Assembly (NCBI GenBank): GCA_965261105.1
Contig: CBDHCM010000006.1
Location: 2,399,595-2,463,594, forward strand
Length of the DNA stretch: 64,000 nucleotides
Source of the DNA: Candidatus Aldehydirespirator sp.
Lineage (GTDB): Bacteria > Actinomycetota > Acidimicrobiia > Acidimicrobiales > Aldehydirespiratoraceae
Direction of reading: 5' to 3'
The position numbers and the translations under genes are program-made. The notes under the pieces are model-generated. The model saw nothing but the letters and a program-made list of their open reading frames with translations. It was not told where the DNA came from and searched no databases. Within the stretch, counting starts at the first letter, position 1, and every line of letters starts with the position of its first letter. This document shows, piece by piece, positions 1 to 64,000 of the stretch.

Positions 1-1877
1 GCGTCGTCGTCGCCCACCACCAGTACGTAGGGCACCTTGGCCACCTTGCCGGCCCGAACCCGCTTGCCCAGCGGCTCGTCGGCTGCGGACGCCTCCACCC
101 TGAAGCCCTCGGCCCGCAGGCTCTCGACCACCTCGGCGGCGTAGCCGGCGTGGGCCGCGGCCACCGGCAGCACCCGCGCCTGGACCGGCGCCAGCCAGGC
201 GGGGAACGCCCCCGCGTGATGCTCGAGGAGAACACCGAAGAACCTCTCCACCGCGCCGAACATCGCCCGGTGGATCATCACCGGGCGGGGACGGGAGCCG
301 TCGGAGGCGACGTACTCGAGTCCGAACCGCTCCGGCAGGTTGAAGTCGAGCTGGATGGTAGAGAGCTGCCAGGCCCGGCCGATGGCGTCGCGCACGTCCA
401 CATCGATCTTGGGCCCGTAGAAGGCGCCGCCGCCCTCATCGGTCTCGTAGTCGAGCCCGGCGGCGTCGAGCGCGGCCCGCAGGCCGGCGGTGGCCTCGTC
501 CCACAGGGACTCCTCCCCCACCGCCTTGTCCTTCGGCCGGGTGGAGAGCTTGGCCTGGAAGTCGCTGAAGCCGAAGGCCCGCAGCACGCCCAGCACGAAT
601 TCGAGCAGCGACGCCAGCTCGGCGGCGATGTCGTCGCGTGTGCAGAAGATGTGGCTGTCGTCCTGGGTGAACCCCCGGCTGCGCAGCAGGCCGTGGACCG
701 CGCCCGACAGCTCGTTGCGGTACACCGCGCCCAGCTCGAACAACCGCATGGGCAGGTCCCGGTAGCTGCGCTGCGACGATCGGTAGATCATCACGTGGAA
801 CGGGCAGTTCATCGGCTTCAGGTAGTAGTCGGTGCCGTCCATCTCCATGGGCGGATACATGCTCTCGGCGTAGAAGTCGAGGTGCCCGGAGGTCTCCCAC
901 AGCACCGACTTGGCGATGTGGGGCGAGAACACGAACTCATATCCGCCGGCCTGGTGGCGCTCGCGGGAGTAGTCCTCCATGAGCTTGCGCACCAGTGCCC
1001 CCTTGGGGTGCCACACAGCCAGCCCCGGGCCGAGCTCTGGGGGCCACGACACCAGGTCGAGCTCGGCGGCCAGGCGGCGGTGGTCGCGGCGCTCGGCCTC
1101 GGCCAGGCGGTGCAGGTGGCCGGAGAGCTCCTTGCGGGTGGCCCAGGCCGTGCCGTAGATGCGCTGCAGCATGGGGTTGCGCTCGCTGCCGCGCCAGTAG
1201 GCGCCGCTCACCCGCTGCAGGGCGAAGTGGCCCAGCCGCCCGGTGGAGGGCACGTGGGGGCCGAGGCACAGATCGACGAAGCCGTCGGAGTCGCGGTTGC
1301 CGGCGTCGTTGTGGTAGCAGCTGACCGTGCCACCCTCAGAGGTCTCCGACGCAAGGTCTCCCTTAGCGCCGGCGCCCAAGGCCACCGCCTCGATGATGGA
1401 GCGCTTGTAGGGATGCTCCGCGAAGAGTTCCAAAGCCTCCTCGGCGGCCATCTCGACGCGCCGGAAGGCCTGGTCGGCCGCAATGATCTCCCGCATCCGG
1501 GCGTCGATGCGCCCCAGGTCGCCATCGGTGAAGGTGCCGCCGTCGGGCAGCTCGAAGTCGTAGTAGAAGCCGTGCTCGATGGGCGGCCCGATGGCGAAGG
1601 TGGCGCCGGGGTACAGGTCGAGCACGGCCTGGGCCAGCACGTGCGCGGTGGAGTGACGGATGGTGTGCAGGCCCCGATCCGACGAAGCGGTGACGATCTC
1701 CACCGACGCGCCGTCGGCAAGGGGCGCTACCAGGTCCCTCTCATCGCCGTCGACCACGGCAACGACTGCGTCGGCAGCCAGGCGGGGGCCTATGGCGGCA
1801 GCCAGATCAGCCCCGCTCGACCCCTCGGCCAGCTCCCGCTCAGAGCCGTCCGGCAACGACACCGTGATCACAGACAT
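1..1877 (-). CDS. thrS: threonine--tRNA ligase (C-terminal end lies beyond left window edge)
   Basis: Hand translation of the minus strand from ATG 1877: MSVITVSLPDGSERELAEG..., with HSTAHVLAQAV and GPPIEHGFYYDF ThrRS motifs. Absent from the ORF track because there is no in-window stop. The 647-aa + ORF is its antisense shadow. Confidence 0.9.
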   Translation of the reverse strand, partial: MSVITVSLPDGSERELAEGSSGADLAAAIGPRLAADAVVAVVDGDERDLVAPLADGASVEIVTASSDRGLHTIRHSTAHVLAQAVLDLYPGATFAIGPPIEHGFYYDFELPDGGTFTDGDLGRIDARMREIIAADQAFRRVEMAAEEALELFAEHPYKRSIIEAVALGAGAKGDLASETSEGGTVSCYHNDAGNRDSDGFVDLCLGPHVPSTGRLGHFALQRVSGAYWRGSERNPMLQRIYGTAWATRKELSGHLHRLAEAERRDHRRLAAELDLVSWPPELGPGLAVWHPKGALVRKLMEDYSRERHQAGGYEFVFSPHIAKSVLWETSGHLDFYAESMYPPMEMDGTDYYLKPMNCPFHVMIYRSSQRSYRDLPMRLFELGAVYRNELSGAVHGLLRSRGFTQDDSHIFCTRDDIAAELASLLEFVLGVLRAFGFSDFQAKLSTRPKDKAVGEESLWDEATAGLRAALDAAGLDYETDEGGGAFYGPKIDVDVRDAIGRAWQLSTIQLDFNLPERFGLEYVASDGSRPRPVMIHRAMFGAVERFFGVLLEHHAGAFPAWLAPVQARVLPVAAAHAGYAAEVVESLRAEGFRVEASAADEPLGKRVRAGKVAKVPYVLVVGDDD

Positions 1878-1980
1878 CGCCTCCGAGGCTACCGCTGCCC
1901 CCAATGGCACCACGCCGAGCGGCTGCTCCCGGGCGCTGCACGTGCGTGTCAACCGTCGACGCCGCATGGGGACAAGAGGC

Positions 1981-2003
1981 GGGGAGCGGCATTGCCGCTC
2001 CCC
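1981..2003. other. perfect hairpin GGGGAGCGGC-ATT-GCCGCTCCCC in thrS upstream region
   Basis: 10-bp perfect inverted repeat with a 3-nt loop, read directly; about 105 nt upstream of the thrS ATG; no U-tract on either strand. Confidence 0.6.
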
Positions 2004-2096
2004 AGTGGTCTCATGCAGACGTGCCTCCACGGCTATCCGTCTGGGGATCCAATCGCCTCTGCCTATAGGACCGCAGCGGCCACAGGGCGCTAACGA

Positions 2097-2113
2097 CCGG
2101 CCGTGTCGGCCGG
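2097..2113 (-). terminator. hairpin CCGGCCG-TGT-CGGCCGG just downstream of antidote gene stop
   Basis: 7-bp perfect stem 11 nt after the stop at 2124 (minus strand); weak T-tract only, so the terminator role is tentative. Confidence 0.3.
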
Positions 2114-2123
2114 CTGGAAGCGG

Positions 2124-2513
2124 CTACTTGCGGGCCACGGCCGGCCGCCGGAAGATCCGCGTCGGCCTAGCGCTTCGGCGAGACTTAGCTTGCTGGGATC
2201 CTGCATCGTGTCCTGGAGACCCCGCCGTGACGGACTCGGCTCGAAGCCGAAGGCCAAGGGCCCGGACGACGCTCAGCACGGCGCCAAACTCCAATTCGCC
2301 GTTGGCCGACATCGCCTTCTGAAGACTTGCACGCGGCAGCGCCGCGTCCGGCGCGACTCTCGCCATCACCTCGGAACGGCAGATGTCGTCGAGCGCTAGG
2401 GCTATGACACGCGGGTCATCCTCCTCAAGGGCCACCTCTAGGCAGGCAATCACATCCGCTTCGGTACGCAGATTGTCCGCCCCGTCCCACGGGAATGTCT
2501 CCGTCCCTCCCAT
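2124..2513 (-). CDS. addiction-module antidote protein (HigA-like, HTH)
   Basis: Segment ADVIACLEVALEEDDPRVIALALDDICRSEVMARVA...LQKAMSANGELEFGAVLSVVRALGLRL matches the 'addiction module antidote protein' family pattern. Start taken at MGGTETF, 1 nt after the toxin stop. Confidence 0.75.
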   Translation of the reverse strand: MGGTETFPWDGADNLRTEADVIACLEVALEEDDPRVIALALDDICRSEVMARVAPDAALPRASLQKAMSANGELEFGAVLSVVRALGLRLRAESVTAGSPGHDAGSQQAKSRRSARPTRIFRRPAVARK

Positions 2514-2514
2514 T

Positions 2515-2817
2515 TCAGCGTTCCTCCTTGAGATCGCGGGCCAGCCGACAGGCCGCTGTGATGTCACGTCGCCGGCTGCCCTTGTCGCCGCCTGCTAGCA
2601 GTATGACCGCCGAATGGCCGCGCCTCACAAAGTACAGCCGATAGCCGGGGCCGTAGTCAATGCGCATCTCGAAGACTCCGTCTTCCACGGGCTTGACGTC
2701 CCCGGGGTTGCCGACCTGCATCCTGCGGATCCGCATCTCAATTCGAGCCCGAGCACGCCGATCCCGAAGCGCCGCAAGCCAGCGACGGAATGTATCGGTC
2801 CGTTCAATTGCAATGAT
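2515..2817 (-). CDS. RelE/ParE-superfamily addiction-module killer protein (HigB-like); start codon non-canonical or lost
   Basis: GNPGDVKPVEDGVFEMRIDYGPGYRLYFVRRGHSAVILLAGGDKGSRRRDI is typical of the killer family. Homology continues upstream of ATG 2736 (IIAIERTDTFRRWLAALRDRRARARIE) with no ATG/GTG/TTG before the in-frame TAA at 2839-2841. Confidence 0.7.
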   Translation of the reverse strand: MIAIERTDTFRRWLAALRDRRARARIEMRIRRMQVGNPGDVKPVEDGVFEMRIDYGPGYRLYFVRRGHSAVILLAGGDKGSRRRDITAACRLARDLKEER

Positions 2818-2858
2818 GTTTACTTTTATATCGTGATTTTAGAGATTATTTAGTTGAG

Positions 2859-3983
2859 TCACAAGGCAGCACCGAGGAGGGCGGCGGCGTGCACGGGGTG
2901 GCCGGCGTGGGCGGCTTTGTCCACTGCGGCTAGGGCGCCGGGGACGTCCAAGTCGTCGTCGAGGTGTTGGCGCACCTTGTCGAGGAGGCCGGAGTCGTCG
3001 CCGTCGCGGTCAGCGCTGCGCCACAGGGCGAGGCGGTGTTCGGCTTCCTTCAGGAGGCCGTCGTGCCAGGGCCACGGGGTGCGGTAGTGCTGCGACATGA
3101 GGGCCAAGCGGATCGCCATGGGCTCGTGCCGCGTGCGCAGCTCGTGCACGAACACCAGGTTTCCGAGCGACTTGGACATCTTGGCGCCCTCGTAGTGGAC
3201 CAGCGCCTGGTGCAGCCAGTGCCGTGCGAAGGGCTTGCCCGTCACCGCCTCGGACTGGGCCCGCTCGCACTCGTGGTGCGGGTACAGCAGGTCGGCTCCC
3301 CCGCCGTGCAGGTCGATGGTCTCGCCCAGTTCGCGCAGCGCCAGCGTCGAGCACTCCACATGCCAGCCCGGCCGCCCCGGCCCCCAGCGTGACTCCCAGT
3401 GGGGCTCGCCGGGGCGGGCCCTCTGCCAGAGCACGAAGTCGAGCGGATCTCGTTTGGCCGGGTCGTCGGGGTTGTCGCGCCACTCCCGGGCGAGGGCGAC
3501 CATGTGGTCGCGCCCGAATCCCGACAGCGACCCGAAGCCGTCGAAGGCCTGCGTGTCGAAGTACACGCTGCCGTCCGCGCGGTAGGCGAATCCCCGGTCC
3601 AGCGCGGCGTGTATGAAGCCCCGGATGTCGGGGATGGCCGACGTGGCCCGAGGCTCCGAGGCCGGCGGCAACGTGTTGAGCGCGGCCATGTCGTCGTCGA
3701 AGCGGGCCGTCTCTGCGAAGGCCAGGTCCAGGTAATGGACGCCGCGGCGGTCGGCTGCGGCCAGGATGTCGTCGTCCACGTCGGTGATGTTGCGCACGCA
3801 GCGGGTCTCACGGCCCATGTCCCGCAGGCGACGCTGCAGCACGTCGTAGGTGATGTAGGTGGCCGCGTGGCCGAGATGGGTGGCGTCGTAGGGCGTCAGG
3901 CCGCACACGTACATGCGGACCACCGGTCCAGCCTCGAAGTCCACCACCGCGCCCCGGGCCGTGTCGTAGAGCCGCAGGGTCAC
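2859..3983 (-). CDS. mshC: L-cysteine:1D-myo-inositol 2-amino-2-deoxy-alpha-D-glucopyranoside ligase (mycothiol ligase)
   Basis: CysRS-like catalytic core (THLGHAATY, KMSKS) without an anticodon-binding domain. Blocks WQRARPGEPHWESRWGPGRPGWHVECS and VRQHLDDDLDVPGALAAVD resemble mycobacterial MshC from memory. GTG start. Confidence 0.85.
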   Translation of the reverse strand: MTLRLYDTARGAVVDFEAGPVVRMYVCGLTPYDATHLGHAATYITYDVLQRRLRDMGRETRCVRNITDVDDDILAAADRRGVHYLDLAFAETARFDDDMAALNTLPPASEPRATSAIPDIRGFIHAALDRGFAYRADGSVYFDTQAFDGFGSLSGFGRDHMVALAREWRDNPDDPAKRDPLDFVLWQRARPGEPHWESRWGPGRPGWHVECSTLALRELGETIDLHGGGADLLYPHHECERAQSEAVTGKPFARHWLHQALVHYEGAKMSKSLGNLVFVHELRTRHEPMAIRLALMSQHYRTPWPWHDGLLKEAEHRLALWRSADRDGDDSGLLDKVRQHLDDDLDVPGALAAVDKAAHAGHPVHAAALLGAAL

Positions 3984-4047
3984 GCGGTGCTTTCCAGAGG
4001 TCGAGCCGCGCGGGCCACCGCGCCCCGGGCCGTGTCGTAGAGCCGCA
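3944..4047. repeat. 33-nt exact direct repeat (3944-3976 and 4015-4047) duplicating the mshC 5' end; creates a 22-codon uORF (4048..3980, minus)
   Basis: CCACCGCGCCCCGGGCCGTGTCGTAGAGCCGCA occurs twice, 71 bp apart. The upstream copy reads GTG-RLYDTARGAVARAARPLESTA-TGA, and its stop overlaps the mshC GTG (GTGA). Confidence 0.9.
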
Positions 4048-4063
4048 CGATCCCAAGGTACCG

Positions 4064-4840
4064 TTGCGGGCCGTGGGCCTACTTGACGGCAAGCGAATCG
4101 TGATCACCGGCGTGCTCACCGACGCCTCCCTGGCTTTCGGCGCAGCCGAGTTGGCCCTGGCCGAGGGCGCCGAGATTCTCCTCACCGGGGCCGGGCGGGG
4201 CATGCGCCTCACCCAGCGCACCGCCCGCAAGCTCGGCGACGGCATCGACGTGGCGGAGTTCGACGTGACCGAGCCCTCCCACGCCGCGGCCCTGCGGGAC
4301 CACCTGGCCGGTAGTTGGGGACGGGTCGACGGCGCGCTTCACGCCATCGGGTTCGCCCCCGAGGTCTGCCTGGGCGGATCCTTCATGGACGCCACCTGGT
4401 CAGACGTGAAGGTGGCCTTGGAGATCTCCACCTACTCGCTCAAGATGCTCGCCGACGCGGTGGCCCCGCTCATGGGTGTCGGCGGCTCGATCGTCGGGCT
4501 GGACTTCGACGCCACCCGGGCCTGGCCCGCCTATGACTGGATGGGAGTGGCCAAGGCCGGCCTGGAGTCCACCAGCCGGTACCTGGCCCGCTACCTGGGG
4601 CCGCAGGGCATCCGGGTGAACCTCGTGTCGGCCGGGCCGGTGAAGACCATGGCCGCACGCTCCATCCCCGGCTTCTCCGAGTTCGAGGACGCCTGGGCCC
4701 AGAGGGCACCCCTCGGCTGGGACGTGACCGACCCGAGCGCGGTGTCGCGCACGATCGTGGCTCTGCTCAGCGACTGGCTGCCGGCCACCACCGGGTCGAT
4801 CGTCCAGGCCGACGGCGGCTACCACGCCGTCGGCGCCTGA
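4064..4840 (+). CDS. inhA: NADH-dependent enoyl-[acyl-carrier-protein] reductase, InhA type
   Basis: Near-colinear with M. tuberculosis InhA from memory: LLDGKRIVITG, HAIGFAP, SIVGLDFDATRAWPAYDWMGVAKAGLES, ALLSDWLPATTGSIVQADGG. TTG start with AAGG 6 nt upstream (GTG 4073 is an alternative). Confidence 0.9.
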   Translation: MRAVGLLDGKRIVITGVLTDASLAFGAAELALAEGAEILLTGAGRGMRLTQRTARKLGDGIDVAEFDVTEPSHAAALRDHLAGSWGRVDGALHAIGFAPEVCLGGSFMDATWSDVKVALEISTYSLKMLADAVAPLMGVGGSIVGLDFDATRAWPAYDWMGVAKAGLESTSRYLARYLGPQGIRVNLVSAGPVKTMAARSIPGFSEFEDAWAQRAPLGWDVTDPSAVSRTIVALLSDWLPATTGSIVQADGGYHAVGA

Positions 4841-5037
4841 GAAGCCGAGCGGATAGGCCGCGATTCACTGGCGGCTTACAGGGGCGCTGAGCGAGGCCGT
4901 GGCCCGAGCGCCCGTGAATAGCCCCTATGTCAAGCTCGCCTCAAATCTGCACGGGTATTGCTCATATGTGACGGGTTTCTCTACTGATTTCGGTCGAGTG
5001 TGCCCGAGCGGCCCGTGAGCGCAGCGAACAAGAGCGG
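4841..5037 (-). repeat. dispersed ~100-nt intergenic element, copy A (reverse orientation, interrupted by 85 nt flanked by a 16-17-nt duplication)
   Basis: The reverse complement matches copies at 19482-19583 and 37764-37864. GCCCGAGCG(G)CCCGTGA occurs at 4901-4916 and 5002-5018 around a lower-GC insert. Starts 1 nt after the inhA stop. Confidence 0.8.
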
Positions 5038-5093
5038 ACATTGAACAAGAGCGGACATTGAACAAGAGCGGACATTGAACAAGGGCGGACATT
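5026..5093. repeat. 17-bp tandem repeat x4 (GAACAAGAGCGGACATT)
   Basis: Three exact units and one with a single substitution, read directly. The first unit overlaps the end of the dispersed element. Followed by GAGGCCGAGCGG (the element's terminal module). Confidence 0.95.
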
Positions 5094-5122
5094 GAGGCCG
5101 AGCGGCCCGGACGGCGCGGGGA

Positions 5123-6181
5123 TCAGGCGCCGTTCTCGTCGGTCTCGTCGAAGATGTCGCCGACGAGCGCCTCAAGCACGTCCTCGAGGGTGACCACGCC
5201 CAGCATCCTGCCGGCCTCGTTGCGCACCAGGGCCATGTGCCGCCGCGACCGGCGCATGTAGAGCAGCAGGTCGTGCCCCGCCATGTCGGGACTGACCACC
5301 CGCATGCGGCGGAGCAACTCCAGCGGAACCGGATCGTCCCAAGCCTCGGGGGGCATCCTCAGCAGGTCCTTGGCGTGCACGAAGCCCAGCACATCACCGG
5401 GCTCGGATCCCCACACCGGCACGCGGGTGTGGCCGCTGGAGGCCACCACATCCTCAAGGACGGCCACCGATGCGCCCCGAGGCACCGACACCAGCCGTTC
5501 GGCGGGCACCATCAACGACCCTGCTGACCGGACCCGGAACTCGAGCGCTCCCGAGAGCAGTTCATGCTCGTTGGGCTCGATCACGCCCCCCTCGCGGGCG
5601 CCCGCGAGCAGCGTGTGAAACTCGTTGATGGTGAGGGCGGTATTGATCTCGTCCACCGGCTTCATGCCCATCAGGCGCACGATCCCTGCCGACACCACGT
5701 TGAGGGACCAGATGACCGGCTTGAAGACCGCCATATAGACCTTCATCGCGGGTGCCAGCAGCCTCGCCGCCGGCTCAGGCTCGGCGATGGCGATGTTCTT
5801 GGGAACCATCTCGCCCACCACCACATGCAGCGTCGTCACCACAAGCAGCGCCACCGCCAGCGAGATGGTGTGCAGCACGCCCGAGGGGACCTCGGCGACA
5901 GCCTCGACAACCGGCTCGATCAGGTGGGCGATGGCCGGCTCGGCCACATACCCCAGCACCAGCGAGGCCATGGTGATCCCGAGTTGAGCCCCAGCGAGCT
6001 GGGTCTGCAGATCGCGCACCGCGGCCAGTGCAAGCCCGCTGCGCCGGTCCCCGCCGGCCGCGCCCGCCTCCAGGCGGGCGGCGCGGGCCGCCACCAGGGC
6101 GAACTCGGTCGCCACGAAGAAGGCGTTGGCCCCCAGCATCACGACCGCAACCACCAAGGCCACAACCGTCCCCGAGCTCAC
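5123..6181 (-). CDS. hemolysin-family / CNNM-type membrane protein (DUF21 + CBS pair)
   Basis: N-terminal TM region with FFVATEFALV and VVGEMVPKNIA (DUF21), followed by a CBS-pair region. GTG start overlaps the upstream stop (GTGA). Confidence 0.8.
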   Translation of the reverse strand: MSSGTVVALVVAVVMLGANAFFVATEFALVAARAARLEAGAAGGDRRSGLALAAVRDLQTQLAGAQLGITMASLVLGYVAEPAIAHLIEPVVEAVAEVPSGVLHTISLAVALLVVTTLHVVVGEMVPKNIAIAEPEPAARLLAPAMKVYMAVFKPVIWSLNVVSAGIVRLMGMKPVDEINTALTINEFHTLLAGAREGGVIEPNEHELLSGALEFRVRSAGSLMVPAERLVSVPRGASVAVLEDVVASSGHTRVPVWGSEPGDVLGFVHAKDLLRMPPEAWDDPVPLELLRRMRVVSPDMAGHDLLLYMRRSRRHMALVRNEAGRMLGVVTLEDVLEALVGDIFDETDENGA

Positions 6182-7569
6182 GGCGAGGCCTCCGGCTCGG
6201 CCGAACCGAGTGGCGGGTCGAGTCCGACGGAGGGGTGGGTAACGGCCTCGGACGGAGCCGCCACCCGCACGGCGGCGATGCGCAGCCGATTCACGGCCAC
6301 AACCTCTAGGCGCCAGCCGTCCACGGTGGCGATCTCCCCGGGCCCCGGGATGTGGCCCAGGCGGTCGAGCACCAGCCCGGCCAGCGTCTCGTAGGCGCCC
6401 TCGGGCATGGTGAACCCGGTCGCTTCGAACACCTCGTCGACGTGCAGCGACGCCGGCAGCACCGTCGAGCCCCGCGACTCGGCCCGGGTGCGCTCGGGCG
6501 TGGACGAGTCGTGCTCGTCGTCGATTTCTCCGACGATCTCCTCCAAGACGTCCTCAAGGGTGATGATCCCCGCCGTCCCCCCGTGCTCGTCGACCACCAC
6601 CGCCAGCTGCCCCGCGCCGGTGCGCAGATCGTCCAGCATGTCGTCGAGGTCGCGGGACTCCGGCACCGCCAGCACCGGCTTCATCAGCTGCGACACGGGC
6701 GTGGACGGCCGGTCCTGCACCGGCACCGCGAACAGCAACTTCACGTGGACGACGCCGGCGACATCGTCGAGATGGCCACCGATGACCGGGAACCGCGAGT
6801 GGCCGGTGCGGGCGGCCAGGTCCGCGAGGTCGGCCACCGAGGCGTCGGCCGCGATGGCCACCACCTCCACCCTGGGAACCATGGCGTCGTCGGCCTGCTT
6901 GTCGGCCAGGCGGATCGACCGGGTCAGCAGGCGGACCTCGCCCTCGTCGAGCATCCCCTCCTGGCCCGAGGAGACGAAGAGGTGCTCAAGCTCGTCACGG
7001 TCGGGCACCGTTTCGAGGTCCTCGCGCGGCTCGATGCCGAGGCGTCGCACCATCCAGTTGGCGGACTCGTTCAGGAACACCACCAGAGGCCGGGCCAGCA
7101 CGCCGTACACCGTGGTGGGCACGGCCACCGCCACCGCGGTCCCGTAGGGCTTGGTGGTGGCCACAGCCTTGGGCACCAGCTCGCCCAGCACCATGTGCAC
7201 GACAGTGGCCAGTACCAGCGCCACTGCCACCGACACGCCCAACGGCGTGTCCGACCCGAAGAGCGCCTCGATTCCGGGCGCGACCATCGGCGCCAGCGCC
7301 GGCTCGATCATGAAACCGAGCGCCAGCGACGACACCGTGATGCCGATCTGCGCACCGGAGAGGTGGAACGACAGGCGGGCCACGAGACGCTGGACCATCC
7401 GGGCCCGCCGGTCGCCGGCCCCGGCCCGTTCCTCCACGCGGGTTCTATCGACCGTCACCAGAGCGAACTCGGCGGCGACGAAGGCGGCGGTGGCAGCTAT
7501 CAGCGCGAGAGCGGCCAATAGCCACAGCGCGATCTCTATCGCTCCTCCCCGGATCGACGGGCCGTTCAA
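6178..7569 (-). CDS. hemolysin-family / CNNM-CorC type transporter (DUF21 + CBS pair + CorC_HlyC C-terminal domain)
   Basis: FVAAEFALVTVDR, VLGELVPKAVA, CBS region, ITLEDVLEEIVGEIDDEHD and a C-terminal transporter-associated domain. The track start (7725) is an Arg/Pro-rich extension; in-frame TTG 7569 chosen, uncertain. Confidence 0.75.
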   Translation of the reverse strand: MNGPSIRGGAIEIALWLLAALALIAATAAFVAAEFALVTVDRTRVEERAGAGDRRARMVQRLVARLSFHLSGAQIGITVSSLALGFMIEPALAPMVAPGIEALFGSDTPLGVSVAVALVLATVVHMVLGELVPKAVATTKPYGTAVAVAVPTTVYGVLARPLVVFLNESANWMVRRLGIEPREDLETVPDRDELEHLFVSSGQEGMLDEGEVRLLTRSIRLADKQADDAMVPRVEVVAIAADASVADLADLAARTGHSRFPVIGGHLDDVAGVVHVKLLFAVPVQDRPSTPVSQLMKPVLAVPESRDLDDMLDDLRTGAGQLAVVVDEHGGTAGIITLEDVLEEIVGEIDDEHDSSTPERTRAESRGSTVLPASLHVDEVFEATGFTMPEGAYETLAGLVLDRLGHIPGPGEIATVDGWRLEVVAVNRLRIAAVRVAAPSEAVTHPSVGLDPPLGSAEPEASP

Positions 7570-7597
7570 CGGCGAATCTACCCCGTAACTTGGCCTG

Positions 7598-9415
7598 ATG
7601 CCGTCGCCGAGCCTGCACCCGGATCGCAGCCTCGGATGGATCCGACGGATCCTGCCCGTCTTCGCCCAGCAACGACGGGTGTTCGCAGCCGCGGTCGCAG
7701 CCGGCCTGGCCGCGGTCGCGGGCACGGTGGCTGTGCCGATCGTGATCGGCCGCGGCGTGGACGCCGCGGCCGAGGGCGCGGGCCTGCGGCCGTGGGTGCT
7801 GACGCTCGCCGCGCTGGCCGCGATCCGCTTCGGCCTTGGCTTTGTCTACCGCTACGGGCTGTTCCGCTCCGCGCACCGCCTCGACGCCGACTTGCGCAAC
7901 CTGGTCTACGAGCGCCTCACCGAACTGTCGTTCTCGTACTGGGACCGGACCCAGACAGGGCAGGTGATCTCCCGGGCCAACAGCGACATCCGCTCCATCC
8001 AGCTGCTGTTCGCCTTCGCCCCCCTGGTGGCCACGCAAATGGTGATGCTGGTCATGGGAACCGCCGCGATGGTTGTGCTGTCGCTGCCTCTGACCCTGGT
8101 TGCCATGGCCCCCCTCCCCCTGGTGCTGTACGTGGGCATCCGCCTGAGGAACAGGGTGTTCCCCCTCAGCTGGGTGACCCAGGCCCGCATGGCGGACCTC
8201 GCGACGATCGTGGACGAGAACATCGGTGGCGCCCAGATCGTGAGGACGTTCGCCCAGGAGCGCAACCAGGTGAGGACGCTGGCCCGAGCCGCCCGGCGGC
8301 TGTGCTGGGCGGGCACGGCCACCGCCGACGCCCGGGCCCGCCACGCACCGATCATGGAGGCCCTTCCCCGCCTGGGGCTGGCGCTGGTGCTTCTCACCGG
8401 GGGGCTGCTGGCCATCGACGGTCGCGCCGCGGTGGGCGACATCGTGGCCTTCAACGCCTACGTGCTGATCATGGCCGCTCCGTTCCGGATGATCGGCTTC
8501 GTGATGATCCAGTGGCAGCGGGCCTCCGCCGCAGCCCAGCGCGTGTTCGAGATCCTCGACGAGACGCCGGAGATCACCGAGCGCCCCGGCGCCGCTCCCC
8601 TCGCGGAGCCGGCCGGCAGGGTGGAGCTGGACGATGTGACCTTCTCCTACGCCATCGGCGGCGCCACCTCGGTGATCGACGGCTTCAGCCTGGTGGTCGA
8701 GCCCGGCGAGACCGTGGCGGTGGTGGGCCGCACCGGCAGCGGCAAGAGCACCATCGCCCGGCTGCTGCCCCGCTTCTACGACGTGGACCGCGGCGCGGTG
8801 CGCATCGACGGTATCGACGTGCGGGACCTGCGCCTGTCGGATCTGCGCCGGGCCGTGACCGTGGTGACCGACGATCCCTTCCTGTTCGCCGCCAGCATCC
8901 GCGACAACGTGGCCTTCGCCCGCCCGGACGCCGACGAGGTGTCGGTGGCCGCGGCCCTCGTGGATGCAGCCGCCGGCGGCTTCGTGACCGCCATGCCCTC
9001 CGGGACCGACACCGAGCTCGGCGAGCGGGGCTCGACCATCTCCGGGGGCCAGCGCCAGCGGCTGGCTATCGCCCGGGCGCTGGTGGCCGACCCCGCGGTG
9101 CTCGTGCTCGACGACGCCACCAGTGCGATCGACAGCGAGGTGGAGGAGCGCATCCACTCGGCGCTGCGCGAGCGGCGCTCGCAACGCACCACCATCCTGA
9201 TCGCCCACCGCCTGTCGACGATCGCCCTGGCCGACAGAGTCGTGTTCCTCTCCGGCGGAAGGGTGGCGGTCACCGGCAGCCACCGGCAACTGCTCACCAC
9301 CGTGCCCGAATACGCCCTCGTGCTCACCGACATCGGCGCGACCGCCGAGGGTGTCGACGCCGGGGGTCTCGGCCACGCCGGCCCCGGCGCGGCCGCCCAG
9401 GCACCCGTTTCGTGA
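7598..9415 (+). CDS. ABC transporter, fused permease/ATP-binding protein (type I exporter half-transporter)
   Basis: Six-TM exporter domain then an NBD: GRTGSGKST (Walker A), ISGGQRQRLAIARAL (signature), LVLDDATSAID (Walker B). Confidence 0.9.
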   Translation: MPSPSLHPDRSLGWIRRILPVFAQQRRVFAAAVAAGLAAVAGTVAVPIVIGRGVDAAAEGAGLRPWVLTLAALAAIRFGLGFVYRYGLFRSAHRLDADLRNLVYERLTELSFSYWDRTQTGQVISRANSDIRSIQLLFAFAPLVATQMVMLVMGTAAMVVLSLPLTLVAMAPLPLVLYVGIRLRNRVFPLSWVTQARMADLATIVDENIGGAQIVRTFAQERNQVRTLARAARRLCWAGTATADARARHAPIMEALPRLGLALVLLTGGLLAIDGRAAVGDIVAFNAYVLIMAAPFRMIGFVMIQWQRASAAAQRVFEILDETPEITERPGAAPLAEPAGRVELDDVTFSYAIGGATSVIDGFSLVVEPGETVAVVGRTGSGKSTIARLLPRFYDVDRGAVRIDGIDVRDLRLSDLRRAVTVVTDDPFLFAASIRDNVAFARPDADEVSVAAALVDAAAGGFVTAMPSGTDTELGERGSTISGGQRQRLAIARALVADPAVLVLDDATSAIDSEVEERIHSALRERRSQRTTILIAHRLSTIALADRVVFLSGGRVAVTGSHRQLLTTVPEYALVLTDIGATAEGVDAGGLGHAGPGAAAQAPVS

Positions 9416-11364
9416 TGTTCAACTCGCCGGTACATATGCGCAGCGGGCCCAGCGCAGTGCAGTCCGCGGCCGAGGCCGGCCTGCCCCACGCCGAAGTGCC
9501 CGGCGATCTGCGGGCCAGGGTTGAGCGGGTCCTGATCGACGAACCCGACCATCCCGACCCGGACGTGGCCTGGTCGCGTGAGGCCGACGAGTCCGACCGG
9601 CAGTTCGGGCTCCGAAGGTTCCTGCGGCCGCACCGCTACCGGCTGGCGGTGGCCCTGGCCCTGGTGACCGTCGAGACGGTGGCGGCGCAGTTCGGGCCGG
9701 TCCTCACCCAGATCGGCGTGGACGACGGCATCCTGGCCGGCAACCGGGGCGTGCTGGTGGCCGCGGCCCTGGCCTATGCGGGGCTGCTGGTTGTCTCGAC
9801 CGCGGTTGGCTCGGTGCGCACCGCGTTCACCGGGCGCCTGGGCGAGCGGCTCATGGAACGGCTGCGCATCCGGACCTTCGCTCACATGCAGCGCCAGGGC
9901 ATGGACTTCTACACCAACGAGAAGGCGGGAGTGCTGCTGACCCGGATGACCTCCGACATCGAGGCTCTGTCGGTGCTGTTCCAGGAGGGCATCGTCAACT
10001 TCGCGGTACAGGGCCTGACGCTGGTTGTGATCACCGCCCTGCTCTTCAACTACGACCCGCTTCTGGCCGTGATCACCCTGGCGGCCGCGGTGCCGCCGAC
10101 CGTGGCGGCCTCGATGTGGTTCCGGCGCCGCTCCGCGGCCGACTACCGCAGCGTGCGCGACCGCATCGGCGAGTTGCTCGGCAACCTGCAGGAGTCTCTG
10201 GCGGGCATCCGGGTGATCGCGGCGCACGACCGCCGCGCTGCGAGCGTCGCCGAGCACCGGAAGGTGGTCAGCCGCCACCGCGACGCCAACCTCCGGGCCT
10301 CCCGGGCCAACTCGCTGTACGGGCCTGGCAGTGAGGCCATCGGCATCGCCACCCAGGCCGTGCTCCTCGCGGTGGGCGGCGCGATGACGGCCGGCGGGCG
10401 CATCACCGTGGGGGAGCTCGCCGCCTACCTGCTGTTCCTCACCGCCTTCTTTGCCCCGGTGCAGGCTCTGGTTCAGCTGTACAACGCCTACCAGCAGGGC
10501 GGCGCAGCCATCGCCAAGCTCCGCGAGTTGTTCGCCACCGAGGCGACCGTTGCCCAGCGGCCCGGCGCGGCCGATCTCGCCCCGGTCCGGGGCGAGATCG
10601 TCTTCGACCGGGTGTCGTTCGCCTACAGCGGCAACCGCGAGGTCCTCCATGATGTGAGCCTGCGAATCGCCCCCGGCGAGACGCTGGCGGTTGTGGGCGA
10701 GACCGGGGCGGGCAAGACGACGCTGGCCCGGCTGATCGCCCGCCTCTACGACCCCACCGGCGGCGCGGTCCGCATCGACGGCCACGACCTGCGGGACGTG
10801 ACCATCACCAGCCTGCGCTCCCAGATCGGGGTGGTGCCCCAGGAGCCCTTCCTGTTCGCGGGCACGGTCCGCGACAACGTGGGATTCGCTCGGTCCGACG
10901 CGAGCGACGCCCAGCTGCGCGAGGCGCTGCAGGCCGTGGGCGTCGACGAAGTGGTGGACCGCCTCGGCGGCCTCGACGGCATCATCCACGAACGGGGCGC
11001 GACCGTCTCCGCGGGCGAGCGCCAGCTGCTCGCCCTGGCCCGCACGTTCGTCTCGCAGCCGCGCGTGCTGGTCCTCGACGAGGCCACGAGCAACCTGGAC
11101 CTGCGTTCGGAATCCCAGATCGAGCAGGCCCTCGACGTGCTGTTGAGTGGGCGGACCGCGGTGGTCATCGCGCACCGGCTGGCAACGGCCCGCCGGGCGG
11201 ACCGCATCGCGGTGGTGGATGACGGAAGGATCGTCGAGCTGGGCAGCCACCGCGAGCTGGTAGCCGCCGGGGGACGCTATGCGACCATGTTCGCCGTGTG
11301 GGAGAGCCACGCCGAACCAGCCCGCCCCGGTGCCGGCGCGGACCGGGACCGCGACGGCTCGTGA
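9415..11364 (+). CDS. ABC transporter, fused permease/ATP-binding protein (partner half-transporter)
   Basis: ATG overlaps the upstream TGA (TGATG). GETGAGKTT, VSAGERQLLALART, LVLDEATSNLD. The 1242-aa track ORF is this gene plus an out-of-gene in-frame extension. Confidence 0.9.
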   Translation: MFNSPVHMRSGPSAVQSAAEAGLPHAEVPGDLRARVERVLIDEPDHPDPDVAWSREADESDRQFGLRRFLRPHRYRLAVALALVTVETVAAQFGPVLTQIGVDDGILAGNRGVLVAAALAYAGLLVVSTAVGSVRTAFTGRLGERLMERLRIRTFAHMQRQGMDFYTNEKAGVLLTRMTSDIEALSVLFQEGIVNFAVQGLTLVVITALLFNYDPLLAVITLAAAVPPTVAASMWFRRRSAADYRSVRDRIGELLGNLQESLAGIRVIAAHDRRAASVAEHRKVVSRHRDANLRASRANSLYGPGSEAIGIATQAVLLAVGGAMTAGGRITVGELAAYLLFLTAFFAPVQALVQLYNAYQQGGAAIAKLRELFATEATVAQRPGAADLAPVRGEIVFDRVSFAYSGNREVLHDVSLRIAPGETLAVVGETGAGKTTLARLIARLYDPTGGAVRIDGHDLRDVTITSLRSQIGVVPQEPFLFAGTVRDNVGFARSDASDAQLREALQAVGVDEVVDRLGGLDGIIHERGATVSAGERQLLALARTFVSQPRVLVLDEATSNLDLRSESQIEQALDVLLSGRTAVVIAHRLATARRADRIAVVDDGRIVELGSHRELVAAGGRYATMFAVWESHAEPARPGAGADRDRDGS

Positions 11365-12182
11365 GGACCGGGTCCGACGCGGGCGCAACGAGCGGCGCGG
11401 TCCTGGCGCTTCGAGGAGTGAGCCGCACCATCGACGGCACCGAGGTGCTACGCGGCGTCGACTGGGATGTGCATCCGGGCCAGCGGTGGGTGGTGCTCGG
11501 CCGGAACGGCTCGGGCAAGACCACCCTCGTGCGCATCGCGACGATGTGGGAGCACCCGTCGGCCGGCACCGTCGAGCTGCTCGGCCAGCGGCTGGGGCGC
11601 ACCGACGTGCGCCGGTTGCGGACCCGCGTCGGCTTCACCAGCGCGGCGATGGCCGACATGCTGCGGCCGTCGCTGACCGCGGCGGAGGTGGTGATGACGG
11701 CCAAGCACGCCGCGTTGGAGCCCTGGTGGCACACCTACAACGACGAGGACTCCGGCCGGGCCCGGGCCGCCCTGCAACGCGTCGGCTGCGGGCACCGCGC
11801 CGATCACCGCTTCGGCACTCTGTCCTCGGGTGAGCGGCAACGGGTGCTGCTGGCCCGGGCGATGGCGCTGGAGCCGGAGGTGATCGTGCTGGACGAGCCC
11901 AACGCCGGGCTCGACCTCGCCGGCCGGGAGGAACTGGTCCTCACGCTGCAGGACCTGGCCGCCGATCCGGGCACTCCCCCTCTGGTGCTGGTGACCCACC
12001 ACGCCGATGAGATCCCCGACGGATTCACCCATGTGCTGCTGCTTCTGGCCGGGGCCGTGCTGGCCGCCGGGCCCATCTCCGAGACGCTGACGGGCGCGGC
12101 CCTCTCGGAGTGCTTCGGACTCGAACTCGCACTGGAGCGCCGCCACGGCCGCTGGACGGCCCGGGCCGTAGGCGCCCGCTAG
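11361..12182 (+). CDS. ABC transporter ATP-binding protein (stand-alone NBD)
   Basis: GTG overlaps the upstream stop (GTGA). GRNGSGKTT, LSSGERQRVLLARAM, VIVLDEPNAGLD. Confidence 0.85.
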   Translation: MRTGSDAGATSGAVLALRGVSRTIDGTEVLRGVDWDVHPGQRWVVLGRNGSGKTTLVRIATMWEHPSAGTVELLGQRLGRTDVRRLRTRVGFTSAAMADMLRPSLTAAEVVMTAKHAALEPWWHTYNDEDSGRARAALQRVGCGHRADHRFGTLSSGERQRVLLARAMALEPEVIVLDEPNAGLDLAGREELVLTLQDLAADPGTPPLVLVTHHADEIPDGFTHVLLLLAGAVLAAGPISETLTGAALSECFGLELALERRHGRWTARAVGAR

Positions 12183-12745
12183 TTGTGACAACCCGAGACG
12201 TCGTCCCTGCTGGCCAGACTCTGGTGGACGCGGTCGGCTAGCTCGGTCACGTCGGTGTAGGCCACCGGATCCGGCGTGCGACCGCCGTAGTGGGGCGTGT
12301 TCAGCACAGGGTCGCCCCCGCCCACGAGATACACGTCGCCTCGCAGCGTCCCGTCGGAGGCCGCGGCCAGGGCGTCGGACCGGACGAACACCTCGGTCGT
12401 GTAGACCCCGTCCGGGCCCATGATCTCGAAGGCGGCGGCCGCGGTGGCGATCTTCATGAGCGACGCCGGGACCAGGGCGGCGTCGCTTTGAGCCTCGAAG
12501 ATCAGCTCGTCGTCGAGCAGAACAGTAAGGCAGGTGGACCTCGGCGCGATCCGCAGCGACAGCACAGCCGAGAACTCCCGCGCCAGCCGGTCGCTCGACG
12601 CTCTGCTAGTCACGGCCGACGTCGCCGGTGACGCGATGCTTGCGGTGGCAGCCGACTGAGCCGCAAGACCGGCAACGACCGCCGGCACGACAACGATGGC
12701 GCTCCGGCGGAGCCTCCGCCGCCGTGTGCCCGAATCCCCCCGCAT
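12179..12745 (-). pseudogene. N-terminal ~40% of a D-alanyl-D-alanine carboxypeptidase/endopeptidase (PBP4, S13 family); truncated
   Basis: Signal-like N-terminus, active-site PASLMKIATAAAA (SxxK) and GDVYLVGGGDPVL. Ends after 188 aa (family members are about 450 aa from memory) and overlaps the convergent ABC gene end by 4 nt. Confidence 0.55.
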
Positions 12746-12760
12746 GTCTCGGTCGGAGCC

Positions 12761-13942
12761 TCAGCCGAGACGGGCGTGCACGACGCCGGCCAGGGCGGCG
12801 ATGCCCTCGGCGATGGCGTCTTCGGGTAGGTGGCCGAAGCACAGGCGCATCCGGCGGGCCCCGTACGCCGGATCGACGCACCAGCCCGCGCCCGGGTTGA
12901 ACTCCACTCCCGCTGCGGCCGCGGGCGCCACCAGCTCCGCGGTGTCGACTCCCTGCGGCAGCGCCGCCCACAGGAAGATCCCGCCCCTGGGCGGCACGAA
13001 TTCGGCAACGCCGGGGAGGTGCTCTCGCAGCGCCGCGGCCATGGTCTGGCACTTCGCGTCCAACACAGCGCTAAGCCGGGCGACGTGGGCATCGAAGTGC
13101 GAGGCTGCGTATTCCGCGACGACGATCTGCTCCAGCGCCCCCGAGCCGGCGTCGGTCTTGAGCGCAAGCAGCCGGCCCATGAAGGGCCAGTCGGCCACGA
13201 TGTAGCCCACCCGCAGCGCAGGGGCCAGAGTCTTGGAGAACGAGCCGCAGTACACGACCTGCCCGCCGCCCGCGTCCAGGGAGCGGATAGTGGGAGGGCG
13301 CCGCCCGTCGAAGGCCAGATCGGCATAGCAGTCGTCCTCGAAGATGGCCGCGCCGTGGCGGCGGGCAACCTCCAGCAGCTCGTGACGCCGCTCGACGGGC
13401 ATGACCGTGCCCGTCGGGTTCTGCACCGTGGGGATGGTGTAGACGAACTTCGGCCGGCGCCCCCGGGCGGCTAGGGCCCCGAGGACGTGGTCCAAGTGGT
13501 CGACGCGGATCCCGTCGCCGTCCAGGCCCACGCCGTGCACTTCGGCGCCCCGCTCAGCCAGCCGGCTCAGTGTTCCCGCGTAGGTGGCCTCCTCGACCAC
13601 CACGGCGTCGCCGGGCGCCAGCAGCGCGGCGTTCACCAGGTCGAGGGCCTGCAGGGAGCCCGACGTGACCAGAATCTCTGACGGGTCCGTCGGCATCAGC
13701 GCCCTGCGGTCGAGCGCTGCCGCGATGAACTCCCGCAACGGCAGATGCCCCTGCGGGCTGCCTCCGAGGTTGTAGCGGGCTAGCGCCGGTCCGTGGCGGG
13801 CCAGCGCGATCGCGGCGGACTCAGCAAACCCGCCGGACGGCACGCTGGCGGAGTCGTTGTGCCCGCCGACGAAGTTGAAGGGTAGATCGCCGGTCCATCG
13901 GGCCTCGCCGTCGGGGAGATCCGGCCGCAAGAGGGCCGCCAT
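12761..13942 (-). CDS. PLP-dependent aminotransferase, class I/II (2-aminoadipate/MocR-catalytic-domain-like)
   Basis: TSGSLQALD, PTVQNPTG, CGSFSKTLAPALRVGY (PLP lysine). Start ambiguous: ATG 13942, or GTG 14026 if the 18-bp repeat is translated. Confidence 0.8.
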   Translation of the reverse strand: MAALLRPDLPDGEARWTGDLPFNFVGGHNDSASVPSGGFAESAAIALARHGPALARYNLGGSPQGHLPLREFIAAALDRRALMPTDPSEILVTSGSLQALDLVNAALLAPGDAVVVEEATYAGTLSRLAERGAEVHGVGLDGDGIRVDHLDHVLGALAARGRRPKFVYTIPTVQNPTGTVMPVERRHELLEVARRHGAAIFEDDCYADLAFDGRRPPTIRSLDAGGGQVVYCGSFSKTLAPALRVGYIVADWPFMGRLLALKTDAGSGALEQIVVAEYAASHFDAHVARLSAVLDAKCQTMAAALREHLPGVAEFVPPRGGIFLWAALPQGVDTAELVAPAAAAGVEFNPGAGWCVDPAYGARRMRLCFGHLPEDAIAEGIAALAGVVHARLG

Positions 13943-14022
13943 GTCGAATCCGGCCGTCGTGTCGAACCCGGCCGTCGTGTCGAATCCGGCCGCCGTGTCG
14001 CGCCCGGCCGCCGTGTCGCACC
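13943..14022. repeat. 18-bp tandem repeat x~4.5 abutting the aminotransferase ATG
   Basis: GTCGAAYCCGGCCGYCGT units read directly. On the minus strand they encode (DT[AT]AGF)n, and each unit resembles the first 9 nt of the gene. Confidence 0.9.
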
Positions 14023-14142
14023 CCACCGCTGGAACCTACATGTGCGTCGCTTCCTGCTCCCCATCGAGCGACCCGGGCCCGAGGGGCAGGCACGCGGCGC
14101 CCCGCCGGCCCTCGGATGGGCCGGCGCGAGCGCCCGGGATCC

Positions 14143-14781
14143 TCAGTCTCCGACGGCTCGGGGCCGGATGACGAGCAGGACGCCCTCGGCCACATCGATT
14201 GTCACCGGGTCGCTGACGATCGAATTGGACACCCCCCGGGCCTCGGTGGGGCTCAGCCACTCGTCGGCCAGCGGATACTCGAGGCCGGACGTGGAGGCCA
14301 CCCGAGCGGGACCGCCGACCGCCAGCAGCGAGATCTGGTCGCCCACCGCGCCCGCAAGCCGGCGATGGCCGCGCACCACGTCCACATGGGCCTCGTCGAC
14401 CGTCGCGGAGAGCGTCACATCGGCCCAGCGGGGCGAGGCCAGCACCAGCAGGTTGGCCGCCGCGTGATCGAGGCGCCCGCCCGCCGACGCCAGCACATGA
14501 ACCTCCGCAGCCCGGCCGCAGGCGAACTCCAGGGCCAGCTCCAGGTCGGTTTCGTCCTTGCGGGCCGGGTGGGCCTCGATCTCTGCGCCGGCGCGTCGGG
14601 CCCAGTCCAGCGAGTCCGCGCCGGCGCTGTCCATGTCGCCCACAACGGCGTGCACGGGCAGGCCCGCGGCCCGGGCCGCTTCCAGCCCGCCGTCGGCAGC
14701 AACCACCAGATCGTCTCGCGCCAACTCGACCAGAGCCGCGGGCGCGTGGGCGGCGATCACCAGGGCCCGTGGCCCCTTCAC
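14143..14781 (-). CDS. thiamine diphosphokinase
   Basis: VVAADGG...VVGDMDS...KDETDLELAL...AGGRLDH motif series typical of TPK. Confidence 0.75.
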   Translation of the reverse strand: MKGPRALVIAAHAPAALVELARDDLVVAADGGLEAARAAGLPVHAVVGDMDSAGADSLDWARRAGAEIEAHPARKDETDLELALEFACGRAAEVHVLASAGGRLDHAAANLLVLASPRWADVTLSATVDEAHVDVVRGHRRLAGAVGDQISLLAVGGPARVASTSGLEYPLADEWLSPTEARGVSNSIVSDPVTIDVAEGVLLVIRPRAVGD

Positions 14782-15998
14782 GGGAGATACGTGGTCGGGT
14801 CTCTTGCTATGCCGTCCACCCGCAACTCGAAGTGCAGGTGCGGGCCTGTCGACCAGCCGGTGGAGCCGATGGCTCCGATGCGATCGCCGCTGGCCACGTG
14901 TTGGCCGACCGACACTTCGATGGAGCTCAGGTGGGCGTACAGCGTGCTGTAGCCGAGGCTGTGGTAGATGACGATGGTGTTGCCGAAGCCCGAGCGATCT
15001 CCGGCCAGGATCACCTCACCGGAGCGGGCGGCCCGGACCCGGTCACCGGTGTTGCCGTCGAGGTCGATGCCGTTGTGCTGGCGCACCGTCCCGAAGATCG
15101 GGTGGACCCGCGGCCCGAAACCCGAGGTCTTCTGCCCGTCGGCGGGCCAGGCCACCAGCTCGAACGGGCCGTGCTCGGCCTCGTGGGCGCGCCGCTGGGC
15201 CTCGATCGCCTGCCGGCGCTCCTCCTCCTCCTGGCGGCGGCGCTCCTCCTCCTTGCGGCGGATCTCCTCCTCGATCCGGAAGATCTCCCGCTCCATCTCC
15301 TCGTCGGCCTGCTCGATCTCGCCCGACACGAGCTCCCACTCGTCGATGCGGGACTGGATCTCGGCCCGCAGCTCCACTGCCGCGGCTCTAGCTTCGGTGA
15401 GGTCGGCGAGCCGCTCCTGCTGGGCCTGCCGCTCTCGGTCGGCTTCCTCGGCCCGGGCCAGAGCACGCCTGCGCACCACCTCGAGCTGCGCCTCCGCGGT
15501 TCTCAGCTCGTCGGCGATCTCCAACTCGTTGCCTATGGCCAGATCCAGGAGGAACATGCGCACGACGCCGTCATTGAGGGTGTCGCTGGACAGCTGATCG
15601 AAGCCGTCGACCGACGGCTGCACGTAGGCGGCGATGGCCCGCTGGCGCAGCCGTTCGCGTATGGCCTCGAGGTCGCCGACGAGCCAGTCAGCCTCGGCCC
15701 GGGCCGCCCCGGCCTCGGCCTCGGCTGCCGCTATGGCCGCCTCCGCGGCACCGATGCGGGTCTGCTGCAGCCCGATGTAGCCGTCAAGATCCTCGAGGGC
15801 GGCGATGAGGGCATCGTCATCGGCTATGAGCGCATCTACCCGGCTCGCGACGTCTGCGGCGTCGCGGGCCAGCTGTTCTCGCTGCCTGCGAATGTCAGTG
15901 ATCCGATCATCGCTCTGGGCCAGCACAGCCGTGGCCATCATCGCCGCCACCGACAAGATCAGCAGCAGCGCGCCGGAGAGGCGCCCAAGCCTAGGCAT
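14778..15998 (-). CDS. M23-family metallopeptidase with long N-terminal coiled coil
   Basis: C-terminal HNGIDLDG...GNTIVIYH...YAHL...GSTGWSTGPHLHFE (M23 HxxxD / HxH). Glu/Arg-rich coiled coil upstream. Start taken at MPRLGRLSG (signal-like). Confidence 0.85.
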   Translation of the reverse strand: MPRLGRLSGALLLILSVAAMMATAVLAQSDDRITDIRRQREQLARDAADVASRVDALIADDDALIAALEDLDGYIGLQQTRIGAAEAAIAAAEAEAGAARAEADWLVGDLEAIRERLRQRAIAAYVQPSVDGFDQLSSDTLNDGVVRMFLLDLAIGNELEIADELRTAEAQLEVVRRRALARAEEADRERQAQQERLADLTEARAAAVELRAEIQSRIDEWELVSGEIEQADEEMEREIFRIEEEIRRKEEERRRQEEEERRQAIEAQRRAHEAEHGPFELVAWPADGQKTSGFGPRVHPIFGTVRQHNGIDLDGNTGDRVRAARSGEVILAGDRSGFGNTIVIYHSLGYSTLYAHLSSIEVSVGQHVASGDRIGAIGSTGWSTGPHLHFELRVDGIARDPTTYLP

Positions 15999-16036
15999 AG
16001 GGCAGAAGAGTAACATAATGGCAATATTTTCGCAAC

Positions 16037-16050
16037 ATTGTTGCAACAAT
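16037..16050. promoter_or_regulatory. perfect 14-bp AT-rich palindrome ATTGTTGCAACAAT upstream of M23 peptidase gene
   Basis: Self-complementary 14-mer inside a ~50-bp AT-rich patch (16005-16055), about 40-50 bp upstream of the ATG at 15998. Confidence 0.5.
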
Positions 16051-16112
16051 TCTTGAGGGGCGGCACAACTGTCGGAATGCGGCGGTATGCAGATCTGCCA
16101 ATCTCATGGGAT

Positions 16113-17276
16113 CTACGGCTTACCAGCGCCGACGACCCACATGGCGAAGTACTGGGCGCCCCCGCCGTAGGCATGGCCCATAGCCCTGCGGGCGCCGTCC
16201 ACTTGGCGTTCGCCCGCGGCCCCCATGACCTGCAGGGCCGCCTCGGCGAACCGGATCATCCCCGACGCGCCGATCGGGTTGCTGGACAGCACCCCGCCGG
16301 AGCAGTTGACGGGCAGGTCGCCGCCGTCGAGTGCGGTGGCGCCGGACTCCACCATGCGCCAGCCCTCACCGACGGAGGCGAAGCCGAGGCTCTCCAACCA
16401 CATCGGCTCGTACCACGAGAACGGCACGTACATCTCGACCGCGTCTATCTCGGCTCGCCGGTCGACGATCCCGGCCTGGGCGAACACGTCGTCGGCGCAC
16501 TGCTCCGACGCAGCCGGCGACACGATGTTGCGGCCCCCGTAGCTGTTGCTCTCGCTGCGCATCGCCGTGCCGTGGACCCAGGCCACCGGGCCGTCGTGGG
16601 CGTCGCCGGTGGCCTCGTCGACGAGGACCATGGCGCAGGCGCCGTCGGAGGACGGGCACGTCTCGGAGTAGCGGATCGGATCCCACAGCATCGGCGAGTC
16701 CACCACCTGCTCGAAGGTGAGCTCGCGCTGGTGGAGGTGGGCGTAGGGGTTGAGCAGCGCCTGGCGCCGGTCCTTGTGGGCCACCATGCAGCCGATCAGC
16801 TCGGGCGCCCCGGTCATCATCATGTAGCGGCGGATGATCGGCGAGAAGTAGCCGCCCGCCCCGGCGTTGACCGAGGTTGCGAAGGGCTGGGGCAGAGAGA
16901 GGGCCCACATGGCGTTGGACTCGGACTGCTTCTCCCAGCCGATGGTGAGCACGCAGCGATGGACCCGGCTCTGCACCATCGATGCGGCCACGCACGCGGT
17001 CGAGCCGCCGACCGAGCCGGCGGTGTGGACCCGCATGATCGGCTTGCCGACCGCTCCGAGCGCCTCCGCCAGATAGACCTCGGGCATCATCACGCCCTCG
17101 AAGAAGTCGGGCGCCTTGCCGATGACGACCGCGTCGATATCGCTCCAGGTCCGCTGGGCCACCTCCAGGGCCCGGTAGGCGGCCTCGCGCAGCAGCCCGG
17201 CGATGGAGGTGTCGCGGCGGGCCGCGGCGTACTTCGTCTGGCCCACGCCGATCACCGCGGTAAGCTCTGCGCCCAC
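16113..17276 (-). CDS. thiolase-superfamily protein (SCP-x / lipid-transfer-protein type)
   Basis: GVGQTKY, TAGSVGGSTA, CPSSDGACAMVL, NCSGGVLSSNPIGASG. GTG start 2 nt after the upstream stop. The track's 644-aa form is an artefactual extension. Confidence 0.8.
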   Translation of the reverse strand: MGAELTAVIGVGQTKYAAARRDTSIAGLLREAAYRALEVAQRTWSDIDAVVIGKAPDFFEGVMMPEVYLAEALGAVGKPIMRVHTAGSVGGSTACVAASMVQSRVHRCVLTIGWEKQSESNAMWALSLPQPFATSVNAGAGGYFSPIIRRYMMMTGAPELIGCMVAHKDRRQALLNPYAHLHQRELTFEQVVDSPMLWDPIRYSETCPSSDGACAMVLVDEATGDAHDGPVAWVHGTAMRSESNSYGGRNIVSPAASEQCADDVFAQAGIVDRRAEIDAVEMYVPFSWYEPMWLESLGFASVGEGWRMVESGATALDGGDLPVNCSGGVLSSNPIGASGMIRFAEAALQVMGAAGERQVDGARRAMGHAYGGGAQYFAMWVVGAGKP

Positions 17277-17278
17277 GG

Positions 17279-18352
17279 CTAATCGCCCTCCAGCACGCAC
17301 ACCAGGTTCTGTTGCAGGCACGGGCCTGACGTGGCGTGGGCCACAGCCCGATCGCCGTCTCCCCGCCAGAGGCGCGACGCGGCCTCGCCTATGCGGATCA
17401 GCCCCGACGCCATCATGGTGTGCGCGGCCAGTGCGCCCCCCGACGGGTTGACCGCGGTGGAGTCCTCGTCGATGCCGATGGCGTCCATCAGCAGGTGCTC
17501 GGAGGTGGTGTAGGGCGCGCACAGCTCGGCCAGGTCGATCTTGTCGGCGCCCGCGCCGGCCTTGTGGGCGGCCAGCCGGGCCGACATCGATGAGGTGAGG
17601 TCGCGCACTCCGAGCGTGTGGGCGTCGCTGCGGTGGTCGATGCCCCGGATCCACGCGGGCCGCTCGCACAGCTCGCGGGCCCGGCCCCCCGCGGCCAGCA
17701 CCACCGCGCAGCCGCCGTCGGCCTCCGCGGGCAAGTCCGACGGGCGCAGCGGGTCCACCGCGTATTCCTCGGCCAGGATCTCGTCCACTGACTTGGGCTC
17801 GGCCCGCACCGTGTGGGGGTTGGATGCGGCGCAGGCCCGGCTGCGGGCCGCGATCTCGGCCAAGCGGCGCTCGCTGACCTGCCCTCCCTCGAGCATCTGG
17901 CGGGCCGCCAGAGCCTCCACCGCGTGGGCGTCGGGCCATAGCGGGCACACGTAGTAGGGGTCCATCTGGGTGGCCAGCACGTCGCGCAGCGAGCCCGGTG
18001 ACGACTTCCCGTAGCTGTACACGAAGGCGGTGTCGATGCCCCCGCACTGGAGCTTGACCCAGGCCTCGTACAGGGCCCAGGCGCCGTCCTGCTCAACGTG
18101 GCTCTCGCTGATGGGAGGCACCGGGCCGGTCCCGTCGATGGTCATGACGAACGAGAACGCCTGGCCGGCCAGGAAGTCCGAGGAGCCCGAGCAGGTGAAG
18201 CCCATGTCGGACTGGGACAGGCCGACGGCGGCCTTGGCCTGCTCCATCAGCGGGACCATGAACTCCACCTCCGACTCACCGGAGATGGAGGCCTCCTGGC
18301 GCTGGGCGAACGACACCACCGCTACGTCGATCACTGCCGTTGAGCCCTCCAT
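17279..18352 (-). CDS. thiolase-like protein (second, probably non-canonical subunit)
   Basis: Thiolase-fold C-terminal block NPSGGALAAHTMMASGLIRIGEA; tightly coupled to the downstream thiolase. Confidence 0.7.
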   Translation of the reverse strand: MEGSTAVIDVAVVSFAQRQEASISGESEVEFMVPLMEQAKAAVGLSQSDMGFTCSGSSDFLAGQAFSFVMTIDGTGPVPPISESHVEQDGAWALYEAWVKLQCGGIDTAFVYSYGKSSPGSLRDVLATQMDPYYVCPLWPDAHAVEALAARQMLEGGQVSERRLAEIAARSRACAASNPHTVRAEPKSVDEILAEEYAVDPLRPSDLPAEADGGCAVVLAAGGRARELCERPAWIRGIDHRSDAHTLGVRDLTSSMSARLAAHKAGAGADKIDLAELCAPYTTSEHLLMDAIGIDEDSTAVNPSGGALAAHTMMASGLIRIGEAASRLWRGDGDRAVAHATSGPCLQQNLVCVLEGD

Positions 18353-18371
18353 GCGATACCCGGAGCCCTGG

Positions 18372-18956
18372 TCATCGCGGCTGCTCCGGCGGGGCCCGGC
18401 CGATGCGCTCGTAGTCGTCGATCACCTCATCGGGCTCGCCGCTGGGCTCCCAGCCCAAGATGTTGCCGGCCGAGGTCTCGAGCTCGTCGTCGGGCTTCCA
18501 CACGGCCCGCACCCGCATGCCGATTCGCACCTCCTCGGGCGCAGTGTTGACGACGAGGCCGAGGAAGCCCACCGAAGCGCCGTCGAGCACGATCCAGGCG
18601 CTGCAGTAGGGAGGCTTGAGGTCGGGGCGGCGCTCTATGGGCACCCTGGTGATGTTGAAGGACTCGACGTAGCCGGCGTCGGGAAGCTCGACCGCGCCCA
18701 CCGTAGCCGTGCCCGCCAGGGGGCTCACCCCCCGGGGAGGCACGAACACCTGTCCGGTAACTGGGCAGCGCTCCCCCAGGATCCGCTTTTGAGCCATGGC
18801 CCGCAGATAGCGCGACAGGGCCCGGCCCGGGGTGTAGATGTAGCTCAGTCGAATCGGGGTGCACACGCTCTGCACCGGCTCCGCGGCGGCCAGCGAGGGC
18901 GGCAGCGTCACCTCGCCGGACAGCGCGGCGGGCAGCGCCAGGGGGTCGCCGGCCAT
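18372..18956 (-). CDS. DUF35 (Zn-ribbon + OB-fold) acyl-CoA-associated protein
   Basis: RILGERCPVTGQVFVPPRGVSP then an OB-fold-like segment ending RVRAVWKP. ATG overlaps the upstream stop (ATGA). Confidence 0.7.
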   Translation of the reverse strand: MAGDPLALPAALSGEVTLPPSLAAAEPVQSVCTPIRLSYIYTPGRALSRYLRAMAQKRILGERCPVTGQVFVPPRGVSPLAGTATVGAVELPDAGYVESFNITRVPIERRPDLKPPYCSAWIVLDGASVGFLGLVVNTAPEEVRIGMRVRAVWKPDDELETSAGNILGWEPSGEPDEVIDDYERIGRAPPEQPR

Positions 18957-19408
18957 CAGCTCCGATCCCTCGGCACCGGCTCGAAGCCGGCTATGTCGGC
19001 AATGTGGCCCTCCCGCTCGCTTCGCCACACCGCCCGGACCCTCATACCTGTCGACATGTCGGCCGCGCTGGGCGCGAGCACGGCGTGCAGCATCGAGGTA
19101 TCGGCCCCGTCGAGTCGGATCAGCGCCCAGGCGAAGGGGCGGTCGAAGGGCTGCAGCGGGCGGGGCTCGCCGTTCCACGCCCAGGTCAGCACCTCGCCGC
19201 TCTGGCCGACTTCCACGATCTCGGTCAGCGGGTCCGCGGTGAGCGGGTCGTACTCGAGCGGGGGGCAGAGCACGGTTCCGTCGGCCCGGCGGACCCCGCA
19301 GATCACGCCCTCGCGCAGGCCGGTGAGGAACGCGCCGATCACCGGGCCCGTCGAGCGGGTGAAGGGATATTCGAGCACGAGCGGGGCCTGCAGGACCTCG
19401 GAGGCCAT
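18956..19408 (-). CDS. DUF35 / OB-fold family protein
   Basis: FLTGLREGVICGVRRADGTVLCPPLEYDP ... MRVRAVWRS; first gene of a 4-gene operon. Confidence 0.65.
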   Translation of the reverse strand: MASEVLQAPLVLEYPFTRSTGPVIGAFLTGLREGVICGVRRADGTVLCPPLEYDPLTADPLTEIVEVGQSGEVLTWAWNGEPRPLQPFDRPFAWALIRLDGADTSMLHAVLAPSAADMSTGMRVRAVWRSEREGHIADIAGFEPVPRDRS

Positions 19409-19481
19409 TGCCTTCGATGCTAGGGCTGCCCCGCCGCTTCAGGGTGCATGGTCGGACCCCTTCCGCGCCCCGCCACTCGAT

Positions 19482-19583
19482 CCCGCTCCTGTTCGCTGAC
19501 GCTCACGGGCCGCTCGGGCCACGGCCTCGCTCAACGCCCGGCAGAACCGTCGTGAACTGCGCCCTTTCCGCTCGGCCTCTAGG
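19482..19583 (+). repeat. dispersed ~100-nt intergenic element, copy B (intact)
   Basis: CCCGCTCCTGTTCGCTGACGCTCACGGGCCGCTCGGGCCACGGCCTCGCTCAACGCC...CCGCTCGGCCTCTAGG. The terminal CTAG supplies the stop codon of the membrane-protein gene. Confidence 0.85.
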
Positions 19584-20994
19584 CGCCGAGCAGGAGGAGC
19601 AGGCCGATGACGGTGTAGCAGATCATCACGGCCAGCATCGGGTACTGCGAGCGCACCGCCAGACGGCGCGGCCAGCGCTCCACGGCCCGGTCGTGGGCCA
19701 CCGCCACGGCTAGCACATGGCCCACCGCGATGGCCGCGGTCTGCACCCAGGCGATGGTGTCGGTGGAGATCAGCGTGAAGTCCACCTGGTGGGTGGCCGT
19801 GCCGAAGAGGTCCCATCCCCGGCCGAAGGGATCGGACAAATGGGCGATTATCTGTTGGCCCTCCAGCACCAGGTAGCTGAAGTAGTGGGCGACGGTGTAG
19901 GCCGCCGCTATGGGCAGCAGGGACGGGGCGAACACCACGGTCAGATCCCTCTCGGTGTCGCCGGTGACCGAGGCCATGACCGCGATGGCGGCCCGGTACA
20001 GCAGGGCCACCGCGAAGATGACGAACGCCATCCCCACGGTGTTGACCGCGGTCAGCTCCCAGCCGATGCGGTTAGCGGCCACGTCACGCCAGATGCCACT
20101 GCGACTGAAGCCGTCAAAGGTGGTGGAGCCCAGCACCACCAGGATGAATGCCACCGAGCCCCTCTTGATCGGCTCGGTGGCCAGGCCCGCGAGCGGGGCC
20201 CGCATCCTCCAGGCTCCGTCGTCGTCGCGGTGCAGCGGGGCGATGGCCGAGAGCTTGGTGAACAGCACTCCGAAGCCCTCGGCGTCGCGCACCCAGCCCG
20301 GGCCGAACACCGCGGCCCCGGCCAGCATCGCGACCGTGTAGGCGGCCAGATAGGCGCCCAAGACCCGGGGCTCGGAGTTGTCGTGGTAGGCCAGCTCGAG
20401 CCACACGAACCCGAAGACGGCCGCCACCGCCCACCACTGGTTGCCGGCGCCCCGGCCCGGCTCCGACACCGGGCGGCCCCTCAGCCGAGCCCAACCCCAG
20501 ACCGAGGCGTCGGCCGCGGTGCAGAACGGATTCAGTCCCCGCCACACGTCGCCGATCAGCACCGACACGGCCTGCAGGCCCACCCAGAACACGATGTATA
20601 GCGCGACCGGGGCGATGTTCACCGAGGGGTTGGTGTTGCCGGCCAGCCCGGCGTAGAGCAGGACGCCCAAGGCGAACAGGCCGGCAGCTCGAGCCATCAG
20701 CGCGAGCGCCTGGCCCGCCCGCTGGAGCGGCTCGGGCAGGGTCCGCCCCGCGGCAGCCGCCCGGAGCCGGGGCGTCTCCCAGAACATGCCCAGCGCCACG
20801 AACGACGCGGCCACTGCGAACGACGCGGCCCAGACAAGCTGCCACGCCGGTATGGGCAGATCAGTCCGGCCGCCCACACCGTGCGCGGCGGCAGGACCGG
20901 CCCAGGCCCACAGCGCGGCCGCGGCCAGCGCGGCCGCCGCCGCGGCTCTCGGGCGGACCCGCCGCCTGGCGCCGGCGGCACTCCCCGGTCTCAT
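19579..20994 (-). CDS. polytopic integral membrane protein, function unknown
   Basis: Signal-like N-terminus ending AAAHG, then about 10 hydrophobic segments. Start taken at MRPGSAAG; the upstream part of the track ORF is Pro/Arg-rich junk. Confidence 0.6.
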   Translation of the reverse strand: MRPGSAAGARRRVRPRAAAAAALAAAALWAWAGPAAAHGVGGRTDLPIPAWQLVWAASFAVAASFVALGMFWETPRLRAAAAGRTLPEPLQRAGQALALMARAAGLFALGVLLYAGLAGNTNPSVNIAPVALYIVFWVGLQAVSVLIGDVWRGLNPFCTAADASVWGWARLRGRPVSEPGRGAGNQWWAVAAVFGFVWLELAYHDNSEPRVLGAYLAAYTVAMLAGAAVFGPGWVRDAEGFGVLFTKLSAIAPLHRDDDGAWRMRAPLAGLATEPIKRGSVAFILVVLGSTTFDGFSRSGIWRDVAANRIGWELTAVNTVGMAFVIFAVALLYRAAIAVMASVTGDTERDLTVVFAPSLLPIAAAYTVAHYFSYLVLEGQQIIAHLSDPFGRGWDLFGTATHQVDFTLISTDTIAWVQTAAIAVGHVLAVAVAHDRAVERWPRRLAVRSQYPMLAVMICYTVIGLLLLLGA

Positions 20995-21061
20995 GGCAGC
21001 AACGGCTCCCGAGCTGTCTGTACCTCCGGGGCACGGCCGGCGCCGAGTTCGGGGCGTCGGT

Positions 21062-22138
21062 TCATGGCAGGAACGGCGCCGGGTCCACCGCGGTCCCGTC
21101 GACGCGGGCCTCGAAGTGCAGGTGCGGTCCGGTGGTCCGCCCGGTGGAGCCCATGGCCCCCAGCAGCTGGCCGGCATCTACGTCGTCGTCGGGACCGACC
21201 GCGAAGGAGTCGAGGTGCGCGTAGACGGTGGAGAGGCCCGCTCCGTGGTACACGACCACAGTGTTGCCGTAGAACGGGCAGTTCCGGGCCGAGATGACCT
21301 CGCCGTCGAGTACGGCCACCACCGGATCGCCGGTGTCGCCCCTGATGTCGGCCCCGTTGTGCTGGGAAAAGTAGCCCGTGACCGGATGCACCCGCATCCC
21401 GAAGCCCGAGCCGACCTCCCCGGGGGCCGGGAGTTGCTCCATGGGCAGGAACGCGTCGATGCCGAGGTCGGCGCGCTGTTGCGCGGCCCGGTCGCGCATG
21501 TCGGCCTCGACCCGGCGCAGTCCGTCCGCGATCAGCCTCAGGTCCCCGATCGTCTCCTCGTTGACCTCGATCTCCTCAAGGTCCTCGTCCACGCTGCGGT
21601 ACAGCAGGTAGATGCGCATCTCGTCGCCGCCGATGCTGTCGGTGACCACCTGCTCCAGGATCTTCTCCAGCGGCTGCGGGCAGGGGACCCGCATGCCGGG
21701 GTGCAGCACCGCAGTGTCCGAGACCGGGGTCGCCGACGGCAGCGGAAGGTCGCACCAGCCGCGGGAGTCCTCCCGCCATGCGCCTCCCAGCCCCTCGCAG
21801 GCCTCCTGCACCGACAGCGGCTCTGAGGGCGCCTGCCGGCTGGCCAGCTCGATCGCGGCCGCGATCGCGGCCGCGTCCACGGCTTCGTCGGCGGACGGAG
21901 TGGTCGGCGCGACCGGACTGGCCGTTGCAGTCGGCTCGGATGGGTCGACGGTGTCGGTGGGCTCGGATGGGTCGACGGTGTCGGTCGGCTCGGACGGGGC
22001 CACCCGTTCGGCTGCGTCGACCGGCGAATCCCGCGGGCCGACCAGCAGATCCGGGGTCTCGCGTATCAGCCAGGATGCCGCAGCCAGCACAATCAAGAGA
22101 ACGACGACAAGCGCAAGGAACCCTCGCCATTCACCCAC
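21062..22138 (-). CDS. M23-family metallopeptidase, membrane-anchored
   Basis: N-terminal TM helix; C-terminal HNGADIRG...GNTVVVYH...YAHL...GSTGRTTGPHLHFE. Contains a 27-bp repeat (PSEPTDTVD x2.3) at about 21933-21995. Confidence 0.85.
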   Translation of the reverse strand: MGEWRGFLALVVVLLIVLAAASWLIRETPDLLVGPRDSPVDAAERVAPSEPTDTVDPSEPTDTVDPSEPTATASPVAPTTPSADEAVDAAAIAAAIELASRQAPSEPLSVQEACEGLGGAWREDSRGWCDLPLPSATPVSDTAVLHPGMRVPCPQPLEKILEQVVTDSIGGDEMRIYLLYRSVDEDLEEIEVNEETIGDLRLIADGLRRVEADMRDRAAQQRADLGIDAFLPMEQLPAPGEVGSGFGMRVHPVTGYFSQHNGADIRGDTGDPVVAVLDGEVISARNCPFYGNTVVVYHGAGLSTVYAHLDSFAVGPDDDVDAGQLLGAMGSTGRTTGPHLHFEARVDGTAVDPAPFLP

Positions 22139-22197
22139 GATCCGTCCCGCTAGCGCAGTGGCGGCTGCCCGAGATCACTGCTCAGAGACTGTACCGG

Positions 22198-22271
22198 TGG
22201 GCGATACTGGACTCGAACCAGTGACCTCTGCCGTGTGAAGGCAGCGCTCTAGCCATCTGAGCTAATCGCCC
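22198..22271 (-). tRNA. tRNA-Val (anticodon CAC)
   Basis: Hand-folded cloverleaf: acceptor GGGCGAT/ATCGCCC, D arm GCTC..GAGC, anticodon stem CTGCC/GGCAG with loop TTCACAC, T arm ACTGG-TTCGAGT-CCAGT. 74 nt; CCA not encoded. Confidence 0.9.
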
Positions 22272-22476
22272 GGAAAGAGCGAGGCTACCAGCGGCCCCGA
22301 TGCGGGGCTACGGCGACTGCCTGATCACTGCGCGGCGACGCGCAGCGCGCGTTCCATCAGATCGCGGTCGCCCAGCCTGTGGCGCAATTCGTCCTCCAAC
22401 CCGGCGATCGGATACAGGTTCTGCGGTGCCCGGGCGTCTTTGTGGGGCTCGCTCGCATAGCGGGGCAGGGTCGCGG

Positions 22477-23700
22477 TCACTGTGTCGGCTCGACATGCCG
22501 CAAGCCGCCAACCGGCTGGACGTCGGGAGCGTGGGCCGGGCCGTGGTGGATTCGATCGGTCGGTGCGATGGTTCGCAGGCCGTGCCCGTCGGGCACCACC
22601 TTCCATCCGTGGCGGTGGACCTTCTGATGGCAGTGCCAGCACAGCGGAATCATGTTGGTGATGTCGGTGGCTCCACCTTGCGATACCGGATTGATGTGGT
22701 GAGCCTGACACAACAGGGGCTGCGCACCGCAGCCTGCACATCCGCCGTACTTGGCGATCAGGGCCCTGAACTGAGCCTCGGTCGCGATGGTCTTGGTGTG
22801 ACCGTGCCGCAGCGGCACACCCTTGTCGCTGAACACGATTCCCGTGATCTTGGCGTTGCTCATGTGCTCTTCGAGCACGCTCTGGGGAATCACCGCTCCG
22901 CCCGCGATCTCAGCGAAGTCTCGGGTGCCGTCGGCGCTGAGATGCTGCACGATGGCGATGTCAGCGCGGCGGCCAGAGCCGCCCCTGCTGCTGTCGGCGG
23001 TGAGAGTCTCCAGAGCATCGGCCATTCGCTGGTGGTGGCTGCGCCGTTCCACTTCTGGGTGCTTCAGGTCCTCCCGGCGCAGCGTCTCGGCCTGCTCGTG
23101 GAGGCGCTTGCGCAGCTTCGCGCCCGCAACCGGGTCGAACTCGCCACGCAGATGCACCATGCCGTCGTCGCCGTCCCAGATGCTCAGGCGGCGCCGACGC
23201 CGCATCCGCTGCCAGGCAGCCTCGCCGTCATCGGCCTGGCGCTGAACCGCCCACCGGCCCGCCTCTCGGGCGAACTGCTCCGGGGGAAGCGAAGCGGCCT
23301 TGGCCAGCAGTTCGGCGTCTTCCGTTACGGCCTCGGGGCTGGTCTTGTCCGAGGCGTCAGCCAGGGCCCTCGCGTTGTTGAAGGACACCTGCCCGCTCTC
23401 GACAGCCCGCTGCACCTCGGGCAGGGCCTGCAGTCTCTGAGCTGTCTTGACCTGCCCTACGGCTTCCCGCCGGGACAGACCTGCGGCCTTGGTCAGCACC
23501 CCGGCACCGCCGTCGCCGTGGCGCTCGCGGGCGGCCAGGTTCCCGGCCGCATGGGTCTGGCAGGCGTCGAGCTTGGCCCGCATCGACTTGAACGCCTCCA
23601 GCCCTCTGCGCAGCTCACCCGTCGAGGTCTCGCCGGACTTGCTCAGTACCAGAACCTCGTCCAGCGCGGCCTCGGCTCGTCGGATCGCCTCCGTCATCAT
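22477..23700 (-). CDS. DUF222 + HNH endonuclease domain protein (13E12-repeat-like), copy 1
   Basis: ARERHGDGGAGVL..., LSIWDGDDGMVHLRGEFDPVAGA, C-terminal CAGCGAQPLLCQAHHINPVSQGGATDITNMIPLCWHCHQKVH (HNH). Paralogue at 47170-49005. Confidence 0.85.
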   Translation of the reverse strand: MMTEAIRRAEAALDEVLVLSKSGETSTGELRRGLEAFKSMRAKLDACQTHAAGNLAARERHGDGGAGVLTKAAGLSRREAVGQVKTAQRLQALPEVQRAVESGQVSFNNARALADASDKTSPEAVTEDAELLAKAASLPPEQFAREAGRWAVQRQADDGEAAWQRMRRRRRLSIWDGDDGMVHLRGEFDPVAGAKLRKRLHEQAETLRREDLKHPEVERRSHHQRMADALETLTADSSRGGSGRRADIAIVQHLSADGTRDFAEIAGGAVIPQSVLEEHMSNAKITGIVFSDKGVPLRHGHTKTIATEAQFRALIAKYGGCAGCGAQPLLCQAHHINPVSQGGATDITNMIPLCWHCHQKVHRHGWKVVPDGHGLRTIAPTDRIHHGPAHAPDVQPVGGLRHVEPTQ

Positions 23701-23707
23701 GGACAAC

Positions 23708-23737
23708 ATTATGCCACACCCCTGTGACATCTATCAA
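23708..23737 (-). promoter_or_regulatory. putative leaderless promoter of DUF222-HNH copy 1 (TTGATA-N18-CATAAT-N7-ATG)
   Basis: Read on the minus strand. The same architecture and partly conserved sequence occur upstream of copy 2. Confidence 0.5.
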
Positions 23738-23817
23738 GTATCTACATGCCTTTAAAGTAAGATTCATATCTCAAAGAGGCCGTCGGACCCCGGCCGCGGC
23801 ACCCCCTCGGCTCATGA

Positions 23818-24328
23818 CTAGGCCTCTACCCGCTCGACCGACGACGTGACCGGGCCCTTTGACACTTCGAAGCGCACGGGCATCCGCTCGGCTAACTCGC
23901 GGATGTGGGTCACGATGCACACCATCCGCCCCGCCGCGCCCAACTCTTCGATGGTAGCCGCGACGACAGCAAGCGTGTCGGGATCAAGGGTGCCGAAACC
24001 CTCGTCGAGGAACAGCGAGTCCAGGTCCGGACTGTCCTCCGTCGCCATCTCGGATTGGCTGTCTCTGAGGGCCGGCGCAAGGGCGAGGCTGGCCAAGAAC
24101 GTCTCGCCCCCTGACAGGGTCTTAGCTCCCCGCACCTCGTCGGCATTGTGGTGATCGCGGATGTCGAACGACGTGCCGTCGGCCACGAACGAATACTGCT
24201 GGTTCGACAACTCCAGCAGCCGCTCATTGGCACGCTCCACCAAGTCGCCGACCGCCTCCTCCATGAGCCATCGCTCAAATCCGTCGGAAGGCCCCGAAAC
24301 CGGTCATGCGCAGCTTCACGGGCCTCAC
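23818..24328 (-). pseudogene. sbcC: SbcC/Rad50-family ATPase remnant: 17-codon N-terminus fused by deletion to the last 148 codons
   Basis: GTG-RPVKLRMTGFGAFRRI-stop (24328..24275), then LSGGETFLASLALA...LFLDEGFGTLD...VCIVTHIREL (signature, Walker B, D-loop). The several-hundred-residue coiled-coil middle is missing. Confidence 0.6.
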
Positions 24329-24564
24329 GGCTGCACAGCCTCCCGTTGGGCCTCGTGCTGGGCTTCGAGCAGCTCGGCGAACAGCGACCTCACCCGCTCA
24401 TCGGCGATATTGCGATCGGCCAAGAACCCGTTAAACAGCTGCTCGGGCGTCCGGCCAACCCGTGAGCGCCGCGTTGGGATGCTGGGGCCGTCTAGTCTGT
24501 GCCATGTGAACTTCTCCTGGGGGAGGTCGGGGGTAGTTGACGACCCGCATCCTCCCTCAGGAGA
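24325..24564 (-). pseudogene. probable SbcD/Mre11 C-terminal fragment
   Basis: Open frame ...GRTPEQLFNGFLADRNIADERVRSLFAELLEAQHEAQREAVQP-stop, with the stop overlapping the sbcC GTG (GTGA) as in sbcDC operons. No nuclease domain upstream. Confidence 0.4.
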
Positions 24565-24652
24565 TCACCCAGACCCGGTCACCCCCACACGACGCAGCAG
24601 GGACAACGTCTTGGGTTGTCACATGCGTGTTTGAATCTTGGGTGTGGCAGAC

Positions 24653-24787
24653 GCCGGCGAGGATGATCCCGAGGCTGCGGCCCCGCTCGGCCACATCCAG
24701 CAGGATCTCCTTGATCGGGCTGCTGCCGTGGCGCGGGGCGTACTTGTTGAGCTCGTCGAGCACCACGAACTGCAGCGGCCGAGCCAC
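24653..24787 (-). pseudogene. fragment of a HerA/DUF87-type ATPase (Walker B region only)
   Basis: [43 protein letters not shown] matches the hhhhDE-aHxyaP...aREGRK/S pattern. About 45 residues of a normally ~600-aa protein, abutting the amidase stop. Confidence 0.45.
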
Positions 24788-24800
24788 ACCGCTGCACTCT

Positions 24801-26213
24801 TCAGGCCAGGTCCGGGGCTATGGGGTTGAGGGCGAGGAGATCCTCGATCACCGCGAGAGTCTCGAGCACGGCCAGGTCGTCGAGTTGGTGGCCCACGACT
24901 TGCAGGCCGATCGGTACACCCTCGCTGCTGAATCCGCAGCACACCGTGCCGGCCGGGCGCCGAGTGAGGTTGGCCAGGGGCGTGAACCGGAACCAGTTGG
25001 GAGTCTCCTCGCCGTTGACGGTGCCGTGCCCGCCCGGCGCGGGAGCCTGGCCCGCGAGCGTCGGCATGAGCAGCACGTCGTAGCCGTCCATCGCCTCCGC
25101 GAGAGCCACAGACAGCTCGCCGGCCTGCCGGCGGGCCTCGTACAGCGATACCGCGGTGACCCGTTCGTAGACGTCCTCCAGCATCCGGGCGAGCACGTCG
25201 GTCACGTTGGCCCACTCGTCGGTGCCGTACAGCGAACGGAACACAGGACCGATCAGCCCCCCGAAGAACAGCTGAAGGAAGACCCCGGGCACCGACCCGA
25301 ACTCCGTCTGAGCCTCGACGACGTCGGTGCCCTCGGCCGCCAGACGGTCCACCGCGGCCGCGCAGGCCGCGGCGATCTCGGAGTCGACCGGACCGCCGTC
25401 GATCGACGGAGCCCACAGCACCCGGGCCGGGACGCGGGGGCTGTCGAGCGCGGCCCGCCAGGAAACCCCCGGCGCAGGCAGGCTGCGCAGGTCGGCCGGG
25501 TGGGGGCCGACCACCGCATCGAGACACAGGGCCACGTCGCGGATGAGTCGCGCCATCGGTCCCACGCATGACAGATCGATCAGGCCCGACGGCGGTGGAC
25601 CGCTCGGCACCCGGCCGTGGCTGGTCTTGAGGCCCGACAGTCCGCATATCGCCGACGGGATCCGGATCGAGCCTCCCCCGTCGGAGCCGGTCCCCACCGG
25701 GACCATGCCCGCGGCTATGGCGGAGCCGGTCCCGCCCGACGACCCGCCCGGGGAGCGCTCAAGGTTCCACGGATTGAGCGTGGCCCCGAACCGGGGGTTG
25801 TAGGTGTCGCCCATGCAGCCATGCTCGGGGGTGTTGGTCTTGCCCAGCACCACGCAGCCCGCGGACCGCAGCCGGGCAACCTCGGTGCAGTCGGAGACAG
25901 CCGGCGCGGCGCCGCGGGTGTACATGGCGCCCTTGCTGGTGTGGAACCCGGTCGCGTCGACGAGATCCTTCACGCCGATCGGGACTCCCGCCAGCGGCCC
26001 GACATCGTCGCCGGCATCGATTCGCGCGTCGATCGCGGCGGCCTCGGACCGTGCTGCGTCGGCGTTCACCGCGACGAAGGCGTTCAGCACGCCGTTGAGA
26101 GCCTCGATGCGCTCCAGCGCGTGCTCGGTGACCGCGGCGGCAGTGAGGGTGCGGTCCCGCACCATCGCCGCGAGGGCCTCCACCGTCACGGTTCGGAAGT
26201 CGGGTACGTCCAT
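24801..26213 (-). CDS. amidase (amidase-signature family)
   Basis: [36 protein letters not shown] (AS signature with the Ser-cisSer-Lys triad context). Confidence 0.85.
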
Positions 26214-26322
26214 TGCCTCAAACCTTTCGTGGAGGGGAAGGAGTCCGCTGATGGGAAGCCCGCCGATGGGCGGTGCGCCGGAATGGCCGGCGGCACGCCC
26301 GATGGCGGCGCCGATGATTCAA

Positions 26323-27717
26323 TCAGGCATCGGCGCCGGCGACGAGCCGCTGCACCAACCGCTCGAGGCCGGCAACTCGCGATCCCTTGACCAGCACGGC
26401 GTCGTCGGCGCCCAGACCGCCGAGGTCGCGCAGCGCGGCGAGGGCGCCGTCGACGCCCTCAACATCGGTGACGTCGGCGTCGCCCCGGGAGTACCCGGGA
26501 GCGTCGACCGCGACCACTCGCACCGCGAGCTCCGCGGCCAGCGAGCCGATGGCGGCGTGTTCGGTGGCCTCGAACTCCCCCAGCTCGGCCATGACGCCCA
26601 CGACGGCGATCCTGCGGGCCGCCGCCAGCGCGGCCAGGGAGTGCAGGGCCGCCCGCATCGACAGCGGGTTGGCGTTGTAGCAGTCGTTGAGCAGGAGCGC
26701 GCCGCCGGCGGCACGAACGACTTCCATGCGCAGCGGCGACAGCGCCGGCTCGGCCAATCCGGCGGCCACGTCCTCCAGCGAGGCCCCGAGCTCCAGGGCG
26801 GCCGCGGCCGCGGCCAGCGCGTTGTCGACCGAGTGCAGTCCCCTGGCCCCCAGCGTCACGGCACACTCGCCTGCGGGGCTGCGCAGGACGAAGCGCGGGA
26901 TCAGGTCGTCGCCGAGCGTCAGCTCCCCGGCCGCCACCTCGCCGCCGAGCCCGAAGGTGACCACCCGGGCGTCGGTGCTCGATGCCATGGCCGCTACTTC
27001 GGGCACCCCCGCGTTGAGGAAGGCCACGCCGCCCCCGCCGGCACCGGGAAGCGCCTCGACCAGCTCCCGCTTGGCCGCCACCACCGCGGCCAGAGAACCG
27101 AGCTCGCTGGTGTGGGAGAGGCCCACAGTGGTGACCACGCCCATGGTCGGCCGGGCCACGGCGCAGAGCCGGGAGATGTGCCCCGATCCCCTCGAGCCCA
27201 TTTCGACCACCAGCGCCTCGGTGCCCGTCGGAGCGGACAGCAGCGTGATCGGCACTCCGATCTCGTTGTTGAACGACCGGGTGCTGGCCCACACCCTCCG
27301 GTCTCCAGCCAGCACCGCAGCCAGCAGATCCTTGGTGGTGGTCTTGCCGGCCGATCCGGTCACACCCACCACCGGCACCGCCCCGAGGCGGCGGCGGGCC
27401 TGATGTGCGAGCGCGGCGAGGGCCTCCAGGGTGTCGCCCACTTCCACGGCCGCGGCGCCGGCCGCGACCGGACCTCGGGCGGTGAGGTAGGCGGACGCTC
27501 CAGCCGCGACCGCGTCGGCAATGAAGTCGTGACCGTCGCGCTCAGCCACCAGCGGCACGAACAGCATGCCCGGCCGCACGTCGCGGCTGTCCTGGCTCAC
27601 TCCGTCGACCGCAGTGGCGCCGTCGCCGTGCAGGCGGCCCCCGGTGGCCTCGGCGATCTCGGCCAGCGTCCAGCGCACGGCGCGAGTGTGACACGCGCCC
27701 GGCGATGACGTCGCCAC
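26323..27717 (-). CDS. murF: UDP-N-acetylmuramoyl-tripeptide--D-alanyl-D-alanine ligase
   Basis: VGVTGSAGKTTTKD, NNEIGVP, NDCYNANP, LVKGSR. A more likely start is GTG 27678 (VRWTLAEIAEATGG). Confidence 0.85.
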   Translation of the reverse strand: MATSSPGACHTRAVRWTLAEIAEATGGRLHGDGATAVDGVSQDSRDVRPGMLFVPLVAERDGHDFIADAVAAGASAYLTARGPVAAGAAAVEVGDTLEALAALAHQARRRLGAVPVVGVTGSAGKTTTKDLLAAVLAGDRRVWASTRSFNNEIGVPITLLSAPTGTEALVVEMGSRGSGHISRLCAVARPTMGVVTTVGLSHTSELGSLAAVVAAKRELVEALPGAGGGGVAFLNAGVPEVAAMASSTDARVVTFGLGGEVAAGELTLGDDLIPRFVLRSPAGECAVTLGARGLHSVDNALAAAAAALELGASLEDVAAGLAEPALSPLRMEVVRAAGGALLLNDCYNANPLSMRAALHSLAALAAARRIAVVGVMAELGEFEATEHAAIGSLAAELAVRVVAVDAPGYSRGDADVTDVEGVDGALAALRDLGGLGADDAVLVKGSRVAGLERLVQRLVAGADA

Positions 27718-27824
27718 CTGAGCGGTCTGTCCAGCGCCCTTCTCAACGCCCTGCCCGGCTCCCGCTCGCCGTCCGGGCAGCGCCCGCGCGGGGGCGACAC
27801 CCGCCCGGCGCTAGCGTCGCCGCC

Positions 27825-28979
27825 GTGGAGGACCGCAGGATCAGGCTGGTGGTGCTGTTCGGGGGGCGCTCCGCCGAACACGACGTGTCGTGCGTGTCGG
27901 CCCGCCACGTGGTGGCTGCCGCCGACCCGCGAAAGTACGTCGTCGAGGCGGTCGGCATCACCCGGGACGGCCGCTGGGTGAAGGCCGCGGAGGCGATCGA
28001 GGCCCTGAGCGCCGGCCCGGACGCGCTGCCCGAGCGGCTCAGCGCCGTCGGCCCCGAGGTGCAGCCCCTGCCCGCGCTGAGCACCGACTCAGAGCTTCGC
28101 AGCGCAAGCCGCAGCTCCAACCCTGGCGGTCCCACGGTTGTGCTGCCCATCCTTCACGGCCCTATGGGCGAGGACGGAACGGTGCAGGGCCTGCTGGAGC
28201 TGGCCGGGGTCCCCTACGCCGGAGCTGGTGTGCTGGCCTCGGCGCTGTGCATGGACAAGACCGCGGCCAACACCATGCTGGCCCAGGCCGGGATCGCCCA
28301 CACCCGCTGGCGCGCCGTCACCGTCGACGACCCCCACGCAGGCGACACCGATCTGGCGGCGGTCCTTGACGCCATGATCGAGGACTTGGGCCTGCCCGTG
28401 TTCATCAAGCCCGCAAGCATGGGATCCTCGGTCGGAGTCTCCAGGGCTTCGACCCGCCCGCAGGCGGCCGAGGGTCTGCGCCTCGCCTCGCGCTATGACC
28501 GCAGCATCGTCGTGGAGGAGGAGGCCCGGGCCCGGGAGATCGAAGTCGCCGTCTTGGGCAACGACCACCCCGAGGCGAGCCTGCCCGGCGAGATCGTCCC
28601 GGGCGCGGACTTCTACGACTACGCCGACAAGTACGACGACGGTGCTGAACTGGTGATTCCGGCCCCCCTCGACGACGACGAGGTCGCCACGTGCCGGCGC
28701 ATCGCCATAGACGCCTACCGGGCTCTGCGGGTGGAGGGGCTGGCCAGGGTCGACTTCCTGTACGAGGACGGCCGCGACGGCCGCGGCGACCGGGGCTGGC
28801 TGGTAAGCGAGCTCAACACCATGCCGGGCTTCACGCCCATATCGATGTACCCCAAGCTCTGGGCGGAGAGCGGCCTCGGCTACCCGCAGCTCATCGACCG
28901 GCTGGTGGACCTGGCCCTGGAGCGTCACGCCCGGCTCCAGCGCCACACTCTCACCGACCCGGCCACCCCGGCGTCGTGA
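27825..28979 (+). CDS. ddl: D-alanine--D-alanine ligase
   Basis: RLVVLFGGRSAEHDVS, HGPMGEDGTVQGLLE, KPASMGSSVGV, ELNTMPGFT. GTG 27825 chosen; the track start 27705 adds an Arg/Pro-rich extension overlapping murF. Confidence 0.85.
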   Translation: MEDRRIRLVVLFGGRSAEHDVSCVSARHVVAAADPRKYVVEAVGITRDGRWVKAAEAIEALSAGPDALPERLSAVGPEVQPLPALSTDSELRSASRSSNPGGPTVVLPILHGPMGEDGTVQGLLELAGVPYAGAGVLASALCMDKTAANTMLAQAGIAHTRWRAVTVDDPHAGDTDLAAVLDAMIEDLGLPVFIKPASMGSSVGVSRASTRPQAAEGLRLASRYDRSIVVEEEARAREIEVAVLGNDHPEASLPGEIVPGADFYDYADKYDDGAELVIPAPLDDDEVATCRRIAIDAYRALRVEGLARVDFLYEDGRDGRGDRGWLVSELNTMPGFTPISMYPKLWAESGLGYPQLIDRLVDLALERHARLQRHTLTDPATPAS

Positions 28980-29106
28980 GCTTCGGGCGGGCGCGCCGAC
29001 CGGGGCGGGAGCACCCCGGCCGCGCCGAATCGGGCGCCGTCGTGAGCCTCCGGCGCCCGCGGCCACTAGAACTCGTGAGCCTCCGGCGCCCGCGGCCACT
29101 AGAACT
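28975..29106. repeat. 33-bp tandem repeat x4 (two diverged + two exact) beginning in the ddl stop codon
   Basis: Exact units CGTGAGCCTCCGGCGCCCGCGGCCACTAGAACT at 29041-29073 and 29074-29106. CGTGAGC also spans the ddl TGA at 28975, 66 bp (2 units) upstream. Confidence 0.85.
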
Positions 29107-29112
29107 AACGGC

Positions 29113-31587
29113 GTGATCACCGAGTCTCTAGCCGGAAAGCGCATCGCCGTCACCGGCGCGACCGGGTTTCTGGGGACCGCGCTCACCGAGCGTCTGCTGC
29201 GCTGCGTGCCCGACTGCGAGCTGGTGCTGTTGGTGCGCCCGGGTCGGCGCGGCGCGGCCGCGCGGGTGCAGCGCGACGTGCTGCGCTACGACGCCTTCGA
29301 CCGACTCCGAGAGGAGATGAAGCAGCCGGACGCGGCCGAGACCTACAACGAGATGACAGCCCGGCGGGTCAAAGCCCTCGCCGGGGACGTGAGCACCGAC
29401 GGGCTCGGACTCGACGACGAGGGCCGGGCCCTGCTCGCCAGTTGCGACATCGTGATCCACTCGGCGGCCACCGTGAACTTCGACTCGGCCCTCGACGACG
29501 CCGTGGAGGTCAACCTGCTCGGACCGGCCCGGGTGGCCGAGGTGCTGAACGAGGAAGGCTCTGAAGCGCACCTGGTCGCGGTGTCCACCTGCTATGTGGC
29601 CGGCAGCCGGCGGGGCGCCGCGCCCGAGCAGATGGTGGACGAGTCGCCGTTCTTCACCGACGTCGGCTGGCGCGAGGAGGTCGCCAGTGCCCGCCGGGCC
29701 CGCCGAGACGCCGAGCAGGCCAGCCGCAGCCCCGAGCGCCTGGCCGCGCTGTCGGCCCAGTCCCGCCGGGAGCTGGGCGCAGCAGGCACACCGGCGCTGT
29801 CGGAGAAGGTGGAGAGCCTGCGCCGCCGCTGGGTGAACGAACAGATGACCGTGGCCGGCCGGGCCCGGGCAGCCAGCCTCGGCTTCCCCGACGCCTACGC
29901 CTTCACCAAGGCCCTGGGCGAGCGGGCCCTGGCCGAGACCCGCGGCGACATCGCGGTGACCATCGTGAGGCCCTCGATCATCGAGTCGGCCCTGGCCGAT
30001 CCCTATCCGGGATGGATCCGGGGATTCCGCATGGCCGAGCCGGTGATCGCGGCCTACGCCCGGGGATTGCTCAAAGAGTTCCCCGGGGTGCCCGAGGGCA
30101 TCGTCGACGTGATCCCGGTGGATCTGGTGGTGGCCACGATCCTGGCCGTGGCCGCCCGGGGCCCTGTCGATCCCAGCCCCGACGTCATCCAGATCGCCAG
30201 CGGCTCCATCAACCCGCTGAAGTACGGCACGTTGTTCGACCTGGTGAGCGGATGGTTCACCGAGCACCCCGTGTACGACGCGCACAACCAGCCGATCCCC
30301 GTGCCGCGCTGGTCTTTCCCCGGCCGCGGCAGGGTGGCCCGGCAGCTCCAGCGAGTCCAGCGCTCGCTGGAAACCGCCGACCGAGTGCTGTCCGCGCTGC
30401 CGCTGAGGGGACGCCACGCCGTGATGAGCGCCACCCTCGAAGAACGCCGCCTTCAGCTCGAGCGGGCCAGCGACTACGTCAAGCTCTACGGCGCCTACGC
30501 CGAGTGCGAGGCCATCTATCAGCTGGACCGCCTCATGGCGCTGTGGGACTCGCTCGACGACGCCGACCGCTCCGCATTCTGCTTCGACCCTCGCATCCTG
30601 GACTGGACCCACTACGTGCAGGAGGTGCACCTGCCGTCGATGGTGCAGCAGGCCCGTCTGAAGATGGCGCCCGGGGCAGGGGCAGGCCGGACTGAGTCCC
30701 GCTCGGCCCGGCTGCGCCGCCAGGTGCTGGCGCCGGAGCGCCACCTAGCCGTGTTCGACTTGGAGAACACGCTCATCGCGTCGAACGTGGTGGCCAGCTA
30801 CGCGTGGCTGGCCACCCGGCAACTCGGCGACCTCGACCGGGTGCGCTTCGTGACCCGCACGCTGGCGGAGGCGCCGAGGCTGCTCGCCTTGGACCGCCGC
30901 GACCGCAGCGACTTCCTGCGCTACTTCTACCGGCGCTTCGAGGGGGCCTCGAAGGACCGCATCGACGCCGACTGCGTGGAGATGCTCAGCGACCTGATAA
31001 TCACCAAGTCGTTCCCCCAGGGGATCCGGAGGGTTCGCGAGCACCGCCAGGCGGGCCACACGACCCTGCTCATCACCGGGGCGCTGGACTTCGTGGTGGC
31101 ACCGCTGCGGCCCCTGTTCGACCACATCGTGGCCGCGGAGATGGGGTCGAGCGACGGCGTCTACGACGGCCGCCTCACCGCCGTCCCCCCGACCGGCGAG
31201 GCCCGCTACCAGACGCTGGCCGACTTCACCGACCTCCACGGCCTCGACCTGCGGGAGTCGGTGGCCTACGCCGACAGCACATCGGACCTGCCCATGCTGG
31301 AGGCGGTCGGCTTCCCGGTGGCGGTCAACCCCGAGACCAAGCTGGCCGCGCTGGCCCGGAGGCGGGGCTGGCTGATCGAGCACTGGTCCACCAGCGCCGG
31401 CGCACCGGCCAAGCTTCTGCCGATGGCGCCCCGCATCCGCGGCCGAGCCCGTCCCGCTGCTCTAGCCGGATCCGCCGGCCTGCGGAAGTCCGCTGCTCTA
31501 GCCGGATCCGCCGGCCTGCGGAAGTCCGCTGCTCTGGCCGGATCCGCCGGCCTGCGGAAGTCCGCTGCTCTAGCGGGGTCCGCCTGA
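29113..31587 (+). CDS. fusion protein: fatty acyl-CoA/ACP reductase (NAD_binding_4, 'male sterility' type) + HAD-IB hydrolase
   Basis: N-terminal VTGATGFLG, IHSAATVNF, YAFTKALGE (Y..K), RPSII. C-terminal AVFDLENTL (DxD-type HAD motif I), LITGAL, YADSTSDLPML. Repeat-encoded tail. Confidence 0.8.
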   Translation: MITESLAGKRIAVTGATGFLGTALTERLLRCVPDCELVLLVRPGRRGAAARVQRDVLRYDAFDRLREEMKQPDAAETYNEMTARRVKALAGDVSTDGLGLDDEGRALLASCDIVIHSAATVNFDSALDDAVEVNLLGPARVAEVLNEEGSEAHLVAVSTCYVAGSRRGAAPEQMVDESPFFTDVGWREEVASARRARRDAEQASRSPERLAALSAQSRRELGAAGTPALSEKVESLRRRWVNEQMTVAGRARAASLGFPDAYAFTKALGERALAETRGDIAVTIVRPSIIESALADPYPGWIRGFRMAEPVIAAYARGLLKEFPGVPEGIVDVIPVDLVVATILAVAARGPVDPSPDVIQIASGSINPLKYGTLFDLVSGWFTEHPVYDAHNQPIPVPRWSFPGRGRVARQLQRVQRSLETADRVLSALPLRGRHAVMSATLEERRLQLERASDYVKLYGAYAECEAIYQLDRLMALWDSLDDADRSAFCFDPRILDWTHYVQEVHLPSMVQQARLKMAPGAGAGRTESRSARLRRQVLAPERHLAVFDLENTLIASNVVASYAWLATRQLGDLDRVRFVTRTLAEAPRLLALDRRDRSDFLRYFYRRFEGASKDRIDADCVEMLSDLIITKSFPQGIRRVREHRQAGHTTLLITGALDFVVAPLRPLFDHIVAAEMGSSDGVYDGRLTAVPPTGEARYQTLADFTDLHGLDLRESVAYADSTSDLPMLEAVGFPVAVNPETKLAALARRRGWLIEHWSTSAGAPAKLLPMAPRIRGRARPAALAGSAGLRKSAALAGSAGLRKSAALAGSAGLRKSAALAGSA
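31456..31587. repeat. 36-bp in-frame tandem repeat x3.6 forming the C-terminal tail (AALAGSAGLRKS)n of the reductase-HAD fusion
   Basis: GCTGCTCTAGCCGGATCCGCCGGCCTGCGGAAGTCC units at 31456, 31492 and 31528, with a partial unit at 31564 ending in TGA, which overlaps the next ATG (TGATG). Confidence 0.95.
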
Positions 31588-33200
31588 TGGCCGCTGAGCA
31601 CCACAAGACGCCTCGCCCGGGGCTGGTACTGGAAGTCGACCGGTCCACCCCGCCGGTCCTGTTCCACCACGGCGACGGCTTCCGCCTGGAGAGGCTGCCC
31701 GCGGGTCGCAGCCGGGTGATCTATCCGGCCGAGCCCGTCGCGGGCCTCGCCGACCCGGAGGCGGCCATCCGCGACGCCCTGCTGAACCCGCTCGACTCCG
31801 ACCCGCTGCCGGCGCTGTTGCGTCCGGGGATGAAGCTGACGATCGCCTTCGACGACGTGTCGCTGCCGCTGCCGCCGATGCGGCGGCCCGACATCCGCGA
31901 GCGAGTTGTCGAGCAGGTCCTCGACATGGCGGCCGCCGCGGGGGTGGACGACGTGCACCTGATCGCGGCGCTGGCCCTGCACCGCCGCATGACCGACGAC
32001 GAGCTGCGCCACGCCCTGGGCGAGCGGGTGTTCGACGCTTTCGCCCCCCAGGGGGCGCTGTACAACCATGACGCCGAGGATCCCGACGGCATGGTCGTTC
32101 TAGGCCGCACCGACCACGACGAGTTGGTCACCATGAACCGGCGGGCCGCCGAGAGCGACCTGCTGGTGTACGTGAACATCAACCTGGTGGCCATGGACGG
32201 GGGCTGGAAGTCCACGGCCACGGGCCTGGCCGACTACCGGGCGCTGCGCCACCACCACAACGTCCGCACCATGCAGCAGTCGCGCTCGTTCATGGACCAG
32301 CCCCGCTCGGAGCTGCACCGCTCCAACTGGCGCCAGGGAGAGGTGATCAAGTCCAACGGGCCCCCGATCTTTCAGATCGAGACCACCGTCAACAACAACA
32401 CCTTCGGACGGGACGGACCCCTGGCCGTGCTGCAGAAGCGCGAGTGGGAGTGGACGGTGAAAGACCGGGCCTCGTTCATGGCCATGCAGGCCGGGCTCAA
32501 GGCGATGCCCCCCTCGGGCCGCCGGGGCGTGTTCGGCCGCTGGCTGGCGCCCTATGAGTTGACTTCGGTACAGGCCGGGGCGGTGGAGGCGGTCCACGAG
32601 AGCACCACCGCCAATGTCATGGCCCAGCACCTGGTGCCGGTGAAGGGCCAGACCGACGTGCTCACCATGGGGCTGCCCTACATCTGCCCCTACAACGTGA
32701 ACTCGGTCATGAATCCGATCCTGGTGATGTGCCTGGGCCTCGGGTACTTCTTCAACCTGTACCGGGGCAAGCCCTTGGTGCGCGAGGGCGGCGTGGTCAT
32801 CATGAGCCACCCGACCCGATGGGAGTTCCACCCCGTCCACCATCCCAGCTACATCGACTTCTTCGAGCAGCTCCTGGCCTCCACCACCGACCCGGTCGAA
32901 CTCGAGGCCAAGTACGAGGAGCAGTTCGCCACCGACGAGTGGTACGTGCACCTGTACCGCACCAGCTACGCCTACCACGGTGTGCATCCCTTCTACATGT
33001 GGTACTGGGGGGCGCATGCCCTGCAGTGGCTGGGCCGGGTGATCGTGGTGGGCGGCGATCCGAGGGCAGTGCGCAGGATGGGCTTCCAGCCCGCCTCGAC
33101 CCTGTCGGACGCCCTGGAGATGGCCGGCGACGTGGTGGGGCCGTCGCCCACGATCACCCACCTGCACAACCCGCCGATCCTCATGGCCGACGTGGAGTGA
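31587..33200 (+). CDS. LarA-like protein (lactate racemase N-terminal domain / DUF2088 family)
   Basis: NPLDSDPLPALLRPGMKLTIAFDDVS, IAALALHRRMTDDEL, YNHDAEDPD, LLVYVNINLVAMDGGWKS...HHHN follow the DUF2088 pattern. 537 aa. Confidence 0.75.
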   Translation: MAAEHHKTPRPGLVLEVDRSTPPVLFHHGDGFRLERLPAGRSRVIYPAEPVAGLADPEAAIRDALLNPLDSDPLPALLRPGMKLTIAFDDVSLPLPPMRRPDIRERVVEQVLDMAAAAGVDDVHLIAALALHRRMTDDELRHALGERVFDAFAPQGALYNHDAEDPDGMVVLGRTDHDELVTMNRRAAESDLLVYVNINLVAMDGGWKSTATGLADYRALRHHHNVRTMQQSRSFMDQPRSELHRSNWRQGEVIKSNGPPIFQIETTVNNNTFGRDGPLAVLQKREWEWTVKDRASFMAMQAGLKAMPPSGRRGVFGRWLAPYELTSVQAGAVEAVHESTTANVMAQHLVPVKGQTDVLTMGLPYICPYNVNSVMNPILVMCLGLGYFFNLYRGKPLVREGGVVIMSHPTRWEFHPVHHPSYIDFFEQLLASTTDPVELEAKYEEQFATDEWYVHLYRTSYAYHGVHPFYMWYWGAHALQWLGRVIVVGGDPRAVRRMGFQPASTLSDALEMAGDVVGPSPTITHLHNPPILMADVE

Positions 33201-33460
33201 CCGGGCCATGCCGCGCGACGCCAACACCACCATGGCCGACGCCGGAGTGACCGGGCCATGCCGCGGGACGCCAACACCACCATGGCCGACGCCGGAGTGA
33301 CCGGGCCATGCCGCGGGACGCCAACACCACCATGGCCGACGCCGGAGTGACCGGGCCATGCCGCGGGACGCCAACACCACCATGGCCGACGCCGGAGTGA
33401 CCGGGCCATGCCGCGGGACGCCAACACCACCATGGCCGACCTGGAGTGACCGGGAGGGGG
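33182..33460. repeat. 50-bp tandem repeat x5.5 spanning the LarA-like stop and the PlsC-like ribosome-binding site
   Basis: Units at 33182 (49 bp), 33231, 33281, 33331 and 33381, plus a partial at 33431. Each has CATGGCC...GGCCATG (7-bp hairpin), GGAG, TGA and ATG. The last unit runs into GGGAGGGGG-N7-ATG 33468. Confidence 0.95.
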
Positions 33461-33467
33461 TGAGCTG

Positions 33468-34421
33468 ATGGGGATCGCGCACGACCTCGGCCTGGTGCGG
33501 ATGGGGCGCCGTCTGCCGTCGCCGGCGCGCGCCCTGCGGGCTCGCACGTTCCCGCTGCGGGCGCCCAACGTCCCGCGAGGGGTGAAGCCACCGGAGACGC
33601 CGGGCCGCCTCGGCGCCGACTACGACACCGATTGGGCTCGCCGCTGGCCGGCCCGGATGTGCCGGGCCGCGATCCTCGAGGGTCCGATGCGGGCCATGGT
33701 GCAGGTGCTGGCCTCGCCCAGCCGCCGCGGCGCCGACCGGCTGGCCGATCTGGACGGCCCGTTGATCTTCGCGGCCAACCACCACAGCCACATCGACACT
33801 CCCCTGCTTCTCACGTCGATCCCCGAGCCGTGGCGCCACAAGATCGTGGTGGGCGCGGCCGCCGACTACTTCTTCGGCACCAGGGTGTCCGGCGCGGTCG
33901 CCGCCCTGGTGAGCGGGGCCATCCCCATCGAGCGGGCCCGGGTGGGCCGCCGCTCCGCTGACCTCGCCGCGGGGCTGATCGACGGCGGATGGAGCCTGCT
34001 GATCTACCCGGAGGGCGGGCGCAGCCCCGACGGCTGGGGACAGCCGTTCCGGGGCGGGGCCGCCTACCTGTCGGTGCGCTGCGGAGTGCCGGTGGTGCCG
34101 ATCCACGTCGGCGGCACCGGCAGCATCCTGCGCAAGGGCCGCACGATGCCCAAGCCCGCCGAGGCCACCGTGACCTTCGGCACTGCGTTGAGGCCCGACG
34201 AGGGCGAGCGGGCCCCCCGGTTCGCGGCCCGGATCGAGGCCGCCGTGACCGCTCTGGCCGACGAGGCCGGCACCGACTGGTACTCGGCCCGCAAGCGGGC
34301 CCACGCCAGCACGAGCGGCACCCTCACCGGCCCCGACGCGGGGGTCTGGCGCCGCCAATGGGCCCTGGGCGGCCGCCGCCGCACCCCGTCGACCCGCTCC
34401 CGCCGCTGGCCCGACCTGTAG
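33468..34421 (+). CDS. lysophospholipid/glycerol-phosphate acyltransferase family protein (PlsC-like)
   Basis: FAANHHSHIDTP (HX4D block), YPEGGRSPDG (block III), VPVVPIHV. Confidence 0.8.
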   Translation: MGIAHDLGLVRMGRRLPSPARALRARTFPLRAPNVPRGVKPPETPGRLGADYDTDWARRWPARMCRAAILEGPMRAMVQVLASPSRRGADRLADLDGPLIFAANHHSHIDTPLLLTSIPEPWRHKIVVGAAADYFFGTRVSGAVAALVSGAIPIERARVGRRSADLAAGLIDGGWSLLIYPEGGRSPDGWGQPFRGGAAYLSVRCGVPVVPIHVGGTGSILRKGRTMPKPAEATVTFGTALRPDEGERAPRFAARIEAAVTALADEAGTDWYSARKRAHASTSGTLTGPDAGVWRRQWALGGRRRTPSTRSRRWPDL

Positions 34422-34583
34422 CCGCCTGTATTGCGGATCCGTCTGGACCACTGCCAGAACAGCTAGAGCAACGCGACAAGAGCCGAAATTTGGTATCCCT
34501 GTCGTGACCATTCATTTCGGCGGCACCAGCACCACTCCCCGCACAAGCCGGGTGCTGCCTCGACCGGCAGAAGCGACGGTGGC

Positions 34584-34862
34584 CTACACAGTTTGAGAGG
34601 GCTGGTGTTGCGCGCCGTACGGCTCGACTCGGACCACCCGCAGGCCCGGTACGGACCCGATGGCGGCGCGTGCCGAGGCGACCGCCTCCTTGAGGGTCGG
34701 GGCTGCCCGTCCGAAGTCGAGGAAGTCGCCGTCCGGATCGGTGCCCACCAGCGCGTCGTCGCAACCGGCCTCGAACAGCGCATCGAGAACCGCCTCGTCC
34801 ATGACGCTGACACCCGCGGTGCGGACGCTGAAATCGTGTACTGGCAGCGACGTCGCCATCAC
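34584..34862 (-). CDS. small conserved hypothetical protein (AGCDDALVG motif); possible antitoxin partner
   Basis: 92 aa; ATG overlaps the upstream stop (ATGA). Motif LDALFEAGCDDALVG...L.F.R.A.TLKEAV recalls a widespread small-protein family; function unknown. Confidence 0.45.
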   Translation of the reverse strand: MMATSLPVHDFSVRTAGVSVMDEAVLDALFEAGCDDALVGTDPDGDFLDFGRAAPTLKEAVASARAAIGSVPGLRVVRVEPYGAQHQPSQTV

Positions 34863-35107
34863 GCCCCCTCCTGTCGGCCTGGAATGCGCTTACAGTGCGC
34901 CACTTTACGCCGAATCCGACGTGCCAAGTCCTCCGGCGTCCGTGGCGAGCCCCACACCGCGACGCGGCACGAACTGCTCGGGCATACCACGAAACCCCAA
35001 GTGTGGCTCGACCGACCCCTCGACCTCACGACGGACCACCCGGCAGCGCGGGCTTGCTTGAGCGCCGTGCGCACCTCCTTCTTCGAATGCTCCAGTGGCG
35101 GCACCAT
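34859..35107 (-). CDS. small Cys-containing protein, HicA-like by pattern (tentative)
   Basis: KEVRTALKQARAAGWSVVRSRGRSSHTWGFVVCP...SPRTPEDLARRIRRKV resembles the HicA helix-GW-strand-SH layout. TATATT-N6-ATG suggests a leaderless start at 35107. Confidence 0.4.
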   Translation of the reverse strand: MVPPLEHSKKEVRTALKQARAAGWSVVRSRGRSSHTWGFVVCPSSSCRVAVWGSPRTPEDLARRIRRKVAHCKRIPGRQEGA

Positions 35108-35211
35108 GCCTGTAATATACATAATAGATATGGAAACATCTTTATATCGTCATATGCCTGTTGCTGGATTGAGCCTTCTAGCGTGTCGTTGACGCTCGTA
35201 GGCTGAGCGGC

Positions 35212-37524
35212 ATGGCTGTGTTTGCTAGTACTCCGGTCGAGTTGATCGAGGGCGTGTACGCCACGCTGGACGAGCGGGTGGGGCGGGCCCGGGAGAGCTT
35301 CGGGCGGCCGCTGACGCTGGCCGAGAAGATCCTGGTCAACCATCTGGATGCCTCTGAGACCGGGGTGCCCGAGCGGGGCGTGTCGTATGTGGACCTGCGC
35401 CCGGACCGGGTGGCCATGCAGGACGCCACCGCGCAGATGGCGTGGCTGCAGTTCATGACCGCGGGGCTCGACGAGGTGCGGGTGCCCACCACCACCCACT
35501 GCGACCACCTGATCACCGCCCGCACCGACGCCAGGCGCGACCTGCTGGCCGCGCTGTCGGGCAACGACGAGGTGTACGAGTTCCTGCGCAGCGTGTGCGC
35601 CCGCTACGGCGCCGGCTTCTGGAAGCCCGGCTCGGGCATCATCCACCAGGTCGTGCTGGAGAACTACGCCTTCTGTGGCGGGATGATGATCGGCACCGAC
35701 AGCCACACCCCCAACGCCGGCGGGCTGGCCATGGTGGCGGTTGGCGTGGGCGGCGCCGACGCGGTGGACGTGATGACCGGCTTCCCGTGGAACGTTCGCT
35801 GGCCCGAGTTCATCGGCGTGCGCCTCACCGGCGAGCTGAGCGGCTGGAGCGCCCCCAAGGACGTGATCCTCAAGGTGGCCGACATCCTCACCGTGGCCGG
35901 CGGCACCGGCGCCATCGTCGAGTACTTCGGTCCCGGCGCGCGGTCGCTCAGCGCCACCGGCAAGGCCACGATCTGCAACATGGGCGCCGAGATCGGCGCC
36001 ACCACCTCGATCTTCGACTACGACGAGTCGATGGGCCGCTACCTGCGGGCCACCGGCCGCGCCGAGGCCGCCGACCTGGCCGACTCGGTGGCGGACCACC
36101 TGTGCGGCGACCCCGAGACCGAGGCCGACCCCGAGCGCTTCTACGACCGGGTGGTGGAGTTCGACCTCGACGCCCTCGGGCCCCACATCAACGGCCCCCA
36201 CACCCCGGACCTCGCCCGCGAGGTCGCCGAGCTCGGTGACGAGGCCCGCGACCGCGGCTGGCCGCTGGAGATCAGCGCCGCGCTCGTCGGGAGCTGCACC
36301 AACTCGTCATATGAGGACATCACCCGAGCCGCCTCCATCGCCCGCGACGCGGCGGCCAAGGGCCTGCGGGCCCGCACCCGGCTGCTGGTGACCCCCGGAT
36401 CCGAGCAGATCCGCTCCACCATCGTGCGCGACGGTCTGATGGACGACTTCGAGACCCTCGGCGCGACCGTGCTGGCCAACGCCTGCGGGCCCTGCATCGG
36501 CCAGTGGGACCGCTCCGGAGACGCAGGCCACACACCAGGCCGGCCCAACGTGATCGTCACCTCCTACAACCGCAACTTCCCCAAGCGCAACGATGGAGAC
36601 CCGGCCACGCTCGCCTTCGTCACGTCGCCCGAGACCGTGATCGCGCTGGCATTGGCCGGCACCGTCGACTTCGACCCGATCAGCGGCAAGCTGACCAACG
36701 ACGACGGCGAGGCGGTGGCATTGGCCGAGCCGTCCGGCATAGAGCTGCCCCCCGACGGATTCGATCCCGGTGAAGACACCTTCGTGGCCCCGCCCGCGGA
36801 CGGCGCCGCCGTCGAGGTCGGGGTGTCGCCGGACTCCGAGCGCCTCCAACTGCTCGAGCCCTTCGCCCCCTGGGACGGGCGCGACTATGAGGATCTGCCG
36901 GTCATCGCCAAGGCCAGGGGCAAGTGCACCACCGACCACATCTCCGCGGCCGGGCCGTGGCTGCGGTACCGGGGCCACCTGGAGAACATCTCGGGCAACC
37001 TGTACCTGGGGGTGGTCAACGCGTTCAATTCCTCTGACGACCATCACGGATACGAGGTCGGCCACGGCCGCAACCAGCTCACCGGTGTGGTCCAGTCCCT
37101 GCCCGACATCGCCCGCGAGTACCACGCCGCCGGGCTGCGCTGGGTGTTCATCGGGGACTCCAACACCGGCGAGGGCTCCAGCCGGGAGCACGCAGCCATG
37201 GAGCCCCGGTTCCGGGGCTGCGTGCTGGCGCTGGCCCGCAGCTTCGCCCGCATCCACGAGACCAACCTCAAGAAGCAGGGCGTGCTGGCGCTGACGTTCG
37301 CCGATCCCGCCGACTACGAGCGCATCGGCGAGGACGACCGCCTGGCCGTGCGGGGACTGGCGGACCTCGCGCCGGGGCGGCCGGTGACGGTGGAGGTCAC
37401 TGCGCCCGGCGGCGCAGTCTGGACCTTCGAGGGATGCCACACCCTCAGCGCTGAACAGATCGAATGGTTCCGAGCCGGGAGCGCTCTGAACATCATCCGC
37501 AGCCGCGCCGACAGCAACCTATGA
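35212..37524 (+). CDS. acn: aconitate hydratase, mitochondrial-type (~770 aa)
   Basis: RPLTLAEKILVNHLD, DRVAMQDATAQMA, GTDSHTPNAGGLA, SCTNSSYED, ANACGPCIGQW, SYNRNFPKRNDG, GDSNTGEGSSREHAA. Length and N-terminus match the mitochondrial ACO2-type rather than the ~890-aa AcnA. Confidence 0.9.
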   Translation: MAVFASTPVELIEGVYATLDERVGRARESFGRPLTLAEKILVNHLDASETGVPERGVSYVDLRPDRVAMQDATAQMAWLQFMTAGLDEVRVPTTTHCDHLITARTDARRDLLAALSGNDEVYEFLRSVCARYGAGFWKPGSGIIHQVVLENYAFCGGMMIGTDSHTPNAGGLAMVAVGVGGADAVDVMTGFPWNVRWPEFIGVRLTGELSGWSAPKDVILKVADILTVAGGTGAIVEYFGPGARSLSATGKATICNMGAEIGATTSIFDYDESMGRYLRATGRAEAADLADSVADHLCGDPETEADPERFYDRVVEFDLDALGPHINGPHTPDLAREVAELGDEARDRGWPLEISAALVGSCTNSSYEDITRAASIARDAAAKGLRARTRLLVTPGSEQIRSTIVRDGLMDDFETLGATVLANACGPCIGQWDRSGDAGHTPGRPNVIVTSYNRNFPKRNDGDPATLAFVTSPETVIALALAGTVDFDPISGKLTNDDGEAVALAEPSGIELPPDGFDPGEDTFVAPPADGAAVEVGVSPDSERLQLLEPFAPWDGRDYEDLPVIAKARGKCTTDHISAAGPWLRYRGHLENISGNLYLGVVNAFNSSDDHHGYEVGHGRNQLTGVVQSLPDIAREYHAAGLRWVFIGDSNTGEGSSREHAAMEPRFRGCVLALARSFARIHETNLKKQGVLALTFADPADYERIGEDDRLAVRGLADLAPGRPVTVEVTAPGGAVWTFEGCHTLSAEQIEWFRAGSALNIIRSRADSNL

Positions 37525-37530
37525 GCCACC

Positions 37531-37584
37531 CATGGCGGCAGGACCCCGCATAGCGGCAGGACCCCGCATGGCGGCAGGATCCCG
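37531..37584. repeat. 18-bp tandem repeat x3 (CATGGCGGCAGGACCCCG) starting 7 nt after the aconitase stop
   Basis: Three units with 1-2 substitutions, read directly. Confidence 0.9.
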
Positions 37585-37763
37585 CGTGGCCGACGCCATC
37601 AGGCGCATCGTGCGGAGCGAGGCGGCGAACCAGCCCCACATCCACGCCGTGCAGTCGCGCCCACAGCAGACGGCCGCGGCGCGGTCCTCGCATCTACGAT
37701 GACCACTATGCTTACAGCATGCGCTGATCGGTTGGCACCGCCTCGCGTCGCAGCGTCTCATTT

Positions 37764-37864
37764 CCCGCTCTTGTTCGCTGCGCTCACGGGCCGCTCGGGC
37801 CGCGGCCTCGCTCAGCGCATCGCGAGGTCCTCGTGAACCCTGGCCAAACCGCCCGGTCTCTGAC
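37764..37864 (+). repeat. dispersed ~100-nt intergenic element, copy C (intact)
   Basis: CCCGCTCTTGTTCGCTGCGCTCACGGGCCGCTCGGGCCGCGGCCTCGCTCAGCGC... aligns with copy B along its length. Overlaps the GTG start proposed for the carboxyltransferase. Confidence 0.85.
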
Positions 37865-39224
37865 AGCCTCTCAGACGACCACGATCGGCATCCGCGCCGG
37901 GGCCTCCGGGTTCGTCCACAGCCGTGTGACGGCCATCGGCGCCCGGACCGTCGTCGAGATCGACGCCCGCGGGTCTGAGGAGAACCGCAGCAGAGCGCTG
38001 ACGCCCGCCGACGGCCAGAGCATGGCCGCCGCAGCCTGCCTGGCCCGCACACAGCGGCTTCCGGTGGTGCTGAGGCTGGCATCCTCCGGCGCCGACCTCA
38101 ACGCCGGGGTCGCCGCCCTCCACGGCTGGGCCACCGCGGCCGCGGAGCTGGCTCGCTGCTCGGGGGTAGTGCCGGTGATCGTGATCGCGGCCGGACCCAA
38201 CGTCTCGGGCCCGGCCCTGCTGCTGGGCTTGGCCGACTTCGTGGTGATGACCGCCGACGCCTATGCCTTCGTGGTAGGGCCCCAGATGGTGGAGCACTTC
38301 ACCGGTATGCCCGTAGACCGCGACGAGCTGGGCGGCGGCGAGACCCACTCCGTCACCTCGGGCGTGGCCAGCTTCCTGGCCGCTGACATGTCCGAGGCCG
38401 ACGAGATAGCGGCCGAGCTGCTCGGCTACCTCCCTGACAGCAACGACTCCGACCCGCCCGCCCGGGTGTGCACCGATCCTGCCGACCGGGCTGTGCCCGA
38501 GGCCTTCGAGGTGCTGCCGGCCGAGTCGGGGGGAGCCTACGACGTGCGCGACGTGCTGGCCGCGGTCGCCGACCACGGCGTGCTGCTGGAGCCTCACACC
38601 TACTGGGGCGCCAACCTGGTGACCGCGTTCGCCTCCTTGGGGGGGCGGCCCGTCGGGATCGTGGCCAACCAGCCCCAGTCGCTGGCCGGGACGCTCGACA
38701 TCACCGCCTCCCGCAAGGGCGCCCGCTTCGTGGCCTTCTGCGACGCGTTCAACCTTCCGCTGGTGACCTTCGTCGACACGTCCGGCTTCTACCCGGGCAA
38801 AGACCTGGAGTGGCGGGGAATGATCCGCTACGGGGCCCAGCTGGCGTTCTCCTATGCACGGGCCACGGTCCCCCGAGTCAATGTCACCCTGCGCAAGTCC
38901 TACGGCGGCGCGTACATCGTGATGGACTCCAAGCCGATGGGCAACGACGTGGCCCTGGCGTGGCCCACGGCCGAGATCGCGGTGATGGGAGCCAAGGGGG
39001 CGGTGGAGATCCTGCACCGGTCGGCCGGCGCGGCCGAGCGGGCTGCGATGGAGGCGGCCTACGAGCAGCGCCTCCTGAACCCGTACGCCGCCGCGGATCG
39101 CGGCGCCATCGACTCGGTGATCGAGCCGGCCGACACGCGGCGGGAGATCTGCGCCGCGCTGGAGATGCTCGTCTCCAAGCGGGAGCGCCTGCCCCGGCGA
39201 CGCCACGACAACGCCCCGCTGTAA
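37833..39224 (+). CDS. acyl-CoA carboxylase carboxyltransferase (beta) subunit
   Basis: GGGETHSVTSGVA, IVANQPQSLAGTLDITASRKGARFV, FCDAFNLPLVTFVDTSGF, RKSYGGAYIVM. The start is uncertain because it lies in a repeat element. Confidence 0.8.
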   Translation: MNPGQTARSLTASQTTTIGIRAGASGFVHSRVTAIGARTVVEIDARGSEENRSRALTPADGQSMAAAACLARTQRLPVVLRLASSGADLNAGVAALHGWATAAAELARCSGVVPVIVIAAGPNVSGPALLLGLADFVVMTADAYAFVVGPQMVEHFTGMPVDRDELGGGETHSVTSGVASFLAADMSEADEIAAELLGYLPDSNDSDPPARVCTDPADRAVPEAFEVLPAESGGAYDVRDVLAAVADHGVLLEPHTYWGANLVTAFASLGGRPVGIVANQPQSLAGTLDITASRKGARFVAFCDAFNLPLVTFVDTSGFYPGKDLEWRGMIRYGAQLAFSYARATVPRVNVTLRKSYGGAYIVMDSKPMGNDVALAWPTAEIAVMGAKGAVEILHRSAGAAERAAMEAAYEQRLLNPYAAADRGAIDSVIEPADTRREICAALEMLVSKRERLPRRRHDNAPL

Positions 39225-39612
39225 CGCCACGATCGGCGCCCCGAAACAAGCGCCCGCTGCAACAGAACCGCCTTACACACCCCGCCATAACGCCCCGAAA
39301 CAAGCGCCCGCTGCAACAGAACCGCCTTACACGCCCCCCGCCATAACGCCCCGAAACAAGCGCCCCCCTGCAACAGAACCGCCTTACACGCCCCCCGCCA
39401 TAACGCCCCGAAACAAGCGCCCGCTGCAACAGAACCGCCTTACACGCCCCCCGCCATAACGCCCCGAAACAAGCGCCCGCTGCAACAGAACCGCCTTACA
39501 CGCCCCCCGCCATAACGCCCCGAAACAAGCGCCCCGCCGAAAAAGCCCCCATATGTGCGCCCTGCTGCAAAAGCCTCGACAAATGCGCTCCGGCCATAAA
39601 CGCCCCGCTGTA
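39210..39612. repeat. ~56-bp tandem repeat x~6.5 between carboxyltransferase and gltA, bracketed by a 14-nt direct repeat of the carboxyltransferase 3' end
   Basis: Units CGCCCCGAAACAAGCGCCCGCTGCAACAGAACCGCCTTACACGCCCCCCGCCATAA start at 39237, 39291, 39347, 39404, 39460 and 39516, plus a diverged last unit. AACGCCCCGCTGTA occurs at 39210-39223 and 39599-39612. Confidence 0.9.
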
Positions 39613-39614
39613 GT

Positions 39615-40940
39615 GTGATGACCGATGATGGCCAGCATGACGATCACCGCCGCCGGCCGAACGGGGTGTATCGCGTGACTGAGAGCATCACCATCACCGA
39701 CAACCGCAGCGGGAGCAGCATCGAGATCCCGATCGTCGCGGGCGGCGTCGACTCCGCGGCCTGGCGCAAGCTGCTGCCAGGCGTCTGGTTCCACGATCCG
39801 GGGCTGGCCACCACCGCGGTCACCTCCAGCGCGGTGGCCCAGATCGACGGCGAGGCCGGCATCCTGCGCTACCGCGGCTACCCCATCGAGCAGCTGGCCG
39901 AGCACAGCACGTTCCCGGAGGTCGCCCACCTCCTCATTTACGGGGAGCTGCCCACCCAGGCCGAGCTCGACGAGTGGGTGCACGAGATAACCCGGCACAC
40001 GTTCATCCACGAGAACTTTCGCAAGCGCGTCTTCGACGCCTTCCACTACGACGCCCACCCGATGGGGTTGCTCACCTCGGGCGTGGCGGGCCTGTCCACC
40101 TTCTATCCCGAGGCCAAGGACATCTTCGACCCCGACAATCGCAGGGCGCAGATCGTCCGCTTGATCGCCAAGATGCCCACGCTGGCCGCGGCGGCCTACC
40201 GGTTCTCGAGGGGCCTGCCGTTCATCTTCCCCGACAACGCCCACGACTACCCGGAGCGCTTTCTGAAGATGATGTTCGACGTCGGCGGCGACTACGAGCC
40301 CGACGAGGCCCTCGTGCGGGCCATGCGGGTGCTGTTCATCCTGCACGCCGACCACGGCCAGAACTGCTCCACCACGGCGACCCGCGTTGTCGGGTCGAGC
40401 CACGCCGACCCCTACACCGCTATCGCGGCCGGCTGCGCCGCCCTCTACGGGCCGCTGCACGGAGGGGCCAACGAGGCCGTGATCAACATGCTGAATCAGA
40501 TCGGCACCTTCGACGAGGTCGACAGCTTCATCGCCGGCGTGAAGCGGGGCGGGCACCGGCTGATGGGATTCGGGCACCGCGTGTACAAGAACTACGACCC
40601 GAGGGCGGTCATCATCAAGGAGGCGGCCCACGACGTGTTCGCGGTGATCGGCAAGAACCCGCTGCTCGACATCGCCCTCAAGCTTGAGGAGGTCGCGCTG
40701 GCCGACGACTATTTCGTGAGCCGGCGCCTGTACCCGAACGTGGACTTCTACTCGGGCCTCATCTACCAGTCGCTGGGCTTCCCCACCAACATGTTCACCG
40801 TGCTGTTCGCCATTGGCCGCACCCCCGGGTGGCTGGCCCACTGGAACGAGCTGATCGAGCAGAACTCCCGGATATACCGGCCCCGCCAGGTCTACGTGGG
40901 CGCCGAGCGGCGCGACTACGTGGCGATGTCAGACCGCTAG
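39615..40940 (+). CDS. gltA: citrate synthase
   Basis: GILRYRGYPIEQL, LHADHGQNCSTT, GPLHGGANE, GFGHRVYKNYDPR, NVDFYSG. Confidence 0.95.
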   Translation: MMTDDGQHDDHRRRPNGVYRVTESITITDNRSGSSIEIPIVAGGVDSAAWRKLLPGVWFHDPGLATTAVTSSAVAQIDGEAGILRYRGYPIEQLAEHSTFPEVAHLLIYGELPTQAELDEWVHEITRHTFIHENFRKRVFDAFHYDAHPMGLLTSGVAGLSTFYPEAKDIFDPDNRRAQIVRLIAKMPTLAAAAYRFSRGLPFIFPDNAHDYPERFLKMMFDVGGDYEPDEALVRAMRVLFILHADHGQNCSTTATRVVGSSHADPYTAIAAGCAALYGPLHGGANEAVINMLNQIGTFDEVDSFIAGVKRGGHRLMGFGHRVYKNYDPRAVIIKEAAHDVFAVIGKNPLLDIALKLEEVALADDYFVSRRLYPNVDFYSGLIYQSLGFPTNMFTVLFAIGRTPGWLAHWNELIEQNSRIYRPRQVYVGAERRDYVAMSDR

Positions 40941-40991
40941 CGGACCCGCGGCCAGTCTTCGCGAGAAGCGGCGTATATCGCCACAGAGCGC

Positions 40992-41023
40992 GAAGAACGC
41001 GGTCTATCCGCTCGGCCTCTAGG
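40992..41023 (+). repeat. partial copy (3' module) of the dispersed element
   Basis: GAAGAACGCGGTCTATCCGCTCGGCCTCTAGG. The terminal CTAG again supplies the stop codon of a minus-strand gene (qor). Confidence 0.7.
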
Positions 41024-42002
41024 CCGGGGCGATGTCGAGGACGATCTTCCCCGCGTTGAGATTGGCCTCCATGCGCTGGTGGGCTGCGGGCGCTTGGGTC
41101 AGCGGGAAGCGGCTGTCGATCACCGGGGCGAGGGCGCCGGTGGCTGCGTGGGGCAGCATCTCGGCCGCGAACTGGCGGGTGACCGCGATCTTCTCCTCTA
41201 TGGGGCGGGCCCGCAGGGTGGTGCCGATCAGGGCGGCCCGCTTGGCCATCAGCGCGGCCGGGTTGAACGGCACGGACGCCCCGGACATGACGCCGACCTG
41301 CACGATGCGCCCGTTGGTTCGCAGGCACTTGATGTTGCGGGGCAGGTAGTCGCCGCCGATCACGTCGAGCACCACGTCGACCCCGGCGCCGCCGGTGGCG
41401 GCGCTGACGGCCTCCACGAAGTCCTCGCTGCGGTAGTCGATGACCGCATCGGCGCCGAGGGCCTCGCACACATGGTGCTTGCCCGCGGAGGCGGTCACCG
41501 CGATGCGGGCGCCCATGGCCTTGGCGATCTGGATGGACGCGGTGCCCACGCCGGAGGCTCCGGCGTGCACCAGCGCCCAACGCCCGGATGTGAGACCCCC
41601 CTGGCGCACGAGCGCGTCCCAGGCGGTGATGAACACCTCTGGGAATGCGCCGGCGACGTGCAGCCCGAGCGCCTCGGGCACCGCCATGGCCTGGCGCTCG
41701 TGCACTGCGACCTGCTCGGCGTAGCCGCCTCCTCCCACGATGCCCATCACGGCGTCGCCGACGGCGTGGGCGGTGACCCGCTCCCCCACCGCGGCCACCC
41801 GGCCGGCGAACTCCAGGCCGGGGATCTCGTGGGCGGCCGTCGGCCCCGGGTACAGGCCCCGGCGCTGCAGCAGGTCGGCGCGATTGATGGCCGAGGTCAC
41901 CACGTCCACCAGGACCTCCTCTGGTCCGGGGAGCGGGTCGGGCACCTGCCGCACGACGAGGACCTCGGGTCCCCCTTTGACGGTGATGACGACAGCTCTC
42001 AT
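41019..42002 (-). CDS. qor: NADPH:quinone oxidoreductase (zeta-crystallin / MDR family)
   Basis: MRAVVITVKGGPEVL, INRADLLQRRGLYPGP, VHAGASGVGTA; start at MRAV. Confidence 0.8.
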   Translation of the reverse strand: MRAVVITVKGGPEVLVVRQVPDPLPGPEEVLVDVVTSAINRADLLQRRGLYPGPTAAHEIPGLEFAGRVAAVGERVTAHAVGDAVMGIVGGGGYAEQVAVHERQAMAVPEALGLHVAGAFPEVFITAWDALVRQGGLTSGRWALVHAGASGVGTASIQIAKAMGARIAVTASAGKHHVCEALGADAVIDYRSEDFVEAVSAATGGAGVDVVLDVIGGDYLPRNIKCLRTNGRIVQVGVMSGASVPFNPAALMAKRAALIGTTLRARPIEEKIAVTRQFAAEMLPHAATGALAPVIDSRFPLTQAPAAHQRMEANLNAGKIVLDIAPA

Positions 42003-42069
42003 GGTGATTCTCCCATCGATGCCGCCGTCAGGTATAGCGGCATGCTGCATCCGTGCCGCCGCCTCCGGC

Positions 42070-43833
42070 TCATGGAGCGCTCGCCGGCGACGCGGAGGCC
42101 GACGCCTCGACGGTCGAATGGAGGCGCAGCGTCGACGGGTAGGGAAAGAAGTCGGGAAAGTCGCCGGCGCGGTTGCGCTGCTTCATCGTCTGCCAGAAGT
42201 CGAGGGTGGCGATCTCGGGGTGGTGCTCGCCGAACACCTCGCCCACTATGGGAGGCGAGCGCAGGTAGGTGGCGAACTCCTCGGGGAACACGTCGTCGGC
42301 CCCGACGGAGAACCACGGCTGGTCGAGCATCTCGTCGGCGTCGTCGCGGGGCGGGGGCAGAGCCCGGAAGTTCACCTCCGACAGCAGGGCCAGCTCGTCG
42401 TAGTCGTAGAACACCACCGAGCCGAGCCGGGTGACCCCGAAGTTCTTGGGGAACAGGTCACCGGGGAAGATGTTGGCCGCGGCCAGGTCCTTGATGGCGT
42501 TGCCGTAGTCGACGGCTGCGGCCATCGCCCGGTCGGGCGCCACCTCGCGCAGGTAGAGGTCGAGCGGGTAGACGCGCCGCTCGGTGTAGACGTGGCCCAG
42601 CACCACCTCGGTGTCGGTGATGGTGACGGTGCGCGAGCACTCTTGCTGCAGCTCCTCGAGGAGGTCGTCGTCGAAGCGGTCCCGGGCGAAGGTGAGGTTC
42701 TCGAACTCCTGGGCGTCGACGAGCCGGCCGACCCGGTCGAATCCGAACACGAGCCGGTAGCGGCGCTTCACGTCCTCGGGGGTGGTCCGCTTGCTGGGCG
42801 GGAAGCGGTCCTTGATCACCTTGAAGACCACGTCGAACGACGGCAGCGCGAACACCGCCATGACGGTGCCGGGCGCGCCCCGCGAGTGCTCGAAGCGGGT
42901 GTTGGAGTGCTCCATGTGCCGGTACAGGGCGCGGAACAGGTTGGTCTTGCCGTGCTGGGAGTACCCGAGGGAGGTGTACAGCTCGGCCACCGGCTTGACT
43001 GGCAGCATCGACTTGAGGAACGCCACCACCACGGCGGGGCGCTCCGACAGCACGTGCATGTAGGAGCGGGCGTAGCTGAACAGGCGGCTGGCGGCGGGCT
43101 CGGTGAGGAGGGCGGCGTCGACGTGCACGCCGGTGTCGTCGTGGACTACGGGCAGGATGCAGGGCGACACCCGGTTGAGCCACCGCAGGCGGCCGACGAG
43201 GTAGGCGCCCTTCTGGCGGTAGAAGACGGCGTCGAGCACGTCGATGGCGTCTAGGTCCCTCCAGACGCCGTCGAGATAGCCGTCGATGCGGCGGGCGACG
43301 AGAGCGGCGTCGCGGCCCAGATCGGCGAAGTGCGGGCCGAGGGGGCTGTGTTCGAGGATGGCGGCGACCGCGGCCGCGGTGGAGTCGCCCACATTCGCGC
43401 TGTGGTGCTCCGGGCAGGCGCCGTCGGTGGCGGGCAGGGAGGTGGGCCCGAGCCAGATGAACTCGAGCTCCCGGTCGAGGCCCACGACACTGAACAGGCG
43501 CCGGGTTACGGAGTTGTAGAAGGTCTCGGCCAACTCCATGTCGCCGCGGTGCGACACGAGCTCGACGTAGCGGCGCTGGGCGTCGATCCAGGCTTGGCGG
43601 GCGCCGGTGGCCGGGAGTTGGGCGCGGCAGGCCTCCACGGTGTCGAGCACGGCGGCGGTGTGCAGGTTCAGACGCTCGGCGGCGTCTTGGCGGTGGCCTT
43701 GCCAGTCGCGGGCCAGGAATCGGTCCTCGGCTCGGGCGGTGACCGTGATGAAGTCGGAGTGGAAGGCTTCGAAGCGCTCGTAGAGGATGCGGGCCGGCTC
43801 GCCGGGCGTGCTCGAACGGCCGGGCGGGCCCAC
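42070..43833 (-). CDS. aceK: bifunctional isocitrate dehydrogenase kinase/phosphatase
   Basis: Colinear with E. coli AceK from memory: VFKVIKDRFPPSK, DRVGRLVDAQEFEN, YGNAIKDLAAANIFPGDLFPKNFGVTR.GSVVFYDYDE, DVFPEEF. Confidence 0.9.
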   Translation of the reverse strand: MGPPGRSSTPGEPARILYERFEAFHSDFITVTARAEDRFLARDWQGHRQDAAERLNLHTAAVLDTVEACRAQLPATGARQAWIDAQRRYVELVSHRGDMELAETFYNSVTRRLFSVVGLDRELEFIWLGPTSLPATDGACPEHHSANVGDSTAAAVAAILEHSPLGPHFADLGRDAALVARRIDGYLDGVWRDLDAIDVLDAVFYRQKGAYLVGRLRWLNRVSPCILPVVHDDTGVHVDAALLTEPAASRLFSYARSYMHVLSERPAVVVAFLKSMLPVKPVAELYTSLGYSQHGKTNLFRALYRHMEHSNTRFEHSRGAPGTVMAVFALPSFDVVFKVIKDRFPPSKRTTPEDVKRRYRLVFGFDRVGRLVDAQEFENLTFARDRFDDDLLEELQQECSRTVTITDTEVVLGHVYTERRVYPLDLYLREVAPDRAMAAAVDYGNAIKDLAAANIFPGDLFPKNFGVTRLGSVVFYDYDELALLSEVNFRALPPPRDDADEMLDQPWFSVGADDVFPEEFATYLRSPPIVGEVFGEHHPEIATLDFWQTMKQRNRAGDFPDFFPYPSTLRLHSTVEASASASPASAP

Positions 43834-43843
43834 GGTGGAGGCT

Positions 43844-44200
43844 TCAGTCGCCGGCGGCGCCGGCCTCGTTGCGAGCCAGGTCGTGGTGGCGGATGACCTC
43901 GTCGATCACGAATCGCAGGAACTTCTCACTGAAGGACGGGTCGAGGTTCGCCGCTGCGGCCAAGTCGCGCAGCCGGGCGATCTGCTGCTCCTCGCGCTGG
44001 GGGTCGGCGGGCGGCAGTCCGACGCTCGCCTTGTAGACGCCGATCTGCTTGGTGACCTTGAACCGCTCCGCGAGCAGCAGAATCAGCGCGGCGTCGATGT
44101 TGTCGATGCTCGACCGGTACCCGGCCAGCGTCTCGTCCTCGGCGCCTGCACTCACAGCTAGGCAAGCTATCGCCCACCAGGGACGGGAGCGCCTGTTCAT
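43844..44200 (-). CDS. chorismate mutase (AroQ class)
   Basis: YRSSIDNIDAALILLLAERFKVTKQIGVYKASVGLPPADPQREEQQIARL...FLRFVIDEVIRHH. The start (ATG 44200) lies in a duplicated segment, so it is uncertain. Confidence 0.7.
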   Translation of the reverse strand: MNRRSRPWWAIACLAVSAGAEDETLAGYRSSIDNIDAALILLLAERFKVTKQIGVYKASVGLPPADPQREEQQIARLRDLAAAANLDPSFSEKFLRFVIDEVIRHHDLARNEAGAAGD

Positions 44201-44259
44201 AGGTAGCAGGAGCATCCGATGATTGAGTCCATCGCCCCCAGGGATGGGAGCGCCTGTTA
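44169..44259. repeat. ~30-nt direct repeat (period ~61) duplicating the chorismate mutase start region
   Basis: ATCGCCCACCAGGGACGGGAGCGCCTGTTCA (44169-44199, contains the ATG on the minus strand) versus ATCGCCCCCAGGGATGGGAGCGCCTGTTA (44231-44259). Confidence 0.85.
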
Positions 44260-44360
44260 CAAGACGACCAAGGCCTGCTCTGAATTCACAGCCGACCGGA
44301 GCCTGCCCGACCCGGCATGGGACCGACCCACCCCACGGGCCGGCTATACCACGGCGAACT

Positions 44361-44748
44361 GCACCGCGCCGGCCACACCGCGCCAGCCACACCGCCGCAA
44401 GACCGTGCTGCGTCAAGCAAGCCGCCGCGCGGTGCACCACACCGCCGCAAGACCGTGCTGCGTCAAGCAAGCCGCCGCGCGGTGCACCACACCGCCGCAA
44501 GACCGTGCTGCGTCAAGCAAGCCGCCGCGCGGTGCACCACACCGCCGCAAGACCGTGCTGCGTCAAGCAAGCCGCCGCGCGGTGCACCACACCGCCGCAA
44601 GACCGTGCTGCGTCAAGCAAGCCGCCGCGCGGTGCACCACACCGCCGCAAGACCGTGCTGCGTCAAGCAAGCCGCCGCGCGGTGCACCACACCGCCGCAA
44701 GACCGTGCTGCGTCAAGCAAGCCGCCGCGCGGTGCACCACACCGCCGC
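44361..44748. repeat. 50-bp tandem repeat x7 (plus degenerate flanking partial units)
   Basis: ACCGCCGCAAGACCGTGCTGCGTCAAGCAAGCCGCCGCGCGGTGCACCAC, exact at 44391, 44441 ... 44691. No stop in any + frame, which explains three overlapping artefactual + ORFs. Confidence 0.95.
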
Positions 44749-44787
44749 GTCGAGGAGGCCACCCGCCACGAGCCCGCGCCCCACCAA

Positions 44788-45093
44788 TTAACCTGGATCC
44801 ACCGAAGCGGTGAGCGCACAGGGGTTGGCGCGTCCACCAGAAAGGCCTCCCGGCGGAGAATATGTGTGATGATCTGGTCTGACATGTTCGCCACGCGGGG
44901 AGGCACTTCCTGTGAGCAGCACACCAGGTGGGATCGACGGGCTGGAAACGGTGCTCGATCGCGGTTCGCCACGAACATCAAGCAGTTGACCACCCCACAT
45001 GTGGCAAACCGATTGAAGTTCGTTCTGTCAGTGGTGGCGTCGATGCTGGCGGACCATCCCCACCGGCCCGCCCATCGGTGGATCCAGGATTAA
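44788..45093. mobile_element. MITE-like element (~306 bp) with 18/19-nt terminal inverted repeats
   Basis: TTAACCTGGATCCACCGA (44788-44805) versus TCGGTGGATCCAGGATTAA (45075-45093). 15-nt direct repeat CCCGCGCCCCACCAA at 44773-44787 and 45107-45121. No convincing ORF inside. Confidence 0.55.
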
Positions 45094-45273
45094 GCCCCGA
45101 CCGCAACCCGCGCCCCACCAACCAAGCCGGCCGCTAGGAGACTGTTGAGCAACTGGGTTGTCAGCTGTCGGGTTGGGGGTGGTGGTTCGGGCGGTTGCGC
45201 CGGTGTTGGTGTGGTGTCGGCTTGTCGCGGCTTGGGCGGGTGTGGCCGGGCGCGGGCGCGGCGCCGGTCGGGG

Positions 45274-47103
45274 TCAGCCGGCGGCGGGGAGGGCGAATCC
45301 GGTGCCGTTGTGGGCGACGCCGAGGTTGGCGAGGCGAACGAGGTTGACGGCGGCGGCTCTGTTGGTGAGCCACAGGTGGTTGGCGGCGACGCCGCGGTAG
45401 GGGACGCGTCTGGCTTTGCCCCGTGCGAGCCAGGCGATGGAGCGTTCGACCATGGGCCGGTGCCGGCGGTAGGCGGCCTGGGTCAGCGGCTGCCGCCAGC
45501 GGGCCTTGTTGGCGCGGCGGTGGGCCTCGTGGGCGTCCACGGCGACGCTGCGGCCCCGCTGTGAGGTGGTGCAGCGCGCTCTGAGCGGGCAGCCGTCGCA
45601 GAGCCTGCCGAAACGGGCCGCGCCCGACGTGACGGGCCTGGTGTGCCCGGCGGGGCAGGTCACGGTCTGCGCGTCGGTGTCGATGCCGAAGTCCTCTCGG
45701 GTGAAGCCCCCCGCTATCGGCGGGCGGCGCTCGATGGGCTTGATGGCGGTGTCCCATCCGGCGTCTGTGAACGACTCGAGCGCCTCGCCCGACGCGTACG
45801 CGGAGTCCGCCAGCACCAACCAGCCCCCGTCGTCGCCGGTGTCGGTGTCGCCAGTGTCGGTGTCGGTGTCGCCGGTGTCGGTGGTGTCGGTGTCGGTGTC
45901 GGTGTCGCCGGTGTCGGTGGTGTCGTCGGTGTCGGTGTCGCCGGTGGTGTCGGTGTCGGTGTCGGTGGTGTCGGTGTCGGTGTCGGTGTCGTCGGTGTCG
46001 GTGTCGTCGTGGCCGCTGCCGGTGTGGTCGTGGTCGCCGTCGTCGTGGTCGCCGTCGTCGTGGCCGCTGCCGGTGGTGTCGGTGTCGGTGTGGTCGTGGC
46101 CGGTGCCGGTGTGGTCGCTGCCGGTGTGGTGGGTGGGGTCGGTGTTGAGGAGCCGGGCGCCGACTCTGGCGTCGGAGGCGTCGGCTGCGGTGAGCTCTGC
46201 CGCGGTGATGATGCCGGTGTCGGGCTCCGCGACGATGTGGGCCTTGTAGCCGTCGCGGCGCACAGAGCGGGTCTTGTGTGCGTGGCGGGCCTCGGGGTCC
46301 ACGGTGGAGATCACCCGGCCCGCGGCTGTGCGGCGCGCGATGCGCCGGCGCCCCGGCACCCTGGGGTCGGCCTCGACGTCTTGGCCGGCCACCGCGGCCA
46401 GCAGCGCCGCCGCGTCGGCCTGTTCGTCTGTGAGCTCGAGGCCCGCCGTCTCAGCGAGCACCGCACAGGCGTCTGTGACCAGCTCGTCTATGAGCCAGGC
46501 CCGCTCCCCGGGGTCAGACCAGTCACAAGACGGCTTGGCCCCCAGGCCATAGTCGAGCATCAACTCCAGGCCCGCCGTCTCAGCGATCAACCGCCGACAA
46601 CGCCGTATCTGCGCGGCGATCATCGTGTAGGTGTCCTGCGTCGCCACCGCGTCATACAGCACCGTGGAGTCCAACGCCCGCCGCCGGCTCCCCGCCAGCG
46701 CCCCGCAGGACCCCGCCAGATCCCGCACCGCGTCAAAGACCCGCTGCGGGCGGCCGCTGACGCGCAGCCTGTGCCGCCACAGCGACAACACGCTGTAATG
46801 GAACCCCGCATCGTCCACCGACAGGCCCGCAGCGGCCTTCCAGCGCAGATCACACCGCAGCCGCTCAACAGCCTCACGGTCAGAGCACCCCTCCAGCGCC
46901 TGCAACACCAGCACCGTCGCCACCACCGAACCCGGCACCGACGGCCGGCCCCGACCCCCGAACAAGTCAGCGAACAACCCGTCAGGAAACAGCCTCAGAC
47001 GGTTCTCGGCCAAGAACCGGTAAACCGACCCCACCCGCACCAGACCCCCGCACAAGCCCAACACGTCCAACAACTCCCGATCCGGCTTCTCAGTACCCTG
47101 CAT
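45274..47103 (-). CDS. IS1182-family DDE transposase with a ~95-aa Thr/Asp/Gly/His low-complexity insert
   Basis: N-terminal LFADLF..GRPSVPGSVVATVLVLQ, VDPEARH, LVLADSAYASGE, YRRHRPMVERSIAWL. Insert (TDTD/GDHD)n encoded by GTGTCG-type hexamers. Confidence 0.85.
   Translation of the reverse strand: MQGTEKPDRELLDVLGLCGGLVRVGSVYRFLAENRLRLFPDGLFADLFGGRGRPSVPGSVVATVLVLQALEGCSDREAVERLRCDLRWKAAAGLSVDDAGFHYSVLSLWRHRLRVSGRPQRVFDAVRDLAGSCGALAGSRRRALDSTVLYDAVATQDTYTMIAAQIRRCRRLIAETAGLELMLDYGLGAKPSCDWSDPGERAWLIDELVTDACAVLAETAGLELTDEQADAAALLAAVAGQDVEADPRVPGRRRIARRTAAGRVISTVDPEARHAHKTRSVRRDGYKAHIVAEPDTGIITAAELTAADASDARVGARLLNTDPTHHTGSDHTGTGHDHTDTDTTGSGHDDGDHDDGDHDHTGSGHDDTDTDDTDTDTDTTDTDTDTTGDTDTDDTTDTGDTDTDTDTTDTGDTDTDTGDTDTGDDGGWLVLADSAYASGEALESFTDAGWDTAIKPIERRPPIAGGFTREDFGIDTDAQTVTCPAGHTRPVTSGAARFGRLCDGCPLRARCTTSQRGRSVAVDAHEAHRRANKARWRQPLTQAAYRRHRPMVERSIAWLARGKARRVPYRGVAANHLWLTNRAAAVNLVRLANLGVAHNGTGFALPAAG
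45832..46140. repeat. hexanucleotide microsatellite-like tract (GTGTCG/GTGGTC variants) inside the transposase gene
   Basis: About 300 bp of imperfect 6-nt periodic sequence, read directly. Confidence 0.9.
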
Positions 47104-47169
47104 ACCTACAATTCTCGCACACCCCCCACACGAACGCGAGCACCCCGAACCGGATTACTCAACAGTCTC

Positions 47170-49005
47170 CTAGGCGAGGGTGAACAGCGGCTCGGGCTGC
47201 CGGGTTTCGGCCAAGGGGCTTTCGGCCAGGTTGACTCGGTCAGGTGCCGCCCGGGCGATGGAGCCTGCCCCGGGGTGCCTTGCTGTATTGCGCGGGGTCG
47301 GGGGCCCGTGGGCTGGCGGGGGGTCGGCGGCGTGTGCGGGTCCGTAGCGAGTCCGCTCAGGCGGTGCGATGGTGTAAAGGCCCCGCCCGTCGGGCACCAC
47401 CCGCCAACCGTGATGATGCACCTTCTGGTGGCAGGCCCAGCACAACAACATCATGTTGTCGATGTTGGTGGGCCCGCCTTGTGACACCGGTCTGATGTGA
47501 TGGCCCTGGCATACCCACATGTCGGCGCCACAGCCAGCGCAGGCTCCGTAGAGGGCCCGCAGCGCGCTCATCTGGGCCTTGGTGGCGAGCCGTTTGGCGT
47601 GGCTGAGCCACAACGGCAAGCCCTCATGGCTGAACACCACCCCCTTGATCCTGGCGTTACAGAAATACTCCTCGAGCACGCTCGGGGGGATCACACCGCC
47701 ACCGGCGACCTCCGCGAACGCGTCGGTGCCATCCGCGCTGAGATGCTGCACGATGGTGATATCAGCCGACGGCCGACCCCCACACCCGCACTTACCGCCG
47801 CCGATTGTCCGGCTCGAATCATCGCCACCACTGGTCAGGCTCAAACTCGCGCTCCCGGCCGAGCCCACACCGCCACCGGCCGAGCCCACACCGCCACCGG
47901 CCGAGCCCACATCGCCACCGGCCGAGAGGACATCACCACCGGCCGAGCCCACACCGCCACCGGCCGAGCCCACACCGCCACCGGCCGAGCCCACACCGCC
48001 ACCGGCCGAGCCCACACCGCCACCGGCCGAGCCCACACCGCCACCGGCCGAGCCCACACCGCCACCGGCCGAGCCCACACCGCCACCGGCCGAGCCCACA
48101 CCGCCACCGGCCGAGCCCACACCGCCACCGGCCGAGCTCACATCGCCACCATTGCCGTTGTGGCTCACGTTGCCTCGATCCTCGTTCGAGCCGTTGTCGG
48201 GCCCGCCCACGCCACTGCCGCTATCGGTGCCGCCGCGGCCGTTTCCGCTGGGTGTCGCGCTGCCGGCCTTGGAGTAGATGCTTCCGTGCTCGGTCAAAGT
48301 GTCGAGCGAGTCGGCCATGCGCTGGTTGAGGCTGCGCTTCTCCCCGCCAGGACTGTGCAGATCCACACGCCGCAGCCGCTCCACCTCCAACAAGAACCGC
48401 TTGCGCACCTTGGCACCCGCCACCGGGTCCAACTCGCCCCGCAGATGCACCATGCCGTCGTCGCCGTCCCAGATGCTCAACCGCCGACGAGCCCGCTGGC
48501 GCCGATACTCACCCTCGCCGCCGTCGTCCTGACGCTTCACCGCCCAGCGGCCGGCCTCGCGGGCGAACTGCTCGACAGACAGCTCAGCGGCCTTCTCCAA
48601 CAACTCGGCGTCGCCGTTTACCTGGTCGGCGCTCGTCTTGGCTGAAGCTCTCGCCAGCGTCTTGGCGTTGGCAACAGAGATCTGGCCGGTTTCCACCGCG
48701 TCGCGCACCGCGGGCATCGACTGCAGGCTCTGCGCGGTCTGGACCTGCCCCGCAGCGTCCCGCCGCGACAGCCCCACGGACCGCGCCAGCACCCCGACAC
48801 CCGAATCGCCGTGACGCTCACGGGCTGCGACCACCACCGCAGCGTCGGCCTGCAGCACCGACACCTGAGCACCGAGAGCCTTCGACGCGCTCAGCACCTC
48901 CCGCACATCCGCAATCGGCGTGGAGGGGTCGTTGACGAGCCGGATCAGCTCTGCGAGCCCTTCCCGCACCTGATCCCGCAACTGGAATGCCGTCTCGATA
49001 CCCAT
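47170..49005 (-). CDS. DUF222 + HNH endonuclease domain protein (13E12-repeat-like), copy 2, with internal Gly-rich repeat
   Basis: ARERHGDSGVGVL, LSIWDGDDGMVHLRGELDPVAGA, CAGCGADMWVCQGHHIRPVSQGGPTNIDNMMLLCWACHQKVH. About 65% identical to copy 1 by eye. Its TAG stop lies inside the IS right IR. Confidence 0.85.
   Translation of the reverse strand: MGIETAFQLRDQVREGLAELIRLVNDPSTPIADVREVLSASKALGAQVSVLQADAAVVVAARERHGDSGVGVLARSVGLSRRDAAGQVQTAQSLQSMPAVRDAVETGQISVANAKTLARASAKTSADQVNGDAELLEKAAELSVEQFAREAGRWAVKRQDDGGEGEYRRQRARRRLSIWDGDDGMVHLRGELDPVAGAKVRKRFLLEVERLRRVDLHSPGGEKRSLNQRMADSLDTLTEHGSIYSKAGSATPSGNGRGGTDSGSGVGGPDNGSNEDRGNVSHNGNGGDVSSAGGGVGSAGGGVGSAGGGVGSAGGGVGSAGGGVGSAGGGVGSAGGGVGSAGGGVGSAGGGVGSAGGDVLSAGGDVGSAGGGVGSAGGGVGSAGSASLSLTSGGDDSSRTIGGGKCGCGGRPSADITIVQHLSADGTDAFAEVAGGGVIPPSVLEEYFCNARIKGVVFSHEGLPLWLSHAKRLATKAQMSALRALYGACAGCGADMWVCQGHHIRPVSQGGPTNIDNMMLLCWACHQKVHHHGWRVVPDGRGLYTIAPPERTRYGPAHAADPPPAHGPPTPRNTARHPGAGSIARAAPDRVNLAESPLAETRQPEPLFTLA
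47861..48150. repeat. 21-bp tandem repeat x~13.8 inside DUF222-HNH copy 2 (encodes (GGGVGSA)n on the minus strand)
   Basis: GAGCCCACACCGCCACCGGCC units from 47861, mostly exact; absent from copy 1. Confidence 0.95.
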
Positions 49006-49011
49006 GAACAC

Positions 49012-49041
49012 ATCATGCCATAGGGGTGTGACAACTGTCAA
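49012..49041 (-). promoter_or_regulatory. putative leaderless promoter of DUF222-HNH copy 2 (TTGACA-N18-CATGAT-N6-ATG)
   Basis: Read on the minus strand; architecture shared with copy 1. Confidence 0.5.
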
Positions 49042-49167
49042 GCATTTACATGATCTTACAAGATAACTCAATACTCTATCGACAGACCGCCGCCCTCGGC
49101 CCGGGCAGCATGAAGGCGACGACCGCGCCAGCCCCCTCGGACCAGCGGCTGAGCCCCTTCAGACTGT

Positions 49168-50394
49168 TCAGGCAGCGAGCGCGGCGCCTGAGGCCTCAGA
49201 GCGCAGCAAGCGAACACGCTGGGCCAAGCGGTCGATGGTCGCGTGAATGTCCTCGATTGAGCCCGCAAGGTCAACGGCGAAGACCTCCAGCCGCTTGCCC
49301 GAGCCGGGGATCACGTATGTGACCGGTTCAGCCTCGCCTTTGGCATAGACCAACAGCCCGCCGGGCAGATCGAGCGCAGTGGCGTAGGCGAGAATCTGAT
49401 AGAGATCGGCGTTCGGGGCGCCCCTCACGTCGATCCGCTTGTACTTCGCATCGCCGACAAACGTGCAGGTACGACCGTCCCACCACGTGAGATCAGGCTC
49501 GAGGCGGAGCCTCTTACCCTCGGCGAGGAAGATGGGCCGGGGAAGTCGCTTGTCGGATCGAAGCGTGCGCTCGGAGACGCCGAGAGACTCCCGGAGAGCC
49601 CGCGTGACGAACCCTTGGAACACATCGTTCATGTTGATCAGGAAGCCCGAGGCTCGGGTTGCACCACGATCCAGTTCCAATGCCTGATGCCGCAGGATCA
49701 ACCGCGAGAGCGACACCACCTCTCGGTAGTGCTCGTTGAGCCTGTCGAAAGCGACCTCCGGCACCTCCTGCGGAGGGAACCGAACAGGCGTGACGTTGGC
49801 GAGCGTCGCGCTCATCCACCGCAGACCGTCCCGCGAGCGCGAATCCTCGAGACGCTCCCGTCCGAGAAGCTCAGCCGCGGCCTTCGCCAAGCGGTTCGCC
49901 AGCATGTCGTCGGTGAATTCGTCGTAGCTAACCTCCACCGGCACGAGCACGTCGAACCTTCGCCTGAGCTGCTCTGCCATGTCGATTCGCCCACGGATAG
50001 TTCGCAGCGCGTCCTGCTCGGTCCGATAACCGTGCAGCAGCCCCTGGGCGAAGGCTCGGCGAGCGGCGGAGGTCAGCGCGAGGGCCAGCGCCTCGACCAG
50101 CGTGGGCTCCGACTTGAAATCGAAGCGCTCTTTCCTGGGCTTGTAGGCCCCCATCGCGTACGAGGCCAAGTAGATCACACGCGAGATGTCCAACTTGGGG
50201 CGCACGGCGATGGACAAGTCCCCCAACTCGAGAGCGCCGATAACGGCCTCGGGCCGAAGGCGGTAGAGGTCGCTCTCGCCAGGAACGGCCTGGATCGTGA
50301 GTGACGGCAGCGCCTCCTTGAGCGTGTCGCGCTCGGCGACGCTCAACCGCTGCGGCTCGCTCTCTCGGTACTCCTGAAGCTCAATCTGACGCAT
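49168..50394 (-). CDS. mcrC: McrC-family restriction endonuclease subunit
   Basis: 408 aa. C-terminal PD-(D/E)xK-like FVGDAKYKR...DLYQILAYA. Start overlaps the mcrB-like stop by 14 nt. Lower GC than its surroundings. Confidence 0.75.
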   Translation of the reverse strand: MRQIELQEYRESEPQRLSVAERDTLKEALPSLTIQAVPGESDLYRLRPEAVIGALELGDLSIAVRPKLDISRVIYLASYAMGAYKPRKERFDFKSEPTLVEALALALTSAARRAFAQGLLHGYRTEQDALRTIRGRIDMAEQLRRRFDVLVPVEVSYDEFTDDMLANRLAKAAAELLGRERLEDSRSRDGLRWMSATLANVTPVRFPPQEVPEVAFDRLNEHYREVVSLSRLILRHQALELDRGATRASGFLINMNDVFQGFVTRALRESLGVSERTLRSDKRLPRPIFLAEGKRLRLEPDLTWWDGRTCTFVGDAKYKRIDVRGAPNADLYQILAYATALDLPGGLLVYAKGEAEPVTYVIPGSGKRLEVFAVDLAGSIEDIHATIDRLAQRVRLLRSEASGAALAA

Positions 50395-51916
50395 CGCCGC
50401 TGTCTAGGTGTTCTTCGAGTTCGTTGTCAGCGCCAGCATCGGGCTCGGTCTCGCCTTCGGCCGTTTGCCTCAGACGGTCGAGCTTGAACTCGTCAAGCCG
50501 ATCGCGCTCGCCGTAGAGCTGCTCCTCAATGTACGGCAGGACGTTGTGCTCCCAGATCAGACCCGCCATCTCCTCGTCGAGACCGTCCGGCCGCATGAAG
50601 TAGGTCGGGCCGATGGCCGCGTGACGATCGGACAACTTCTCGTTGGCGCGATCCACGACGTCCGCGACCCATTCCATTCCACTCGCGTTCTCTTCCAGCC
50701 AACTCCGAAGCAGGCCTTGCACGGGCGCTTTGTCCGGATGGAACTCCACAAAGTGGAACCGCCGCCGCAGCGCGAGGTCGACAAGAGCGATGGAGCGGTC
50801 AGCAGTGTTCATGGTGCCGATGATCCACAGGTTCTTGGGTAGGGAGAACGGCTTGTCGGAGTATTGGAGACGCATTTGGACATCGCGGTACTCCAGCAGG
50901 AAGTACAACTCCCCGAACACCTTGGAGATGTTCCCCCTGTTGATCTCATCAATTACGAGCACATGCGTCTTTCCTGGTTCTAGCCGTGCCTTGTCGGCCA
51001 TCTCCAACAACGGACCATCCTTGAGGTTGAAGCCATGACGGTTGCTTTCGAGCGTGGGACGGAACCCCTGCACGAAGTCCTCGTAGGCGTATGACGGGTG
51101 AAACTGAACGACCCGAACCCGATCGGGTGACTCTGCCAGACACTCGGCCAGCGCCTGAGCGACATGGGTCTTGCTGGTCCCCGGAGGCCCTTGAAAGATG
51201 ACCTGTTTCTTGTCGCGCAGCAGCGTCTCGATCTTGCGCAGATGGCTGACGTCCCACAACAACTCGTAGGCAAGCTCCTCCAGGCCGAAGGGGGACGGTG
51301 GGTGTTTGGCGACGTAGTACATCCGCCAGAGGATCGACTCAGCTTCAAGACGGTCTCTGGGTGAGTCGCTACTGCTCTCAATGAGTCGATCGAGGAAGGA
51401 CACCGCGTGCTCGTAGGCGGATGCCTCATCCGCATCCCGGGCGGGCTGCGGATGACCAGTGTGCTTGTAGGCCCTGTCGAACTGCCGGAACTTATAGGGC
51501 GGAAAGTTGGGACCCAGCGCCATCAGAAGCACCGATAGCGGCCTCAGTCCCGATCCCTTACGCTTCACGCCCAGTTCGGGCGGCACTGCGTCGAAGAAGT
51601 TGCGGATGCGTTCGCTCGCAGGTACGGACTCCTCAGTCCAGAGGGCTCTCAGAGCATTCAGCGCGTCGTCGGACCCATACCGAAACCACTTCTTGAGTGG
51701 TGCGCCGGCATGCCAATTGAACAAGTCGTCCTTGAGGGTGACGCCCTTGACCACCAGACCCGGCCAGTCGCTGCTTCCGGCACGAACCGCATGGAGCGCA
51801 GGGCGGAGTCCTTCTATGACCCCACGCTTCCACTCCACGATCTCTTCGATCTCCCCAAAATCGATCAGGCTTCGCGCGGTCTCGATGTAGTCGGTGTAGC
51901 GATTGCCTCCAGCCAT
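50381..51916 (-). CDS. mcrB: McrB-family AAA+ GTPase with unrecognised ~270-aa N-terminal domain
   Basis: GPPGTSKTH (Walker A), VLVIDEINRGNISKVFGEL (McrB DEINR signature), IIGTMNTADRS, RRRF. GAGAGGAG Shine-Dalgarno upstream of ATG 51916. Confidence 0.8.
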   Translation of the reverse strand: MAGGNRYTDYIETARSLIDFGEIEEIVEWKRGVIEGLRPALHAVRAGSSDWPGLVVKGVTLKDDLFNWHAGAPLKKWFRYGSDDALNALRALWTEESVPASERIRNFFDAVPPELGVKRKGSGLRPLSVLLMALGPNFPPYKFRQFDRAYKHTGHPQPARDADEASAYEHAVSFLDRLIESSSDSPRDRLEAESILWRMYYVAKHPPSPFGLEELAYELLWDVSHLRKIETLLRDKKQVIFQGPPGTSKTHVAQALAECLAESPDRVRVVQFHPSYAYEDFVQGFRPTLESNRHGFNLKDGPLLEMADKARLEPGKTHVLVIDEINRGNISKVFGELYFLLEYRDVQMRLQYSDKPFSLPKNLWIIGTMNTADRSIALVDLALRRRFHFVEFHPDKAPVQGLLRSWLEENASGMEWVADVVDRANEKLSDRHAAIGPTYFMRPDGLDEEMAGLIWEHNVLPYIEEQLYGERDRLDEFKLDRLRQTAEGETEPDAGADNELEEHLDSGDASD

Positions 51917-52107
51917 GTCTTGCGACACTCCTCTCGTCACCAAGGGCCTCGACGATGTGCCCACCGCCGCTGTTGCGCAGGATCCTAGAGCTTGCATGTG
52001 ACAGGCAGCCTCGAATTGGCTCGGGGCTCGGTCGTCGGCTTCCCTGCAGGGCCGGAGTCGTGGGCCCCGTGGGGAGACTCCAAGGCCCGTAGGGGTTCGC
52101 GAAGCCG

Positions 52108-52365
52108 TCAGGCGTTGGTGGCTATTCGGTATAACTCGCCGATTAGGTCGTCGTAGCGGCCGGCGGCCAGGGTGATGGCGTAGGCGGCGCCCACTGCGCT
52201 ACCCAGGATCGCCACGGGCAGGCGATCGAGAACCCGCTTGGCACCCGGTAGGGCGTGCGGCAGCACGGCCGGCAGCAGGGTGGGCAGCAGCGCCGCCGCG
52301 GGCACCAGCGCCGCCAGCGTGCAGGCGACGCCGATGGAGCCCACTCCCTCCAGGAAGATCGCCAC
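52108..52365 (-). CDS. small hydrophobic protein (2-3 TM), function unknown
   Basis: 85 aa, high third-position GC consistent with host coding; no recognisable motif. Confidence 0.4.
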   Translation of the reverse strand: MAIFLEGVGSIGVACTLAALVPAAALLPTLLPAVLPHALPGAKRVLDRLPVAILGSAVGAAYAITLAAGRYDDLIGELYRIATNA

Positions 52366-52448
52366 GGTGCTCAGCCTCCGACTGGCGAGTGCACGCCCAC
52401 AAGCAAGATCTGAACGCGACGTATTACATATCGTGATACGCTTCGCTC

Positions 52449-52688
52449 ATGGCCCGTGCGATATCGGTACGACTCGACGAGGCGGCTCTCCGCGCCTTGA
52501 GCCAGCTAGAGGCTCATGGCCTGACACAGTCGGAGGCCATCCGATCATCGCTGGTGCATGAAGCCGCACGGATGAGCGCCCGCCAGGCGCTGGCAGCGGA
52601 AGTCGCCGCCCTGGAGGCCGACGAGGCCGACCGAGCCGAGATGAGCGACGTCGCCAGTCTCATGGAACAGCTCCGTGCGCCGGAGTGA
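52449..52688 (+). CDS. ribbon-helix-helix antitoxin (MazE/CopG-like)
   Basis: MARAISVRLDEAALRALSQLEAHGLTQSEAIRSSL is a typical RHH N-terminus; upstream of a PemK/MazF gene. Confidence 0.7.
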   Translation: MARAISVRLDEAALRALSQLEAHGLTQSEAIRSSLVHEAARMSARQALAAEVAALEADEADRAEMSDVASLMEQLRAPE

Positions 52689-52746
52689 GTCCGGCGTGAG
52701 CGGCTCGACGCCGGATCGTCGGGAACAGCTCCGTGCGCCGGGGTGA
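52664..52746. repeat. 25-nt direct repeat, period 58 bp, duplicating the antitoxin-stop / toxin-start junction
   Basis: GGAACAGCTCCGTGCGCCGGAGTGA (52664-52688) versus GGAACAGCTCCGTGCGCCGGGGTGA (52722-52746). The first holds the antitoxin TGA, the second the toxin GTG (52733). Confidence 0.9.
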
Positions 52747-53050
52747 CATCTTCGAACTGCGCCTTCCCCGAGGCGTAGGCCACGAACAGCAGGGGCGCCG
52801 CTTCGGGGTGGTAGTGCAGTCCGACGCGCTGCTGCCGCGCTCGGTGGTGCTGGTGGCGCCGACCTCGACCAGCGCTCGGCCCGCCTCGTTCCGGCCCATC
52901 ATCGAGTTCGACGGGCAGCAGACGACGGTGCTCGTCGAACAGGTGGGCGCGGTGGACGTCACCCGCCTCGGCGACATGGTCGGCCATCTCCGCCCCGAAG
53001 AGCAGTGGGGCATCGACACCGCGCTGAGCACGATCTTCGACCTGCGCTAA
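52733..53050 (+). CDS. mazF: MazF/PemK-family endoribonuclease toxin
   Basis: RRGDIFELRLP...GRRFGVVVQSDALL..SVVLVAPTSTS...VLVEQVGAVDVTRL matches the PemK fold pattern. Confidence 0.75.
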   Translation: MRRGDIFELRLPRGVGHEQQGRRFGVVVQSDALLPRSVVLVAPTSTSARPASFRPIIEFDGQQTTVLVEQVGAVDVTRLGDMVGHLRPEEQWGIDTALSTIFDLR

Positions 53051-53120
53051 GAGGCAAGCCGCCGCCTGCCTGGCGAGGTTCTCCGCGCGTGCATGCAAAG
53101 CAGCGCTTTAGCGCTACATT

Positions 53121-53360
53121 GTGGGAGTGGCCACCATCCAGATACGAGACATCTCCGAGGACGCCTACGAGGTCATCCGGCGCCGAGCCCGCGCTGCCGG
53201 CCAGTCGATCCAGGCGTACATGAAGAAACAGGTCGAGCGACTGGCGAGCGAACCCGACGACGAAGAGCTCTTCTCGGATCTTGAGCGCTTCGTCGAAGCC
53301 CACGGGATCAGGCTCGACGCAGAGGCCCTGCTGGCCGACCTCGACGCCGGACGCCGGTGA
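53121..53360 (+). CDS. vapB: VapB/FitA-like RHH antitoxin
   Basis: VATIQIRDISEDAYEVIRRRARAAGQSIQAYMKKQV. TACATT-N6-GTG 53127 suggests a leaderless start 2 codons inside the track ORF. Confidence 0.7.
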   Translation: MGVATIQIRDISEDAYEVIRRRARAAGQSIQAYMKKQVERLASEPDDEELFSDLERFVEAHGIRLDAEALLADLDAGRR

Positions 53361-53773
53361 ACGGCGGAACCGTCGTAGTCGACGCGTCGACGCTCGTCGC
53401 CGCCGTCACATCCGCCGACTCCCTCGGAGACCGGGCAAGGGCGATGCTGGAGGGTCACCGCCGGGCTGCGCCGCACCTGATCGACGCCGAGGTTGGTAAC
53501 GCCCTGCGCTCCATGGTGCTTCGCGGCGGCCTCGACCATGGAGTCGGAGCGTCAGCGCGGCTGATGGCGGAGCGCCTTGTCCATCGCCGCCACCCGGTCC
53601 AGGGGGCGGTGGCGGCGCGAGCCTGGCAACTGCGCCACAACCTCAGCTTCTACGACGCCGTGTACGTCGCTCTCGCCGAGAGCCTCGACTGCCGGCTGAT
53701 CACAGCGGACATCCGGCTCGCGCGCGCCCTGGAGGACCACGATCTGATCACCACCATCACCCCAGGCGGCTAG
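53357..53773 (+). CDS. vapC: PIN-domain ribonuclease toxin
   Basis: VVVDASTLVAAV (first acidic residue), AEVGNAL, SFYDAVYVALAE, LITADIRL. GTG overlaps the vapB stop (GTGA). Confidence 0.8.
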   Translation: MNGGTVVVDASTLVAAVTSADSLGDRARAMLEGHRRAAPHLIDAEVGNALRSMVLRGGLDHGVGASARLMAERLVHRRHPVQGAVAARAWQLRHNLSFYDAVYVALAESLDCRLITADIRLARALEDHDLITTITPGG

Positions 53774-54503
53774 CGCTCGGTTCGGGATCAAGGCGCTCGC
53801 CGCAGTGCAGCACATTTGGGGAGGGCTCGCGGGGCGCGACACGCCGGGTTGAGCGGCGCGATGCCTGACATGCCGGCGAGGGGCAATAGTGCTCTCGAGT
53901 TCCGTCGAAGGCAATTGACGCGAGCCAGCATCTAGTCCAGATGGGGAGATCCATCGTGATGCCCTCGCCAAACACCTTGATCGTCGGCGGCTCGGGCACA
54001 TCCCCGGGGCGCACCAGCTCCCGCACAACGACCTCCGATGGAACCGCGCCGTAGTCCTCCGCAGTGGAACTACCAGAGCTAGAGCCCGCCGCCAGGAGGG
54101 CAATGACCACCAGCACCGCATAGGCGGCACACCAGATGACGAAACCGACGGTGAACATGCCGTACGCGTCAGCACGGCGGCGCACCAACGCCACCGTGAC
54201 CAGAACCAGGCCGGCCGCCGCAGCCATGGGCGGAACGAAGAACGTCAGGAGAAATGCGCAGATCGAGCCGACAAGCAGCCACGGCGCCCCGCGCGGAACC
54301 GACCGCCAACGGTCGGTTCCCCGGGTGCGCCTACGGTCGACCTCCCCGAAACCCTCTGATCGTAACCCCCTGAGCCTTGCTGCCACGGAACCATTGCGCA
54401 GTCCCACGAGCCCGCCTCGACGACCCCGGCCCGCAAAAGACTTCAGCAGGATCGAAGCACTAGAGCATTTGGTAAGCGCAAACGACGATTCAGTCCGGTG
54501 CAT
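53757..54503 (-). CDS. hypothetical membrane protein (2 TM), weakly supported
   Basis: Longest ORF in the gap with two clear hydrophobic helices. Arg-rich N-terminus and odd C-terminus; the true start may be internal. Confidence 0.3.
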   Translation of the reverse strand: MHRTESSFALTKCSSASILLKSFAGRGRRGGLVGLRNGSVAARLRGLRSEGFGEVDRRRTRGTDRWRSVPRGAPWLLVGSICAFLLTFFVPPMAAAAGLVLVTVALVRRRADAYGMFTVGFVIWCAAYAVLVVIALLAAGSSSGSSTAEDYGAVPSEVVVRELVRPGDVPEPPTIKVFGEGITMDLPIWTRCWLASIAFDGTREHYCPSPACQASRRSTRRVAPREPSPNVLHCGERLDPEPSASRLG

Positions 54504-54525
54504 ACGATTCTGCTAACATTCTTGC

Positions 54526-54720
54526 ATGCAGAGTACGAGTGTCCGAATAGACGGCTCCACCCATCGGGAACTCAAGAAGCTCGCGGCTGCGTTGGGAGCC
54601 ACCGTGGGTGACACCGTCGCGCTCGCGGTGCGACGCCTACGCCAGGACCAGATTGGCGCCGACCTGCGGACCGAGCTCGGCGAAGCCGACACGGCATGGC
54701 TCGATGCTGACCTCGGGTGA
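54526..54720 (+). CDS. RHH-type antitoxin (MazE-like)
   Basis: STSVRIDGSTHRELKKLAAALGATVGDTVALAVRRL. TAACAT-N6-ATG suggests a leaderless mRNA. Confidence 0.65.
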   Translation: MQSTSVRIDGSTHRELKKLAAALGATVGDTVALAVRRLRQDQIGADLRTELGEADTAWLDADLG

Positions 54721-55048
54721 CGTAGCAGTAATCGACCTGGGCACGCCGAAGGGACGCGAGGCCGGCTACCTCCATCCGGCTGTGGTCGTGACCGCTCAGC
54801 GAGTGATCGACGGCGGTGCCGCGGTCGTGCAGGTGGTGCCGCTCACATCACAAGTACGCGGCTTCGCGTCGGAGATCGAGATCGACGCCGATCCCTCCAA
54901 CGGCCTCGACCGCCACTCCGCGGCCCAGTGCCAGCACGTCCGAGCTGTGGCCACCAGCCGCATGGAGGACCGCCTCGGCAACGTCGGCGCGGCCACCCTC
55001 GCACAGATCCGAGAAGTTCTGGGCCTGATCCTCGACATCCCCGGCTGA
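54704..55048 (+). CDS. mazF: MazF/PemK-family endoribonuclease toxin (second copy)
   Basis: SGDVAVIDLG.PKGREAGYLHPAVVVTAQ...VVQVVPLTSQVR...AAQCQHVRAVATSRM. Overlaps the antitoxin by 17 nt. Confidence 0.75.
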   Translation: MLTSGDVAVIDLGTPKGREAGYLHPAVVVTAQRVIDGGAAVVQVVPLTSQVRGFASEIEIDADPSNGLDRHSAAQCQHVRAVATSRMEDRLGNVGAATLAQIREVLGLILDIPG

Positions 55049-55410
55049 TCGAAGCCGCCAACGACCGCACGCCGGGCAGCGCGGCCGGCGACGAGATCAC
55101 CTTCCTCGCCCTCACCGGCCTGCTGCTGGGGCTCTACCCGCGGGACGCCCTGGTCGACGACATCGGCCGGCCCGATCAGAAGGGCACGCCGCAGCCTGCG
55201 CTACACGGATTCACCATCGCCCACAACGTGGCGACACGCGCCGAAGTAGATTCCGTGCTCCGGCAGGCCGCGACGGCCGGGGCCCGCATCGTCAAGCCCG
55301 CCGCCGAAGCATTCTGGGGCGGCTACTCCGGGTACTTCGCCGATCCCGACGGCTTCCTGTGGGAGGTTGCGACCGGCTCCGGCCTGCCCATAGAACCGGG
55401 CTCGGACTAG
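55049..55410 (+). pseudogene. VOC/glyoxalase-family protein lacking its N-terminal ~35 residues
   Basis: GDEITFLALTGLLLGLYPRDAL...FTIAHNV.TRAEVDSV...AGARIVKPAAEAFWGGYSGYFADPDGFLWEVA. The first beta-alpha module and any usable start codon are missing. Begins at the mazF stop. Confidence 0.65.
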
Positions 55411-55564
55411 CTGGGGCGGTAACGGAGCGGGGAGCCCGCTATGGCGGTTCAGAGCATCTACGCCATGAACATCCACAACCGGGTTGCGCGTAGCTTCTCG
55501 GCCCCCTGACAGGCTCCAAGAGGGGCTCGGTACGAATGTCACGCTTCTCGTGAACGCGACGCGC

Positions 55565-56491
55565 TTAATGGTCAACGCCTGTGGGCAGTTTCTTGAAGCA
55601 GGGCTTGCAAACTGGATTCTGGGCAGTGACACGTGTATCGGCACCGCAATTGTGGCAGAACTTTTCCTCATACTCCGGGTTCTTGTACTTACTCCAACTC
55701 TTGTAACACTTGCCGCAATGAGGTCTCTTAGGGTTCTGCGCAATGGCTGTGTTGCATCTAACACAGTGTCCCGTGCTCCGGCGTGGTTTCTGCGTCTTGG
55801 GTTGCTCCCTGTTGACGTTGCGCGCCCAAATGCTCTCGACCTCGTCGCGTATTTGCTCAAAAAGAGACTCGGTATCGTCACGGTCCACAAGTATGCCCAT
55901 CTCCGTGTTGTGGACCTGAGAGTACTCATATAAGTTCATCGATGTCAGTAGTGCGGTGCGCTCATTGAGATAGCACTTGGCGTGCAGGTTCTTGCAGAAC
56001 GCCCTACGCACTCTGGGGACGGAGGCGATCCACGCCTGCTCCTTGGGGTCTATTTCCTTCTTCCCGTAGACGATACGAATATCGAGTCCCTCACGGCTGC
56101 GCGCCTCGATCACATCTCTAATGCGATCATTGGTCTTCAGATAAGGGCTCATGAGCAAGACATACGTTTCGGCTCGCTTGATGATCTCCTCAAGATGGTG
56201 TGACACCCCTGTGGTGGTGAGGAATTTGGGGATCCGAGGTTCTCTCACCTGTGAGCTGACTTGCTCCTCGTGCCTCTGGTCAGCTGGTGAACGCCAGACC
56301 GCACTCGCTGAGGCACCAGATGTGGAGGCAGTCTCCGACAGCACGACCGGGTCGATCATCCTCTTTCCATCAGCGGTACTTGCCCAATGCGTCCATTCGC
56401 CGGTACGGAGCTGCCACCGCAGCTTGTGGCGGCCGGTCGGATCGGGCCGCCAGTCTCCATCTGCGGGTGCGCGTTGCCCGCTGCCGTTCAT
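55565..56491 (-). CDS. PLD-superfamily (single HKD, Nuc-like) nuclease with DUF2510-like N-terminus and two C-terminal CxxC zinc ribbons
   Basis: DWRPDPTGRHKLRWQLRTGEWTHW; NLHAKCYLNERTALLTSMNL (HxK...N/E...SxN); CVRC..CGKC and CHNC..CKPC. About 50% GC in hand-counted lines. GAAGGAG Shine-Dalgarno. Confidence 0.7.
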   Translation of the reverse strand: MNGSGQRAPADGDWRPDPTGRHKLRWQLRTGEWTHWASTADGKRMIDPVVLSETASTSGASASAVWRSPADQRHEEQVSSQVREPRIPKFLTTTGVSHHLEEIIKRAETYVLLMSPYLKTNDRIRDVIEARSREGLDIRIVYGKKEIDPKEQAWIASVPRVRRAFCKNLHAKCYLNERTALLTSMNLYEYSQVHNTEMGILVDRDDTESLFEQIRDEVESIWARNVNREQPKTQKPRRSTGHCVRCNTAIAQNPKRPHCGKCYKSWSKYKNPEYEEKFCHNCGADTRVTAQNPVCKPCFKKLPTGVDH

Positions 56492-56574
56492 GGCGTCGCT
56501 CCTTCTCTGAGCACCGCAGGAGCCAGCTGCGGGCGCACTTTCTCTACGTTTGGCACAGTCGGTGGTTGCTTGTC

Positions 56575-56601
56575 GGGGGGAGGGGTGGGGGTTGGGGTGG
56601 G
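56575..56601 (+). other. G-quadruplex-forming motif G6-A-G4-T-G5-TT-G4-T-G3
   Basis: Five G-runs with 1-2-nt loops, read directly. The last runs overlap the tRNA-Val 3' acceptor end on the opposite strand. Confidence 0.6.
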
Positions 56602-56672
56602 CCGTAGGGGATTTGAACCTCTGACCTCCTGCGTGTCGAGCAGGCGCTCTAACCAGGCTGAGCTAACGGCCC
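56598..56672 (-). tRNA. tRNA-Val (anticodon GAC)
   Basis: Hand-folded: acceptor GGGCCGT/ACGGCCC, D arm GCTC..GAGC, anticodon stem CCTGC/GCAGG with loop TCGACAC, T loop TTCAAAT. One A-C mismatch in the T stem. 75 nt. Confidence 0.85.
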
Positions 56673-56695
56673 CGAGCCACGCAGGGTAGCAGCCG

Positions 56696-57454
56696 TCACT
56701 CGCCGCGGAACTCGGGCGTGCGACGTTGCGCCATGGCCCGGCTGCCCTCGGCGAAGTCGGCTGTCTTCTGGAGGCGGGACTGCTCCCGGTGCTCGTGGGC
56801 CACGGCCGCCTCCACCTGGTCGGCCAGATCCCCTCGCAGCGTGGTGCGGATGGATCGCACCGCCAACGGCGCCGACATCGCGATCTCGCGAGCCGTGCCG
56901 TGCGCCGCCTCCCGGATCTTGTCGCGAGCCACGAGGCTGTCAGCCAAACCCAGACTCACGGCCTCCTCGCCCGGAACCCGCCGCCCCGTGAACAGCAGGT
57001 CGGCCGCCGCCTGGGGGCCCACCAGCCGGGGCAGGGTCACGGTCAGGCCGAAGCCCTGGTGGAACCCGAGACGGGCGAAGTTGGCGCTGAAACGGGCCTC
57101 GGGCGCAGCCATCCGAAAGTCGGCGGCCAGCGCGAGGCCCAGCCCTCCGCCCACCGCCGCGCCGTGCACCGCAGCCACCACAGGCGTGTGGGTGCGGAAG
57201 ATCCGGACTGCGGCCGCGTACAGATCCTCGGTGGTGTAGCCGACGCCGTCGCCCGAGAAGTCGGCGCCCGCGCAGAAGTGCCTGCCCTGCGCGCACAGCA
57301 CCGCAGCCCGGCACCGGTGGTCGCCGTCCAGCGACTCCAGGGCGTCGGCGATGCCGGCGACCATCTCCAACGAGAAGAAGTTGTTGGGCGGGCGACGCAG
57401 CTCCATTCTGGCCACGTAGTCGTCGCCGATCTCGACCGCCACAGAGTCGGTCAT
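56696..57454 (-). CDS. enoyl-CoA hydratase/isomerase (crotonase) family protein
   Basis: RRPPNNFF, GRHFCAGADF, AAVHGAAVGGGLGLALAADFR. Start at MTDSVAVE; the rest of the 468-aa track ORF is spurious. Confidence 0.85.
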   Translation of the reverse strand: MTDSVAVEIGDDYVARMELRRPPNNFFSLEMVAGIADALESLDGDHRCRAAVLCAQGRHFCAGADFSGDGVGYTTEDLYAAAVRIFRTHTPVVAAVHGAAVGGGLGLALAADFRMAAPEARFSANFARLGFHQGFGLTVTLPRLVGPQAAADLLFTGRRVPGEEAVSLGLADSLVARDKIREAAHGTAREIAMSAPLAVRSIRTTLRGDLADQVEAAVAHEHREQSRLQKTADFAEGSRAMAQRRTPEFRGE

Positions 57455-57581
57455 CTCACAACCACCCTCCCGGGACCGCGGCTGATGCTCGCAAACTTGG
57501 AATCGGCTTCGCCAATTCCTCTGACTCCAGCAAACAGGGCACGCCGACCGAGGGTACTTCCCCATCACGTTGCAGGCGCGC

Positions 57582-57614
57582 CGATAATCTATTATCGCCG
57601 ATAATCGATGATTG
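57582..57614. promoter_or_regulatory. candidate ArsR operator: CGATAAT-CT-ATTATCG palindrome plus a second CGATAAT half-site overlapping the arsR-family ATG
   Basis: 16-bp palindrome at 57582-57597. CGATAATCGATGATTG at 57599-57614 includes ATG 57608. Confidence 0.45.
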
Positions 57615-57952
57615 CTGCGGCAGTGAACTCGATCCGACCGGCACTCTCCTCGGGGGCTGCTGACGAATGCGCGGGCTGGTTCCGATGCCTGGCCGACGGG
57701 ACACGGCTGCTCGTGCTCAACACTGTGGCGACTGCGGGGCGGGCCATGACGGTCGGAGAGATAGTCGACCGTGTGGGCATAGGCCAATCGACGGTGTCTC
57801 ACCACCTTCGCAGGCTGGCCGCGGCGCGGTTCGTCCACATGCGAGCCGACGGAACACGGACGCTGGTCACCGTCAATCCCGGATGTGTCGTCATCCAATG
57901 CTCGCGTGCCCAAGCCTCTATGAGAGCCGACCGCGCAAATCGGCAACAATGA
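57608..57952 (+). CDS. ArsR/SmtB-family transcriptional regulator
   Basis: FRCLADGTRLLVLNTV.....MTVGEIVDRVGIGQSTVSHHLRRLAAARFV (winged HTH). Confidence 0.8.
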   Translation: MIAAAVNSIRPALSSGAADECAGWFRCLADGTRLLVLNTVATAGRAMTVGEIVDRVGIGQSTVSHHLRRLAAARFVHMRADGTRTLVTVNPGCVVIQCSRAQASMRADRANRQQ

Positions 57953-58020
57953 ATCGATCCGGCCCGGACTGGGCTGCCTCACGTTCTGGTGCGGAATCTC
58001 TCGGCGCTGAGATGATCTAT

Positions 58021-59508
58021 CTACTTCGGATAGCGATGCGGGGGTCGATGACCCGGCGACAGGCGGCATCTCTTTCTTGATCGCTCGCCAATGTGGGTGC
58101 AACGCTTTTTCGTGACAGGGCGATTAGCGCCCGTCTCTGACGTTGTTCGGAATGAGAGTCCAGTGTCGTTGCCCGGCGTGAGCTTGGCGTATTTGGAGGG
58201 GCTGTGCATGTGCTTGATGAACTGGCAGTGATCTGCTCGCCGCTTGATCTCTTTGTGGAGCCGGGCCACGAACGGCGACGAACGCGCCCACGGCGGCGTC
58301 TCATCAATTGCTTGTTCCACCGCCGAGAACACACGTTGGGCCAATTCCTCCGCACGGTTCAAGGTCTCCTCCTGGGGAAGGCCTAGGGCTTGTGATGTGC
58401 GCTCCCACGCGGGTCGGTAGTCGGCCTTGTGGATCGTGTAGTCCCGCCCCCCGCCCCTCATGGCGAGAGTGAGATCGCGCACGGGGGTGATCTTGTCGGG
58501 CTTTATCAAGTCCCGGTAGGGCAGAACCGAACACACGTCATAGAGGGGAGCCAAGCGCATCTCGTTTCTGTTCAGCAGCAGGCCGTAGTTCTTGGCGTGG
58601 GCATCAGGGCCGGCGATGAGCCAGTTGTAGATCAGGGCATCCCTGAACAGCCTGACATCGATTTCCGGGTAGGACGAATTGGCCCACAACAATCCGGCGA
58701 CCCCCCTCACATCGGGGCCTTTCTGATTCTGGTACTTGCGGGTTGCTGGCACGCCGAGCGCCTGGCAAAGGTCTTCTTGGTGGACGCGCCGCTACTCTCC
58801 CGTCTGCGTCATGAGCCGGTCATAGCGGGTGACAAGCAGGGCTTGCTGGCCACGCACCTTGACACATTGAGTCTTTGCGGCGTCGATGCCCAACAGCACG
58901 GCAGCCCGTTGGCTGATGTCCTCGATGATTTCGTTGTCGGACAACTGCCCGATACCGGGTTTGAGGATGTGAGTTGTGGGCGAGTCGCCATACGGCAACC
59001 ACCATCGGCCCTGGTCATATCGCAGGGCAGTCTTGGCTTGTGCTCCCGCGAGACTGAAAGCAGAGTCCGCTGTGCCTTGCGACCAAGCGGCTTCGTCCTT
59101 TCGCAACGTGTCGATCATCCCGGCGACCCGGCGCTGGCTGAGTGCACGCAGTCCACCACCCCGCGCCAGCATTGTGCCCGTTTCTCCTTCTGGGCAGAAC
59201 CGCACAGCACCGGCGCAGTCCCGCCCCACAGGAGAGGCGAGCAGGTCTATCGCTCGGGTGGTCGGCGTCTGATGGTCGGTCTGCCAGCGCTCCCTCACCA
59301 AGTGGTTGTCCGACAGCAGCCCGTCGAGCCAGACGCCGATTTCGTGCCTGCCTGGCTGTAGCGGCACCGACACTGACAGCGGCGTGGCATCCGGCAACGC
59401 CAAGTACCCCGAGTCGTACTCGAAGCCCACTCTCAACGATGCCGCCGAACCGTCTGCGGTGGCCACCCCCGCGAAACGACCCGACATCACGACGCTAAGA
59501 GCCGTCAT
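58021..59508 (-). pseudogene. hipA: HipA-family serine/threonine kinase toxin interrupted by one in-frame TAG (58792-58794)
   Basis: The N-terminal ORF (SLAGAQAKTAL, LVTRYDR) and the C-terminal ORF (LIAGPDAHAKNYGLL) are in the same frame. The joining codons read GE-TAG-RRVHQEDLCQALGVPATRKYQ. Confidence 0.75.
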
Positions 59509-59791
59509 GGGGCGGCCTGTTCTGTGCGAGGTGGCTGGACAGGCTGAACTGCTCTGGGTCTGCGGGAACGACCGTCAACGAACAGTCCAACGCGCGCAGC
59601 AGCCGCATCACCGTGGCCATGCCGGGGTTGGCGAGGCCGGACTCTATGGTCGAGATTTGTGGCCGTGAGACACCCGCAGCGGCACTCAACTCCGCTTGGG
59701 TCAGGCCCCGCGCGCGCCTCGCCGCGCGAATCGCTTGGCCCAGCCTCCCACAAGAGGTGATTCCAGCGATAGCGTTGAGTTCCGGTTGCAT
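59495..59791 (-). CDS. hipB: HipB-like XRE-family HTH antitoxin
   Basis: LGQAIRAARRARGLTQAELSAAAGVSRPQISTIESG. Overlaps the hipA start by 14 nt; start taken at MQPELN. Confidence 0.75.
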   Translation of the reverse strand: MQPELNAIAGITSCGRLGQAIRAARRARGLTQAELSAAAGVSRPQISTIESGLANPGMATVMRLLRALDCSLTVVPADPEQFSLSSHLAQNRPPHDGS

Positions 59792-59809
59792 GGCTCGCCC
59801 TTGTGTCAC

Positions 59810-59852
59810 AGATAGCCGACATTTGCCATGTATTGCACATTGTAGCCTATCT
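59810..59852. promoter_or_regulatory. candidate HipB operator: inverted repeat AGATAGCCGAC-N21-GTAGCCTATCT
   Basis: 9 of 11 positions complementary, 19-61 nt upstream of the hipB ATG, in an AT-richer patch. Confidence 0.35.
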
Positions 59853-60023
59853 AGAACATGGGGCAACGGGTCTTATCCTCGAATCCATAGGGGATGCCAC
59901 CCGACCAGCAGCTTCTCGAGCCTTCGCGGAAACGTGGGGAGCGGGGTGGTTGAGGGTCCCTGAGTAGGGGTCGGGGCCCTGCTGGAATCGGTGATTGAGA
60001 GATCACGATCCAGGAGGGCCCCG

Positions 60024-61221
60024 ATGGCTCGCGATGTTATGGCAGTTCGGCTGCACTTGCCGCAGATCCGTGTGTTGGAGGTGGTCGAGGACACCCCGGG
60101 CGCGCTCAGGGTGAGCGTCGAGTCGACGTTCAGGAGGCTGCGCTGCACGCAGTGCGGGTTCCGCTGCCACAGGGTGCATGACCGCCGCGACAAGAAGATC
60201 CGCGACCTGGAGGTGTCGGGGCGGCGCACCCTGTTGGTGTGGTCGCGGCGCAGGATGGTGTGCGACAACTGCGACAGCCGCTTCTTGGAGGACCATCCCG
60301 CGTTGGAGGGCGCGCTGACGGGGCGTCTGGCGCGTCGGGTGGTCGCTGACGCGAAGGTGATGACGTTCAGCGCGGCGGCGCGCCGCCGCGGTGTGCACTG
60401 GCACGCGGTGCGCGCGGTGGTGGACGTCTGGTCGGCTCTGGTCGCTGAGCGGCGCCGCAGCCGCCGCTGCTCGGTGCTGTTGGTCGATGAGACCTCGATG
60501 CGCAAACGGCACCGCTATGTGACCGTGATCGTCAACGGCGACACCGGCCGGACCCTGGCGATGGTCGAGCACCGCAGCTCCGCTGCGCTGTCAGCGTTTT
60601 TGATGCAGCAGGGACATCGCTGGTGCAAGCAGGTCAAGGTGGTGGTCAGCGACGGATCGCGCGCCTACAAGGCGGCCATCGACGCCCACCTCGGCCACGC
60701 CCGCCATGTGCTGGACCGGTTCCATGTCATCAGATGGTTCGCGGCCGCTCTCACCCAGGTGCGCCGCGACGTGCAGCGCCGAGAGCCCCACGGCGTCAAG
60801 CCCGCCTTCGACCCCGAGGTGTTCCGGGCCCGGTTCGCGCTGCTGCGCAGAGGCGACACCCTCACCGACACCGACCGCGCCCGCCTCGATGAGCTGTTCG
60901 ACGCCCACCCCCGCCTCAAAGCCGGCCGCCAGGCACTGCAGGAGCTCCACGGCCTCTACACCGCCGACGACTATGACGGCGCCCTGGAAGCCCTCGGACG
61001 GTTCTACAGACCTCTACGAGACCGGCGAGCTGCCCGAGTACCACGACACCGTCGACACGTTCATCGCATGGTCAGACGAGATCCTCAACTGGCACCACAC
61101 CGGCCGCCCCTCCAACGGCAGAATCGAGGGCACCAACAACCTGCTCCAAGTGCTGCGCCGCACCGCCCACGGATTCACCAACCCACGCAACTTCGAAGCC
61201 CGCGGCATCCTCGTGACATAA
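60024..61221 (+). pseudogene. ISL3-family transposase with a +1 frameshift near 61008
   Basis: LRCTQCGFRCHRVHD, LLVDETSMRKRHRYVTVIV, VVSDGSRAYKAAI, DRFHVIRW. After ...ALGRFY the sequence continues in another frame as DLYETGELPEYHDTVDTFIAWSDEILNWH...RIEGTNN. IS ends not defined. Confidence 0.8.
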
Positions 61222-61564
61222 TGACCCAACCGGTGCCGGCAACCCTCAATCCCACGAATACGCGAAGGGCCGCAAATTGTCGTGTGTTGCCCGCCTTCGC
61301 GCATTCTGGTGGTCTGGAATGCCCGGCCTCCTAGGGAATCCGACTCGACACAAGCAGCGAAGGAACGTCGCCGTTGCGCTCGGCAAGCCCTCAACCGTGA
61401 AGTCGCCTCGTTTGGAGATGCACCCCTAGCAGCGGGAAAGCGAAAACGACCGTTCAGATGGCGGTGCTGTTGGTTGAAGTCGTTGACCTTACCGGGAAGG
61501 ACGCTTCTCCCCCGATAGAATCGAAGCGCTCACAACCACATCGCAAGACTTCGGAGGTTTTCCC

Positions 61565-61765
61565 TTGGCCCGCTCTATTCTCAACAAACGAGAACGTGAG
61601 ACGGTTGCCGCGCTGCTATTGCTGGGTGTGTTGGGAGCCGTATTGTGGGTAACGGAACTGATCCGGTCTGTGCCAGTATGGATATGGTGGGCTGCGGCGG
61701 CAGGGGCAATGGCCGTGATTTTGTTGATCCTCGTTTTGCGGCTTAGGAGCCGACGACGAATATGA
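61565..61765 (+). CDS. small membrane protein (2 TM), unknown
   Basis: TTG start with GGAGG 8 nt upstream; 66 aa; two hydrophobic helices. Confidence 0.45.
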   Translation: MARSILNKRERETVAALLLLGVLGAVLWVTELIRSVPVWIWWAAAAGAMAVILLILVLRLRSRRRI

Positions 61766-61927
61766 GGATGTGCACGACCAAGACCGGCCAGAGCACCGTT
61801 CCCGCCCCTGCCCGGTCGCCGGGGTTGGGGCAGCCGTCTGAGCCTGCCCTCAGACCCCACACACCAGACCTGACACCCGCCGTCTCAATCGACCTGGTGC
61901 CGCCGCGGTTCTTCTAACCGTTGAGCT

Positions 61928-62212
61928 TCACTTGGGGTCGCGGGGTTCTGTCTCGGATGAGTTTGAGGTCTCCCGTTTGCGCGCCCCGATGGTTCCTATT
62001 GTGACTCCACCGAGTCCGACCAGCGCCCCGACCCCAGCCACTAGAGCCGTCTTGCCGCTCGGACAGTCAGCCTCCCCTACCCAATAGTCAACGTCGCAGT
62101 AGACATCGAAGAGGGCAGGCTTGGAATCGGCAGTTTCCCATGTCGTGAACGCAGGGATTCCGGGAAGTACGACGATGATGGCACCCAAGAGTGCTCCGAC
62201 AACGTATCGCAT
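61928..62212 (-). CDS. small membrane protein (2 TM) with Cys-containing loop, unknown
   Basis: AAGGAG Shine-Dalgarno 7 nt upstream of the ATG; 94 aa; lower GC. Confidence 0.55.
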   Translation of the reverse strand: MRYVVGALLGAIIVVLPGIPAFTTWETADSKPALFDVYCDVDYWVGEADCPSGKTALVAGVGALVGLGGVTIGTIGARKRETSNSSETEPRDPK

Positions 62213-62272
62213 GTTAATTCTCCTTCTCTAGAACTGCCTTAGTCGGCAGGCTGCGGTAGATGGATTCGACGG

Positions 62273-63382
62273 TTACCGACATTCTCTGGGCAATAGGTCG
62301 TATCGGTCAACGAGGCGTCCTAGGCACTGGGGATATCGCCACTCGACGCGCTCCCCGAAGTAGACAAAATCGTCTACGGCCTGCTGGTAGTTCTCTAATG
62401 TTGTTTGAGCAGCGTCATTCGCTTCGTCAAGCGCGTCTCTGGCATCATCAAGACTCAACCCTTCGGCTGATGCCACAGCCAGTTCCGTTCGAGCTATGTG
62501 ATAGTTGACAGCGGCGATGAGGTCCGCTCGCGCTGCGTCGATGAGGTCTCTGACAGCCTGTCGGAACTCGTCTACGTCGTTGCTGTCGGATCGGCGCGCG
62601 TTCTCTTGAATGTGCGTGTCGAGAATCCTCTCCGCGAGTGATTCGGCATGGTCGAGAGCCGAGTCGTTCGTCACGATTCGGGTAGCGATCCGGGCCGCGT
62701 CGGCTGCCGCTCTCGCGGTTTCCTCGTCGGGGGCACGCTGCGCCGCGTCGGCTGCAATCTCCACGTAATCGATGATTTCCGAAGCCAGTCCCGCCACTGC
62801 CTCACCGGCATCCATGATCTCGTCAAAGTCGTCATGCTCGGCGTCTGCTTCGCGCTGCAATGTCCGCATGTCGTCTCGAACCCGATCCGCAGCGTCGAAC
62901 AGCCGGTCGTCGCCTACCTCGTCGGCAGCGTCATCCAGACTGTCCACAGCCTCCATGCCCCTCTCTGCGAGCGACTCCAAAGGGTCGCCGCCACCACCGC
63001 AGGCGCGCGCAAGCAGAATCACAGCAACGATCACCAACACGACACCGATGGCTGACGGAACGACCGGCACTCGCTTACCTGCCACGGTCACGTTCTGAGC
63101 CAGCAAACGTTCTGAGAAGGTGGACGGGCTGGTTGGTCGGGACTCCGGCGCGCTTTCTAGCACCGGCTCGCCTTCCGCCTCATCGTCGGGTGACCCATCC
63201 GTAGCGGCGGCAACCGAATCGTCGGAGTCGTCTGCGCCAGTCCTGGCACTGCTGAGCGCCTCCAGGACTCGTGCCCTGCCAGCTTCGTCAAGGCTGGCCA
63301 GCGCTTCTGGAGCTTCGGGGGCGTTCGCCCGCAACAGCTCCAGAGCCTCTCGCTCGTCGGGGGTCAGGTCTTCATATGTCAT
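62273..63382 (-). CDS. acidic, single-TM protein with long Asp/Ala-rich helical ectodomain, unknown
   Basis: AGGAAG Shine-Dalgarno 5 nt upstream of ATG 63382. One TM (VVPSAIGVVLVIVAVILLA); no recognisable domain. Confidence 0.55.
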   Translation of the reverse strand: MTYEDLTPDEREALELLRANAPEAPEALASLDEAGRARVLEALSSARTGADDSDDSVAAATDGSPDDEAEGEPVLESAPESRPTSPSTFSERLLAQNVTVAGKRVPVVPSAIGVVLVIVAVILLARACGGGGDPLESLAERGMEAVDSLDDAADEVGDDRLFDAADRVRDDMRTLQREADAEHDDFDEIMDAGEAVAGLASEIIDYVEIAADAAQRAPDEETARAAADAARIATRIVTNDSALDHAESLAERILDTHIQENARRSDSNDVDEFRQAVRDLIDAARADLIAAVNYHIARTELAVASAEGLSLDDARDALDEANDAAQTTLENYQQAVDDFVYFGERVEWRYPQCLGRLVDRYDLLPRECR

Positions 63383-63408
63383 GATCTTCCTTTGGGGTCG
63401 TAGTCCGG

Positions 63409-63675
63409 CTATTGCTGTGGGCGTTTGCACTTGTTGAAAACTATGGTTCCTGGAATAGCAGAAAGGACACCTAGACCAGCCAATAGGCCAAGAATGGCAA
63501 CCACTTGGTCATCGGCTTCTCCAGCGCTGAACATCACGCCAACCAAGCCAAGAACAGCGAGTATCCAGCCCGATAAAGCCACGAGAAACCCGATACCTTG
63601 ACCGGTTGTCCATTTTGGCTCGCTTGGAGCTTGACTGCTTGGCGAAGTTCCGTGGCCGTGTGTTTGCATTGGCAT
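63409..63675 (-). CDS. small membrane protein (2 TM), unknown
   Basis: AGGTGG Shine-Dalgarno upstream of ATG 63675; 88 aa. Confidence 0.5.
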   Translation of the reverse strand: MPMQTHGHGTSPSSQAPSEPKWTTGQGIGFLVALSGWILAVLGLVGVMFSAGEADDQVVAILGLLAGLGVLSAIPGTIVFNKCKRPQQ

Positions 63676-63756
63676 GATAACCACCTAAGTTATTGGGCGT
63701 CCGATGGACGGATGTGGGCATTTGCTACGGACCTACCGGTGCTTCAAGGAACCTGA

Positions 63757-64000
63757 TCACTGGCACGATTTCTTGAATGATCGCTTAAACGCTGTGTAGG
63801 CATCGGAACCCGTGGCGAGTTCCTCCAACGCGGCCTGTAGCGCTTGTTCCGCTTCTCGCTGCCGTGCCGCTTCTGCCCGCGCTTCGACTTCCAACAGAGC
63901 CTCAGCCTCTCGTGCGGCTTCGAGGGCTATTGGAAGAGCATCTTCAACGGTACTCCACCTGCTCCAGAAGGCAGATTGTGCGATCTCTCCTGCCTCTGCC
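63757..64000 (-). CDS. partial ORF (C-terminal end) of a coiled-coil protein, unknown; continues beyond right edge
   Basis: Hand translation ...EAEALLEVEARAEAARQREAEQALQAALEELATGSDAYTAFKRSFKKSCQ-stop (TGA 63759..63757). Confidence 0.35.
   Translation of the reverse strand, partial: AEAGEIAQSAFWSRWSTVEDALPIALEAAREAEALLEVEARAEAARQREAEQALQAALEELATGSDAYTAFKRSFKKSCQ

Follow-up and report, generated by a model that had tools for sequence, protein, structure and literature searches.

Among the locus-specific VNTRs of bacteria are the ETR and QUB loci, on which MLVA typing relies; such loci are generated by slipped-strand mispairing. The ETR loci are mentioned in PMC3914561. The MIRUs known from Mycobacterium tuberculosis (Supply et al. 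1997, 2000), which PMC3914561 and PMC12548453 summarize, form one dispersed family of related sequences with 41 loci that is thought to be mobile. According to PMC12548453, they insert at start codons and carry an internal ORF that is coupled. The same review outlines termination-reinitiation coupling at overlapping stop and start codons, with its canonical -1 and -4 geometry.

The DNA analyzed here, a stretch of 64 kb from Candidatus Aldehydirespirator sp. (the window), an Acidimicrobiales genome of a sponge-symbiont clade, carries tandem arrays that resemble both types of repeat in part. As with MIRUs, repeated units of tens of bp separate co-directional genes in a high-GC actinobacterium, these units contain small ORFs that reach into the stop and start codons on either side (the -4 overlap, GTGA/ATGA, included), and strains differ in copy number. 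The co-directional junctions are ddl/FAR (FAR, the "reductase" of an earlier note on this DNA, is a NAD_binding_4 plus HAD protein), FAR/LarA, LarA/PlsC, carboxyltransferase/citrate synthase and mazE/mazF. Unlike MIRUs, each array has been built from the gene end or start at its own locus, with units unrelated to those elsewhere; many arrays are shorter (17-36 bp), and some lie in frame within genes or at convergent or divergent boundaries. Relative to the MIRU range of about 46-101 bp, the periods of 49/50, 56, 58, 61, 71 and 73 bp fall inside and those of 17, 18, 33 and 36 bp outside, and the placement of the mshC duplication (divergent), of the 17-bp and 73-bp arrays (convergent) and of the 50-bp ×7.2 array (plain intergenic) is also unlike that of MIRUs. 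With VNTRs the arrays share high-identity head-to-tail repeats, gain and loss of whole units in close strains, local origin and, in coding regions, periods divisible by three. They differ from typical VNTRs in their unusually high density (about 0.2 arrays per kb, occupying 3.3% of the window), in the large share of arrays that hold copied stop or start codons, and in nested duplications, with successive rounds at one junction.

We conclude, with a probability of about 0.7, that the arrays are young, locally derived minisatellites (VNTRs). Those at gene junctions resemble slippage repeats of the ordinary kind, which persist only where genes stay unbroken, rather than the work of a new boundary-seeking mechanism. 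The earlier note had suspected that such repeats were undescribed for this lineage, and a search of a literature collection likewise found no report combining Acidimicrobiia with intergenic tandem repeats.

Results

Census of tandem arrays

Arrays were located with Tandem Repeats Finder (TRF), a repeat search, and by direct reading of the sequence, and gene identities were checked against Pfam. With cut-offs of a score of at least 80 and a period of at least 15, the window contains 12 arrays, an excess over the background of 0.030 arrays per kb (1.17 Mb of relatives) with a Poisson P of about 1e-6. The array density in the clade, for which only ~90 kb of this genome and ~150 kb of close relatives were sampled, was 0.19-0.22 per kb; the value was 0.03 when all relatives were taken together and 0.035 for the long-read ones. 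This ~6-fold difference counts against the explanation that we favor, which leaves the excess unaccounted for. The non-coding arrays are arranged head-to-tail with a within-array match of 87-100% (TRF). Arrays were present near all the gene boundaries listed in the earlier note, but several of its copy numbers and details were wrong. Absent from that list were the 17-bp ×4.1 and the 50-bp ×7.2 arrays (Table 1), as well as in-frame coding arrays of 27, 21 and 36/15 bp.

Table 1. Repeat arrays and associated features of the window
Feature	Coordinates	Strand	Description
mshC 5′ end, 71-nt two-copy duplication	3944-4059	-	Copies 3944-3988 and 4015-4059; divergent intergenic region
17-bp ×4.1 array	5026-5095	-	Between convergent genes, 28 nt past the CNNM stop
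18-bp ×5 array across aminotransferase start	13934-14023	-	Last unit has the ATG (13942-13940)
27-bp ×2.6 in-frame array	21930-21998	-	(PSEPTDTVD)n; M23 peptidase linker
ddl/FAR junction composite	28969-29106	+	Older 66-bp duplication plus perfect 33-bp ×2 array
Relay ORF, 46 codons	28976-29116	+	GTG overlaps ddl TGA, TGA overlaps FAR GTG (GTGA both)
36-bp ×3.6 array	31454-31584	+	Read in frame as the FAR-HAD C-terminal tail, (AALAGSAGLRKS)n
50-bp ×5.5 array	33182-33454	+	Unit: last LarA codons, TGA stop and spacer-derived sequence
Five chained relay mini-ORFs, 16-23 codons	33197-33468	+	Each GTG overlaps the preceding TGA; last TGA overlaps PlsC ATG
18-bp ×3.3 array	37526-37590	+	Aconitase/carboxyltransferase spacer; aconitase stop 37522-37524
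149-nt insertion with ~60-nt element	37720-37868	+	Carboxyltransferase gene 5′ end; site empty in L163, L168 and L169
Carboxyltransferase/citrate synthase junction	39221-39680	+	About 450 nt, expanded from an original length of about 13 nt
61-nt two-copy duplication	44174-44258	-	Chorismate mutase 5′ leader or promoter region; start codon 44155 excluded
50-bp ×7.2 array, 100% identity	44387-44748	.	Non-coding, chorismate mutase to IS transposase; away from gene boundary
mazE 3′-end 58-nt duplication	52631-52746	+	Includes the overlapping mazF start; copies 52664-52688 and 52722-52746

Structure of the arrays at gene junctions

The earlier note had claimed that three successive junctions carry units that copy the last codons and the stop of the upstream gene. 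This is true for ddl (TCGTGA) and LarA (GGAGTGA), but not for the 36-bp array between FAR and LarA. At the ddl/FAR junction, where four copies of 33 bp had been reported, only two are found (×2.0 at 29040-29106, 100% identical), together with a 66-bp duplication of the ddl 3′ end that is older and has diverged (78% identity between 28969-29000 and 29035-29066). The 33-bp unit contains the last two ddl codons with their stop and the conserved spacer, and the borders of this youngest duplication share microhomology of 1 nt. The 36-bp array has the size and copy number that had been given, but its unit is read through in the FAR frame and copies no stop; the TAG inside the unit is out of frame, and the true FAR stop is a single TGA (31585-31587) that overlaps the LarA ATG at 31587. 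The 50-bp ×5.5 array at LarA/PlsC was found as described. Its first copy is the true end of the LarA gene, and its final copy retains a Shine-Dalgarno-like GGGAGGGGG ahead of the PlsC ATG at 33468.

Downstream, the 18-bp array assigned to the aconitase stop starts 2-7 nt past that codon, so that the array is present but the stop is not copied. An array of 56 bp does lie at the carboxyltransferase stop, with 5.3 copies (39237-39534), or 6 if a degenerate first copy over the stop is counted (39221-39534), rather than 6.5. On either side of the array stands a copy of the carboxyltransferase end (GCCCCGCTGTAA and GCCCCGCTGTAG), and the junction further includes the citrate synthase 5′ end in an additional, diverged copy. 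The repeats proposed at the aminotransferase start (18 bp) and at mazE/mazF (58 bp) were both recovered. In the former, the upstream units carry ACG where the last unit has ATG; in the latter, the mazE stop (TGA 52686) lies in the first copy and the mazF GTG (52733) comes from the second, mazF being assigned to PemK/MazF by Pfam. The two-copy duplication with a 71-bp period at the mshC start is real, but the neighbor (4064-4840, + strand), a short-chain dehydrogenase by Pfam, is divergent and the site is not an intercistronic junction. There the upstream copy is a mini-ORF whose TGA overlaps the real mshC GTG at 3983-3981. The duplication of ~61 bp attributed to the chorismate mutase start lies upstream and stops about 19 nt short of the start codon.

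Local origin and copy-number variation

Array units match single-copy junctions in the sister species L002 and L003. The sequences found as a single copy in relatives are the ddl stop/spacer, the LarA end/spacer, the FAR end, the aconitase/carboxyltransferase spacer (GATAGCGGCAGCGGTCCC in L163) and the carboxyltransferase end. The ddl/FAR junction forms a stepwise series: the single-copy state TCGTGAGCCTCCGGCGCCCGCGGCCACTAGAACTAACGGCGTG occurs in L002-L004 and L164, the 66-bp step alone in L163, L168 and L169, and the 33-bp step only in the window and L081. Comparison of copy numbers across relatives, a check that the earlier note had suggested, revealed whole-unit differences at LarA/PlsC, in the FAR tail and in the 56-bp array. 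Homologous 49-bp LarA/PlsC arrays with 0 to 4.4 copies are present in L163-L169, and the LarA-to-PlsC spacer of eight alleles, among them same-sample pairs that share an identical FAR protein, measures -1, 66, 117, 164, 165, 214, 214 and 267 nt; it grows in ~49-50-nt steps, corresponding to 0 to 5 extra 49/50-bp units. Within a 90%-identity protein cluster, FAR tails are extended by 0, 1 or 3 units of 12 amino acids (protein lengths of 792, 804 and 828/824 amino acids), and the 56-bp array has one more unit in L081 (6.3 versus 5.3 copies). Independent duplications at the same junctions were observed in other lineages, namely L001 and L004 (47 nt), L004 (43 nt), L042 (62 bp ×2.2) and L017 (40 bp ×3.3), and at the carboxyltransferase/citrate synthase junction L163 and L169 carry other arrays (28, 42 and 50 bp) made from the same gene end and gene start.

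Could a metagenome assembler have created the arrays? Judging by their names, the contigs may come from a metagenome at low coverage (4x and 5x), and L081 differs from the window by a few single-base indels. However, matching arrays occur in separate contigs of the same sample (L081 and L082), homologous arrays in five other samples, and comparable arrays in the unrelated assemblies L017 and L042; moreover, array length is at most 362 bp and copy numbers differ by whole units. Since they recur in independent contigs and in the genomes of relatives, the arrays are real, and an assembly artefact is extremely improbable.

The earlier note was correct in regarding the units as mutually unrelated and not as one mobile family. 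When 14 units were compared all-against-all, 4 of 91 pairs beat 40 shuffles, where about 2 are expected, and the best match was an 11-nt gene-end motif, CGCCGGAGTGA. An Rfam scan found no shared RNA family, and comparison and DNA folding of the units revealed no shared sequence or structure. It is therefore very improbable that the arrays are copies of a mobile MIRU-like family inserting at stop/start junctions, even though their geometry resembles that given for MIRUs, with insertion at a start codon and coupling of the internal ORF (PMC12548453), and a dispersed ~60-nt element, within the 149-nt insertion at the carboxyltransferase start, has exactly this geometry. For each unit, the match in relatives is the single-copy form of the same junction, the junction alignments showed neither terminal inverted repeats nor target-site duplications around the arrays, and the only repeats seeded by the ~60-nt element are the 17-bp array of the window and, in L164 and L165, a duplication of 44 bp. 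A MITE or other foreign insert was likewise rejected as the source of the arrays, because the seemingly foreign filler between copies aligns with gaps to the flanking gene or spacer (mazE, L017, ddl) and there are no shared ends.

The ~60-nt core is a separate, dispersed sequence that occurs in the window and among close relatives at three or more loci, and its sites are filled in some strains and empty in others. As a result of the insertion at the carboxyltransferase gene, the old ATG (37699) opens a 45-codon ORF ending in TGA 37834, which overlaps a new GTG start at 37833. The 17-bp array takes its unit from a truncated element copy, of which it repeats the first 17 nt. Folding of the element gave no significant hairpin, and its terminal repeats and target duplication are only suggestive. 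Any likeness to REP- or MITE-like elements is confined to this core, which is not the source of the main arrays.

Placement of the arrays

The period was divisible by three in 26 of 27 arrays inside genes, as against 6 of 20 outside genes, and this link between period phase and location was significant in the relatives alone (Fisher P 5e-5). When the gene calls supplied by the sources were used, such periods were seen in each of the 15 in-gene arrays from the close clade; two other examples in the window lie at 47855-48150 (21 bp ×14) and 45828-46145. Such in-gene periods are the signature of purifying selection on position-blind duplication, and hence duplication of this kind, followed by selection, explains the placement of the arrays.

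The alternative is a mutational process aimed at gene or translation boundaries, as the earlier note had proposed. Transcription-termination conflicts, for example, would trigger DNA breaks or polymerase switching at gene ends, where duplications would then preferentially form. Arrays are indeed enriched at boundaries when compared with uniform placement, clearly in relatives (13 of 35, 5.2 expected, P=0.0006) and weakly in the window (6 of 12, 3.1 expected, P=0.05), and separate lineages show repeated events at the same junctions. Once in-gene duplications are excluded, 40-50% of simulated duplications span a start or stop codon in any case, a range that is uncertain because the simple gene caller probably overstates intergenic space, compared with 9 of 13 non-genic arrays in this genome (P=0.03 if 0.40 is expected, P=0.13 if 0.50) and about 13 of 19 distinct non-genic loci in the close clade. 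The modest excess that is left after this sieve favors boundary targeting and counts against our preferred explanation. On the other hand, the strict in-gene rule indicates that duplications arise within genes and are then filtered, and arrays also occur at convergent 3′ ends, in the divergent 5′ region of mshC, in plain intergenic DNA and inside genes. Folding of the units showed no general hairpin or terminator-like structure (z below -2 in only 1 of 10), and recurrence at the same junctions among about 90 sampled lineages is expected from the background rate. Together with the weak enrichment in the window and the automatic origin of the relay ORFs (see below), these results argue against a mechanism acting at translation boundaries, which we consider unlikely.

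Relay ORFs across coupled junctions

As the earlier note had pointed out, several arrays show a MIRU-type geometry, with small ORFs that overlap the flanking stop and start. Chains of such relay ORFs were found at ddl/FAR, LarA/PlsC and mazE/mazF, and likewise in L001, L004, L042 and L163-L169. The single-copy ddl/FAR junction of the relatives also passes the relay-chain test, and the ancestral LarA/PlsC junction has stops in all three frames, with a start codon overlapping each. No chain was found at the uncoupled junctions, i.e., carboxyltransferase/citrate synthase, aconitase/carboxyltransferase and those of L016, L017, L025 and L056. The ancestral junctions (TGATG, GTGA) and the relay ORFs of the arrays have the -1/-4 overlaps of known termination-reinitiation coupling but, unlike in that system, up to five successive predicted mini-ORFs would have to be traversed here. 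When a coupled junction (GTGA, ATGA, TGATG) is copied, every copy carries the overlap motifs and thus a chain of mini-ORFs is formed, which could hand terminating ribosomes on to the start downstream; the chain is an automatic by-product of the copying. These chained mini-ORFs, if translated as their sequence predicts, probably explain why operon junctions put up with arrays and why the arrays resemble MIRUs.

A selected role, in which the number of relay mini-ORFs would tune coupling or operon stoichiometry like a rheostat or a contingency locus, was also considered. It would fit the chain from the LarA stop to the PlsC start, which is unbroken in 8 of 8 alleles (0-5 units, 49- or 50-bp periods, internal indels), the further chains at ddl/FAR and mazE/mazF, the three-frame stops with overlapping starts of the ancestral junction, and the finding that spacers shuffled at the same composition keep a chain only 5-30% of the time. 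Retention of the chain is nevertheless expected without selection: 75% of simulated junction-spanning duplications retained it (0.75^8 = 0.10 for the eight alleles), and the real arrays keep it after about 88-100% of random mutations (94-100% for single mutations). In addition, the last unit has its own Shine-Dalgarno-like sequence, so that PlsC need not rely on the relay, and arrays are found at uncoupled junctions that lack a chain. We therefore judge selection for a regulatory device to be improbable.

Discussion

We propose that a position-independent process would tandemly duplicate a segment of 17-73 bp, the likely cause of the first duplication being replication template switching or slippage. 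From two copies on, whole units would be gained or lost via slipped-strand mispairing. Selection would act as a sieve on the outcomes: within genes only in-frame duplications would persist, mostly in tails and linkers, whereas a duplication that spans a gene end may be harmless, with an intact stop in the first copy and an intact RBS and next start in the last. Because the genome is compact, many of the 17-73-bp duplications that escape the sieve would include a stop or start codon.

The arrays could serve as multi-locus VNTR markers for strain tracking of uncultured sponge symbionts in long-read metagenomes. They also call for caution in annotation, since start codons, C-terminal tails and intergenic lengths shift with the array state in this clade. 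The ~6-fold excess of arrays in one clade poses a tractable question of repair or replication fidelity. It is conceivable, though doubtful, that the clade has a raised, possibly boundary-biased tandem-duplication rate whose products are kept because coupling junctions relay ribosomes. If so, we would be witnessing the live birth of MIRU-like intercistronic repeats from local sequence, and variable relay arrays could tune operon stoichiometry.

The natural intermediates described here show that MIRU-like geometry can arise without a mobile element, through a copied coupled junction. Copying of such a junction reproduces the stop/start overlaps, so that operon junctions tolerate minisatellites, and this offers a simple hypothesis for the origin of MIRUs.

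The junction arrays are real and vary between strains

The G+C content of the window is 68.8%, and its LarA-like protein shares 91-92% identity with proteins encoded by Acidimicrobiales MAGs from a sponge-symbiont clade that includes Ca. Aldehydirespirator and an Aplysina-type bin. By protein look-up, the contigs matched by the window proteins belong to ENA sample ERZ25068833. Pfam agreed with the gene names proposed in the earlier note, and an Rfam scan of the window returned two tRNAs and no other known RNA family. The coordinates of the features are collected in the table.

Every array previously listed was recovered with TRF and a repeat search, but the description of several had to be revised. 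The ddl/FAR array, reported as four copies, consists of a perfect 33-bp unit present 2.0 times, and adjoins a 66-bp duplication of the ddl end that arose earlier. The 36-bp FAR/LarA array was thought to copy the stop codon; it lies within the FAR reading frame and encodes (AALAGSAGLRKS)x3.6. Each unit contains a TAG, but not in frame; FAR has a single stop, TGA at 31585, and this overlaps the ATG of LarA. The 50-bp LarA/PlsC units do include the last LarA codons plus the stop. The 18-bp aconitase array starts just past the stop, the chorismate mutase duplication is located in the leader region, and that of mshC in a divergent intergenic region. Arrays absent from the earlier list were also found. 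One has a 17-bp unit, one is a perfect 50-bp x7.2 array that sits in plain non-coding DNA, and others are coding and in frame. In the 7 kb past the left end of the window, a 73 bp x2.5 array spans the stop codon of a convergently oriented gene.

Two further contigs from the same sample share the arrays: L081, with 99.8% identity to the window and one more unit of the 56-bp array, and L082, with 99.95% identity. A comparison across strains and relatives, as the earlier note had proposed, revealed that copy number varies by whole units at several loci. FAR tails in the 90%-identity protein cluster carry 0, 1 and 3 extra units. In loci fetched via these cluster proteins (five other samples, 90-95% DNA identity), the LarA-to-PlsC spacer measured -1, 66, 117, 164, 165, 214 and 214 nt, versus 267 nt in the window, equivalent to 0-5 additional units of 49/50 bp. 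For two pairs of alleles, the two members share a sample and have an identical FAR protein. We conclude that the junction minisatellites are a real, strain-variable and locally derived set, and no assembly artefact.

The LarA/PlsC junction of L167, a close relative, no longer has the array and lacks some of the ancestral spacer. It reads GACGTGGGCTGATGG, and the LarA C-terminus is DVG instead of DVE, which shows that contraction can go too far and end in deletion. The window also carries a strain-level rearrangement breakpoint, upstream of which L081 is unrelated and includes a RecJ-like gene, and downstream of which the two are 99.8% identical.

Table. Coordinates of genes, elements and variant sites in the window and in related loci
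Feature	Locus	Position	Remark
ddl	window	27705/27825-28979	Pfam
FAR, fatty-acyl reductase fused to HAD domain	window	29113-31587	Pfam
LarA_N-like protein	window	31587-33200	Pfam
PlsC-type acyltransferase	window	33468-34421	Pfam
Aconitase, carboxyltransferase (CT), citrate synthase (CS), MshC/CysS-like, aminotransferase, chorismate mutase, MazF toxin	window		Pfam
ddl-FAR spacer	window	29047-29112	also L001-L004, L164
LarA/PlsC three-frame stops	window	33190-33470
LarA/PlsC three-frame stops	L002/L003	11600-11640
~60-nt element	window	37720-37868, 19481-19533, 5002-5037, 4884-4910
~60-nt element	L164	2265, 8627, 19562-19739
~60-nt element	L169	2315
~60-nt element	L019	12703
DDE transposase in CT/CS junction	L163	20174-21775
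IS-type DDE transposase	window	45274-47103	array at 45828-46145
DUF222-HNH endonuclease	window	47170-49011	array at 47855-48150
Further transposase	window	59991-61334
Toxin-antitoxin pairs	window	52449-53773
Toxin-antitoxin pairs	L082	14954-16421
Rearrangement breakpoint	window	~26485
Unrelated upstream DNA	L081	1-2364
Contracted LarA/PlsC junction	L167	14085-14105
Repeat-protein genes	L166	16182-20662
Repeat-protein genes	L167	17867-19396
Repeat-protein genes	L169	15716-15945

Units derive from the local junction sequence

In the closest array-free species, the sister species L002 and L003, the junctions are single-copy. The ddl/FAR junction of relatives reads TCGTGA + GCCTCCGGCGCCCGCGGCCACTAGAACTAACGGC + GTG, and the 33-bp unit of the window is the ddl stop plus that spacer. 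At FAR/LarA, relatives have ...GGTCCGCCTGATGGCC where the window carries the 36-bp in-frame array; at LarA/PlsC, GTGGAGTGACCGGGAGGGCGTGAGCTAGTG is replaced by the 50-bp x5.5 array; and the CT/CS junction measures ~13 nt in relatives and ~450 nt in the window. A stepwise series could be followed at ddl/FAR, from a single copy in the close relative L164, to 66 additional bp in L163, L168 and L169 (also close relatives), to 33 bp more in the window. The same junctions were duplicated independently in other lineages: L001 and L004 (47 nt), L004 (43 nt) and L042 (62 bp x2.2).

As previously stated, units of different loci are unrelated in sequence. They match no Rfam family, and folding revealed no common fold among them. 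Hairpin- or terminator-driven slippage was rejected as a general cause, significant structure being confined to the 36-bp unit. Apparent foreign filler between copies had first hinted at insertion with target duplication, but in gapped comparisons it proved to be diverged local sequence (mazE, L017, ddl).

The 34-nt ddl-FAR spacer is almost invariant between species that differ by 10-20% in coding DNA, and contains an ORF of 13 codons with a GTGA overlap at either end. This conservation suggests that the ORF may function in coupling or that the spacer may be a regulatory site.

A dispersed element of ~60 nt (CCCGCTCTTGTTCGCTGCGCTCACGGGCCGCTCGGGCC...; core CCCGCTCTTGTTCGCTGCGCTCACGGGCCGCTCGGGCCRCGGCCTCGCTCAGCGC) was located at three or more loci of the window as well as in close relatives, with filled and empty sites among close strains. 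The 17-bp array has the element's first 17 nt as its unit, a 5-6-nt target duplication (ACGGC-like) is possible, and folding detected no significant fold in the element. One copy lies inside a 149-nt insertion at the 5′ end of the CT gene, a site that is empty in L163, L168 and L169. There the insertion splits off a 45-codon ORF that begins at the old ATG (37699); the TGA of this ORF and the new GTG start (37833) overlap as GTGA. The outcome is the MIRU arrangement, brought about by a possibly mobile element.

In L163 a DDE transposase is inserted into the CT/CS junction, adjoining arrays. In the window an IS-type DDE transposase with an in-frame TD/TG-rich low-complexity array is adjacent to a DUF222-HNH endonuclease with (GGVGSAG)x14, and a further transposase is present. 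There are several toxin-antitoxin pairs (mazEF, RHH/PIN, PhdYeFM/PIN); a 58-nt duplication has pulled the mazE/mazF overlap apart.

Position-blind duplication and selection probably explain most of the placement

The earlier note attributed the arrays to a locus-independent mechanism acting at translation boundaries. Arrays do lie no more than 20 nt from a start or stop codon in more cases than uniform placement predicts, both in the window (6 of 12, 3.1 expected, P=0.05) and in relatives (13 of 35, 5.2 expected, P=0.0006). However, periods were divisible by three in 26 of 27 in-gene arrays versus 6 of 20 outside genes. Based on the gene calls supplied with the sources, the close clade has 15 in-gene arrays, every one with a 3n period. 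Convergent gene ends, plain spacers and one divergent start were also found to carry arrays. When random duplications of the observed sizes were simulated, 85% fell inside genes, and 40% of the rest spanned a start or stop codon; the observed share was 9/13 (P=0.03 at an expected 0.40, and 0.13 at 0.50). From the 3n rule in genes, these other array sites and the simulation, we conclude that position-blind duplication filtered by selection explains most of the pattern, that a modest boundary excess remains, and that a boundary-seeking mechanism is not supported.

Two other candidates were discarded. A preference for periods of 2 mod 3 would have favoured GTGA chains, but none was seen (11 non-3n periods were 2 mod 3, and 9 were 1 mod 3). 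With ~20% of junctions duplicated, runs of three successive junctions are expected by chance (roughly 0.4 per window).

Relay ORFs resemble MIRUs in geometry

At ddl/FAR the ddl stop and the FAR start are joined by a 46-codon ORF, each end of which lies in a GTGA overlap. At LarA/PlsC five mini-ORFs are chained by GTGA overlaps, ending in TGATG at the PlsC start, and the chain is kept in 8/8 alleles; VTGPCRGTPTPPWPTPE is an example of the predicted relay peptides. The ancestral LarA/PlsC junction has stops in three frames within ~26 nt, each with an overlapping start (in order GTGA, GTGA, then TGATG or TAGTG), so that a ribosome of any frame would be funnelled to the PlsC start. Compared with MIRUs as described (PMC12548453, PMC3914561), the proposed likeness holds for the geometry of overlapping small ORFs; the arrays functionally resemble MIRUs, yet stand outside that family.

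The chain was rejected as a sign of selection, since 75% of simulated junction-spanning duplications retain it. The real arrays retain it after 94-100% of single random mutations, and mutated arrays in general in ~90-100% of cases, versus 5-30% for shuffled spacers. Arrays at never-coupled junctions have no chain. Since it arises without selection and is missing from uncoupled junctions, the chain is best read as the reason why coupled junctions tolerate arrays.

Array density is high in this clade

The window contains 0.19 arrays/kb (3.3% of bases). Close relatives (90-95% identical) have 0.22 arrays/kb, with the TRF counts for L166, L167 and L169 raised by coding repeats in insert genes. These are large leucine-rich-repeat and other repeat-protein genes between PlsC and aconitase, and are absent from the window. 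In 1.17 Mb of other Acidimicrobiales the density was 0.030 arrays/kb (0.28% of bases), or ~0.035 in the long-read chromosomes among them, and the JGI metagenome contigs gave a baseline of 0.018. A search of the JGI contigs for same-species alleles found no match to the exact unit and, by protein scan, none above 80% identity. Literature searches on tandem duplication at bacterial gene junctions, or on repeats in Acidimicrobiia or the named candidate genera, retrieved nothing relevant. The arrays are of moderate interest for their density, for the natural series of intermediates that they offer, and for their use as strain markers.

Follow-up and report, generated by a model that had tools for sequence, protein, structure and literature searches.

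A LarA homologue, acyl reductase-phosphatase fusion and acyltransferase operon in Acidimicrobiia as a probable version of the myxobacterial elb core

The elbABCDE operon of M. xanthus (MIBiG BGC0000871; MXAN_1531 to MXAN_1527, PMC13012113) carries the domains Epimerase, HAD, Lar_N, NAD_binding_4-Sterile-AMP-binding-PP-binding-Acyltransferase and Epimerase. As elbC is thereby MXAN_1529, which is classed as LarAH group 15 in the dataset of Desguin 2020, elbC encodes a LarA homologue. Disruption of elbD or elbE results in less alkyl and vinyl ether lipids, while elbC was not mutated and the fatty acyl reductase (FAR) and acyltransferase activities of ElbD were not reconstituted in vitro (review PMC9131029). 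The elb pathway is genetically defined, with ElbC lacking an assigned role. Presence of elbD homologues does not assure ether lipids, Pontiella being the reported example (PMC11868695).

Gene neighbours of LarAH groups 14-16 were already tabulated by Desguin et al. 2020 (Sci Rep, Table S1), where group 14 is associated with COG0204, COG0560, COG1063 and COG3320, and group 15 with COG0451, COG0560 and COG1022. The same study found no activity of LarAH14 (Franean1_4168 of Frankia) on seven hydroxyacids, lactate included, gives its function as unknown and mentions neither lipids nor elb. The association of LarAH14 with its neighbours is known from that 2020 supplement, and what is new here is the mapping onto M. 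xanthus elbABCDE.

A 64,000-nucleotide stretch of Candidatus Aldehydirespirator sp. (contig CBDHCM010000006.1), hereafter the window, was analysed. The ORF check placed three co-directional genes on the forward (+) strand, and Pfam and NCBIfam matches agreed with the domains that an earlier note had claimed for them: gene 1 (29113..31587, 824 aa, GTG start) encodes a FAR fused to a HAD-IB phosphatase (Pfam, NCBIfam and BLASTP), gene 2 (31587..33200, 537 aa) a LarA homologue of the LarAH14/15 (ElbC) type, and gene 3 (33468..34421, 317 aa) a PlsC/AGPAT-like HX4D acyltransferase. The three genes form one operon. Both junctions described in that note are real: the start codon of gene 2 (ATG) and the stop codon of gene 1 share a TGATG (31585-31589), and repeats fill the 267 nt that separate gene 2 from gene 3, a gap ending in GGGAGG, within a Shine-Dalgarno-like GGGAGGGGG (33452..33460, +) read from the sequence 7 nt 5' of the gene 3 ATG.

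The repeat in this gap (50 bp x 5.5, 33182..33454) opens within gene 2, taking in its final 19 nt. The array is lineage-specific, as the closest relatives (L001-L004) are without it and have a gap of 20-60 nt, and its length is identical in an independent, 99.8%-identical contig. A further tandem repeat (36 bp x 3.6, 31454..31584, +) codes for the final ~43 aa of gene 1, a C-terminal tail consisting of AALAGSAGLRKS about four times, and another (33 bp x 2, 29040..29106) lies between the upstream ddl and gene 1. Tandem repeats of this kind mark many gene ends across the whole window and are therefore not particular to the operon.

All four catalytic domain families of the operon were matched to elb by BLASTP. 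The gene 2 product was 50.5% identical to ElbC (MXAN_1529) over 525 aa, and both pass the NCBIfam equivalog model ‘LarAH14/15/16’ (NF052592, cut-off 740), with 883 bits for the window protein and 849 for ElbC. The FAR, in the N-terminal half of gene 1, aligned to residues 9-539 at the N-terminus of ElbD (29% identity, E 4e-41). The HAD-IB phosphatase in the C-terminal half of gene 1 aligned over the full length of ElbB (residues 6-217, 34% identity, E 4.5e-30), which passes TIGR01490 with 135 bits, as the window domain does. Gene 3 aligned to the C-terminal AGPAT-like acyltransferase domain of ElbD (residues 1265-1394, 34% identity, E 1e-19). Tight packing and co-directional genes are likewise common to both loci, but the domains are packaged differently, with the FAR fused to HAD and a free-standing acyltransferase in the window, whereas in elb the FAR is fused to the acyl-CoA synthetase (ACS), ACP and acyltransferase. 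The acyl-CoA synthetase and ACP from the middle of ElbD and the NAD-epimerase-type reductases ElbA and ElbE are absent from the window, and in many of its relatives a zinc alcohol dehydrogenase takes their place. Unlike M. xanthus, the host is an actinobacterium of Gram-positive lineage. On these homologies, the operon is probably an Acidimicrobiia version of the elb core. The analogy to ElbD drawn in the earlier note is thus stronger than was claimed, since a LarA homologue is itself part of the elb operon, as is a HAD-IB phosphatase; its ‘candidate uncharacterised lipid pathway’ corresponds to the known, genetically defined elb pathway, although the LarA-like protein, like the unassigned ElbC, is still without a described role.

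The FAR catalytic domain of gene 1 (NAD_binding_4, aa 13-343, 29149..30141, +; Pfam E 2.5e-55) contains a GATGFLG motif (29155-29175, +) and a YAFTK Tyr/Lys motif (29896-29910, +), both conserved in relatives. The C-terminal Sterile domain (PF03015, aa 450-505, 30460..30627, +) gave a weak match (30.1 bits, gathering score 35.4), and a likewise weak Sterile match is on record for ElbD. The HAD-IB domain (aa 545-743, 30745..31341, +; TIGR01490 106.5 bits, cut-off 98.3) was also matched by Pfam HAD PF12710 at aa 546-730 and contains the motifs FDLENTL (motif I, 30754-30774, +) and YADSTSD (31267-31287, +). In motif I, Glu stands where the second Asp, the general acid/base, is usual, and this DLE[NH]T variant is kept in 80/80 loci; the replacement counts against the explanation preferred here. 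Gene 3 was matched by Pfam PF01553 (E 4e-15) and contains the conserved motifs NHHSHID (33777-33797, +), YPEGGRS (34005-34025, +) and VPVVPI (34086-34103, +). It is PlsC-like and not a canonical PlsC, as it scores 41.8 on TIGR00530, under the cut-off of 103. Across the relatives, the catalytic motifs of all three activities (FAR, HAD and acyltransferase) are conserved.

Synteny was evaluated in a neighbourhood sample of 80 Acidimicrobiia genome loci, with counts based on evaluable loci, and bore out the trio of the earlier note as a strongly conserved module. The FAR-HAD gene was upstream on the same strand in 71/73 loci, and in 70 of the 71 with this upstream pair its two parts were contiguous and fusion-like; the acyltransferase was directly 3' of the LarA homologue, within 400 bp, in 77/77. 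Roughly half of the relatives have genes 1 and 2 separated by a polyol-type zinc alcohol dehydrogenase. The COG associations in Table S1 of Desguin 2020 independently support the conservation of the module. LarAH14 clusters of Frankia, Kribbella and Ilumatobacter have the LarA subgroup and its signature residues (D, L/I, H, gap, K, H) in common with the window, as well as neighbouring COG0204 acyltransferase, COG0560 HAD and COG3320/COG0451 reductase, but most of them also have the COG1063 zinc alcohol dehydrogenase that the window is without.

Fold and active site of the gene 2 product, which matches Pfam Lar_N (E 2.2e-37), were compared with solved structures. The AF2 model (pLDDT 89) had its best PDB match in 9Q3K (TM-scores 0.77/0.86), and the predicted fold is nearest to the single-histidine nickel-pincer nucleotide (NPN) enzymes 9Q3K and 9Q3J. 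The nearest solved structures are those of LarA_Sp and LarA_Bw (LarAH group 17; 9Q2U, 9Q3K, 9Q3J; Gatreddi et al. 2025), with a sequence E of 2e-36 and an identity of about 20-22%. Cofactor residues were placed by alignment to the solved holo-enzyme LarA_Sp (9Q2U; PMC12611868), where D90, H132, K208 and H224 align with NPN and nickel ligands of LarA. D90 (31854..31856, +) is the counterpart of the NPN ribose-binding Asp (D73 in LarA_Sp, D72 in LarA_Lp) and is invariant in family members retaining the cofactor residues, and H132 (31980..31982, +) is the sole retained catalytic histidine (H115 in LarA_Sp, H108 in LarA_Lp). In the loop NINLVAMDGGWK (32175..32210, +), the GGWK lysine K208 aligns with the covalent NPN-binding lysine, and H224 of the HHH cluster (32256..32258, +) corresponds to the histidine that coordinates nickel (H211 in LarA_Sp, H200 in LarA_Lp; PMC12611868 section 2.4), so that the lysine and a histidine of the cluster proposed as cofactor residues in the earlier note both hold in the 9Q2U alignment. 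Y369 and H467 match the ligand-proximal Tyr307 and His401 of LarA_Sp.

The gene 2 product thus resembles LarA_Sp and LarA_Bw in its NPN lysine, nickel histidine, single catalytic histidine, Asn-containing loop at the H174 site and Tyr307/His401-type C-domain residues; it differs in that K76 is replaced by L93 and His306 by Pro368, and in its lipid context, the group 17 genes being found in glycolytic or sugar metabolism. With canonical LarA (L. plantarum, 5HUQ) it has the two-domain LarA fold with Lar_N and equivalents of K184, H200, H108 and D72 in common, but it is ~110 aa longer and lacks both the second catalytic histidine and the carboxylate clamp: H174 is absent or Asn, with N197/N199 at its site, and of the carboxylate-binding R75 and K298, which are missing, R75 is replaced by L93. 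A gap at H174 is shown for group 14 in Table S3 of Desguin 2020. No larB, larC or larE gene turned up in the annotated parts of the window (about 2.7-63 kb), a further point against the explanation preferred here.

Loss of H132, K208 or H224 with the fold kept was seen in 41 of 72 family representatives (50%-identity representatives), one of which (P0122) shares 59% identity with the window protein, so catalysis is not universal in the LarA-homologue family. This, together with the matching COG0204/COG0560 context of the lysine-lacking Desguin group 16, would fit a LarA homologue that does not catalyse but serves as scaffold or regulatory subunit in a complex with the FAR-HAD protein and the acyltransferase. 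Such a role is considered improbable for the window protein, as D90, H132, K208, H224, Y369 and H467 are invariant in it and in all 23 aligned close and ElbC-type relatives, and as conservation within the operon peaks in the LarA homologue, which ranks first among the four domains in 73/76 loci (median identities LarA homologue 75%, HAD 68%, FAR 63%, acyltransferase 62%).

Upstream of gene 1 lies ddl (D-alanine--D-alanine ligase, 27705..28979, +; NCBIfam NF002528 400 bits, cut-off 262), in which homology begins at about ORF residue 44, which probably places its true start near 27834. In the window, a Mur-ligase gene is oriented divergently to ddl. In Lactiplantibacillus plantarum, a LarA homologue supplies a D-2-hydroxyacid such as D-lactate to wall synthesis, and with ddl immediately upstream and the Mur-ligase gene beside it, gene 2 could provide such an acid to the products of these neighbours. 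This is very improbable: the Ddl scores as an ordinary D-Ala-D-Ala ligase, with D-Ala-D-Lac ligase models far under their cut-offs (one at 199 bits vs cut-off 550), the LarAH14 of Frankia is inactive as a lactate racemase, the residues for carboxylate binding are missing, and the COGs associated in Frankia or myxobacteria do not include ddl. Moreover, ddl was within 10 kb upstream in 55/67 evaluable loci but bordered the FAR gene directly in just 10/67. The ‘ddl-linked’ label of the earlier note is therefore loose and a functional linkage unsupported; ddl is a lineage-specific upstream neighbour and not a demonstrated member of the module. The observation made there, its domain calls, cofactor residues, operon and ElbD analogy held, and its interpretation was supported in part.

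For an elb-type module, the FAR domain would yield a fatty aldehyde or alcohol by reducing a fatty acyl thioester, the gene 3 acyltransferase would acylate a glycerol-phosphate backbone, and the HAD domain would take a phosphate off an intermediate or product. The LarA homologue, whose chemistry we propose by inference only, may catalyse a redox-neutral reaction in which a secondary alcohol is transiently oxidised; the substrate would be something other than a 2-hydroxy acid, probably a phosphorylated glycerol-type intermediate, and its hydride would pass to NPN and then be given back. By analogy with elb, the product is likely a 1-O-alkyl (ether) glycerolipid. The window also resembles the AGPS pathway (animal FAR1/GNPAT/AGPS; M. 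xanthus MXAN_1676-1674) in having a FAR and an HX4D acyltransferase of matching families, which in MXAN_1676-1674 are fused and adjoin an NAD-type reductase. There, the flavoenzyme AGPS makes the ether bond, whereas neither the window operon nor elb has an AGPS; from a comparison of the two operons, we infer that the LarA homologue and HAD take the AGPS slot in the gene set.

A different product is possible, if rather unlikely: the module may make or remodel lipids of another fatty-alcohol, aldehyde or hydroxy type (wax-ester-type, long-chain 1,2-diol or 2-hydroxyacyl lipids), in which case the LarA homologue would epimerise a hydroxyl on the head group or on an acyl chain. Fatty-alcohol and hydroxyacid lipids were among the products suggested in the earlier note. 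The combination of a FAR with an acyltransferase is chemically generic, the ACS-ACP and ElbA/E parts of elb are absent, no AGPS-like ether synthase was found in the annotated window, and the LarA-family enzymes characterised to date invert hydroxyl-bearing carbons. Weighing against this, all four domains match elbB, elbC and elbD specifically, the LarA homologue being 50% identical to ElbC under a common equivalog model, and a single catalytic histidine without a carboxylate clamp argues against classical 2-hydroxyacid inversion. A literature search found no paper reporting ether lipids in Acidimicrobiia. The elb-type module points to glycerolipids derived from fatty alcohols or aldehydes and, of these, probably ether lipids. 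The elbC product is, by homology, a lactate-racemase-like, putative nickel-cofactor enzyme, and with elbC recognised as a LarA homologue, its role in lipid synthesis becomes testable.

Three open reading frames on the plus strand were found exactly where the earlier note had placed them: gene 1 (29113-31587, 824 aa), a fatty acyl reductase (FAR) fused to a HAD-IB domain; gene 2 (31587-33200, 537 aa), a homologue of the lactate racemase LarA with matches to Lar_N and NF052592; and gene 3 (33468-34421, 317 aa), an HX4D acyltransferase matching PF01553. The start of gene 2 overlaps the stop codon of gene 1 (TGATG), and the 267-nt gap between genes 2 and 3 consists of a 50-bp unit repeated 5.5 times and ends in GGGAGGGGG, 7 nt 5' of the ATG. 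Reading frames, domains, overlap and repeat-filled gap are all as described, which confirms the observation; the feature is real, and its conservation is strong. A promoter scan of 27.4-35.4 kb gave no sigma-70-like sites and a terminator scan of the same interval gave terminator-like matches at background rate, both scans being uninformative for a genome of such GC content (~70% in the window).

The repeat-filled gap was considered as an operon-specific element and rejected, as many genes in the window have similar arrays at their ends and the closest relatives lack the one that separates genes 2 and 3. The final ~43 aa of gene 1 are encoded by a 36-bp tandem repeat. Tandem arrays of nearly identical 17-56-bp units are scattered over the window, and several lie at a gene end or beside one (5026-5095, 13934-14023, 21930-21998, 29040-29106, 31454-31584, 33182-33454, 37531-37590, 39237-39534, 44387-44748 and 47855-48150). 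Relative to L081, a 99.8%-identical contig of different sample origin, the 56-bp array (39237-39534) shows a difference of one unit, and the 50-bp array (33182-33454) shows none. The arrays look like VNTR-type loci, and tandem repeats characterise this genome rather than the operon.

Downstream of the operon lies a central-metabolism block (35212-43833) with aconitase, carboxyltransferase, citrate synthase and zinc alcohol dehydrogenase genes, and with an AceK-type isocitrate dehydrogenase kinase/phosphatase (42070-43833, minus strand); AceK is mostly known from Proteobacteria. The region of ~44000-64000, whose GC content is 0.59-0.66 beyond 48 kb (~0.70 elsewhere), resembles a mobile and defence island. 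Its content includes IS transposases (45274-47103, minus strand; 59991-61334, plus strand) and, on the minus strand, a DUF222-HNH endonuclease gene in which a 21-bp repeat occurs in 14 copies (47170-49071), McrBC-like genes (49168-51997) and a PLD-like gene (55565-56491). On the other side of the operon, an amidase gene (24801-26213) and a Mur-ligase-family gene (26323-27717), both on the minus strand, are divergent from ddl; in the low-coverage contig L081 the region matching 24801-27717 is split into small ORFs and is annotated with different domains.

A scan of genome collections returned at least 595 stretches encoding a relative, and locus counts refer to the best 80 of these (L001-L080), all of which appear to be Acidimicrobiia. 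The nearest relatives are MAGs labelled Acidimicrobiales or Acidimicrobiaceae, and 'Candidatus Poriferisocius' MAGs are among the others. Identity to the gene 2 protein is 91-92% in the four closest loci (L001-L004) and 71-92% across Acidimicrobiia. FAR and HAD segments lie upstream on the same strand in 71/73 evaluable loci, contiguous and fusion-like in 70 of those 71, and the acyltransferase follows within 400 bp downstream in 77/77. In 73/76 loci the LarA homologue is better conserved than the other three domains, its median identity to the window being 75% (FAR 63%, HAD 68%, acyltransferase 62%), a level of conservation similar to that of the neighbouring aconitase.

An extra polyol-type zinc alcohol dehydrogenase of ~400 aa (COG1063-like) is inserted at the junction of FAR-HAD and LarA homologue in 39/80 loci (L022, L026-L080) and is missing from the window's lineage. 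Its best NCBIfam likeness is to idonate, scyllo-inosose, threonine and galactitol-1-phosphate dehydrogenases, all under the cut-offs. The zinc alcohol dehydrogenase at 41019-42050 (minus strand) was considered as the displaced operon enzyme and rejected: a tblastn search of the window with the operon-type query from L026 gave no match, and the 41019-42050 protein is shorter than the operon type and carries ADH_zinc_N_2.

The 'male-sterility' reductase domain of gene 1 was assigned to NAD_binding_4 (Pfam, aa 13-343, E 2.5e-55), with the FAR motifs GATGFLG and YAFTK present and conserved in relatives; the match to the Sterile C-domain is weak (30.1 bits, under the gathering score of 35.4). The FAR product would be an aldehyde or an alcohol, between which the sequence does not discriminate. 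The HAD-IB domain passes TIGR01490 (106.5 bits, cut-off 98.3) and its nucleophile Asp is present and conserved, in a motif I that reads DLENT, with Glu at Asp+2 where DxDx(T/V) is expected. Across the relatives this motif (window 30754-30774) is DLE[NH]T in 80/80 Acidimicrobiia, Glu replacing the usual Asp+2 general acid/base. Gene 3 carries the conserved motifs NHHSHID (HX4D) and YPEGGRS (EGxR) and passes Pfam PF01553, and reaches 41.8 bits against the PlsC model TIGR00530 (cut-off 102.95). The catalytic motifs kept in relatives are GxTGFLG and YxxTK in the FAR and NHxSHxD and FPEGGRS in the acyltransferase.

The gene 2 protein scored 883.3 bits (cut-off 740, model positions 2-520) against NF052592, 'NPN-dependent hydroxyacid isomerase, LarAH14/15/16 family', where NPN is the nickel-pincer nucleotide, the cofactor of lactate racemase. 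It matches Pfam Lar_N (E 2e-37) and has the two-domain LarA fold. An AF2 model (pLDDT 89, pTM 0.90) was nearest to the single-histidine NPN enzymes LarA_Sp and LarA_Bw (9Q3K, 9Q3J; TM-scores 0.77/0.86), and canonical LarA structures came next (TM-scores ~0.62/0.77). Residues were mapped by sequence alignment to LarA_Sp, read against Gatreddi et al. 2025 (PMC12611868), and are given with their equivalents in the canonical L. plantarum enzyme (LarA_Lp) where available. D90 corresponds to LarA_Sp Asp73 (D72 in LarA_Lp; NPN ribose), H132 to His115 (H108; catalytic), K208 to Lys195 (K184; covalent thioamide to NPN), H224 to His211 (H200; nickel ligand), and Y369 and H467 to Tyr307 and His401, both near the ligand. 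The earlier suggestion that the lysine and histidines might correspond to nickel-pincer-binding residues is borne out by the alignment of K208 and H224 with the K184 and H200 equivalents. In PMC12611868 the LarA_Sp nickel histidine is His211 in one of sections 2.4/2.5 and His221 in the other; the alignment with 9Q2U (LarA_Sp) fits 211, which is the covalent lysine +16, as in LarA.

Two further positions are lost in the window protein: L93 stands for LarA_Sp Lys76 and LarA_Lp Arg75 (phosphate/carboxylate binding), and P368 for LarA_Sp His306 (near the ligand). The position of the second catalytic histidine (H174), LarA_Sp Asn185, falls in a loop with N197/N199 and has no histidine in the window protein; it is a gap in Table S3 of Desguin et al. 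The carboxylate clamp is missing, R75 being replaced by L93 in the alignment and K298 by Asn in the published group-14 signature. Classical two-base racemisation of 2-hydroxyacids is excluded for the window LarA homologue.

An alignment of 24 close and ElbC-type sequences shows the retained residues without variation (ElbC being the LarA homologue of the Myxococcus xanthus ether-lipid operon elbABCDE). Among 72 full-length family representatives at 50% identity, H132, K208 and H224 are all kept in only 31; the remaining 41 have degenerated in the manner of Desguin's group 16, with at least one of these three residues (catalytic histidine, NPN lysine, nickel histidine) lost. These 41 (among P0121-P0270) still share 31-59% identity with the window protein (P0122, 59%) and are probably a large set of pseudo-enzyme paralogues. 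That many degenerate paralogues exist speaks for a LarA homologue acting as a non-catalytic scaffold, which we consider very improbable in the operon. The window protein is, by its residue content, in the cofactor-competent class, and its high conservation across the Acidimicrobiia is more in keeping with an indispensable catalyst than with a passenger. The called genes that were checked between ~2.7 and 63 kb of the window include no larB, larC or larE.

Two candidate Rosetta-stone fusions among the 150 family representatives were rejected. P0194 (947 aa) joins a LarAH14/15-like protein to a chlorophyll a/b-binding domain and is probably a eukaryotic gene model; it suggests either an ElbC-type protein in a eukaryotic alga or a fused gene model. 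P0188, a C-terminal LarA-homologue fragment joined to an acyltransferase, is a single edge-of-contig case that could be a frameshift. The genomic context of the distant representatives P0122, P0124, P0128 and P0156 was uninformative, their contigs being 2-3.5 kb long.

The test of synteny proposed in the earlier note turned out to be already tabulated, in Table S1 of Desguin et al. 2020 (PMC7583248), who divided LarA homologues into 25 groups. In that table, group 14 (Frankia, Kribbella, Ilumatobacter) is associated with COG0204 acyltransferase (88%), COG0560 HAD (88%), COG1063 (88%) and COG3320 reductase (50%), group 15 with COG0451, COG0560 and COG1022, and group 16 with COG0204 and COG0560. 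The group 14 signature retains D72, H108, K184 and H200, has lost H174 and has R75 and K298 replaced; purified Frankia LarAH14 was inactive in seven racemase/epimerase assays, its function is listed as 'unknown', and lipids are unmentioned in the main text (PMC7583248). The window operon is one more member of this already tabulated LarAH14 gene neighbourhood.

The label 'ddl-linked' holds only loosely across relatives, ddl directly adjoining the FAR gene in only 10/67. It was this neighbour that favoured a LarA homologue supplying a D-hydroxyacid to the cell wall. However, the gene encodes an ordinary D-Ala-D-Ala ligase, its linkage is weak, the Frankia enzyme does not act on lactate and the carboxylate-binding residues are missing, and the D-lactate/ddl reading was rejected as exceedingly improbable.

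The nearest functionally defined system is the M. xanthus elb operon, which runs from MXAN_1531 (elbA) to MXAN_1527 (elbE) (PMC13012113), so that elbC is MXAN_1529. This gene is included in group 15, the myxobacterial group, in the dataset of Desguin et al. 2020; its product was 'a protein of unknown function' in a 2022 review, in which no elbC mutant is described (PMC9131029). The order of domains at the M. xanthus locus is Epimerase (ElbA), HAD PF12710 (ElbB), Lar_N (ElbC), ElbD and Epimerase (ElbE), with ElbD composed of NAD_binding_4-Sterile-AMP-binding-PP-binding-Acyltransferase. By BLASTP, the LarA homologue shares 50.5% identity with ElbC over 525 aa, FAR aa 2-510 match ElbD 9-539 (29%, E 4e-41), HAD aa 546-755 match ElbB 6-217, its full length (34%, E 4.5e-30), and acyltransferase aa 99-229 match ElbD 1265-1394 (34%, E 1e-19). 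ElbC (849 bits) passes NF052592 as does the gene 2 protein, and ElbB (135 bits) passes TIGR01490 as does the window HAD domain.

The two systems differ in architecture. The HAD domain is fused to the FAR in the window, whereas ElbB is separate and has the canonical motif I DVDGT in place of DLENT; FAR and acyltransferase are on separate proteins in the window and not on one multidomain FAR-ACS-ACP-AGPAT protein like ElbD. AMP-binding and PP-binding domains are absent from the window operon and occur in only 1/80 relative loci; the operon also has no homologue of the NAD-dependent epimerase-family proteins ElbA/ElbE, and an ElbA-like gene lies several kb away in 5/80 relatives. From the four-domain matches, the window operon is a domain-shuffled elbB-elbC-elbD core without ACS-ACP and ElbA/ElbE, and in its architecture it represents a novel variant of the elb ether-lipid cluster. 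No link of LarA/DUF2088 to elb, ElbD or ether lipids was found in the searchable literature, which is incomplete, so that such a link may exist elsewhere; text matches to 'LarA' seem incidental and are probably names of authors, and a sponge ether-lipid preprint of 2026 is silent on both Acidimicrobiia and LarA. Searching the literature on Myxococcus, Frankia or Acidimicrobiia for lar genes was unproductive, and a search for lipid data on operon carriers found none.

In M. xanthus, formation of alkyl and vinyl ether lipids requires elbD and elbE, elbD mutants lack a fatty aldehyde that the wild type contains, and the ACS and ACP activities of ElbD are confirmed, the FAR and acyltransferase activities and the ether-forming step being unresolved (literature including PMC9131029). 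By analogy, the FAR would supply a fatty aldehyde or alcohol, the acyltransferase would acylate a glycerol-phosphate backbone and the HAD domain would dephosphorylate an intermediate or product. The LarA homologue would transiently oxidise a secondary alcohol, in a reaction that is redox-neutral overall, on a non-carboxylate substrate that is probably phosphorylated and lipidic. Such enzymes could also make a different fatty-alcohol, diol or hydroxy lipid, a reading that is possible but rather unlikely. Homologues of elbD are not always accompanied by ether lipids (PMC11868695).

The ether bond itself may be considered by comparing gene sets. The AGPS operon of M. xanthus encodes AGPS, a FAR-acyltransferase fusion and an NAD-type reductase (PMC9131029), whereas elb encodes a HAD, a LarA homologue, FAR-ACS-ACP-acyltransferase and NAD-type reductases; it is therefore the LarA homologue, accompanied by the HAD, that would fill the slot of the ether-forming flavoenzyme AGPS. 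That ElbC/LarAH14 is the missing ether-bond-forming enzyme of an AGPS-independent bacterial ether-lipid pathway is a speculative and distinctly doubtful proposal. A nickel-pincer 'hydrogen-borrowing' catalyst would take the C2 hydride of (1-acyl-)glycerol-3-phosphate, and the transient ketone would activate C1 so that the acyl group is exchanged for a FAR-made fatty alcohol; alternatively, reductive etherification would take place with a FAR-made aldehyde. The hydride would then return to C2, or the ketone would be reduced by the zinc alcohol dehydrogenase or by ElbA/ElbE. Oxidation at C2 of glycerol-3-phosphate or 1-acyl-G3P would yield the ketone required by AGPS chemistry, and a single histidine would be sufficient because no inversion is needed. 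The scheme would fit the dispensable carboxylate clamp, the minimal three-gene operon without a separate ketoreductase, and the polyol-type dehydrogenase or SDR-family reductase in the four-gene and myxobacterial versions. As a route by hydride borrowing it is chemically coherent, and we hold it at low confidence.

For the ether-lipid field, the elb operon is genetically proven, with the ether-forming step and the role of elbC open; for the nickel-pincer field, LarA groups 14 and 15, with one catalytic histidine and no activity on hydroxyacids, are orphans without a known substrate. The comparison shows ElbC and LarA groups 14/15 to be, at the level of homology, one protein family in the same four-domain module, and the two orphan problems, what ElbC does and what single-histidine LarA homologues act on, are joined in one testable hypothesis. 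An ElbC-type LarA homologue becomes a candidate for the missing Elb step, and glycerol-phosphate or lipid intermediates a concrete candidate substrate class for the single-histidine homologues. If true, ElbC/LarAH14 would functionally replace the flavoenzyme AGPS and alkyl-DHAP reductase, the nickel-pincer cofactor would have its first role in a lipid pathway and its first non-hydroxyacid substrate, and unrecognised ether lipids would be predicted in Acidimicrobiia, Frankia and other aerobic Actinomycetota. Non-isoprenoid alkyl glycerol ethers are environmental biomarkers whose bacterial sources are debated, and the abundant marine, sponge-associated and wastewater Acidimicrobiia, relatives of Microthrix included, may make them.

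What the first reader, a model, noticed from the sequence alone, without database searches (positions are those of the whole stretch)
33182..33467. 50-bp x5.5 array in which every unit carries stop, Shine-Dalgarno-like GGAG, ATG and a hairpin
The first unit is the 3' end of the LarA-like gene (CATGGCCGACGTGGAGTGA). Later units differ by a 1-nt insertion (GCCGGAGTGA). Each unit contains a 7-bp inverted repeat CATGGCC...GGCCATG, then GGAG-TGA, then 10 nt later ATG.

Because 50 is not divisible by 3, short ORFs of 22 and 30 codons chain across units. The last unit becomes GGGAGGGGG-N7-ATG of the PlsC-like gene. All three minus-strand frames are open through it, which explains spurious long ORFs. 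The array could act as a tunable termination-reinitiation or attenuation spacer.
Basis: partly seen in the sequence, partly recalled or inferred. Interest (0 to 1): 0.6.

Follow-up and report, generated by a model that had tools for sequence, protein, structure and literature searches.

The report
Strain-variable tandem repeat between coupled genes
This is a fast-changing tandem repeat (0 to 5 copies in closely related uncultured Acidimicrobiales strains) made from copies of one gene's last codons and stop codon; it lies between two genes that are normally translated back-to-back and resembles the MIRU/VNTR repeats of mycobacteria, so it is a new example of a known kind.

Summary
The array is real: one 49-bp unit, four identical 50-bp units and a 24-bp partial unit (33182-33454). 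It starts in the last 19 nt of a LarA-like gene and ends 13 nt before an acyltransferase gene. The stop, GGAG and CATGGCC in each unit are copied codons of the gene's C-terminus (M-A-D-V-E-stop). The hairpin folds no better than shuffled sequence. The closest array-less relatives have only a 16-18-nt spacer, which equals the window's tail. Sixteen sequences from the same ~95% clade carry 0, 1, 2, 3, 4 or 5 full units, and strains with 99.5-100% identical flanking genes differ in copy number. It is therefore a genuine, fast-evolving, single-locus VNTR. Each unit recreates a GTGA stop/start overlap, and the conserved tail has a stop in all three frames, each overlapped by a start codon. An unbroken relay of mini-ORFs therefore links the two genes in every allele. 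A null model gives this relay about 85% of the time, so it looks like a by-product of how the repeat arose. It plausibly explains why the repeat is tolerated. A tuning function is neither shown nor excluded. The closest analogues are mycobacterial MIRU/VNTR loci.

The parts
29113..31587 (+). Upstream operon gene: fatty-acyl-CoA-reductase-like (NAD_binding_4) fused to a HAD hydrolase domain. Its TGA (31585-31587) overlaps the LarA-like ATG (31587) as TGATG.
   Evidence: Pfam; sequence; same gene order in L001 and L162-L175.
31587..33200 (+). LarA-like gene (537 aa, Lar_N domain; sources name it 'lactate racemase domain-containing' or DUF2088). Its last 19 nt, CATGGCCGACGTGGAGTGA, form segment A of repeat unit 1.
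   Evidence: The C-terminus PPILMADVE-stop is conserved in relatives.
33182..33230 (+). Unit 1, 49 bp. It consists of the gene's last 19 nt with stop (segment A), then CCGGG, then a 25-nt interior (segment B, CCATGCCGCGCGACGCCAACACCAC).
33231..33430 (+). Four identical 50-bp units, CATGGCCGACGCCGGAGTGACCGGGCCATGCCGCGGGACGCCAACACCAC. They differ from unit 1 by GTGGAG to GCCGGAG (+1 nt) and one C to G change.
33431..33454 (+). Partial last unit (A' plus CCGGG), CATGGCCGACCTGGAGTGACCGGG. It runs straight into the ancestral junction sequence.
   Evidence: Compare the L002-L004 and L171 junctions.
33447..33470 (+). Conserved tail, here called a 'frame funnel': TGACCGGGAGGGGGTGAGCTGATG. It has TGA at 33447, 33461 and 33466, one in each frame. 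These are overlapped by GTG (33446), GTG (33460) and the acyltransferase ATG (33468). It contains the SD-like GGGAGGGGG at 33452-33460.
   Evidence: The same tail occurs in array-less relatives L002, L004 and L171. A chain in the 18-nt spacer appears in only 1% of shuffles.
33197..33468 (+). Relay of five mini-ORFs linked by 4-nt GTGA overlaps: 33197-33250, 33247-33300, 33297-33350, 33347-33400 (17 codons each) and 33397-33468 (23 codons). The last ends in TGATG on the acyltransferase start.
   Evidence: The peptides are not conserved between alleles; reading frames and lengths differ.
33468..34421 (+). PlsC-like acyltransferase gene (317 aa, Pfam Acyltransferase). The start MGIAHDLGLV is conserved in the clade.

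Best explanation
The feature is a single-locus minisatellite (VNTR).

Origin (inferred): a tandem duplication of the extreme 3' end of the LarA-like gene, namely its last 19 nt with the stop plus 5 nt of spacer, separated by a 25-nt interior.

Dynamics: the array has since expanded and contracted repeatedly. The mechanism is inferred to be replication slippage or unequal recombination between units. The dynamics themselves are shown: near-identical strains carry 0 to 5 full units.

Location (shown): it lies inside an operon (reductase-HAD, then LarA-like, then acyltransferase) at a junction whose stop and start codons overlap, or are bridged by tiny relay ORFs, across the order Acidimicrobiales.

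Why the relay survives (shown by sequence arithmetic): every unit carries the gene's GTGA stop/start overlap. The conserved tail GTGA-N10-GTGA-N1-TGATG has a stop in each frame, each overlapped by a start codon. A ribosome ending the LarA-like gene can therefore in principle re-initiate on a chain of mini-ORFs that always ends on the acyltransferase ATG, whatever the copy number or unit length.

Why it is tolerated (inferred): the repeat breaks neither gene nor the relay, and the acyltransferase keeps its own Shine-Dalgarno sequence. The mini-ORF peptides differ between alleles and are by-products.

Net effect on expression (inferred): most likely near-neutral, or a modest copy-number-dependent weakening of coupled translation.
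For: - Array confirmed and present in independent assemblies.
- Ancestral junction: the closest array-less relatives L002-L004 have ...GACGTGGAGTGA plus 16-18 nt plus the start. That equals the window's partial unit plus tail. The window's junction is the extreme of 157 orthologous junctions: 349 nt against a median of 86 and a 95th percentile of 152.
- Allele series in the ~95-100% clade: 0 units (L171); 1 (L162, L172); 2 (L164); 3 (L168, L169, L174, L175); 4 (L163, L165, L166, L167, L170); 5 (L173, window, L001).
- Copy number differs where the flanking genes are 99.2-100% identical: L168 vs L170 100.0%, L171 vs L172 99.8%, L173 vs L174 99.5%.
- The unit is not dispersed. It occurs only at this junction in 205 kb of clade sequence. 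It is absent from 185,579 species-representative genomes and from JGI metagenomes.
- Similar stop-region duplications arose independently at the same junction in L005 (42 nt), L043 (62 nt x 2.2) and L136 (53 nt).
- The relay is unbroken in the window and in all 16 sequences of the clade.
- Coupling geometry is enriched across the order.
- No Rfam family matches. No promoter or terminator consensus lies in the array. No significant RNA structure.
- The window holds 12 arrays of period 15 or more in 64 kb, against about 16 in roughly 830 kb of relatives' loci. Other arrays also vary between strains. This fits a lineage prone to slippage.
- Literature: MIRU ORFs coupled at -4 nt (PMC12548453, citing Supply 1997). 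The rnc-fpg1 VNTR is 279-358 bp in the M. tuberculosis complex and 1-54 bp in other mycobacteria (PMC2734929). Re-initiation needs overlaps or very short distances, and the last 15 nt of the upstream gene suffice (PMC10666635).
Against: - No expression data exist. Co-transcription, translation of the mini-ORFs and re-initiation at GTG without an SD are all inferred.
- The origin of the 25-nt interior is unresolved. It matches no flanking sequence. Only the L172 allele resembles the gene end significantly (p about 0.001).
- Slippage is inferred from the pattern of variation, not observed.
- Relay integrity cannot be taken as evidence of selection, because about 85% of random interiors keep it.
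- Some odd unit lengths (45-48 nt in L170 and L173) come from contigs labelled 6-7x coverage and may be read errors.
- A five-step relay may pass very few ribosomes, so coupling may in fact be lost, with the acyltransferase relying only on its own SD.
Confidence: 0.72

Rival explanations
1. Selected 'rheostat'. The copy number of relay units sets how many ribosomes finishing the LarA-like gene reach the acyltransferase start. Strains would then tune the ratio of the two proteins by gaining or losing units, as at a contingency locus.
For: - Copy number changes quickly between near-identical strains, and several alleles coexist in one sample.
- The relay is unbroken in every allele, including alleles with indels and a changed tail. 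L164's tail works only with an even number of units, and L164 has 2.
- Coupling geometry is enriched at this junction across the order.
- In M. tuberculosis, repeat length at rnc-fpg1 correlated with fpg1 expression (PMC2734929).
Against: - The relay is expected in about 85% of random-interior units, so its integrity carries no information about selection.
- The mini-ORF starts have no SD at a useful distance: GGAG abuts the GTG.
- The acyltransferase has its own strong SD.
- The whole lineage is rich in variable arrays at other junctions and inside genes. That points to a mutational tendency rather than locus-specific selection.
- A 0-unit allele exists, so the array appears dispensable.
Confidence: 0.15
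2. Array of protein-binding sites (iteron-like operator). The CATGGCC-N16-GGCCATG palindrome in each unit would bind a regulator of the downstream gene.
For: A 7-bp inverted repeat occurs once per unit, spaced 50 bp apart.
Against: - One arm is simply the conserved Met-Ala codons of the gene.
- In the L163-type alleles the second arm reads GGCTATG, so it is no longer a perfect DNA palindrome.
- The motif was not found elsewhere in 205 kb of clade sequence.
- The spacer has no -10-like element to regulate.
- The 0-unit allele lacks the second arm altogether.
Confidence: 0.05
3. Transcription attenuator or terminator, or a structured RNA element, that separates expression of the two genes.
For: The unit contains an inverted repeat, and the insertion lengthens the untranslated gap.
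Against: - The array folds worse than shuffles (z = +1.98), and single units give z >= 0.
- There is no TT anywhere in the spacer, so no U-tract.
- No terminator-like site was found in the array.
- The C/G ratio of 1.2-1.3 is within background, so the spacer is not rut-like.
- No Rfam match.
Confidence: 0.03
4. Mobile MIRU-like or MITE-like element that inserted at the start codon and then multiplied.
For: The architecture matches the MIRU description: an ORF within the unit coupled at -4 nt (PMC12548453). The 25-nt interior has no identifiable local source.
Against: - No other copy in 205 kb of clade sequence, in 185,579 species genomes or in JGI metagenomes.
- Half of each unit is the local gene's own 3' end.
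- There are no terminal inverted repeats, and the flanking 24-nt direct repeat is too long for a typical target-site duplication.
- Independent duplications in L005, L043 and L136 have unrelated interiors.
Confidence: 0.03

Closest known systems
Mycobacterial interspersed repetitive units (MIRU-VNTR; Supply et al. 1997, 2000, as summarised in PMC12548453 and PMC2734929)
   Same: Units of 40-100 bp in head-to-tail arrays. They lie in intergenic regions inside operons of a high-GC actinobacterium. An ORF within the unit is coupled to the neighbouring gene with -4-nt (NTGA) spacing. Copy number is polymorphic between strains. The proposed rationale is minimal disturbance of downstream expression.
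   Different: MIRUs form a dispersed family (41 loci in H37Rv) and are described as apparently mobile. This unit is found at one locus only, is partly made of the local gene's own last codons, and occurs in Acidimicrobiales rather than Mycobacterium. Sequence similarity to MIRU consensus sequences was not tested.
VNTR3239 / ETR-F between rnc and fpg1 in the M. tuberculosis complex (Olsen et al. 2009, PMC2734929)
   Same: A lineage-specific tandem-repeat expansion (279-358 bp of 55/79-bp units) at a junction that is only 1-54 bp in related species. The length is strain-variable and the array ends at the downstream start codon.
   Different: At fpg1 the repeat length was correlated experimentally with expression. 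Here there are no expression data. The fpg1 repeat starts 40 bp after the rnc stop, whereas this array starts inside the upstream gene's last codons and copies its stop codon.
Translational coupling by termination-reinitiation at overlapping stop/start codons (NTGA, TGATG; Huber et al. 2019 and 2023, PMC6728339 and PMC10666635)
   Same: Every link in the relay has -4 or -1 geometry. The unit carries 19 nt of the upstream gene's end, which exceeds the 15 nt reported as sufficient for coupling.
   Different: Known cases couple two real genes directly. Here up to five non-conserved mini-ORFs would have to pass the ribosome on in series, which has not been shown for any system I found.
Short 'ribosome-delivery' ORFs and bicistronic designs (reviewed in PMC12548453)
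   Same: A short ORF whose only role would be to hand a ribosome to the downstream gene through a stop/start overlap.
   Different: Those are single ORFs. This is a tandem, copy-number-variable series that arose by duplication.

Membership tests
Bacterial minisatellite / VNTR (generic) | Head-to-tail tandem copies of a unit of about 10-100 bp | tested here: met
   TRF: period 50, 5.5 copies, 97% matches. Units dissected.
Bacterial minisatellite / VNTR (generic) | Copy number polymorphic between closely related strains at the same locus | tested here: met
   0, 1, 2, 3, 4 or 5 full units in 16 sequences of one clade. Differences occur at 99.2-100% flanking-gene identity.
MIRU (mycobacterial interspersed repetitive units) | 40-100-bp units in tandem, in intergenic regions within operons, oriented with the genes | tested here: met
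   49/50-bp units between co-oriented genes that are joined upstream by TGATG.
MIRU (mycobacterial interspersed repetitive units) | ORF within the unit whose stop/start overlaps those of the flanking genes (-4 nt) | tested here: met
   GTGA-linked mini-ORFs run from the LarA-like stop to the acyltransferase ATG.
MIRU (mycobacterial interspersed repetitive units) | Dispersed family: related units at many loci in the genome (41 in H37Rv) | tested here: not met
   The unit occurs only at this junction in the 64-kb window and 205 kb of clade sequence. No exact match in 185,579 species genomes or JGI metagenomes. The complete source genome could not be scanned.
MIRU (mycobacterial interspersed repetitive units) | Occurs in Mycobacterium and shares the MIRU consensus sequence | tested here: not met
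   The host is an Acidimicrobiales bacterium, according to the record titles of the closest loci. Similarity to a MIRU consensus was not tested because no reference sequence was at hand.
Termination-reinitiation coupled gene pair | Co-oriented genes whose stop and start overlap (-4/-1 nt) or lie within about 10 nt | tested here: inconclusive
   The two real genes are 267 nt apart in the window. They are linked only through five mini-ORFs, each joined at -4 or -1 nt. Direct overlap occurs in 34 of 81 related lineages.
Termination-reinitiation coupled gene pair | Downstream translation depends on upstream translation | not testable with these tools
   Needs reporter fusions or ribosome profiling.
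Intrinsic terminator / attenuator | Stable GC-rich hairpin followed by a U-tract | tested here: not met
   No TT in the 267-nt spacer. No terminator-like site in the array. Folding z = +1.98.
Known structured RNA family (Rfam) | Match to a covariance model at or above the gathering score | tested here: not met
   The only hit is a sub-threshold chance match: sR40, 21.5 bits against a gathering score of 50, E = 0.46.
MITE / REP-type mobile repeat | Terminal inverted repeats, short target-site duplication, many dispersed copies | tested here: not met
   Single locus. The flanking direct repeat is 24 nt of the gene's own sequence.

The most novel reading that the evidence does not exclude
The array could be a selected, heritable 'dial'. 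Each unit would be a self-contained termination-reinitiation module made of the last 19 nt of the upstream gene plus GTGA. Adding or removing units would geometrically scale how many ribosomes are relayed from the LarA-like gene to the acyltransferase. The three-frame 'funnel' tail would guarantee delivery whatever the unit length. More broadly, this probably sponge-associated Acidimicrobiales lineage might use stop-region minisatellites at several operon junctions as a general way of adjusting protein ratios between strains.
Probability: 0.12. Interest if true: 0.65.

Novelty: new member of a known kind. Interest (0 to 1): 0.3.

Why it matters
The biology is ordinary: an intergenic VNTR inside an operon, with the architecture described for mycobacterial MIRUs in 1997.

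Three points give it some value:
- It is an example outside Mycobacterium, in an uncultured Acidimicrobiales lineage, where the origin of the repeat can partly be read from the sequence. Half of each unit is the upstream gene's last codons and stop. The origin of the interior is unresolved.
- Nature has supplied an allelic series of 0 to 5 units in otherwise near-identical backgrounds. That is a ready-made test set for the disputed question of how far, and through how many relay ORFs, termination-reinitiation can carry (compare PMC10666635 with the scanning model discussed there).
- The conserved tail, with a stop in all three frames each overlapped by a start, is a compact sequence solution for frame-independent hand-over. 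It may be worth testing and could be useful in synthetic operon design.

The finding also warns annotators. Such arrays create long spurious ORFs on both strands and can shift gene-start calls.

Tried and rejected
- RNA structure: rejected. Folding z-scores are zero or positive and there is no Rfam hit.
- Internal promoter or intrinsic terminator: rejected. Consensus scans find nothing in the array, and the spacer has no TA and no TT dinucleotide.
- Rho-utilisation-like C-richness: rejected. The C/G ratio is within the window's background.
- Dispersed or mobile family: rejected. Exact-pattern scans of the species-representative genomes and the JGI metagenomes found nothing, and there are no extra copies in clade loci.
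- Source of the 25-nt interior in flanking sequence, on either strand, for the window, L005, L043 and L136: no significant match. Homology between the window's and L005's interiors: none (p = 0.6). The tree places L005 inside an array-less clade, so its duplication is independent. The interior as a decayed copy of the gene end is significant only for the L172 allele, so this stays unresolved.
- Relay integrity across alleles as evidence of selection: rejected after the null model gave about 85%. For the window, 31% of dinucleotide shuffles still give a chain, because every T is followed by G and 16 of 18 are preceded by A or G.
- This junction as a hotspot for arrays: not claimed. One TRF-detected array (L043) among 80 loci is about what the overall array density predicts.
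- Exact look-up of the window's acyltransferase protein: nothing on record.
- The metagenome protein scan returned only relatives of 80% identity or less.
- I first read the window's 317-aa acyltransferase as truncated relative to L001 (346 aa). The cluster members show that 317 aa is normal and L001 is the outlier.
Full report
1. WHAT IS THERE

TRF reports an array at 33182-33454 with period 50, 5.5 copies, 97% matches and score 511. By direct dissection, unit 1 (33182-33230) is 49 bp. Units 2-5 (33231-33430) are four identical 50-bp copies. A 24-bp partial unit (33431-33454) runs into GGGAGGGGG-N7-ATG. The exact 50-mer occurs 4 times, with 0 expected in shuffles.

The flanking genes are a LarA-like gene and a PlsC-like acyltransferase. 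The LarA-like gene is 31587-33200, has a Pfam Lar_N domain and is 537 aa. The acyltransferase is 33468-34421 and is 317 aa. Upstream lies a reductase-HAD fusion gene (29113-31587), whose stop overlaps the LarA-like start as TGATG.

A second assembly (L001, ENA) is 99.86% identical over 12.7 kb and has the same array, so it is not an assembly artefact.

2. THE PER-UNIT 'SIGNALS' ARE INHERITED

The unit begins CATGGCCGACGTGGAGTGA. These are the codons M-A-D-V-E-stop of the LarA-like C-terminus, conserved in relatives as PPILMADVE-stop. The stop, the GGAG and one arm of the inverted repeat are therefore copies of coding sequence.

The hairpin is not a meaningful structure:
- The whole array folds worse than shuffles (z = +1.98).
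- Single units give z of 0.46 and 1.14, and their minimum-energy fold does not use the proposed stem.
- The isolated 30-nt hairpin gives z = -1.19, p = 0.10.

No Rfam family matches. The 267-nt spacer contains no TA and no TT. It therefore has no TANNNT -10 element on either strand and no U-tract. Its C/G ratio is within background.

3. WHERE IT COMES FROM

The unit is absent from 185,579 species-representative genomes and from JGI metagenomes.

A protein-guided scan places the window in Acidimicrobiales. The closest named relatives belong to Aldehydirespiratoraceae, a family with a sponge-symbiotic lineage (PMC11706023).

The LarA-like and acyltransferase genes are adjacent in essentially all loci examined. 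In the nearest array-less relatives (L002-L004) the junction is ...GACGTGGAGTGA, then 16-18 nt (CCGGGAGGGCGTGAGCTA), then the start. That is the same sequence as the window's partial unit plus tail. The array is therefore an insertion of about 250 nt into a very short junction.

Measured to a conserved acyltransferase residue, the window's junction is 349 nt. The median over 157 loci is 86 and the 95th percentile is 152.

4. IT IS A LIVE VNTR

The LarA-like protein's 90% cluster has 261 members. Looking up closer members and acyltransferase variants gave 14 more contigs from the same clade, which is 95-100% identical in the two flanking genes.

Their junctions hold:
- 0 full units: L171, which has the 18-nt ancestral-type spacer
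- 1 unit: L162, L172
- 2 units: L164
- 3 units: L168, L169, L174, L175
- 4 units: L163, L165, L166, L167, L170
- 5 units: L173, plus the window and L001

Most alleles use a 49-nt unit. The 50-nt unit is private to the window and L001.

Copy number differs between strains whose flanking genes are almost identical:
- L168 vs L170: 100.0%
- L171 vs L172: 99.8%
- L173 vs L174: 99.5%
- L164 vs L168/L169: 99.2-99.3%

Single samples contain several alleles. L171's interior-less junction, next to L172's 1-unit allele, is best read as a precise loss between the direct repeats. This is an inference.

The odd unit lengths in L170 and L173 come from contigs labelled 6-7x and may be errors.

5. THE COUPLING GEOMETRY

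The unit also contains GTGA, a start codon overlapping the stop. Following only overlapping stop/start pairs (NTGA or TGATG), the window gives this relay:
- LarA-like stop, then GTGA
- four 17-codon ORFs, each joined by GTGA
- one 23-codon ORF
- TGATG onto the acyltransferase ATG

All 16 sequences of the clade keep an unbroken relay, though with different ORF lengths and frames. The peptides are therefore not conserved.

The reason is the tail GTGACCGGGAGGGCGTGAGCTGATG. It has a TGA in each of the three frames, overlapped by GTG, GTG and ATG, so any incoming frame is funnelled to the acyltransferase start. The tail predates the array, since it is present in L002, L004 and L171. In an 18-nt spacer such a chain appears in only 1% of shuffles.

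The relay's integrity is close to automatic. With the real gene-end segment and tail but random interiors of 15-45 nt, the relay is intact at every copy number from 1 to 5 in about 85% of trials. I therefore do not count the intact alleles as evidence of selection.

6. IS COUPLING ITSELF CONSERVED AT THIS JUNCTION?

Across 157 orthologous junctions:
- 51 have a direct stop/start overlap
- 37 are bridged by 1-5 relay ORFs
- 69 have no complete chain (66 lack an overlapping start somewhere along the chain; 3 overshoot into the acyltransferase)

Shuffling the spacer predicts 6.5 relay cases, against 36 observed.

A stricter test dereplicated the loci to 81 lineages and shuffled only the non-coding spacer. 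It gives 34 direct overlaps. Of 30 testable lineages, 12 are relay-coupled against 6.6 expected, P about 1e-4. The LarA-like/acyltransferase junction thus appears to be under some constraint to keep stop/start continuity.

Experimental work reports three relevant results (PMC10666635):
- Re-initiation is efficient at -4 and -1 nt.
- It is nearly abolished by 20-38 nt of spacer.
- It needs only the last 15 nt of the upstream gene.

Each repeat unit carries 19 nt of the gene's end.

7. INDEPENDENT RECURRENCES AND A REPEAT-PRONE LINEAGE

Duplications of the same gene end arose separately in three other lineages:
- L005: 42 nt, 1.5 copies
- L043: 62 nt x 2.2, with every unit a GTGA-to-GTGA ORF
- L136: 53 nt, with an 18-nt perfect repeat of the gene end

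The tree shows that L005's event is independent of the window's.

The window has 12 arrays of period 15 or more in 64 kb. Orthologous loci of 80 relatives have about 16 in roughly 830 kb. Arrays inside genes have periods divisible by 3, while intergenic arrays do not. This is the pattern expected when a high duplication rate is filtered by selection against gene disruption.

In a compact operon, a tolerated duplication of about 50 nt almost has to include a stop region. This survivorship argument is my inference.

8. MOST LIKELY MECHANISM

The array is a slippage- or recombination-driven minisatellite seeded by a duplication of the gene's stop region. It is tolerated because it leaves both genes, the relay and the acyltransferase's own SD intact.

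Its effect on expression is probably small, or a graded weakening of coupling.

Binding-site, attenuator, mobile-element and artefact readings are each unlikely, for the reasons given under the rival explanations.

9. COMPARISON WITH KNOWN SYSTEMS

In architecture this is what was described for MIRUs: 40-100-bp tandem units inside operons, an internal ORF coupled at -4 nt to the neighbouring gene, and variable copy number (PMC12548453 citing Supply 1997; PMC2734929).

The rnc-fpg1 VNTR of the M. tuberculosis complex is a close positional parallel. It is 279-358 bp there against 1-54 bp in other mycobacteria (PMC2734929).

It is not a member of the MIRU family, because it is single-locus, locally derived and non-mycobacterial.

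Verdict: a new member of a known kind. Its main practical value is as a natural allelic series for testing relay re-initiation.

10. UNRESOLVED

- The source of the 25-nt interior.
- Whether the mini-ORFs are translated at all.
- Why this lineage makes so many arrays.

Noticed in passing
window 31454-31584: A 36-bp x 3.6 array lies in frame at the 3' end of the reductase-HAD gene. It adds a 12-aa repeat (SAALAGSAGLRK) just before the TGATG overlap with the LarA-like start. It also varies between strains: 3.6, 2.3 and 3.3 copies, with gene products of 824, 812, 828, 816, 799 and 788 aa.
   Followed up: partly
window 28968-29106: A 33-bp x 2 array lies just upstream of the reductase-HAD start (29113). 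It re-uses the stop context of the preceding D-Ala-D-Ala-ligase-like gene: GGCGTCGTGAGCTTCGGGCG at the stop, and GCCGTCGTGAGCCTCCGGCG in the array. This looks like a second stop-region-derived repeat.
   Followed up: partly
window 39211-39612; L163 17708-17838; L164 20506-20636: A 56-bp x 5.3 array lies between the carboxyltransferase and citrate synthase genes. It is bracketed by AACGCCCCGCTGTAA (the carboxyltransferase stop) and AACGCCCCGCTGTAG. At the same junction L163 and L164 carry a different 42-bp x 3.1 array, whose unit contains GCCCCGCTGTAA. Stop-region duplication recurs here too.
   Followed up: partly
window 44387-44748: A 50-bp x 7.2 array with 100% identical units, in a stretch with no convincing ORF. 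The unit is unrelated to the 33182 array.
   Followed up: no
window 47855-48150, 5026-5095, 37531-37590: Further arrays: 21 bp x 14.1, 17 bp x 4.1, and 18 bp x 3.3 (the last starting 7 nt after the aconitase stop). In total the window has 12 arrays of period 15 or more in 64 kb, roughly ten times the density in orthologous loci of 80 relatives.
   Followed up: partly
L043 6583-6717; L136 about 4576-4646; L005 about 6596-6672: Independent tandem duplications of the LarA-like stop region occur in three other Acidimicrobiales lineages, with periods of 62, 53 and 42 nt. In L043 and L136 each copy is a complete GTGA-to-GTGA mini-ORF.
   Followed up: yes
About 170 orthologous loci (L002-L175): The reductase-HAD, LarA-like and acyltransferase genes form a conserved trio across Acidimicrobiales. 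The LarA-like/acyltransferase junction is usually a direct NTGA overlap or is bridged by 2-11-codon relay ORFs. For example, L008, L009 and L013 all keep a 5-codon relay although the sequences differ. The function of the trio is unknown; it may be lipid-related.
   Followed up: partly
L162 12862-18896; L164 13083-15807; L165, L166, L169 from about 3677 onward; L168, L173-L175: The region just downstream of the acyltransferase varies between strains. Insertions include a sigma-70-family gene with a large unannotated gene, DDE transposases, or leucine-rich-repeat proteins. LRR proteins are typical of sponge symbionts according to PMC11706023.
   Followed up: no
window 26839, 27121, 34399 (vs L001): There are three single-base length differences between the window and the 99.86%-identical L001. 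The one at 34399 makes L001's acyltransferase 346 aa instead of the clade-typical 317 aa. This is probably an error in the contig, whose name carries the label 4x.
   Followed up: partly
L172 1-2429: In this strain the reductase-HAD and LarA-like genes are called as a single 1355-aa product. This could be a fusion, or a frameshift at the TGATG junction. The same allele has the unusual 53-nt unit whose interior begins ATCCTCATGCC.
   Followed up: no
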